The notes under the pieces were generated by a model. The model ran no database searches, was not told the origin of the DNA, and saw nothing but the letters and a program-made list of their open reading frames with translations. A stretch of 21,067 nt of DNA from positions 1 to 21,067 of the forward strand of contig NIVC01005211.1 in assembly GCA_002269645.1 (NCBI GenBank), in the 5' to 3' direction. Position numbers and translations under genes: made by a program. Position 1 is the first letter of the stretch; every line of letters starts with the position of its first letter. Source of the stretch: Macrostomum lignano (lineage: Eukaryota). Shown one piece after another: positions 1 to 21,067 of the stretch.

Positions 1-484
1 TTCCAACCTAATGACACACCAGCAGCATGACCCTCCAGCCTATGCCACCCAGCAGCATAACCCTCCACCTGCATGACACCCCGAGCAGCATGACCCTCAA
101 CCTCCCATGACACCCCAGCAGCATGACCTCCACCTGCATGACACCCGCCAGCAGCATGACTCCAGCCTAATGACACCAGCAGCATGACCCTCCAGCCTAA
201 TGCACCCACCCCCCCCCCCCCACCCCCCCAGCCAGCATGACTCCACTGCATGACACGCCCAGCAGCATGACCTCCACCTGCATGACACCCAGCAGCATGA
301 CCCTCCACCTGCATGACACCCCAGCAGCATGACCCTCCACCTGCATGACACCCAGCAGCATGACCCTCCACCTGCATGACCCCAGCAGCATGATCCTCCA
401 CCTGCATGACACCCAGCAGAATGACCCTCCACCTGCATGACACCCCAGCAGCATGACCTCCACCTGCATGACACCCCAGCATGA
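1..484. repeat. Minisatellite, ~30-32 bp unit (CCAGCAGCATGACC(C)TCCACCTGCATGACAC), with a poly-C interruption at 209-229; probably in intron 2 of the FABP-like gene
   Basis: About 15 imperfect tandem copies are visible directly. The array runs off the left edge of the window. Confidence 0.92.
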
Positions 485-528
485 TCAGATCCTCCCAAAA
501 TGAAGAATCTGCCACTCTGCGGCTTCAG

Positions 529-661
529 GCGCTGACCAAATGGGAGGACGGCAAGCTGGTGATTTACACGGGCCGCTGAATTCGGCCAGCGCTGACGATG
601 TCAAAGCCAATTCGAAGGTGAAAATTGTACGCGAAATCACCGGGACGGAGAACTGCTTATG
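529..661 (+). CDS. Penultimate coding exon (exon 3 equivalent) of an intracellular lipid-binding protein gene (FABP/CRABP family)
   Basis: Acceptor ...cttcAG|529 and donor 661|GTGAGT. Restoring one G in each of the G-runs at 570-572 and 642-644 gives 135 nt (phase 0/0) reading ALTKWEDGKLVIYTGPLNSASADDVKANSKVKIVREITGDGELLM. This matches the CRABP exon 3 pattern SLVKWE...TRELTNDGELIL at both intron positions. As given, the exon is 133 nt with two frameshifts. Confidence 0.82.
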
Positions 662-710
662 GTGAGTGCAATGCACATGTACATGTATACAATTGTACAT
701 GCTGCGTTAA

Positions 711-1754
711 CCATTTGGAAGCCAAAGGCCTGCACCGCAGGCCATACCGAAACGGCCCAAAAACCCTGAGATTGAAAATGGCTATGGAATCAAAAACCAT
801 CTCCCAGTCACTAAAGCAAGTGCCCAGTATGGCCTGCTGTGCAGGTCATGACTGATTTAAAGAAGTCCATTATGCATTTCCATTATGTTTTCACTCAAAT
901 ATTAAAGGTCTGATCGCACCTCACGAAGCCCTGACCCGGAGCAGCCACTAACTTTTCTTGCAATTCTTATGGGATTCCACGATTATTTCGAACAGTTCCG
1001 GTGAGCACGGTCTTTTTGTTAAACAAGTAGATGGCCAATCTGTGTGACGTAAACCAACTGTCCGTGTATATGTGGTATCCTTCACTCAGTCACTTTTTCA
1101 TCTCGGCAACACAGCATGGTTTAAGAGCAGACAGTCCAGCAGGAAACTCTTCCTTGCCAGTTTCTGCACTCTCCTGCTGGAACTCCTTGACTGCCAGCCA
1201 CATTCGCTCATTGGTCCATGTGACAAGACTGGTGAGAAACTCTTTAGTCAGGAAGATGGATAAAATTCTTTCACACTTTCGTCTGGGTTTTCTGGTATAA
1301 AGATGCTTGGATTAATGGTCGAAAACCCTCGGAGTTCCGGCACCCGTCGTGGTCAAACGAGTTGTCATTTCCAGGGGCTACTTCAACACATTTCGCGGTC
1401 GCCTTATCTGATCAGTTTCTCTGATCAGTTTCTGGATCCATGCTTTCCGACTCCGTTTCTGACTCAAAAACCGTCGAGTCATGGCTTGATAAAGCGTCTT
1501 CCGAATCGGAATCGAGTCCCAGTCTGCGCAAGGCGTCACTTTTAGCTGTCCTTTTCGGCCGCGTAGAAGCCATTTGTGGGTAGGAAGGTTTGAACAGGAG
1601 CTATCAGAAAAACTCTGTGGTATATTTTACTTTACTTCTGGGCTTCTAGAGTGTGCACTCGACTCAGCAAAAAAGACAAATTTGTCTATGGACTGCTCTG
1701 CAGGCCTTTGGGCTTTTAAGCCATCTTACAGAACCAAGCTTGGGCGCGAAGTGG
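711..1754 (-). mobile_element. Internally deleted, non-autonomous piggyBac element inside the last intron of the FABP-like gene
   Basis: TTAA at 707-710 and 1755-1758. Imperfect termini: CCATTTGGAAGCCAA versus reverse-complemented CCACTTCGCGCCCAA (10/15). Asymmetric subterminal inverted repeat at 719-746 and 1687-1715. Transposase remnants inside. Confidence 0.8.
901..1573 (-). pseudogene. piggyBac (DDE_Tnp_1_7-type) transposase remnant with a large internal deletion, stops and frameshifts
   Basis: Minus strand: ATG at 1573, an acidic N-terminus, then IPENPDESVKEF.SIFLTKEFLTSLVTWTNERM...KPCCVAEMKK*, joined directly to GYHIYTDSWFTSHRLAIYLFNKKTVLTGTVRNNRGIP* (1080-967). The latter matches the piggyBac catalytic-region motif GYHLYxDNFYTS...GTVRxNR. 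A 13-bp tandem duplication lies at 1408-1433. Confidence 0.8.
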
Positions 1755-1788
1755 TTAAGGTAAATTTAACCTATTTTTCTCTTTGCAG

Positions 1789-1842
1789 ACGATAATCCAC
1801 CCGGAAGTGACGGCAACTCGTCACTACAAAAAGAAGAATTAA
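1789..1842 (+). CDS. Terminal coding exon of the FABP/CRABP-family gene (TIIHPEVTATRHYKKKN*)
   Basis: Branch-point-like TTAAC at 1766-1770 and a polypyrimidine tract ending TTTGCAG|1789. Phase 0, 17 codons plus TAA. Resembles FABP exon 4 (T.TH..V..TR.Y.K). Confidence 0.82.
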   Translation, partial: TIIHPEVTATRHYKKKN

Positions 1843-2197
1843 TGAAAATAATTGAGCATTAGCGGATCGCGGATTATGGATTATATTGGACTCGATGTTT
1901 AGCTTTATAATAGCTATATTTATATTCACAGAATCTGCTTGCTTCGCTAATGATATATAGAAAATAGAAGACACCATGATTGTCACGAACTATATTGGAT
2001 TTGGTACATGTATATGATGAATATAGAGTGACTTTGTGAGCCAGCTTTCTGTTTCAGTACATGCAGTACGTAACACGTACTGCACATCTTATGTACATTT
2101 GACGCAGTACAACTTGTACATATACATATAATGCTTATAATAATTACGACGTAACAGCTCGTATTCAAAAATTTTATTAGCTCTGAGAGAGACAGAA

Positions 2198-2203
2198 ATT
2201 AAA
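2198..2203 (+). promoter_or_regulatory. Candidate poly(A) signal (ATTAAA) of the FABP-like gene
   Basis: It is the only AATAAA/ATTAAA hexamer between the stop codon (1842) and the LTR. Several TGTA motifs lie upstream. Confidence 0.4.
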
Positions 2204-2211
2204 GGTAATAC

Positions 2212-2414
2212 TGTGGCGGTCACGCCACACGCGCGTACGCGCTCCAGCAGCCACCCCAACCCCGGCCGGGGTCAGGCCGGCGCTATGTGCACGGTCGCTG
2301 TGCGTTGATTGGCTGCCCAGTGTACACCGCTGGCCTATATAACTTTAGACTTTTGTCTCGCGCGCCTCCACCCTGCTACTTCCAAATAAACTTTACGTGG
2401 CTCAACTCGCCACA
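2212..2414 (+). repeat. 5' LTR of element A (203 bp)
   Basis: Identical to 6334-6536 except C2368/T6490. Contains ATTGG, TATATAA (2336-2342) and AATAAA (2385-2390). Confidence 0.97.
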
Positions 2415-2415
2415 T

Positions 2416-2428
2416 TGGTGAGCCCGAC
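2416..2428 (+). promoter_or_regulatory. Primer-binding site of element A, tRNA-Trp-like (TGGTGAGCCCGAC)
   Basis: Starts 1 nt after the LTR. One mismatch to the recalled complement of the metazoan tRNA-Trp 3' end (TGGTGACCCCGAC). Confidence 0.75.
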
Positions 2429-2461
2429 TCTCAACCGCCTGTTTGAGAATAACTCCTCAGT

Positions 2462-3154
2462 ATGTCAACTGAGTCTGCGGTGGCCCTCAAGCTGCCCACG
2501 TTCTGGGCCAGCCAGCCTCGCGCCTGGTTCATCCAGGCAGAGGCGCAATTCGTCTTCCGCAACATCACGCAAGACGCTACCAAGTACTTTCACCTCGTAG
2601 CCGCGCTGGACCAGCAGTCAGCCGATCGCCTGCTGGACGTGCTTGAGACACCGCCGGCTGAGAACAAGTACGATTCTCTCAAGGCCCGCCTCCTCGGCAC
2701 ATTCGGCCTGACGCAGCAACAGCGTGCCAGCCGGCTGCTCAACCTGGCCGGCCTCGGTGACCGCCGCCCGTCCAAGCTCATGGACGAGATGCTGGCCCTG
2801 CTCGGCAACCACCGGCCCTGCATGCTCTTCGAGGAGCTTTTTCGCCAGCAGATGCCGGCAGACATTCGCATGGCACTCGTCTCCGCGGATTTCGCTGACC
2901 CGCGCGCAGTTGCGCGACTCGCGGATGAACTCTGGGCGAGCCCGGCACAGCCCGTGGCCACCGCCACCCTGCCGCCAGAGCACCCGCCGGTAGTTGCTGC
3001 CACCGCCCGCCCAGCTCGCGCCAAGCCGCAGCAGCACCAGCCGAGGGAGGCCGACGGCCCCATCTGTTTCTTCCACCGGAAGTTCGGCGCCAAGGCCCGG
3101 CGTTGCGAGCCGCCCTGCCAGTTCTCGGGAAACGGACCGGCCGGCCGTCAGTGA
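2462..3154 (+). CDS. gag: Gag of element A (230 aa)
   Basis: N-terminal ALKLPTFWASQPRAWFIQAEAQF is typical of this Gag family. CHCC motif CFFHRKFGAKARRCEPPC at 3065-3118. Confidence 0.92.
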   Translation: MSTESAVALKLPTFWASQPRAWFIQAEAQFVFRNITQDATKYFHLVAALDQQSADRLLDVLETPPAENKYDSLKARLLGTFGLTQQQRASRLLNLAGLGDRRPSKLMDEMLALLGNHRPCMLFEELFRQQMPADIRMALVSADFADPRAVARLADELWASPAQPVATATLPPEHPPVVAATARPARAKPQQHQPREADGPICFFHRKFGAKARRCEPPCQFSGNGPAGRQ

Positions 3155-3171
3155 ACGTTTCGACGGCCGGC
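3127..3171 (+). promoter_or_regulatory. -1 programmed ribosomal frameshift signal (gag-pol) of element A
   Basis: Slippery G GGA AAC at 3127-3133 in the gag frame, a 6-nt spacer, then a perfect 10-bp stem (3140-3149 with 3162-3171). The protease is encoded in the -1 frame. Confidence 0.88.
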
Positions 3172-6100
3172 AGCAACAACCTCCTGCTCATCCCCGACGT
3201 AGCCACGGGCCGGCGCTTCTTGGTCGACACCGGCGCTGAGGTGAGCATTTTTCCTGTCTCGGGGGCAGACGCCCGCTCGCATACACCCGGCCCGCCGCTT
3301 TTCGCGGCCAACGGCAGCCCGATCCGCACGTTCGGCAGCCGGACACTGACGCTCGACCTCGGCGTCAAGGCCTGCACCTGGCCGTTCATCCTGGCCGAGG
3401 TGTCACGGCCGTTGATCGGCGCGGACTTCCTGCGGCACCACGGCCTACTGGTGGACATGCCGAACCGCCGTCTGCTCGACACTAGCTCGCTGTCCAGCGC
3501 CCACCTGCTGCTCGGGTCCGGCCCGGCACCTCAGCTCGCCGCCGCCGTCGCTGGGACCCGTACAGCCAGCTGCTCGCGGAGTTCCCGTCGCTGACGGAGC
3601 CGAGTTTCCAGAAAGCCCGGCCGCTCCACGGGGTCCAACATCATATTCCTACGACGGGCCCCCCTGTCCACGCCCGGGCGCGCCGCCTGCCGCCTGACAA
3701 GCTGGCGGTGGCCAAGGAGGAATTCCGCAACCTGGAGCAGCTGGGCATCGTGCGGCGGTCCTGCAGCCCCTGGTCGTCGCCGCTGCACATGGTGCCAAAG
3801 GCCTCCGGGGGTTGGCGGCCCTGCGGCGATTTCCGGCGGCTCAACGACGCCACGGTGCCCGACCGCTACCCGGTGCCGCACATTCAGGACTTTTCTGCGC
3901 GGCGGTCCGGGTGCAACATTTTCTCCAAGATCGACCTGGTGCGGGGCTACCACCAGATCCCGGTTGCCGAGGCCGACATCGCCAAGACGGCCGTCATCAC
4001 GCCATTCGGCCTGTTCGAGTTTCTCCGGATGCCATTCGGACTCAAAAACGCCGCCCAGGCCTTCCAACGGCTGATTGACACGGTCTGTCAGGGCTTGGAC
4101 TTCGTGTTCGCCTATATCGACGACTTCCTAGTGGCGAGCAGCGGCCCTCAGCAGCATCTGGAGCACCTGCGCACGCTGTTCCAGCGCCTGGCAGACAACG
4201 GCCTCCTCATCAATCCAGCCAAGTGCCAGTTTGGCCGCAGCGAAATCGACTTTCTAGGCCACCTCATCAACAGCCGGGGCGCCATGCCGCTGCCAGACAA
4301 AGTCGAAGCCATCGCCCGATTCGCTCCGCCCGCGACCTTCAAGGGCCTGCAAGAGTTCGCCGGCATGGTGAACTTCTATCACCGGTTCGTGCCGCGGGCC
4401 GCCCAGTTGCTGCGCCCCATCTACGGCGCCCTGGCCAGCAAGGACAAGATCGTTCAGTGGACACCGGAGCTGACGGACGCCTTCAACAGCACGAAGCAGG
4501 CCCTGGTTGACGCGACCATGCTTGCGCACCCGGAGCCCGACGCCCCAACGGCGCTGACGGTCGACGCCTCGGACACCGCCATCGGGGCGGTTCTGGAGCA
4601 GCGTGTCGGCGAGACCTGGCGGCCACTCGCTTTCTTCAGCCGCCAACTGCGGCCGGCTGAACAAAAGTACAGCGCTTTCGACCGGGAGTTACTCGCTCTC
4701 TATCTGGCCACGCGGCATTTCCGCTACTTTTTGGAAGGCCGCATCTTCACCGCCTACACCGACCACAAACCCCTGGTCGCGGCCATGGCCAAGTTGTCGG
4801 ATCCCTGGTCAGCGCGCCAGCAGCGGCACCTCGCATACGTGTCGGAGTTCACCACCGACATCCGGCACGTGGCAGGCAAGGACAATCCGGTGGCCGACGC
4901 CCTGTCCCGCTGCACCGTCACCTCTGTGCAGCCGCTGCTCCCCGGCATCGACTACGCGGCCCTGGCACGCGCGCAGCTAGTGGACGATCCCGCGCTCGCC
5001 GGCACCGGCCTGCGGCTCGAGCGCGTGATGTTGCGTCCCGGCCTGGAGGTCATCTGCGACACCGTGACCGGCCGCCCGCGCCCGCTGGTGCCCACCGACT
5101 TCCGCCGCGCCGTTTTCGACGCAGTCCACGGCCTGGCGCACCCGTCCGTACGCAGTACGCGGCGCCTGGTGTCCGAGAAGTTCGTGTGGCCGGGAATCAA
5201 CAGGGACGTCGGCCAATGGGCTCGCAGCTGCATCGCCTGCCAGACGGCCAAGGTGCAGCGCCACGTGACCGCCCCGCCCGCCAGCATCCCGGTGCCCAGC
5301 AGCCGTTTCGCGCACGTCCACATCGACCTTGTCGGACCGCTGCCGCAGTCCCGCGGCTTCACGCACCTGCTGACCGTAGTCGACAGGTTCTCCCGCTGGC
5401 CGGAAGCTTTCCCCTTGGCCGACACTTCCGCTGCCTCCTGCGCGTCCGCTTTCATCGCCGGTTGGATCGCCCGCTTCGGCGTGCCCAGTGACGTCACGTC
5501 CGACCGCGGCTCCCAGTTCACCTCCGGGCTATGGGCCAACGTGTCGCGGCTGCTGGGCGTGCAGCTGCACCACACCACCGCTTTTCACCCACAGGCTAAC
5601 GGCCTGGTGGAACGCTTCCACCGCCAGCTCAAGGCATCCCTGATGGCGCGCCTGACCGGACCGACTTGGACCGACGAGCTGCCCTGGGCGTTGCTCGGCA
5701 TCCGCACGGCTCCCAAGGAGGACATCGGCGCCTCCTCGGCCGAGCTGGTCTACGGCGCCCCGCTGACGGTACCGGGAGAATGCCTGCAGGCCGCGCCACC
5801 GAGGGCTCTTACGACCAGTTCCTGGCCCGGTTACGCAGCGCGGTGCAGTCGTTCCGGCCGCCTCCAACCTCGCGACATGGCCGCGTCGCTGCCTACGTGC
5901 CTGCTGCCCTGGAGTCCTGCACGCACGTCTTCATCCGCCGCGACGGCCACCGGCCATCTCTGCAGCGGCCGTACTTCGGGCCCTTCCAGGTCCTTGAGCG
6001 CGGCGACAAGACCTTCCGCCTCGACCTGGGCACGCGGCAGGATCACGTGGCAGTGGACAGACTCAAGCCTGCGGCGCTCGATCCCGGCGAGGCGATTCCG

Positions 6101-6313
6101 GCTCCGGCTCTGCGGCCACGAGGCCGCCCCCGCCTGGACGGCCGGCCACAACTGCCACGTGGTGGAGACCCTCCGGTCGCAGCTGCGCACCCGCAAGCGC
6201 CACCGGGGCTCCCACCAACGCGCCTCCCACCGGTGCAAGCGACCCGGCCTCCAGCGTCTGGTCGCCGCCAGCTTCCGCCTCGCCGGTGCCGCCCGACGCG
6301 GTTTCGGTCCTAG
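3127..6313 (+). CDS. pol: Pol of element A (protease-RT-RNaseH-integrase with GPY/F), interrupted by two 1-nt frameshifts (~3553-3555 and ~5781-5800)
   Basis: LVDTGAEVS (DTG at 3226-3234), YIDD (4113-4124), RNase H TVDASD...AFDRELL, HHCC zinc finger, and integrase core [23 protein letters not shown]. The C-terminal [10 protein letters not shown]...VDRLKPA is in the frame of ORF 5666-6313, which stops at 6311-6313. Confidence 0.92.
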
Positions 6314-6322
6314 GCCAGCGCT

Positions 6323-6330
6323 GGGGGGAG
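6323..6330 (+). promoter_or_regulatory. Polypurine tract of element A
   Basis: GGGGGGAG, 3 nt before the 3' LTR. Confidence 0.85.
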
Positions 6331-6333
6331 CCA

Positions 6334-6536
6334 TGTGGCGGTCACGCCACACGCGCGTACGCGCTCCAGCAGCCACCCCAACCCCGGCCGGGGTCAGGCC
6401 GGCGCTATGTGCACGGTCGCTGTGCGTTGATTGGCTGCCCAGTGTACACCGCTGGCCTATATAACTTTAGACTTTTGTCTCGCGCGCCTTCACCCTGCTA
6501 CTTCCAAATAAACTTTACGTGGCTCAACTCGCCACA
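6334..6536 (+). repeat. 3' LTR of element A (203 bp)
   Basis: Direct repeat of 2212-2414 (202/203 identical). Confidence 0.97.
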
Positions 6537-6697
6537 ATACCATAGATATATCTTCAAGTTGGTGATGCATACTTAGTTCCATCGTAGACTGCGCACACCC
6601 GAGAAAAATTCTGAATACTTACATCTAAATGATACTTACTACATCCAGTTGTCCCTGGAAAAAATTCTCAGAATAGGCCGAAGCATAAAATTCTTAC

Positions 6698-7109
6698 GGG
6701 TGCACGACAATTTGACTGCCACAATTTGACTGCCGACAAAATGACTGCGAACAAAATGACTGCGGTCAAAATGACTGCCGACAATTTGACTGCGGACAAA
6801 ATGACTGCCGACAAAATGACTGCCGACAATTTGACTGCCAACAAAATGACTGCCGACAAAATGACTGCCAACAAAATGACTGCCGACAATATGACTGCGG
6901 CAATTTGACTGCCAGCAAAATGACTGCGGCAATTTAACTGCCGAGCAATATGACTGCGGCAATTTGACTGCCAGCAATATGACTGCGGACAATTTGACTG
7001 CCGAGCAATATGACTGCGGCAATTTGACTGCGGTCAATTTGACTGCGGACAATTTGACTGCCGAGCAATTTGACTGCCAGCGAAATGACTGCCGAGCAAT
7101 TTGACTGCC
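6698..7109 (+). repeat. Left inverted arm: about 27 copies of a ~15-bp unit (ACAAAATGACTGCCG / ACAATTTGACTGCGG)
   Basis: The tandem array is visible directly. Confidence 0.93.
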
Positions 7110-7290
7110 TCAAATACTACACGTACACCCTCTTTATATATGTATTGATCGTATTTATGCAGGACTAAAAATTCGTTCTTTACGAGTAACGATAGCTCGT
7201 ACAAGCTACATTTGCCTTTCAGCAATACATGCATGTGTTATGACGAATGTTCAAACGGATCAAAAGTAAAAGTAAAGTTCAAAAGTAAAG

Positions 7291-7596
7291 ATGAGAGGGG
7301 GATGAGAGAGCAAAGATGAGTCAGAGAGTGAACACGATGTATGAGAGGAGAGAGGAGAGCGCAGAGAGAGAAGAGAAAAGACAAGAGAAGGAGAGAGTAT
7401 AGAAGAAAGAAGAGAAGAAAAGAAAAGGGAAGAAAGGAGAAAGGAAAGAGAGGAGTCAAAAGAGGGGAAAGAGAAGAGTACAGAGGAGAGAGGTGAGAGA
7501 ACATACCAGTATAAGAGAGTAAATATGACAGATGAGAGAGGGGAGATGAGAGAGCAGAGACGAGAGAGAAGTGAGAAAACAGAAGAGAAGATAGAA
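7291..7596. repeat. GA-rich polypurine low-complexity tract inside the foldback element
   Basis: Almost exclusively A/G on the + strand. Boundaries are approximate. Confidence 0.85.
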
Positions 7597-8004
7597 GGTT
7601 CAAAGGATGCAAGGAACATTGGGATCGAGAGGCAGAAGTAGAGGCCAGAGTTTTTCTGACATTCTGCGCCGCACCCCAGCCAACAATATCAATAGTTTGC
7701 CTCCAATCCTAATTTTACACGAATGTAATCTATGTTACAGTATGTTTAACTCTAATAATAAAAGTTTTTGCTTGAGTTTAACTTCAGATTTTAGAATATA
7801 TGCAAAATACGAGAGTAGTTCCTAAGATTGGAATTCCCATTTCCCACTGTTCAAAATCCGCGGGTTTCAACAGCTGTTACAGCTTGTTGTATAAAGGTTA
7901 TGTGTTCTGTTCTGCATCATTCTAGCTCGTAAATACAATATTTCACTACATGCATAGACTTAAAAGGGTTGACAGAGTGCTAAACTTTAGGAGCATCATT
8001 TTTC

Positions 8005-8384
8005 CGGCAGTCATTTCGCTGGCAGTCAAATTGCTCGGCAGTCAAATTGTCCGCAGTCAAATTGACCGCAGTCAAATTTCCGCAGTCATTTTGTCGGCAG
8101 TCAAATTGCCGCAGTCATATTGTCGGCAGTCAAATTTCCGCAGTCATTTTGTCGGCAGTCATTTTGTTGGCAGTCATTTTGTCGGCAGTCATTTTGTCCG
8201 CAGTCAAATTGTCGGCAGTCATTTTGTCCGCAGTCATTTTGTTCGCAGTCATTTTGTCCGCAGTCATTTTGTTCGCAGTCATTTTGTCGGCAGTCAAATT
8301 GCTCGGCAGTCAAATTGTCGGCAGTCAAATTGACCGCAGTCAAATTGTGGCAGTCAAATTGTGGCAGTCAATTGTCGTAGACCC
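8005..8384 (-). repeat. Right inverted arm: about 25 copies of the reverse complement of the same ~15-bp unit
   Basis: CGGCAGTCATTTTGT-type units. The innermost ~75 bp mirror 7021-7094. Confidence 0.93.
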
Positions 8385-10195
8385 CATTCTTACACATATA
8401 TTGTGTGCATCTTTGTACATGTAGAGGAGACTTGCGCATAAGTTGTCATTATGGTCCCATAAGAAATCGGTGTGTTTTGAAAATATTTCATTAAATCTGA
8501 AGCCGTAGCTACTACCCCCTGTTTGTGAGTAATATTAAATTTGATATCGGGCTTTGTACATGTGTACTTGATAGCTCGTACATGTTATAAAAGCTTTCTG
8601 ACAAAAAGACACATTTCGATTTTTTGATCATTTGAGTTATGGGGCTACCCCTAATGTACATGTACACGCAGCTGCTCAACTTTTGCTGGTCAACTTTTTA
8701 AATGTACTGATGGTGTCCATTTTTACACTGTACGCTGGAAAAACTTCGGAGGATAGACTGGAAGCCGTTCATTGTGTAGCTTATTAGTTTTATTTATTCA
8801 GTCTGTATTTCAACCAATAAAAAACTTTAAACCAAAAAAGGCATTTAACTGCGTAAAAGGTAGGTACAATATAATTTTGTTAAGAGCTACTTTGCTAAAA
8901 TATACTAGCGTTTTTTACCTTTAACGTACGAGCGTATTAACCTTTAACTTATTAATAACGCGACGACTATTTACTCTAAGATTTCAAACGGTGATCAATT
9001 GCACAAGTTGTACATTCATCCCGATTAGGCATTTTGTTTAATTCTGAACTTTGCAAGCCTAAAACTGTTTAGGCCTACACTGCCACATGTGTGCATTGCT
9101 ATGCTTTTGGTACAGAATGAATGTCAATCATTTAATCAGTAAAATGGTATTTAACTACGAGGGAGGGGCCTAGGCTTAGCCGCCTAGGCCTATGAACACT
9201 GTTTATTTGCTTTACCTTTGGCTTTAAGTAGCTTTATAAAGAAGCTACTGCCTACTTAAAGGTAGAGTTGTTGAAGATCTGCAACAGCAGACTGCAGAGC
9301 AGACTAGTGAGGGGCGAGGGCCTATATATTTAAATTAGGTCTTTGACTAGACTAGGCCTACTTATATGCCATGGCCATATCACTATCAGGGATCAGGCCA
9401 TAGGCATAGGCCTAGTCTTTAGTTTGGAAGGTGACATGTACACCAGGATTTCCTGGCGTACAACAAGGGTCTTACCATTTTTCAGTGTACATCAGGATAT
9501 ATCTAGGCATACATGACATAGCAGATACATTGTGTCAAATGACAGTTTTTTATATTGGCACACAAACCTGGCACACAAATGAGGTCTCAACTCTTGTCAT
9601 TTTTTGCCTCTGGAATTGAACCTGGTAGGCCTATACATTAATACACAATCCAAACTATGGCCCATAGTCAATTCAGCATTGATGATGTAGGCCTTATTAT
9701 CTCAATATCTACATTAGAAAAAACTTTCTTTGTTTATGCCAATAGATGGCTCACCTAATCTAGATATCAGTAGGCTAAGCCTATATGTAGATACCCTGCA
9801 TTGTGCTATCTGCACTAAAAATTAGAGTCAAATATATTTCTGTTTTGTGTGGGAAGATTTTCTATAAAATGATAAAATAACATTATCCTCATAGTGTGGA
9901 TTAGAGCTAGAGGTAAGTTAGGGCCTATTGACATTTTCCCTAACTAAGATTAAGAAAAGATGCCTACCTAGAGTTGTAGTCTAGCATGTCTAGACTTTAC
10001 TATAAATAGCTAAGTAGATAAGCCTAGGTAAGCCTAGGTAAGAATAAGATAAAAAGGAATTTTAAGCTAATTCAATTTGATATTAATATTAATAACCTCT
10101 TTAAATGTTCTATAGAGCCAATTTCAATGCAATATAAACCCATGTTAAATGTTAATATTTTTCAAATTTGAAATCAGTGCATAACCTTAAATTTA

Positions 10196-10963
10196 TGTAC
10201 TAGTGTTATGCCTTTATCATAGTATACTCGAATGTTCTTTCAATGTAATAACTGTATATTCGAATCTTTCTTAGAAACTGAATCTACGCGAACGCCAAAT
10301 AATAGTTTGTTTTAATGCGCGAAATAAATTGGAGAATTATTTTTTGTTTTAATCGTATGTGGGGAAAATCACTATATATAGGAGCGGTTTTGCGACAAAT
10401 ATACTCTAACTGTCTTTTACTCGTGAGCAAATAATTGCGAACAGAATAAGCAGTTCAATCTAAACCATTTCAAAGTCTTTGAGCTAAATAGCGACTTATT
10501 TATTTGCAAAACCTGTGAAACGATTCTAAGAAATTTGCTAAGAGAAGGGAATTGGGACTAATTCTTGGAGATATACCAAGAGAGGCGCCGTGACCCTCTA
10601 GTCTCGGTGAACGCCCGATTAGGACTATACACTAATACATATACCAGTACTAGACCGCTCAGGCCATAAGCTACTAGAACGCTACCAGAAAGCAAGCCAT
10701 AAGCTACCAGAAACGCTACTAAGAACGCTACCAGAAACGCTACTAAGAACGCTACCCAGAAATATTTAAATGAAATTCTAAGAAATAGTTAGGGAGTAAA
10801 AGCAAGTATAATCAGGATAACTGTAGTTGGCAAATCGGTGGGATTAAAATTGATAAAGTAAGAGGTGAAAGGCCTGTAACAACTTTGGTAGCAGCTCGTA
10901 GGATATTTAATAAACACTAATAGTTAGAAGTTTAGAAAGACAGAGCCAAAAAGACCTGTCACA
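10196..10963 (+). repeat. 5' LTR of element B (768 bp)
   Basis: Differs from 18129-18899 by T10206/C18139 and one 3-bp (TAA) indel. TATA-like TATATATAGG at 10373-10382 and AATAAA at 10909-10914. Internal AACGCTACCAGAA-type repeats at ~10677-10760. Confidence 0.96.
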
Positions 10964-10965
10964 GC

Positions 10966-10976
10966 TGGTGGCAGCG
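10966..10976 (+). promoter_or_regulatory. Primer-binding site of element B, tRNA-Leu(AAG/TAG)-type (TGGTGGCAGCG)
   Basis: Starts 2 nt after the LTR end. 11-nt match to the recalled complement of the metazoan tRNA-Leu(AAG) 3' end (TGGTGGCAGCGGTGGGATT). Confidence 0.85.
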
Positions 10977-11064
10977 ATAAGGATTAGAGAAACGGCGCGA
11001 ACTCTTAAAGCTAGATTCAGAAGAATTCCGAAGAATAATTTGAAAAGTTTTTCGTAGAGAAAAG

Positions 11065-12069
11065 ATGAATCAGAATCAGGCTAATGACGCCATCGCCATG
11101 CTGGCAGAAGAATTGCGAAACCGACTAGAGATAGGGCCGATGAGACACGTTAAGATTCAGAAATTCACACCTACGCAAGACATTCGGATCTGGCTAACAG
11201 CCTTCGATCAGCGCTGTGAAGTAGAAGGGATAGATGAGGAACATAGGAAGCAGGAATTGCTAGCTAATCTGGACCTGTCCACTGCATTCGCAGCGGTACA
11301 GCGCCTAAATCTGCCCGAGGATCTTGAATACGAAGAGTTCAAAGAGCGACTGATTGAGCGATTCGGAAGAATCGGTAGTTCCGCAGAATTCAGAGAGGAG
11401 TTTCGTGGAAGAATGCAAGGCAGAAATGAGCCTGTAGAGACTTTCGCAGACTGTTTGATCGAGCTGGCATCGCGTGCATTTCCGAATATGACGGTTGAGC
11501 AAAGGGAAGAAGAAATTGTTGAGCAATTCATCAAGGGAATCAGAATTCCGTCAGAGACCCGTGAGAAGCTAATCTTTGCGCAGCCAGGCAATTTACAAGA
11601 GGCTAGAAGAATGCTAAGAAGGATGGAGGCTGCGTGGAACATGTCTCACAAGAATGTCAACATGAGAATGGCCAAAGGCGAAGGCGAGAGTGAGCAGAAG
11701 GCAGATCAGGAGAAGCTTGAGGACATCATCAAGAAGCAGAGAGCAGAGTTAGAGCAACAGAAGAAGGCGATTGAGGAGCTGATGGAAGAGAAGAGAGCTA
11801 GCCGTCAGCAGTATCATCCGCAGAATCAATATCAAACGTACGCTCAGGTCGCTGGACCGCCGCAGCAGCCGAGATATCGGCCGCAGCAGCAGCAGCAGCA
11901 GCAGCCAGTATGGCGCGGTCAGCCTCAGTTCAACAGGCAGCCACAGCAACAGCAGCAGCCTCGAGCCTGCTACAATTGCGGGAAGCTTGGCCACATGGCG
12001 AGGAATTGCCAGAGCGCTAGGCCAAACGGTCAGCGAGTGATGAACTACCAGAAGCAGCAGGGAAACTGA
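11065..12069 (+). CDS. gag: Gag of element B (334 aa)
   Basis: Capsid-like QG.NE.VETFA.CL.ELA region, a coiled coil, a Q/P-rich linker and a CCHC knuckle CYNCGKLGHMARNC at 11968-12009. Confidence 0.92.
   Translation: MNQNQANDAIAMLAEELRNRLEIGPMRHVKIQKFTPTQDIRIWLTAFDQRCEVEGIDEEHRKQELLANLDLSTAFAAVQRLNLPEDLEYEEFKERLIERFGRIGSSAEFREEFRGRMQGRNEPVETFADCLIELASRAFPNMTVEQREEEIVEQFIKGIRIPSETREKLIFAQPGNLQEARRMLRRMEAAWNMSHKNVNMRMAKGEGESEQKADQEKLEDIIKKQRAELEQQKKAIEELMEEKRASRQQYHPQNQYQTYAQVAGPPQQPRYRPQQQQQQQPVWRGQPQFNRQPQQQQQPRACYNCGKLGHMARNCQSARPNGQRVMNYQKQQGN
12060..12066 (+). promoter_or_regulatory. -1 frameshift slippery site of element B (G GGA AAC, immediately before the gag TGA)
   Basis: The -1 frame is open from 12060 through the protease DTG at 12429-12437. 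Possible downstream pseudoknot: AGCG/CGCT (12072-12084) plus GAGGG/CCCTC (12075-12103). Confidence 0.82.
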
Positions 12070-15000
12070 GTAGCGAGGGCCGCTTTGCGAGGCCACGTCC
12101 CTCTAGCAACAATTATCGCGAATTTCAGGCCTCTGAATTTGTAAATAATGCGTATCGAAGTAATGCCAGACAGTATAGTAACAGCAGAACGCATGCCGAA
12201 TTCAATAAATTTCACAGAAAACCAAATAAAAATTTTGCACCTCGTGTACATACGCCGCTTGCACCTAGTCATGCGTCTGCCAGCCACAGTAGGCCGAATA
12301 ATAAAGTACAAAGTACAGTAATTCCGAATGAGCATTCGAAGAAAGAATTCGAAGAAGATACGGAGAGAAAAGGACGAGAAGCAGTCGTCAATGGAATGCT
12401 AAGAAACCGAAAGGTCTACTTCCTGCTAGACACAGGAGCTGGACATAATTTCCTAAGCAAGAGTACTTGGAAAAAGATGTTCAGAAGTGATGAAATTGAG
12501 TTGACTACTAGAAGAGTGACTACGTTTGACGGATCAAGTGTGCGAATTGAAGGAGAAGTCAGAACGAAAATACGATTCGGAGAGATAGAGATTAGACAGA
12601 GTTCCTGCTGTGCAATCACGAGTGTGACGACATACTCGGGATGGAGTTCTTCATGAACTTCTGCGACAGCATCAGCCTTTCCAGAGGAATGCTTGTATTA
12701 AAAGAAGGGACCTGCATCCCAATTCAGTTTACAAAATTACCCGTACGGGTTTGCCGAATCTACAGCCATAACAGCGTGACTATACCAGCGAATAGCGCTC
12801 TTCGAATTCCAATTAGAATGACTAAAGGATCAGAAGCTAACTATGGAACGCCAATGGTCATTGACACCATTGGAGGCCAAGTGACTACGAAGAAAATTCC
12901 TTAGAGATGATTCCTACTCTAGTGACCATGAACGATGGAACAGGAGTAGTGGAAATAATCAATCGACAGAATGACGATATCAGACTGACAAGATCTACGC
13001 TGATTGGAGTGGCCAAACCCTTGAAGCCAGGAGGCCTGGCCTACTCTATTAACAGCAAAGGTCAAGCCAGTTCAGATGATGCAATTAGGACAGTGAAGAG
13101 TGAAGAGAGTGAGTACAGCTGGATAAACGAGATCGATTTAGGAGAAGAGCTAACATCAGAACAGAAAGGACTAGTGATCGATTTGCTAAAGAAGAACAAA
13201 GAAGCGTTTTCGCAGACCAGCCAAGACATGGGTCTCACCCATCTTGTGACTCATGAAATATCTCTAAAAGATACCACACCAGTCAGGATTCCAACACGCA
13301 GAATTCCACCACATCTGCAAAAGCAAGTAGATGAGCAACTTGACGACATGCTTGCTAAGAACCTGATCCGACCGTGCTATAGTACTTATTCGACGCCGCT
13401 AGTGATAGTTCCTAAGAAGGATGGATCCATAAGAATCGTCAGTGACTTCAGGGTCCTGAACTCGAGAGTGAACTATTACCCATATCCATTGCCGAACATA
13501 CAAGAGACTTTCGCTCAGTTATCTGGAAGCAAGTACTTCAGTAGTCTAGATTTAAACTCTGGATACTGGCAGGTACCTATCAAAGAAGAGCACAAATTTA
13601 TGACAGCCTTTTCCACCCTTACCAGAGGCCAGTTCGAATATCAGGTCATGGCACAGGGCTTGTCTAACGCTCCTGGTACATTCCAGAGACTCATGAATTT
13701 GGTGCTGATGGGAATACAGCACAAATTCGCAATGTCGTACATAGATGATATTGTGACATACTCAGAGAAATTCGAAGATCATCTCGGTCATCTGCAAGAA
13801 GTATTTCAAAGACTAATCTCAGCAGGACTAAAATTAAGACCAAAAAAGTGCAACTTGTTTCAGAAAGAGCTAAAGTACTTAGGGCATATCGTAGGAAGAG
13901 AAGGGATTAGAACAGACCCAGCTAAGATCGAAGCGATACAGTCATGGCCTACGCCGAAAGAGGTCAAAGAACTGCGAAGCTTCTTGGGGTTGTGTAACTA
14001 CTACTGCAGATTTGTAAAGAATTACGCAGAGGCAGCGCATCCGCTATTTCAATTAACTAAGAAAGGTATTCAAAACTTTAGGGAAAAGTGGACCAAGAAG
14101 CATGACGAGGCTTTCCAGCAGTTGAAGCAGAGAATGACATCGACCGAAGTACTCGCGTACCCAGAATTCTCAGAGAACGAAAATGTTCGAATGGTATTAG
14201 ACACCGACGCAAGCGAAGACCGAATTGGTGCTTGCCTGGGTCAAATACAATCGGACGGGGTTGAAAGACCCATTGCTTACTTCAGCAGAGCAATGAAAGA
14301 GTCTGAGAAAAGATATCCGATTACCAGAAAAGAGCTATTAGCGCTAGTAGATGGCATGAAACACTTCCGATTTTACCTAATTGGCAAAAGGTTTCTGGCC
14401 CGCACAGACCACAAGGCAATTCTATGGTTACTGCGCCAGACCGAAGCCCAAGGAATTCTCGGAAGATGGATTGAAAGACTGAGTGAGTTTCAATACGATA
14501 TTGAGCACCGCAGTGGAGCCAAACATTCCAACGCAGATGGATTGTCACGGCGACCCTCGAACCACCAGTTGAACAGAAAGATGCTAAGATCAAAGAGAAT
14601 GAGGCCGAAATTCCTAAGATGACAATAGAAACCAGCGCTGTGAAACAAGTCGTGACTAACAGCGTGAAAGATCAGAGTTGCCAGACCGACTTCACAGAAG
14701 ATTATGAATCAGATTCCGAAGACGAATTCGCAGATGATGAATACGAGGATGCCAGTGATCAGTTCGAAGATGATGATGACATCTATGAAGATGCAAGAGA
14801 CTATTTCGAAGAGGAAGAGACAGTGTGCAGAAAGCTTCTGACAGATTACCTCTCGGTTCCATTGAAGAAAGAGCAGCTGACTTCAGCGCAGCATGCTGAT
14901 CCTTCTATAAGAACCTTGATGGACTGGAAGCAGAAGAAAGTGCGTGAGCCGAAGTTGCCAGAAAATGCATCCGGAGAGTTGAAGAAGATGGTTAAGTTCT

Positions 15001-16567
15001 ACGAGCAGATGAAAATCGAAGATGAAATGCTGACAGTCAGTGAAGACGGTAAACGAAAGTAGTATTGCCAGAGAAGGATTGAGAAAGATGTATTCAAAGA
15101 GCTGCATGACAGTCCGCTAGCAGGCCACCTAGGTCGGGACAAGACGCTACAGCGAGTCCGAGACCGATTCTGGAGGCCGGGGTTAGTGACTGCAGTTGAA
15201 AAGTACATCGCAGAATGCATCCCGTGTCTGGAAAGTAAAAGCGGAAATAAAGTACGAGCACCGGTGCAGACCTTTCCGATATGTGAGCCATTCCATCGGC
15301 TGCACATAGATTTGATCGGTCCAATATCAAAGGAAAGCAGAAGAGGACACCGATATGTACTTACTGTCGTAGATAGTACAACAAAGTTCCCATTCGCTTT
15401 TCCGGTTCGGAATCAGAAATCCGCGACTGTTATCAAAACGATACAAGAGAGAATTTTCAGCGAGTATGGCCAGTGTCAATGGATACACACTGATAATGGC
15501 AAGACTTTTGTAAGTCACCAATTTCAGGCATTCTGTACCCTATACGGCATTAAGCATACTTGCACTACGCCTTACCATGCTCAGAGTAACGGGCTTGTCG
15601 AAAGATTTAACAAGCAAATTAAATCGATTGTAACCTGTTTGATTGAAAAGGATCATTCAGATTGGGATCTGCTCATACCCGCCGCTTTGGTAGCTGTGCG
15701 AACCAGTGTTAATCAAACTACTGGGTTCACACCACACTACTTACTATTCGGGAGAGAAGCAGATTTGCCAATAGATAGCATTGTGAAAAGGCCAAGACTA
15801 TACCGAGACTATCCTAGCTATGTGCTGGATCATGCGAAGAGAATCGAGGAGACAAAAGCAATTGTGCGAAGACAACTCGAAAAGGTGCGAGAGAAAAGGC
15901 AAGAGGACGAAGTTGAGAATCGTCAGCCTAAAAATGTGCCAGTTGGCTGTCTCGCTCTCATCAACAACCTCAACTTCACCAAGAGGAGAGCCACAAATTT
16001 CATCGAAAGAAAAGAGCAGCCTATCGAGTTCTTGCGAAGATATCTGATACAGTTTTCCGTGTGCAAAGAGAAATCAATGGCGAAAGGAGCGGAGAAAAAC
16101 TATTAGTACATAGAAATAATCTGACTCCAGTGCCGAAATCCGAAATTGATTTACCAGAGGAAATTAATAATAATTTAAAACCAGCACCAGTGCCAACTAA
16201 GAAGAAAGAACAGCCGAAGCCGAAGAAAAGAATTTGCCATAGACAAAAAGAAGTTAGAATTCCAGAAGTTCAAATTTTAGAGGAGGAAAGCTCAGACGAA
16301 GAAAACAGAATTCAATGGAGAGTATTCGCAGATCCGAATTCGCAGAGTGAAAACGAAGGAAATGAAGAATTGAACAGTGAGAATACAGAGAGAGCGACTG
16401 ACTCAGATGAGCCATCAGAAGAAGAAGAAGGAGCATTAGAGTTAGAGGAGGAACGAGTTCAGCCAGAGAATAGGTATAACTTTAGGATGACTCAGCGAAG
16501 GAGAGAAAGAGAAGGCGCGACAGGATTTGTGCCCCGAAGGCGCTACGCGAAATATTTAGCACCTTAA
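12060..16567 (+). CDS. pol: Pol of element B (PR-RT-RH-INT), broken into ORF-track pieces by about six small frameshifts
   Basis: LLDTGAG, YIDD (13738-13749), RNase H LDTDASE...TRKELL and ELHDSPLAGH...CIPC zinc finger. Integrase core HIDLIGP/HTDNG/NGLVERFN and a degenerate GPY/F (KRAAYRVL...VHRNNL). Breaks at ~12599, 12893-12896, ~14559, 15056-15077 (compensating pair) and ~15981-15990. Confidence 0.9.
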
Positions 16568-16817
16568 ATCATGACGTAAGCAATTTCCCATAAGAAACAG
16601 TGTTAAATAGTTAAAATTCCGTATTAGAATTACTTATCTGCTTATAAAATTTGACATGCTGTACATAGAGCGAATCTGTAAATACCATATTAATCTACAA
16701 AATGCGATCTTTAATTTGATACTTTACTCAAGAAAATCTATCAAAAAATAAAAAAGTTATAAAAAGAAATAGAAAATCCATAAAAATTTAGTTGTCAAAT
16801 CTGTCAAATCTGGCATG

Positions 16818-16883
16818 CCCCGCCCCACGCGCGAGGGAGTGCTTCGAAGAGGTCCAGTTTTTCGGCCCGCCAGCCTATAAATA
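16818..16883 (+). promoter_or_regulatory. Candidate internal promoter for ORF3
   Basis: GC box CCCCGCCCC (16818-16826) and TATAAATA (16876-16883) in a GC-rich island after an AT-rich stretch with AATAAA (16747-16752). The start context is CAAAATG. Confidence 0.5.
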
Positions 16884-16966
16884 CGAGCACCCTGCAGGCC
16901 CCACAGATCCCATAGCTCACTGCTAGCTTCCTTTCTATTCTAAGAGCCATTCGCAGAGAAATCAAA

Positions 16967-17842
16967 ATGAACAACTCTATTGACATCTTGGACGAGTTAA
17001 TTGGCAATCTGTCAGACGATATGGAGCCCCAGCCAGCGCCCAACACCGACGAAAATGAGGCACCGCTTCGATGTGCAACACGTCCAAAGGCGCCTGGTGT
17101 ATCCAGCAAACGGCCAAGAACATCATCGCCAGCTTCATCGCCTTGCCGCCAAATGAGGGTCGAAGGCCCCGAGCAGAAGCGCGCCGCCCTGGTGGCAGCA
17201 CAGGCAGCTGCGCCCGTGCGCTCCTATGTTGTCAAGGCCACGCCAGGATCGTCGACATCAAGCCGAACGCAGCAGTTGGTGTCACCGCCAGCTGCCCCAT
17301 CATCGAGAAAGACCCCGGCACCACGGCAGAAGAAATCGACAGCTGCGACACCGCCAGCTCAGCAGCCAGCGTCGCAGCCGAGCCTGCAATCAGCGCAGCA
17401 GTCAGCGCTGCAGCCGAGCCTGCAATCAGCGCAGCAGTCTAGCCAGCCATCAGCACTACAGCCGAGCCAGCAGCAATCGAATTCGCAGAGAGATTTTCAT
17501 CGCATCGTCCGAGAACTTGTGGAGACTCGCGGAGCAGAGGTGGAAAAGCTACGCTTCCACATTGAGCAATACGCACTGAAAGTAGCGTACCACCGATCCG
17601 ACAGCCGACAGCGCTACCCCCAATGCTCGCAAATTTGGACACACCTGAAGTTTCTAAGGGATCAATTCAGTTACCAGGAAGCTGTCGCTGTTCTCCAGGA
17701 CGTCGCCTATCGCCTCCAGCGAGCTATAAGAGCCAACCCGCCGCCAGCGCTGACGGTCCTCGACGAAGAGTACCGATGGTTTTTCGCTCAAGTCGGCTGG
17801 CCCTACTATCGCGACCTCCCGGAGCCCTGCATGTTTATCTGA
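16967..17842 (+). CDS. ORF3 of element B: 291-aa protein of unknown function (not env-like)
   Basis: Uninterrupted ORF between pol and the PPT. Acidic N-terminus, S/P/Q-rich low-complexity middle with basic patches, and a ~115-aa helical-looking C-terminal region. No signal peptide or transmembrane stretch is visible. Confidence 0.8.
   Translation: MNNSIDILDELIGNLSDDMEPQPAPNTDENEAPLRCATRPKAPGVSSKRPRTSSPASSPCRQMRVEGPEQKRAALVAAQAAAPVRSYVVKATPGSSTSSRTQQLVSPPAAPSSRKTPAPRQKKSTAATPPAQQPASQPSLQSAQQSALQPSLQSAQQSSQPSALQPSQQQSNSQRDFHRIVRELVETRGAEVEKLRFHIEQYALKVAYHRSDSRQRYPQCSQIWTHLKFLRDQFSYQEAVAVLQDVAYRLQRAIRANPPPALTVLDEEYRWFFAQVGWPYYRDLPEPCMFI
17374..17439 (+). repeat. In-frame 36-bp-period duplication in ORF3 (QPSLQSAQQS twice)
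   Basis: Identical 30-mers at 17374-17403 and 17410-17439. Confidence 0.9.
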
Positions 17843-18115
17843 ACTATTGAGGTGAACTAACTTTTGCGTTGCCTTTAATAACAATTTTGCCTTTTATAAT
17901 ACTTTTATAATAGTTCGTTTTGCTTCCATAATAGTTCTCACTTTAATGGTTTACCTACATAATAGTTCTATCACAACCATTTTATGCACCAATTGTTTTA
18001 GCACTGAATTGTGTTTTCTGCACCTTGCTTTGCACCTTTTCACCTGCATTTTCCTACGATATCAATTTTTCACTGTATACATATAATATAGTATTTCGTT
18101 CAAAATTTGATATAT

Positions 18116-18127
18116 AGAGGAGGAAAG
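18116..18127 (+). promoter_or_regulatory. Polypurine tract of element B
   Basis: AGAGGAGGAAAG, 1 nt before the 3' LTR. Confidence 0.88.
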
Positions 18128-18128
18128 T

Positions 18129-18899
18129 TGTACTAGTGCTATGCCTTTATCATAGTATACTCGAATGTTCTTTCAATGTAATAACTGTATATTCGAATCT
18201 TTCTTAGAAACTGAATCTACGCGAACGCCAAATAATAGTTTGTTTTAATGCGCGAAATAAATTGGAGAATTATTTTTTGTTTTAATCGTATGTGGGGAAA
18301 ATCACTATATATAGGAGCGGTTTTGCGACAAATATACTCTAACTGTCTTTTACTCGTGAGCAAATAATTGCGAACAGAATAAGCAGTTCAATCTAAACCA
18401 TTTCAAAGTCTTTGAGCTAAATAGCGACTTATTTATTTGCAAAACCTGTGAAACGATTCTAAGAAATTTGCTAAGAGAAGGGAATTGGGACTAATTCTTG
18501 GAGATATACCAAGAGAGGCGCCGTGACCCTCTAGTCTCGGTGAACGCCCGATTAGGACTATACACTAATACATATACCAGTACTAGACCGCTCAGGCCAT
18601 AAGCTACTAGAACGCTACCAGAAAGCAAGCCATAAGCTACCAGAAACGCTACTAAGAACGCTACCAGAAACGCTACTAAGAACGCTACCCAGAAATATTT
18701 AAATGAAATTCTAAGAAATAGTTAGGGAGTAAAAGCAAGTATAATCAGGATAACTGTAGTTGGCAAATCGGTGGGATTAAAATTGATAAAGTAAGAGGTG
18801 AAAGGCCTGTAACAACTTTGGTAGCAGCTCGTAGGATATTTAATAAACACTAATAATAGTTAGAAGTTTAGAAAGACAGAGCCAAAAAGACCTGTCACA
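18129..18899 (+). repeat. 3' LTR of element B (771 bp)
   Basis: Direct repeat of 10196-10963. Confidence 0.96.
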
Positions 18900-19560
18900 T
18901 TTATAGTATAATAAAAGTTTTTTAATTCTTGGCATGGCCTAACCTGCTAACCATTAGTCTAGGCTTATGTTGTTATCAATTTTTTATTCAGCTTTAGTTT
19001 AATTAATAAGGCCAAGAAATCAAAATAATTGTCTATTAGACTAGGCCTATTAAATTTAAATAGTTTTTGGCTTTAAATCAAAATTAGAAGTTTGGAAATT
19101 GGATATTGATAAATGGTTCAAAGTAAAATAATAAAAGCAAAATACAACTTGAATACCTTATATTTTGAGGCTCTATTCTCTATTCAATAAAAAATTATAA
19201 CCTTATTATTTGCTCTAGGCCTATTTGCTTTAATCCATATTTTCAAAGATCATTTAAGTAGTCTACTGAGCCTTAGGAGCCACCAAAGTAGTCTGCTTAG
19301 AATCAAAGGCTATCACTCATTAGCTAGCTAGAGCAATCTACTAAGCCTTAGAAGCCATTAAAATAATCTATTAAGCTCCAAGTCCATTGATATTATTAGT
19401 GCAACATATCATTTTCATAGATATTCCAATATATTTTTCAAGTGCTATGCCTAGTGATTCAACAAATGTGAACATGTTAAATGCCTACTTAAATCTGCAT
19501 GTTCAATGCCTGCTTTATAAAGTTTTTGGGTCATTTTAAAGCATAGGCTTTTATACACGA

Positions 19561-19611
19561 TATATAGTATACTGTATAATACACTTATACACTATATATT
19601 TATACACTATA
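19561..19611. repeat. Degenerate (TATACAC)n microsatellite, left half, split by the solo LTR
   Basis: The same TATACACTATATA motifs resume at 20499. Confidence 0.75.
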
Positions 19612-20498
19612 TGTAACAGGGGTTTGCTTCCCTCTTTAGCTATCCCACTGCTGGTACCAAATTGTAACAGTGGTTATTGTTCTCTCTATTTAAATCTCTA
19701 CTGCTGACACCAAAGTTGTTACAAGGCTAACTTCCTACACTAATCTTTAATTGTTCTTGTTAAGTTGGTAGCTGCCACCAGGATTATTCCATTAATAAAT
19801 TATGAGTTTATCAATCTTAGAATAATCCGATAAATGTTTCTTAGAATAGGTCTGAGTATTTAGTCTGAGTATTTGGTCTGAGTATTTATTCTGAGTATTT
19901 AGTCTGAGTATTATTCTTAGAAAACTGTTAGCCCTGAAAGATTTTACTCCTCTGTTATTCTGGTAGCGTTTCTGTTATTCTGGTAGCGTTCTACTTAATA
20001 ATTAGGCCTAAGTGGTATTTTGGCTTACTGGTATATGTATTTCATGTACTTTGCAAGTCCTTGGGCATTACCGAGATCAGAGGGTCACAGCCTCTGGTTA
20101 TCTTACACGTATCACTTCAGATCTACTTTGTATTCTCTTACTACTCAATACTACTGCTTCTCAATAGTATGTACTATATACGCTTCAGTCAATTTCACTC
20201 TTACTTCGTAAAAGGAATTAACACAGAAAACACTTCTTCAATTCTTATTTTCTCGAACTCTTACTATTCGCTATCAATTACTTATTGCAGAACCGCGATG
20301 CACGAGGTTGGTCTCTCCTCCACTGAAATTGCTTCTATTTATACTAAAATTTGCTACAGTTTTAAACAAAAATTCGTTAGCGCAAAATATTATAGAAAAT
20401 ACAAGTATTAAAACAAAATATGTTTCTTAGTTTTTGGCGTGAATTCAAATTGACTAAATGGTGACTATTTTATAAAGAAATCGGGAGGGCCCTGCACA
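19612..20498 (-). mobile_element. Solo LTR (887 bp) of a family related to, but diverged from, element B
   Basis: TG...CA ends and a 4-bp TSD TATA (19608-19611 and 20499-20502). The reverse complement shares blocks with the B LTR (GTGACCCTCT..TCTCGGT, ATACATATACCAGTA, TAGAACGCTACCAGAA, TGTAACAACTTTGGT) and ends CCTGTTACA versus B's CCTGTCACA. Confidence 0.85.
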
Positions 20499-20557
20499 TA
20501 TACACTATGTACTATATACACTATATACTATACACTATATATTTATACACTATATAT
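20499..20557. repeat. Degenerate (TATACAC)n microsatellite, right half
   Basis: Continuation of 19561-19611. Confidence 0.75.
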
Positions 20558-21067
20558 TGCCTTGCTCATGTTTGTCTAAATGAAAAGCTTGCTTGTCTTT
20601 TTGATTTAAGACTTGCCACGCAATGCAAAATGCTTTCTGACAAGCCACACAATCACATTGAAAAAGCTCAAGGTGTCACTTCTCAAGAAGTTTGGAGTCC
20701 TGTAGTCTATTCTCAACTGACTCTAGAATAGTTTCAGAGAGGCAAAGTCTAGCACATTTGTTATCAAACTTTGCTTTGATAAAAACAAGAGAAAAATATG
20801 CAAAAAGTAGAAAAGAGGAGAAACTTGCATTTAGTGATCAAAAAGAAATAAATTGAAATATTTTAGGTCAGAGAGAGAATAAATTTTAATTGCATGTGAA
20901 GCAGAGCTATGTTGCACTAGCCAGGTAAAAATCAGTTGCACATACGGTAGTGTGTCAATAGTTCACACATTATGTCTGATGTTTGTAGTTCCTCACATTA
21001 ATGCAGTTTGTAAATTTTCAGTTAGTGCAAGCCACTTCAATTAGTCAGCCATGTCGACATCTCAGAA

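Follow-up and report, generated by a model that had tools for sequence, protein, structure and literature searches.

A non-env third open reading frame exchanged among Ty3/Gypsy retrotransposons of Macrostomum lignano, with a possible regulatory role

Described accessory genes and the third frame

There are several accessory genes of mobile elements with which the third open reading frame (ORF3) described here can be compared. Accessory transposon proteins are reported to evolve fast (PMC13547354). There are published cases of non-env third ORFs (PMC5408684), of a third ORF driven by an internal promoter (PMC4402516), and of anti-silencing proteins in transposons (PMC5735166). The functional precedent is the foamy virus protein Tas, which has an internal promoter and an acidic activation domain; its response elements are described as sharing little sequence among themselves (PMC3798896). 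The Gypsy clades reported in Macrostomum lignano are Mag, CsRN1, Gmr1/Osvaldo, and Mdg3/Micropia, and the available part of that LTR survey makes no mention of a third ORF or a non-autonomous form (PMC12801592). The literature searched, which included part of PMC12801592 and the main text of PMC13524379, held no account of the ORF3 family and no transactivator encoded by an invertebrate Gypsy element.

The window (the whole stretch of 21,067 nt that was analyzed) contains an 8.7-kb Ty3/Gypsy LTR element at 10196-18899, and ORF3 lies between its pol and its 3' LTR. ORF3 is similar to foamy virus Tas/Bel1 in being a non-structural gene of 200-300 aa located 3' of pol and beside U3, in its internal TATA promoter (putative here), in its acidic activation segment (a candidate here), and in its low conservation between relatives (PMC3798896). 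It differs in belonging to an invertebrate Gypsy element without env and in the N-terminal position of the acidic segment (PMC3798896), and no homology between the two emerged from the searches described below. A further difference is that no response element common to the ORF3 internal promoter and U3 was detected; 7-9-mers shared with its own U3 were not in excess over those shared with the U3s of other types.

As with VANC of the Arabidopsis VANDAL transposons, there is a fast-diverging accessory gene and there are tandem arrays in the non-coding DNA (PMC5735166). However, VANDALs are plant DNA transposons, and the likeness is one of analogy, with no homology seen in the searches; their arrays are specific to the element type (PMC5735166), whereas the array core found here is common to 14 of 15 LTRs. 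The ORF3s of bdelloid rotifer LTR elements are likewise non-env genes in the env slot of invertebrate elements, and they are modular and family-specific (PMC5408684). Those genes are captured enzymes (GDSL esterase and DEDDy exonuclease), whereas the ORF3 considered here combines disorder with an unmatched helical domain (PMC5408684). An enzymatic ORF3 of the bdelloid type was rejected, as no Pfam family scored above cut-off and the model is all-helical. Oikopleura Tor3b/4b also have a third ORF in a Gypsy-type element and an internal promoter (putative in the present case), but the Tor ORF3 is a membrane glycoprotein Env and the present one has no membrane features (PMC4402516).

The window element and its ORF3 protein

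The element possesses the parts that define Ty3/Gypsy, namely an LTR pair, a primer-binding site, a polypurine tract, a target duplication, gag, and the PR-RT-RH-INT order. Its clade may be Gmr1/Osvaldo. The 4-bp target-site duplication (10192..10195, with the other copy at 18900-18903) has no strand, and related elements are likewise flanked by 4-bp duplications. All other features of the element are on the plus strand. Comparison of the LTR pair delimited the 5' LTR (10196..10963), with TG...CA ends, and the 3' LTR (18129..18899), in which U3 is approximately the first 200 bp and a TATA box is found near 18306. Over 768 aligned bases, the two LTRs are separated by a single substitution and a single 3-nt indel. 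The primer-binding site (10966..10983) is of the tRNA-Leu type, with an 11-nt match in the window copy and fuller matches in relatives; two of the three loci scanned for this assignment were tRNA-Leu(AAG) genes. The gag gene (11065..12069) encodes 334 aa with one CCHC knuckle, as identified by its ORF and Pfam, and pol (12021..16567) encodes protease, RT, RNase H, integrase, and an acidic tail. Pfam matches were obtained for gag, RT, and RNase H. The polypurine tract (18116..18127) was recognized from its sequence.

There are about six frame breaks in the pol of the window copy. These are either assembly errors or damage to that copy, because an open frame of at least 1500 aa is present in nine of the 18 copies with an identical RT protein and because, at the break positions, contigs from public runs show single-base indels relative to the window. 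The earlier note had considered the element recently active; the near-identical LTRs agree with this, and the broken pol of the window copy is a qualification. In one run, X3, antisense spliced-type joints were seen over pol (12132-13623 and 15227-15365), which suggests antisense transcripts.

A repeat scan located a 12-bp tandem array downstream of the LTR TATA box (10703..10756, with a second copy at 18636-18689). Its core, CGCTACCA, is present in 14 of the 15 LTRs examined, and the array units vary. Words presumed to be STAT-like are found in 10 of 15 U3s and words presumed to be Fox-like in 14 of 15; the window U3 also has words taken to be E2F-like. The STAT-like and Fox-like words suggest that host factors drive the LTR. 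No heat-shock element was found in the LTRs extracted. Although the LTRs otherwise diverge, 14 of 15 have kept a block past the TATA box that can form a hairpin (10586-10625 and 18519-18558 in the window). The LTRs, for example those of the window (18760-18899), L044, and L046, end in one to five degenerate units of LTR end plus primer site (L### labels are fetched loci of related elements in the same genome). The LTR looks as if it has grown repeatedly by capture of its own boundary.

Other elements are present in the window. On the minus strand, 0.7 kb from the element, there is a relic solo LTR (19619-20498), which belongs to a different cassette type within the clade and is 84-89% identical to the LTRs of L051-L053. 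A second young, GC-rich Gypsy element (2212-6536) has identical LTRs of 203 bp and a Gag of the DUF7041 type, and it lacks a third ORF. A foldback-like element (6691-8377) contains a 15-bp unit repeated in inverted arrays; in L101, a transposase-like ORF that is inserted into an ORF3 has similar arrays on its flanks. A minisatellite with a period of approximately 31 bp (1-510) was found by the repeat scan.

ORF3 (16967..17842, plus strand) is a non-env accessory gene that encodes 291 aa in an open frame without stops. Its N-terminus contains an acidic amphipathic helix (aa 5-13, 16979..17005, plus strand), a candidate activation motif that was recognized from its charge and pattern and from a helix in the structural model. 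All 16 full-length members have an N-terminus with a net charge of -7 to -10 and a hydrophobic-xx-hydrophobic-hydrophobic pattern. The linker that follows is variable, of low complexity, and predicted to be disordered, and it contains short conserved motifs (17057..17272, plus strand): EAPLRxxTRP (aa 31-40), KRPR (aa 48-51), a KRAAL helix (aa 68-80), RSxVV, and RTxQ. Across the family, EAPxRxxTxP is found in 14 of 16 members and KRxx in 16 of 16, together with a KRAAL-type helix. The C-terminal domain (aa 171-291, 17477..17839, plus strand) was delimited by alignment and by AlphaFold2, which predicted five helices from 24 sequences (pLDDT 87.8, pTM 0.83). Residues R210, D212, P218, L230, W271, W278, and P285 are invariant in this domain, which is mildly basic (K+R minus D+E of +2 to +8). 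The full-length model has helices at 6-12 and 68-80 with disorder between them and a confident domain at 171-291; the linker is disordered and there is no confident packing against the C-terminal domain.

ORF3 does not appear to be an envelope gene. A simple Kyte-Doolittle scan found no signal peptide or transmembrane segment in any of the 16 full-length members, and the peak 19-residue hydropathy is 1.02 in the window ORF3 and at most 1.11 in all 16. The window ORF3 has no furin site; furin-like sites are present in three of the 16 members, at differing and unconserved positions. The 16 members have one to five Cys and zero to two sequons, rather than the Cys-rich glycosylated ectodomain of Env. 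A retroviral or errantivirus Env was thus rejected, as these members lack a signal peptide, a transmembrane anchor, a conserved furin site, and a Cys-rich ectodomain. What the earlier note had read from the window, namely an intact 291-aa frame in the env position without membrane or furin features, an acidic N-terminus, basic patches and other quoted motifs, and a helical C-terminal region, was found in each respect.

The same note had not recognized the domain, and the searches agree with it. Full-length ORF3 had no match among 5.8 billion proteins. The C-terminal-domain alignment had none among longer proteins, and the domain had none among PDB sequences. The Pfam search gave nothing above cut-off; a weak histone match (E 0.11) was rejected because it lies within low-complexity sequence. 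There was no usable match in the Atlas search, and Foldseek of the domain model against PDB and viral libraries, where an env or other characterized domain might have appeared, gave nothing at E<=0.001. The VIA fold search reached a best Z of 7.9, which is background for helical bundles and does not show that the fold is new; its nearest, non-significant folds are generic interaction bundles. Tas was not matched by Pfam, profile, or viral-fold searches with ORF3, nor VANC by Pfam, PDB-sequence, or fold searches. Against 1.84 billion representatives, the domain profile gave eight matches, of which two were TPR-repeat false positives. The six real matches are three hypothetical proteins of M. 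lignano, two mis-joined M. lignano transposon models, and one further cluster. The best matches to the protein of this cluster in the window's genome are only 38-48% identical, so the ORF3 family also occurs in a second genome or strain, if not in more. No non-transposon homologue was found among these database matches. The accessory-factor reading of the earlier note therefore stands as far as a non-env gene under selection is concerned, and its other option, a captured host domain, is left unsupported.

Family, selection, and exchange of ORF3

ORF3 is widely represented in the genome. A DNA search gave at least 34 near-identical copies at 94% identity or more and at least five at 71-73%. The C-terminal 119 aa are encoded at at least 150 genomic places with 27-100% identity, and a divergent member used as query reached many more. 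Fifty-two ORF3 loci were fetched, and 43 of them sit in elements of the window's Gypsy clade: 24 are of the full type, 18 lack pol, and one has integrase only. The other nine have none of the clade's gag or pol nearby. The 30 copies nearest to the window ORF3 comprise 15 pol-less elements, 14 of the full type, and one that is truncated. Pol-less elements are mostly 4.9-6.1 kb and have a different Gag of approximately 190 aa and an intact ORF3. They are moving, because their copies have near-identical LTRs and target duplications. The pol-less Gag (L031, L036, L042, L045, L046, L053, L059, L082, and others) has about 190 conserved aa, a hydrophobic stretch, and a C-x2-C-x11-H-x-C finger. This finger resembles that of the L074/L075 Gag, and the N-terminus matches the local full-type Gag.

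Similar ORFs occur in more distant elements. Twelve elements from RT groups farther from that of the window (11 are 59-61% identical and one is 78% identical) include at least nine with a post-pol ORF of similar plan, and these ORFs are unrelated-looking or very distant in sequence to the window ORF3. When sister-clade ORF3s were compared with the domain, three groups gave no match and a fourth was weakly collinear (probability 10%, E 0.003, scoring above all 59 shuffles); the weakly matching ORF3 had no database match. The sister Gypsy lineages L083-L091, L093, and L094 possess other uncharacterized ORF3s with acidic disordered N-terminal parts and helical C-terminal parts. One sister sub-group seems to have two such ORFs.

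The substitution pattern indicates that the ORF3 family is under purifying selection, with dN/dS of about 0.1-0.5. For full-length ORF3, dN/dS is 0.09 between the window and L031 and 0.11 between the window and L032. For the domain, it is 0.18-0.56 in all 35 pairs with measurable dS out of 253; the remainder were saturated or almost identical. Pairs of closely related pol-less elements gave 0.20 and 0.19 for ORF3, on few changes. Among near-identical copies, from codon 21 onward, 26 of the 42 variable sites are third positions. The overall range, 0.09-0.56, is well below 1, in agreement with a retained accessory gene as envisaged by the earlier note.

Disruption among near copies gave a more mixed result. 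ORF3 is frameshifted in 16 of the 30 nearest copies in the assembly, which counts against the expectation that young copies are kept open, but its rate per kb is about equal to that of pol. The ORF3 rate is approximately 0.65/kb (16 events in 28 copies, leaving out L029 and L030, which are degraded or misaligned; approximately 0.9/kb with L029), versus 0.64/kb for pol (16 events in six copies). One break, near 17617, recurs in six near copies. It was not listed in four of four public runs, nor in the 12 entries, out of 16, that were examined for another set. It may be a real null allele; contigs drop rare variants. The frameshifts, the env position, and the nine loci without the clade's gag or pol nearby could be signs of a decayed env, of a passenger gene that evolves neutrally, or of a host domain that was captured and does nothing for the element. 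This is very improbable and is largely refuted by the lack of membrane features (signal peptide and transmembrane segment) and of a furin site that is conserved, by the low dN/dS, by a disruption rate that is the same as that of pol, and by searches that found no host-gene homologue.

Comparisons of element parts indicate that ORF3 is exchanged between elements by recombination, usually together with U3. Elements with 99% identical RT DNA have ORF3 domains that are 43-81% identical and U3s that are 58-100% identical. RT dS in the window's group is 0.02-0.04, versus a saturated dS for ORF3. There are also elements with identical RT and near-identical Gag and integrase, yet with ORF3 domains 53-64% identical to that of the window. 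ORF3 diverges far faster than Gag or Pol. Along sliding comparisons, the fall in identity coincides with the TATA box or the start of the ORF for window/L032, window/L043, and L058/L060, and it lies 0.5-0.8 kb upstream for window/L081, L055/L058, and L055/L060. In five pairs, the same ORF3 is found on full-type and pol-less backbones, with Gags 33-37% identical and U3 mostly shared. Domain identity correlates with LTR identity (rho 0.62) versus Gag identity (rho 0.22), on pairs that are not independent. In L032, the exchange was confined to ORF3 and the LTR is identical to that of the window, so the pairing of ORF3 and U3 is not obligate. Since ORF3 and U3 are neighbors on the RNA, their co-inheritance and the retention of ORF3 in pol-less elements are explicable by linkage alone and are no proof of a protein-target pair. 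An ORF3 tree that respects the RT groups is not rejected (p-AU 0.20), so exchange is shown only inside RT lineages; a conflict of the ORF3 and RT trees between RT groups was considered and is unsupported at this p-AU. Recombinants within ORF3 (L037, L023, L025-L027, L030) join the N-terminus of one type to the C-terminus of the window's type.

These comparisons bear on two further explanations. ORF3 might serve the particle stage or the integration stage, for example as an adaptor for nuclear import or chromatin tethering, or as a cofactor of RNA packaging that binds R/U5 arrays or Gag. It has basic motifs, the hairpin block of 14 of 15 LTRs and the tandem arrays past the LTR TATA box are possible RNA targets, and a short Gag is retained together with ORF3 in pol-less elements. 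This role is nonetheless quite unlikely, as divergent ORF3 domains beside an identical RT and near-identical Gag and integrase indicate poor co-evolution, and as a separate promoter and an acidic helix would be unneeded. Alternatively, ORF3 might mediate competition between elements, through exclusion or self/non-self recognition of cassette types under frequency-dependent selection. Many deeply diverged types on near-identical backbones with young insertions could be produced in this way, but gag-pol sweeps by recombination give the same pattern, and the explanation is improbable.

Transcription and possible function of ORF3

A TATA box lies 65-120 nt before the ORF3 start in 12 of 17 ORF3 types, versus 0.3 expected, and there is a conserved block upstream of the TATA box. 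In the window, this putative internal promoter (16851..16883, plus strand) consists of a block at 16851-16865 and a TATA box at 16876-16883. Its conservation suggests that ORF3 has its own internal promoter. Contigs from all eight public runs examined cover ORF3 and some continue into the LTR. None of these runs is recorded as RNA, and their contigs do not resolve a start site. The contigs are probably RNA, because the 5' flank of the element is uncovered in three of four runs and one run has antisense spliced-type joints. A start site at 16917, where contigs begin in two runs, was rejected, as a variant at 16947 accounts for these contig ends. The splice joints listed for the public-run contigs include none that leads into ORF3.

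The acidic helix, basic KRxx, folded domain, and conserved upstream TATA box would fit a nuclear regulator. It appears possible, at somewhat short of an even chance, that ORF3 is a nuclear factor that is made from its own internal promoter and raises LTR transcription, as a Tas-like transactivator or an anti-silencing protein. Transactivation or anti-silencing is the simplest reading because of the acidic helix, the basic motif, the folded terminal domain, the internal TATA box, and the position beside U3. ORF3 would be expressed from a separate subgenomic mRNA that ends in the 3' LTR, and the protein could be imported into the nucleus via KRxx. The acidic helix and linker motifs might then recruit co-activators, and the C-terminal domain might target the LTR, either directly or via a host DNA-binding protein. 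The persistence of many old ORF3-U3 types on homogenized gag-pol could mean that each is a separate regulatory niche or silencing escape.

Several observations count against LTR-directed activation. The fold searches gave no known DNA-binding fold, and the basic charge of the domain is mild. The 7-9-mers that the ORF3 promoter shares with its own U3 are not in excess, and ORF3 was swapped without the LTR in L032. More than half of the near copies (16 of 30) are frameshifted in the assembly, with one break recurring in six.

ORF3 might instead be a motif hub that antagonizes a host pathway (small-RNA or chromatin silencing, innate signaling, or the cell cycle), acting in trans via protein contacts without specificity for its own LTR. 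Several short linker motifs are kept across very divergent members, and the domain is a weakly basic helical bundle with generic interaction bundles as its nearest, non-significant folds. ORF3 can be swapped without the LTR and diverges far faster than Gag or Pol, and the STAT-like and Fox-like U3 words suggest an LTR that is driven by host factors. However, pol-less elements keep ORF3 intact although a purely trans-acting product could be lost there, and the measured dN/dS is below 1. Such an antagonist is rather unlikely.

The transactivator or anti-silencing reading can be extended to the whole clade. Dozens of old ORF3-U3 cartridges, each with a helical targeting domain not described before, would be shuffled onto a gag-pol chassis and pol-less satellites and would serve as a private on-switch or anti-silencing key, convergent with Tas and VANC. 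This extension is somewhat unlikely.

ORF3 is a real, selected, and previously undescribed accessory-protein family with modular exchange, and its C-terminal domain is a new structural target. Whatever the function of ORF3, this exchange means that most of the clade's regulatory diversity goes unseen when families are defined by RT. If ORF3 does activate or protect its own LTR, the variants would be natural panels of proteins and promoters for specificity tests in a species with transgenesis, and animal retrotransposons would encode counter-silencing regulators, as complex retroviruses and plant VANDALs do.

What the first reader, a model, noticed from the sequence alone, without database searches (positions are those of the whole stretch)
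19612..19790. Solo LTR ends in a polarised array of relic 'LTR end + PBS' units whose PBSs resemble different tRNA-Leu isoacceptors
Seen on the minus strand, from inside to the LTR end: TGGTGGCAGC (19780-19771), a unique spacer, CCTTGTAACA-actt-TGGTGTCAGCAGTAGAGATT (19726-19693), a unique spacer, CTGTTACA-att-TGGTACCAGCAGTGGGAT (19670-19642), a unique spacer, and the true end CCTGTTACA (19620-19612). The end motifs are 51 and 54 bp apart, and the innermost unit has lost its end motif. Known: metazoan tRNA-Leu 3' ends complement TGGTGGCAG (AAG/TAG), TGGTGTCAG (CAG/CAA) and TGGTACCAG (TAA), recalled from vertebrate and insect sequences, and reverse transcription can rewrite a PBS to the primer actually used. 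The units differ mainly at the two positions where those isoacceptors differ. Inference: the LTR grew stepwise by priming at a new downstream PBS, absorbing the old end, PBS and a piece of leader each time. That leaves an ordered repeat-spacer record of primer usage, or a standing set of alternative primer sites that lets the element follow the Leu-tRNA pool of different tissues. Duplicated PBSs may have been noted in some Gypsy lineages; I cannot confirm prior description.
Basis: partly seen in the sequence, partly recalled or inferred. Interest (0 to 1): 0.85.

Follow-up and report, generated by a model that had tools for sequence, protein, structure and literature searches.

The report
Relic primer sites stacked in LTR
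The outer end of this flatworm retrotransposon LTR is a stack of old 'LTR tip plus tRNA-Leu primer site' modules. This suggests that in this lineage the LTR boundary shifts as a new primer site takes over, which could be one route by which such elements change their tRNA primer.

Summary
The 887-bp solo LTR (19612-20498, minus strand) belongs to a Ty3/Gypsy family of Macrostomum lignano or a close relative. It ends in three PBS-like sites at the stated coordinates, two of them preceded by an LTR-tip motif, far above chance.

- **Same window:** a full-length relative (10196-18899) carries one inner unit in both LTRs. Its true tip plus PBS aligns with the solo LTR's middle unit.
- **Second M. 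lignano family:** it is polymorphic. One copy (TSD GCTG) has an extra tip+PBS unit inside both LTRs. Other copies end at that inner tip (TSD CTAC in L001).
- **Another relative:** four units in tandem upstream of gag.
- **tRNA type:** the sites are tRNA-Leu type. Two match the mouse Leu(AAG/UAG) 3' end over 19-20 nt. Unit C is the exact complement of real tRNA-Leu(UAA/CAA) genes. Unit B is nearest Leu(CAA).

Best reading: the U5-tail/tip+PBS module gets duplicated or recombined in, the downstream copy takes over priming, and older copies are carried into the LTR and decay.

Weak points: spacer homology is weak, host tRNAs could not be reached, gain versus loss is unpolarised, and the innermost core is oddly conserved. 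I rate it a new variant of a known kind, of moderate interest.

The parts
19612..20498 (-). Solo LTR (887 bp) of a Ty3/Gypsy family related to the full-length element in this window
   Evidence: Termini TGTGCAGGG.../...CCCCTGTTACA, no internal sequence on either side. Homologous to the LTRs at 10196-10963 and 18129-18899.
19612..19620 (-). True 3' tip of the solo LTR, CCTGTTACA. The PBS that followed it was lost with the internal region.
19642..19670 (-). Unit C: tip motif CTGTTACA, linker ATT, 18-nt PBS-like TGGTACCAGCAGTGGGAT (tRNA-Leu, UAA-type acceptor)
   Evidence: It is the exact complement of the 3' end of 7 ARAGORN-called tRNA-Leu genes, 5 UAA and 2 CAA.
19693..19726 (-). Unit B: tip motif CCTTGTAACA (one extra T), linker ACTT, PBS-like TGGTGTCAGCAGTAGAGATT (nearest Leu(CAA) type, slightly decayed)
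   Evidence: It aligns with the true LTR end plus PBS of the full-length element.
19761..19780 (-). Unit A: TGGTGGCAGC followed by unrelated bases, with no tip motif. The first 10 nt match the Leu(AAG/UAG) type. The same core is conserved in related families.
19746..19751 (-). ATTAAA, the only poly(A)-signal-like hexamer in the last 250 nt of the solo LTR, lying between units A and B
   Evidence: The R/U5 inference drawn from it is not tested.
20499..20502 (-). Candidate target-site duplication TATA (upstream copy)
   Evidence: Low-complexity context, so weak.
19608..19611 (-). Candidate target-site duplication TATA (downstream copy)
10196..18899 (+). Full-length related Ty3/Gypsy element (8704 bp), TSD TTTA, LTRs 99.5% identical
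10196..10963 (+). 5' LTR (768 bp), TGTACTAG...CCTGTCACA
18129..18899 (+). 3' LTR (771 bp)
10873..10905 (+). Inner unit in the 5' LTR: CCTGTAACA-ACTT-TGGTAGCAGCTCGTAGGATA (decayed Leu(AAG)-type PBS). AATAAA follows at 10909.
18806..18838 (+). The same inner unit in the 3' LTR
10827..10845 (+). Possible still older PBS relic, TTGGCAAATCGGTGGGATT. Its last 10 nt equal positions 10-19 of the Leu(AAG) probe.
   Evidence: Weak: the count of GTGGGAT is not above chance, only its location is suggestive.
10955..10963 (+). True LTR tip CCTGTCACA of the full-length element
10966..10983 (+). PBS position of the full-length element, TGGTGGCAGCGATAAGGA. The first 11 nt are complementary to the tRNA-Leu(AAG/UAG) 3' end.
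11065..12069 (+). gag (334 aa, open, CCHC knuckle), 93% identical to a M. lignano UniRef protein
12387..16106 (+). pol (PR-RT-RNase H-IN), broken: 3 frame changes and 1 in-frame stop relative to the open pol of L006
   Evidence: Some breaks could be assembly indels, because the LTRs are 99.5% identical.
16967..17842 (+). Third ORF (291 aa) with no Pfam match
18116..18127 (+). Polypurine tract AGAGGAGGAAAG

Best explanation
**What it is.** The last ~170 nt of this solo LTR are a diverged head-to-tail array of one functional module of a Ty3/Gypsy retrotransposon. Each module has four pieces:
- a U5 tail
- the LTR tip that integrase recognises (CCTGTNACA)
- a 2-4-nt linker
- a tRNA-Leu primer-binding site

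**How it most likely forms** (steps 1, 3 and 4 are inferred; step 2 follows from the textbook reverse-transcription scheme and matches what L006 shows):
1. In this Macrostomum lineage the module at the U5/leader border is repeatedly duplicated, or brought in from a co-packaged relative by template switching of reverse transcriptase. An RNA then carries two or more tip+PBS modules in a row.
2. The PBS on which the tRNA primes minus-strand synthesis defines where U5, and so the LTR, ends. If the downstream module primes, everything upstream of it, including the old tip and old PBS, is copied into both LTRs of the daughter copy.
3. Internalised modules are no longer needed and decay. This gives the inside-old, outside-young gradient.
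4. Modules can also be lost again between the short repeats at their borders.

**Consequence.** A spare PBS is free to be rewritten by, or to drift towards, another tRNA. The array can therefore carry sites for different tRNA-Leu isoacceptors. In the solo LTR these are AAG/UAG-type (A), CAA-like (B) and UAA-type (C). The array may be the intermediate through which such elements change primer.
For: **Shown directly**
- The motifs are far above chance and confined to LTR 3' parts.
- The solo LTR is homologous to the LTR of the full-length element. That element's true tip and PBS align to solo unit B, and its inner unit aligns to solo unit A. The solo LTR is therefore two modules longer.
- The inner unit is present in both LTRs of the full-length element.
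- The related M. lignano family has both forms:
  - L006 has 64 extra bases in both LTRs. They comprise TGGTGGCAGCGGTGGGATTC, a spacer and a new tip ...TATTTCA. Its TSD is GCTG.
  - L001 and L007 (both LTRs seen) and L008 and L009 (one LTR seen) end at the inner tip ...TGTACTTCA, followed directly by the same downstream PBS. L001 has TSD CTAC.
  - The junction repeat TTCAC|TGGTG sits on both sides of the extra unit.
- The L006 unit-ii U5 tail resembles the family's U5 tail: p=0.002 against L001 and p=0.02 against its own unit i, with the terminal TTCAC excluded. A composite model of leader start plus U5 tail gives p~0.03.
- L002, a relative with gag 63% identical, has four tip+PBS units in tandem just upstream of gag.
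- L010 has a 31-nt tandem repeat that starts inside its PBS, so this border is duplication-prone.
- There is a decay gradient in the solo LTR and in the full-length LTR.

**tRNA identity**
- The L005 PBS and the L006 inner unit match the mouse tRNA-Leu(AAG; also UAG) probe complement over 19-20 nt.
- The PBS of the full-length element matches its first 11 nt.
- Unit C differs from the AAG type at exactly 3 positions, all diagnostic for the UAA-type acceptor. By my calculation the chance under random decay is 4/22032, about 2e-4.
- A pattern built only from unit C found 21 metagenome matches. Seven are ARAGORN tRNA genes and all seven are tRNA-Leu, 5 UAA and 2 CAA.

**Established knowledge**
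- The PBS plus-strand copy is templated by the tRNA.
- Priming from a downstream PBS extends the LTR. This was engineered in two-PBS vectors (Voronin and Pathak, J Virol 2004). I saw only the title, as reference 39 of PMC3902901; the content is from my own knowledge.
Against: - Spacers B and C of the solo LTR are not demonstrably homologous to each other, to the leader of the full-length element or to its inner spacer (p=0.15-0.9). In the window itself, duplication is inferred only from the repeated tip+linker+PBS.
- Gain versus loss of the L006 unit is not polarised. L006 is the only long copy among seven sampled.
- No host tRNA gene could be obtained. ARAGORN found none in the window or in about 150 kb of M. 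lignano loci. All tRNA comparators are from mouse or from unknown metagenomic organisms.
- Units B and C both have C at PBS position 10, where the mouse CAA and UAA types have A and G.
- The four L002 units are each 3-4 changes from the AAG type, which fits decay of one ancestral PBS. The LTR boundary of L002 is unknown.
- The PBS next to the LTR in the L001 family (TGGTGAC[G/T]CAGCGGTG...) matches no comparator.
- The innermost core CTGGTGGCAGC(A)C..TACC is among the best conserved blocks of the LTR 3' region across subfamilies, 27/28 in L010. It probably lies in R, upstream of the only poly(A) signal. That fits a working element better than a relic tip+PBS.
Confidence: 0.6

Rival explanations
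1. Standing set of alternative working primer sites. All or several units are kept functional, and different tRNA-Leu species prime at different units in different cycles or tissues, so LTR length flips back and forth.
For: - The L006 inner unit is a perfect 20-nt Leu(AAG/UAG) complement, and solo unit C is a perfect tRNA-Leu complement with an intact tip.
- Intact-looking units fold into a U5-tail:PBS hairpin, while decayed ones do not: z=-2.7 for unit C, -1.8 for L005 and -1.9 for L006 ii.
- The innermost 10-12-nt core is conserved across families.
- Short and long LTR forms coexist.
Against: [quoted passage not shown]
- L006's LTRs are 99.9% identical, so its perfect inner PBS may simply be young.
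- There is no evidence on actual primer use or on tissue tRNA pools.
Confidence: 0.15
2. An ordinary tandem duplication of a ~50-65-bp stretch at the U5/leader border, followed by neutral decay. The different 'isoacceptor' looks are accidents of mutation, and the array has no bearing on primer choice.
For: - Units B and C are 68% identical overall.
- All PBS-like sites in the lineage lie within edit distance 3-4 of the Leu(AAG) type, against 8 for an unrelated PBS.
- The L002 units fit decay.
- LTRs here carry other tandem repeats with 12-, 13- and 20-nt periods.
- L010 shows a plain tandem repeat at the PBS.
Against: - All three differences of unit C from the AAG type hit isoacceptor-diagnostic positions with the diagnostic base (about 2e-4). 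The resulting 15-mer plus acceptor partner exists in real tRNA-Leu genes.
- Conservation is concentrated in tip, linker and PBS, while the spacers are randomised.
- The LTR boundary itself differs between copies by exactly one unit. Such a duplication therefore changes where the LTR ends, which is the accretion model.
Confidence: 0.15
3. The innermost TGGTGGCAGC core, and perhaps other inner units, is a selected cis-element in R/U5 and not a relic. Possibilities are an auxiliary 10-11-nt docking site for the tRNA-Leu 3' end, present at both RNA ends if it lies in R, or a decoy for 3'-tRNA fragments that target PBSs.
For: - The core is conserved over 27-28 of 28 nt between diverged subfamilies, while the flanks diverge.
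- The same core occurs in solo unit A, in L004 and in the L001 family.
- It lies just upstream of the only poly(A) signal in both window LTRs.
- Drosophila Gypsy works with an 11-nt PBS and has a second tRNA-binding site (PMC1635307).
- 3'-tRFs repress LTR elements through the PBS (abstract of bioRxiv 10.64898/2026.01.22.698655).
Against: - This does not explain the tip motifs in front of units B and C, or the one-unit LTR length polymorphism.
- The aligned unit of the full-length element has the core mutated to TGGTAGCAGC.
- No complementary partner or binding data are available.
Confidence: 0.09
4. Chance resemblance in AT-rich, repeat-rich DNA.
For: The window is rich in low-complexity and tandem repeats.
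Against: - The motif counts are 7 against 0.68 expected and 4 against 0.02 expected, with 0 of 100 shuffles reaching them.
- The same architecture appears in four independent relatives.
Confidence: 0.01

Closest known systems
Engineered retroviral vectors with two primer-binding sites (Voronin and Pathak, J Virol 2004;78:5402; title seen as reference 39 of PMC3902901; content from my own knowledge, paper not held)
   Same: There are two PBSs in tandem downstream of U5. Which one primes decides whether the stretch between them ends up inside both LTRs. L006 against L001 is the natural counterpart of that outcome.
   Different: Here the arrangement is natural and recurrent in a retrotransposon lineage, with up to four units. 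Each unit brings its own integrase-type LTR tip, and the PBSs differ in sequence (tRNA-Leu subtypes).
Bipartite or second tRNA-binding sites of Ty3 and Drosophila Gypsy (PMC1635307)
   Same: There is more than one site on the genomic RNA that can pair with the primer tRNA. Short PBSs of 11 nt are sufficient in a Gypsy element.
   Different: In Gypsy and Ty3 the second site lies near the 3' end of the RNA and pairs with a different part of the same tRNA (anticodon and T stems). Here all sites are complementary to the same 3' acceptor end, sit head to tail next to the 5' PBS, and carry LTR tips.
PBS rewriting and primer switching in retroviruses and LTR retrotransposons (HIV-1 forced-primer work, e.g. 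PMC1084362, listed; tapeworm Saci2 families with varied PBSs including tRNA-Leu(AAG), PMC12471100; 'the detailed mechanism is unknown', PMC10886601)
   Same: Related families use different tRNAs. The PBS is copied from the tRNA actually used, so it can change.
   Different: Those cases describe replacement at a single PBS. Here old and new sites are kept side by side, which offers a visible intermediate and an ordered record.
Tandem repeats in LTRs and 5' UTRs of LTR retrotransposons
   Same: This is a head-to-tail repeat of a 50-66-nt unit near the U5/leader border. Other short tandem repeats are present in the same LTRs.
   Different: The repeated unit is the functional tip+PBS module. Conservation is limited to those functional parts, and the repeat number changes the position of the LTR boundary.
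Helenus / Cassandra-type LTRs that contain tRNA- or 5S-derived sequence (PMC10886601)
   Same: There is tRNA-related sequence inside an LTR.
   Different: Those LTRs carry sense-strand small-RNA gene copies with pol III promoters, unrelated to the element's PBS. Here the LTR carries antisense 10-20-nt complements of tRNA 3' ends, i.e. former PBSs. Rfam and ARAGORN find no tRNA here.

Membership tests
Ty3/Gypsy LTR retrotransposon (the full-length element that anchors the solo LTR) | gag with CCHC knuckle and pol in the order PR-RT-RNase H-IN | tested here: met
   Pfam: zf-CCHC, Asp_protease_2, RVT_1, RT_RNaseH, rve, in that order. pol is broken by 3 frame changes and 1 stop.
Ty3/Gypsy LTR retrotransposon (the full-length element that anchors the solo LTR) | Direct LTRs with TG...CA termini, a 4-6-bp TSD and a PPT before the 3' LTR | tested here: met
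   LTRs 10196-10963 and 18129-18899 are 99.5% identical, TGTAC...GTCACA, with TSD TTTA and PPT AGAGGAGGAAAG.
Ty3/Gypsy LTR retrotransposon (the full-length element that anchors the solo LTR) | A PBS within a few nt of the 5' LTR, complementary to a tRNA 3' end | tested here: met
   TGGTGGCAGCG lies 2 nt after the LTR. It is an 11-nt match to the mouse tRNA-Leu(AAG/UAG) probe. The host tRNA was not available.
Ty3/Gypsy LTR retrotransposon (the full-length element that anchors the solo LTR) | Assignment to a named clade (Mag, CsRN1, Gmr1/Osvaldo and others, as used for M. lignano in PMC12801592) | not tested
   No reference RT set was at hand. The best RT hit is a M. lignano protein at 54% identity.
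Solo LTR | Homologous over its length to the LTR of a full-length element, with no internal region attached | tested here: met
   Alignment A1, BLAST block E=7e-7, flanks read.
Solo LTR | Flanked by a target-site duplication | tested here: inconclusive
   TATA is on both sides, but inside a TATAGTGTATA-type low-complexity array with 27-bp identical flanks.
Primer-binding site (for inner units A, B, C) | Begins with TGG 0-5 nt after a CA-ending LTR tip | tested here: met
   Met for B and C. Not met for A, which has no tip.
Primer-binding site (for inner units A, B, C) | Complementary over about 11-18 nt to the 3' end (with CCA) of a tRNA | tested here: met
   - C: exact complement of the last 15 nt of 7 real tRNA-Leu genes. 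These 15 nt are the T loop/stem, the acceptor strand and the discriminator A; with CCA the match would be 18 nt.
- B: edit distance 3 to the mouse Leu(CAA) type, 9-nt uninterrupted match.
- A: 10-nt uninterrupted match to the Leu(AAG) type.
Primer-binding site (for inner units A, B, C) | Lies immediately outside the LTR, i.e. it was the site used in the last replication cycle | tested here: not met
   All three lie inside the LTR, whose end is at 19612. They are former or spare sites, not the one last used.
Primer-binding site (for inner units A, B, C) | Complementary to a tRNA of the host | not testable with these tools
   No tRNA gene was found in the window or in the M. lignano loci fetched. 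The assembly cannot be scanned as a whole here.
Simple tandem repeat | Head-to-tail copies alike along their whole length (TRF threshold about 70%) | tested here: not met
   TRF has no row for 19612-19790. Units B and C are 68% identical overall, and spacer similarity is not significant (p=0.24).
Bipartite PBS of Ty3 / Drosophila Gypsy | The second site pairs with another region of the same tRNA and lies near the RNA 3' end | tested here: not met
   The extra sites here repeat the complement of the acceptor 3' end and lie next to the 5' PBS. Definition taken from PMC1635307.
Two-PBS configuration with LTR extension (known from engineered vectors) | The sequence between the upstream and downstream PBS is present in both LTRs of a copy | tested here: met
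   L006: the 64-bp stretch with the inner PBS is in both LTRs, TSD GCTG. Full-length element: the inner unit is in both LTRs.

The most novel reading that the evidence does not exclude
In this flatworm Gypsy lineage the LTR/leader border works as an evolving cassette array. Tip+PBS modules are added by duplication or by recombination between co-packaged relatives, compete for priming, and are retired into the LTR. Three things would follow:
- The LTR 3' region would be an ordered, readable record of past primer use.
- The array would be the missing intermediate that lets an LTR retrotransposon switch tRNA primer without ever passing through a primer-less state.
- The conserved innermost tRNA-Leu-binding core in R could be an additional working tRNA docking site.
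Probability: 0.3. Interest if true: 0.75.

Novelty: new variant of a known kind. Interest (0 to 1): 0.6.

Why it matters
How LTR retrotransposons and retroviruses change their tRNA primer is acknowledged as mechanistically unknown (PMC10886601). A natural lineage offers a concrete route if old and new tip+PBS modules sit side by side and sister copies differ by exactly one module at the LTR boundary. That route is duplication followed by takeover.

It also shows that an LTR can grow at its U5 end by swallowing former PBSs. This matters for annotation. LTR boundaries, PBS calls and family definitions made by LTRharvest/LTRdigest-type tools would be misled by inner PBSs. It may also matter for dating, because unit order would give a relative timeline.

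The eight literature searches run here found no prior description of such arrays. The M. lignano LTR-retrotransposon survey does not mention PBSs or tRNAs.

Tried and rejected
1. **Spacer homology in the window.** I ran local and semi-global alignments of all spacers against shuffles. Nothing was significant (p=0.08-0.99; p=0.15-0.93). 'Simple tandem duplication' can be neither shown nor excluded there.
2. **Hairpin idea.** The tip pairing with the PBS start holds only for intact-looking units (z -1.3 to -2.7). Decayed units do not show it (z up to +1.4), so it is not a defining feature.
3. **Rfam and ARAGORN.** Rfam at E<=1 on 19400-20700 found no family. ARAGORN found no tRNA in the window.
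4. **Host tRNAs.** ARAGORN on all M. lignano loci fetched found none.
5. **More copies of the window's own families.**
   - The exact-gag look-up found nothing.
   - The gag search gave one M. lignano protein without a contig and three Logan contigs.
   - The gag profile search added only one more.
   - BLAST of both LTRs against all fetched loci found nothing.
6. **Viral-contig scans.** tRNA genes matching the L001-family PBS, unit C or the PBS of the full-length element gave 0 hits each.
7. **Literature searches.**
   - Searching short sequence strings returned only unrelated primer lists.
   - Phrase searches for two, duplicated or tandem PBSs found only prime-editing papers, the Gypsy 5'/3' PBS paper and a brief two-PBS note in an Anopheles Copia cluster.
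   - The Voronin and Pathak paper is not held.
8. **Homology of the L006 spacer to the leader alone.** p=0.095, not used as evidence.
9. **Tissue-specific tRNA-Leu pool idea.** Nothing in the sequence data bears on it.
Full report
**1. What is in the window**

The window is AT-rich, repeat-rich eukaryotic DNA.

*The full-length element.* It holds a full-length LTR retrotransposon on the plus strand at 10196-18899.
- The LTRs are 768 and 771 bp and 99.5% identical (TGTACTAG...CCTGTCACA). The TSD is TTTA and the PPT is AGAGGAGGAAAG.
- TGGTGGCAGCGATAAGGA lies at the PBS position, 2 nt after the 5' LTR.
- The ORFs give gag (CCHC), protease, RT, RNase H and integrase in Ty3/Gypsy order.
- gag is open. 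pol carries 3 frame changes and 1 stop relative to an open relative. With LTRs this similar, some of these may be assembly indels.
- gag is 93% identical to a UniRef protein of Macrostomum lignano. The best RT hit is also M. lignano, at 54%. The host is therefore M. lignano or a very close relative.

- Its termini are TGTGCAGGG and CCCCTGTTACA.
- It has TATA on both sides, but in low-complexity DNA.
- It is homologous to the LTRs of the full-length element, though it belongs to a different family.

**2.

- All strings and coordinates are exact.
- TGGTNNCAGC occurs 7 times against 0.68 expected. CTGTNACA-N2-4-TGGT occurs 4 times against 0.02. CTGTNACA occurs 10 times against 2.07. No shuffle reaches the observed counts.
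- The tips are 54 and 51 nt apart, and the innermost unit lacks a tip.
- TRF does not call the array. Units B and C are 68% identical overall. The identity is concentrated in tip, linker and PBS.

**3. The units are former LTR ends plus PBSs**

The full-length element carries the same kind of unit inside both LTRs: CCTGTAACA-ACTT-TGGTAGCAGCTCGTAGGATA at 10873-10905 and 18806-18838.

In the MAFFT alignment:
- this inner unit falls on solo unit A;
- the element's true tip plus its PBS falls on solo unit B;
- unit C and the final tip of the solo LTR have no counterpart.

Relative to its cousin, the solo LTR is therefore two modules longer at its U5 end.

The only poly(A)-signal hexamers in the 3' parts of the two LTRs lie just after the aligned innermost unit (AATAAA at 10909, ATTAAA at 19751). 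If they are used, U5 is about 20-40 nt in the full-length element and about 105-125 nt in the solo LTR. This is inference and was not tested.

**4. Relatives show the process**

*L001 family.* L001 is a M. lignano element whose RT is 54% identical to the window's.
- Its LTRs end ...CCTGTACTTCA. They are followed by C and TGGTGACGCAGCGGTGAG, with TSD CTAC.
- About 110 nt before the LTR end there is an inner CTGGTGGCAGCACTACC.

*L006.* A second copy, L006, has LTRs 96.7% identical to L001 and 99.9% to each other, open gag and pol ORFs, and TSD GCTG.
- Both of its LTRs read ...CATTGTACTTCA-C-TGGTGGCAGCGGTGGGATTC-spacer-...TATTTCA.
- The same TGGTGACGC site follows the 5' LTR.
- L006 therefore contains inside its LTRs one extra tip+PBS unit.

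*Other copies.* L001 and L007 (both LTRs seen), L008 and L009 (one LTR seen) and the diverged L010 end at that inner tip. L032 is a further subfamily with a very different U5 tail.

It is met in a sister family, not in the window's own families, whose other copies I could not reach.

*Other relatives.*
- L002 is a Logan contig whose gag is 63% identical. It has four units in tandem just upstream of gag. Each is CCCT(G/A)(T/C)A.CA-(A)ATT followed by TGGTG....
- L003 and L005 each show one tip+PBS in the short sequence available.
- L010 has a 31-nt tandem repeat that begins inside its PBS.

The U5/leader border is evidently duplication-prone throughout this lineage.

**5. Duplication or leader capture?**

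*In the window.* Spacer similarities are not significant.

*In L006, the youngest case.*
- The 3' half of the spacer is a diverged copy of the family's U5 tail. With the terminal TTCAC excluded, p=0.002 against L001 and 0.02 against its own unit i; the orthologous control gives 1e-4.
- A composite model of leader start plus U5 tail fits with p about 0.03.
- Similarity to the leader alone gives p=0.095.

The repeated unit is best described as [U5 tail + tip + linker + PBS (+ a little leader)].

The L006 tail copy is diverged although the element is young. In addition, the L006 leader is 99% identical to L007 while its LTR is 96.7% identical. Acquisition by template switching between co-packaged relatives is therefore as plausible as in-place duplication. 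Both routes are inferred.

The short repeat TTCAC|TGGTG at both borders of the unit would also allow loss. The direction of change is not resolved.

**6. Which tRNAs?**

No host tRNA gene was obtainable. The comparators from the tools are the mouse probe sequences printed in PMC7997516:
- Leu(AAG, also used for UAG): TGGTGGCAGCGGTGGGATTCGAACC...
- Leu(CAA): TGGTGTCAGAAGTGGGATTCGAACC...
- Leu(UAA): this probe ends in ...CCATCCTGGT, which gives the acceptor ACCAGGA.

The 18-mer ATCCCACCGCTGCCACCA also turns up in tRNA-fragment papers, two of them on tRF-Leu-AAG.

Results against these comparators:

| Site | Result |
|---|---|
| L005 PBS, L006 inner unit | match the AAG type over 19-20 nt |
| PBS of the full-length element | matches the first 11 nt |
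| Solo unit A | matches the first 10 nt |
| Solo unit B | nearer CAA (edit distance 3, 9-nt lead) than AAG (4, 5-nt lead) |
| Solo unit C | 3 differences from AAG type, all at positions diagnostic for the UAA acceptor |
| L002 units | 3-4 changes from the AAG type, compatible with decay |

- **Unit C.** It differs from the AAG type at exactly three positions, all with the diagnostic base for the UAA acceptor. One diagnostic position (position 10) stays C. Under random decay the chance is 4/22032, about 2e-4 (my calculation).
- **Real genes matching unit C.** A pattern built only from unit C and its implied acceptor partner was ACCAGCA-N60-85-ATCCCACTGCTGGTA. It found 21 metagenome matches. Seven are ARAGORN tRNA genes and all seven are tRNA-Leu, 5 UAA and 2 CAA. 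These genes lie in dense tRNA arrays of unknown organisms, not the host.
- **L001-family PBS.** It looks like the AAG type with G6 replaced by AC(G/T), and it has no comparator.

**7. What does not fit a pure relic model**

The innermost core CTGGTGGCAGC(A)C..TACC shows unusual conservation:
- It is identical over 28 nt in six L001-family copies and 27/28 in the diverged L010, while the flanks diverge.
- It recurs in solo unit A and in L004.
- It probably lies in R.

It may be a working element, for example a 10-11-nt docking site for the tRNA-Leu 3' end. Drosophila Gypsy uses an 11-nt PBS and has a second tRNA-binding site, although of a different kind (PMC1635307). I leave this as a rival or addition, not a conclusion.

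**8. Comparison with what is known**

- **Mechanism.** The closest known system is the engineered two-PBS retroviral vector, in which the priming site decides LTR extent (Voronin and Pathak 2004). I saw only the title; the paper is not held, and the content is from my own knowledge.
- **Not a match.** It is not the bipartite PBS of Ty3 or Gypsy, not a simple tandem repeat, and not a tRNA-gene-bearing LTR of the Helenus type.
- **Prior description.** Eight literature searches found no description of natural tip+PBS arrays inside LTRs. The M. lignano LTR-retrotransposon survey does not mention PBSs or tRNAs.
- **Open question it touches.** Primer switching among related families is known, but its mechanism is stated to be unknown (PMC10886601; PMC12471100).

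**9. Verdict**

- Best explanation (confidence 0.6): accretion of retired tip+PBS modules at the U5 end, after module duplication or recombination and takeover of priming by the downstream copy.
- Status: a new variant of a known kind of element, of moderate interest (0.6).
- What would raise the interest: host tRNA genes confirming distinct isoacceptors, and a copy census showing a nested series of LTR ends.

Noticed in passing
window 2212-6536 (+): A compact Ty3/Gypsy-like element with about 70% GC sits in AT-rich DNA.
- It has identical 203-bp LTRs (2212-2414 and 6334-6536), TSD ATAC and PPT GGGGGGAG.
- A PBS-like TGGTGAGCCCGACTCTCA lies at 2416.
- It has a 918-aa RT-RNase H-integrase ORF (3708-6464).
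- It has no inner PBS-like units.
- The composition contrast with its surroundings is striking.
   Followed up: partly
window 6705-7109 and 7996-8376: Two arrays of 15-bp tandem repeats in inverted orientation (arms up to 208 nt, 91% complementary, about 1.1 kb apart). This is a foldback-like structure directly next to the GC-rich element.
   Followed up: no
window 6-484: A C-rich 31-bp (and 63-bp) tandem array of about 16 copies. A 133-aa ORF on the minus strand runs through it.
   Followed up: no
window 17188-17201 (+): CCTGGTGGCAGCAC lies inside the third ORF of the full-length element. It has the same core as the conserved inner LTR motif of the L001 family. It may be chance, since one such hit is expected.
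   Followed up: partly
window 16967-17842 (+): The third ORF (291 aa, Ser/Pro/Gln/Ala-rich) lies between pol and the 3' LTR. It has no Pfam match and is not env-like by these searches.
   Followed up: partly
window 10827-10845 and 18760-18778 (+): TTGGCAAATCGGTGGGATT lies in both LTRs of the full-length element. Its last 10 nt equal positions 10-19 of the Leu(AAG) probe complement. It may be an even older PBS relic upstream of the inner unit.
   Followed up: partly
window 19586-19612 and 20529-20555: 27-bp identical direct repeats flank the solo LTR. They are part of a TATAGTGTATA-type low-complexity array, and they make the 4-bp TSD call uncertain.
   Followed up: partly
window 10660-10762, 18593-18695, 19850-19912, 19951-19990: Short tandem repeats inside the LTRs. 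The full-length LTR has 12/24/36-nt GCTACCAGAAAC-type repeats. The solo LTR has 13-nt GTCTGAGTATTTA x4.8 and a 20-nt unit x2. The GCTACCAGAA motif is shared by both families.
   Followed up: no
L010:7640-7760: The leader of a diverged M. lignano subfamily has a 31-nt tandem repeat (2 full copies plus a partial one). It starts inside the 3' half of the PBS (TGGGATTCGACGAGTCAACGACACGACTATC).
   Followed up: partly
L006:7500-16565: The long-LTR copy has uninterrupted gag (363-aa ORF) and pol (1616-aa ORF) and 99.9% identical LTRs. It looks like a recent insertion.
   Followed up: partly
L001, L006-L010, L032 (PBS beside the 5' LTR): The PBS of this family, TGGTGAC(G/T)CAGCGGTG(G/A)GAT, reads like the Leu(AAG) complement with G6 replaced by three bases (net +2 nt). 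No tRNA comparator was found for it.
   Followed up: partly
L011, L012, L017, L018, L019, L022, L031: These metagenome contigs carry dense arrays of tRNA genes (up to 8 in about 1.1 kb), including the tRNA-Leu genes that match unit C. The source organisms are unknown.
   Followed up: no
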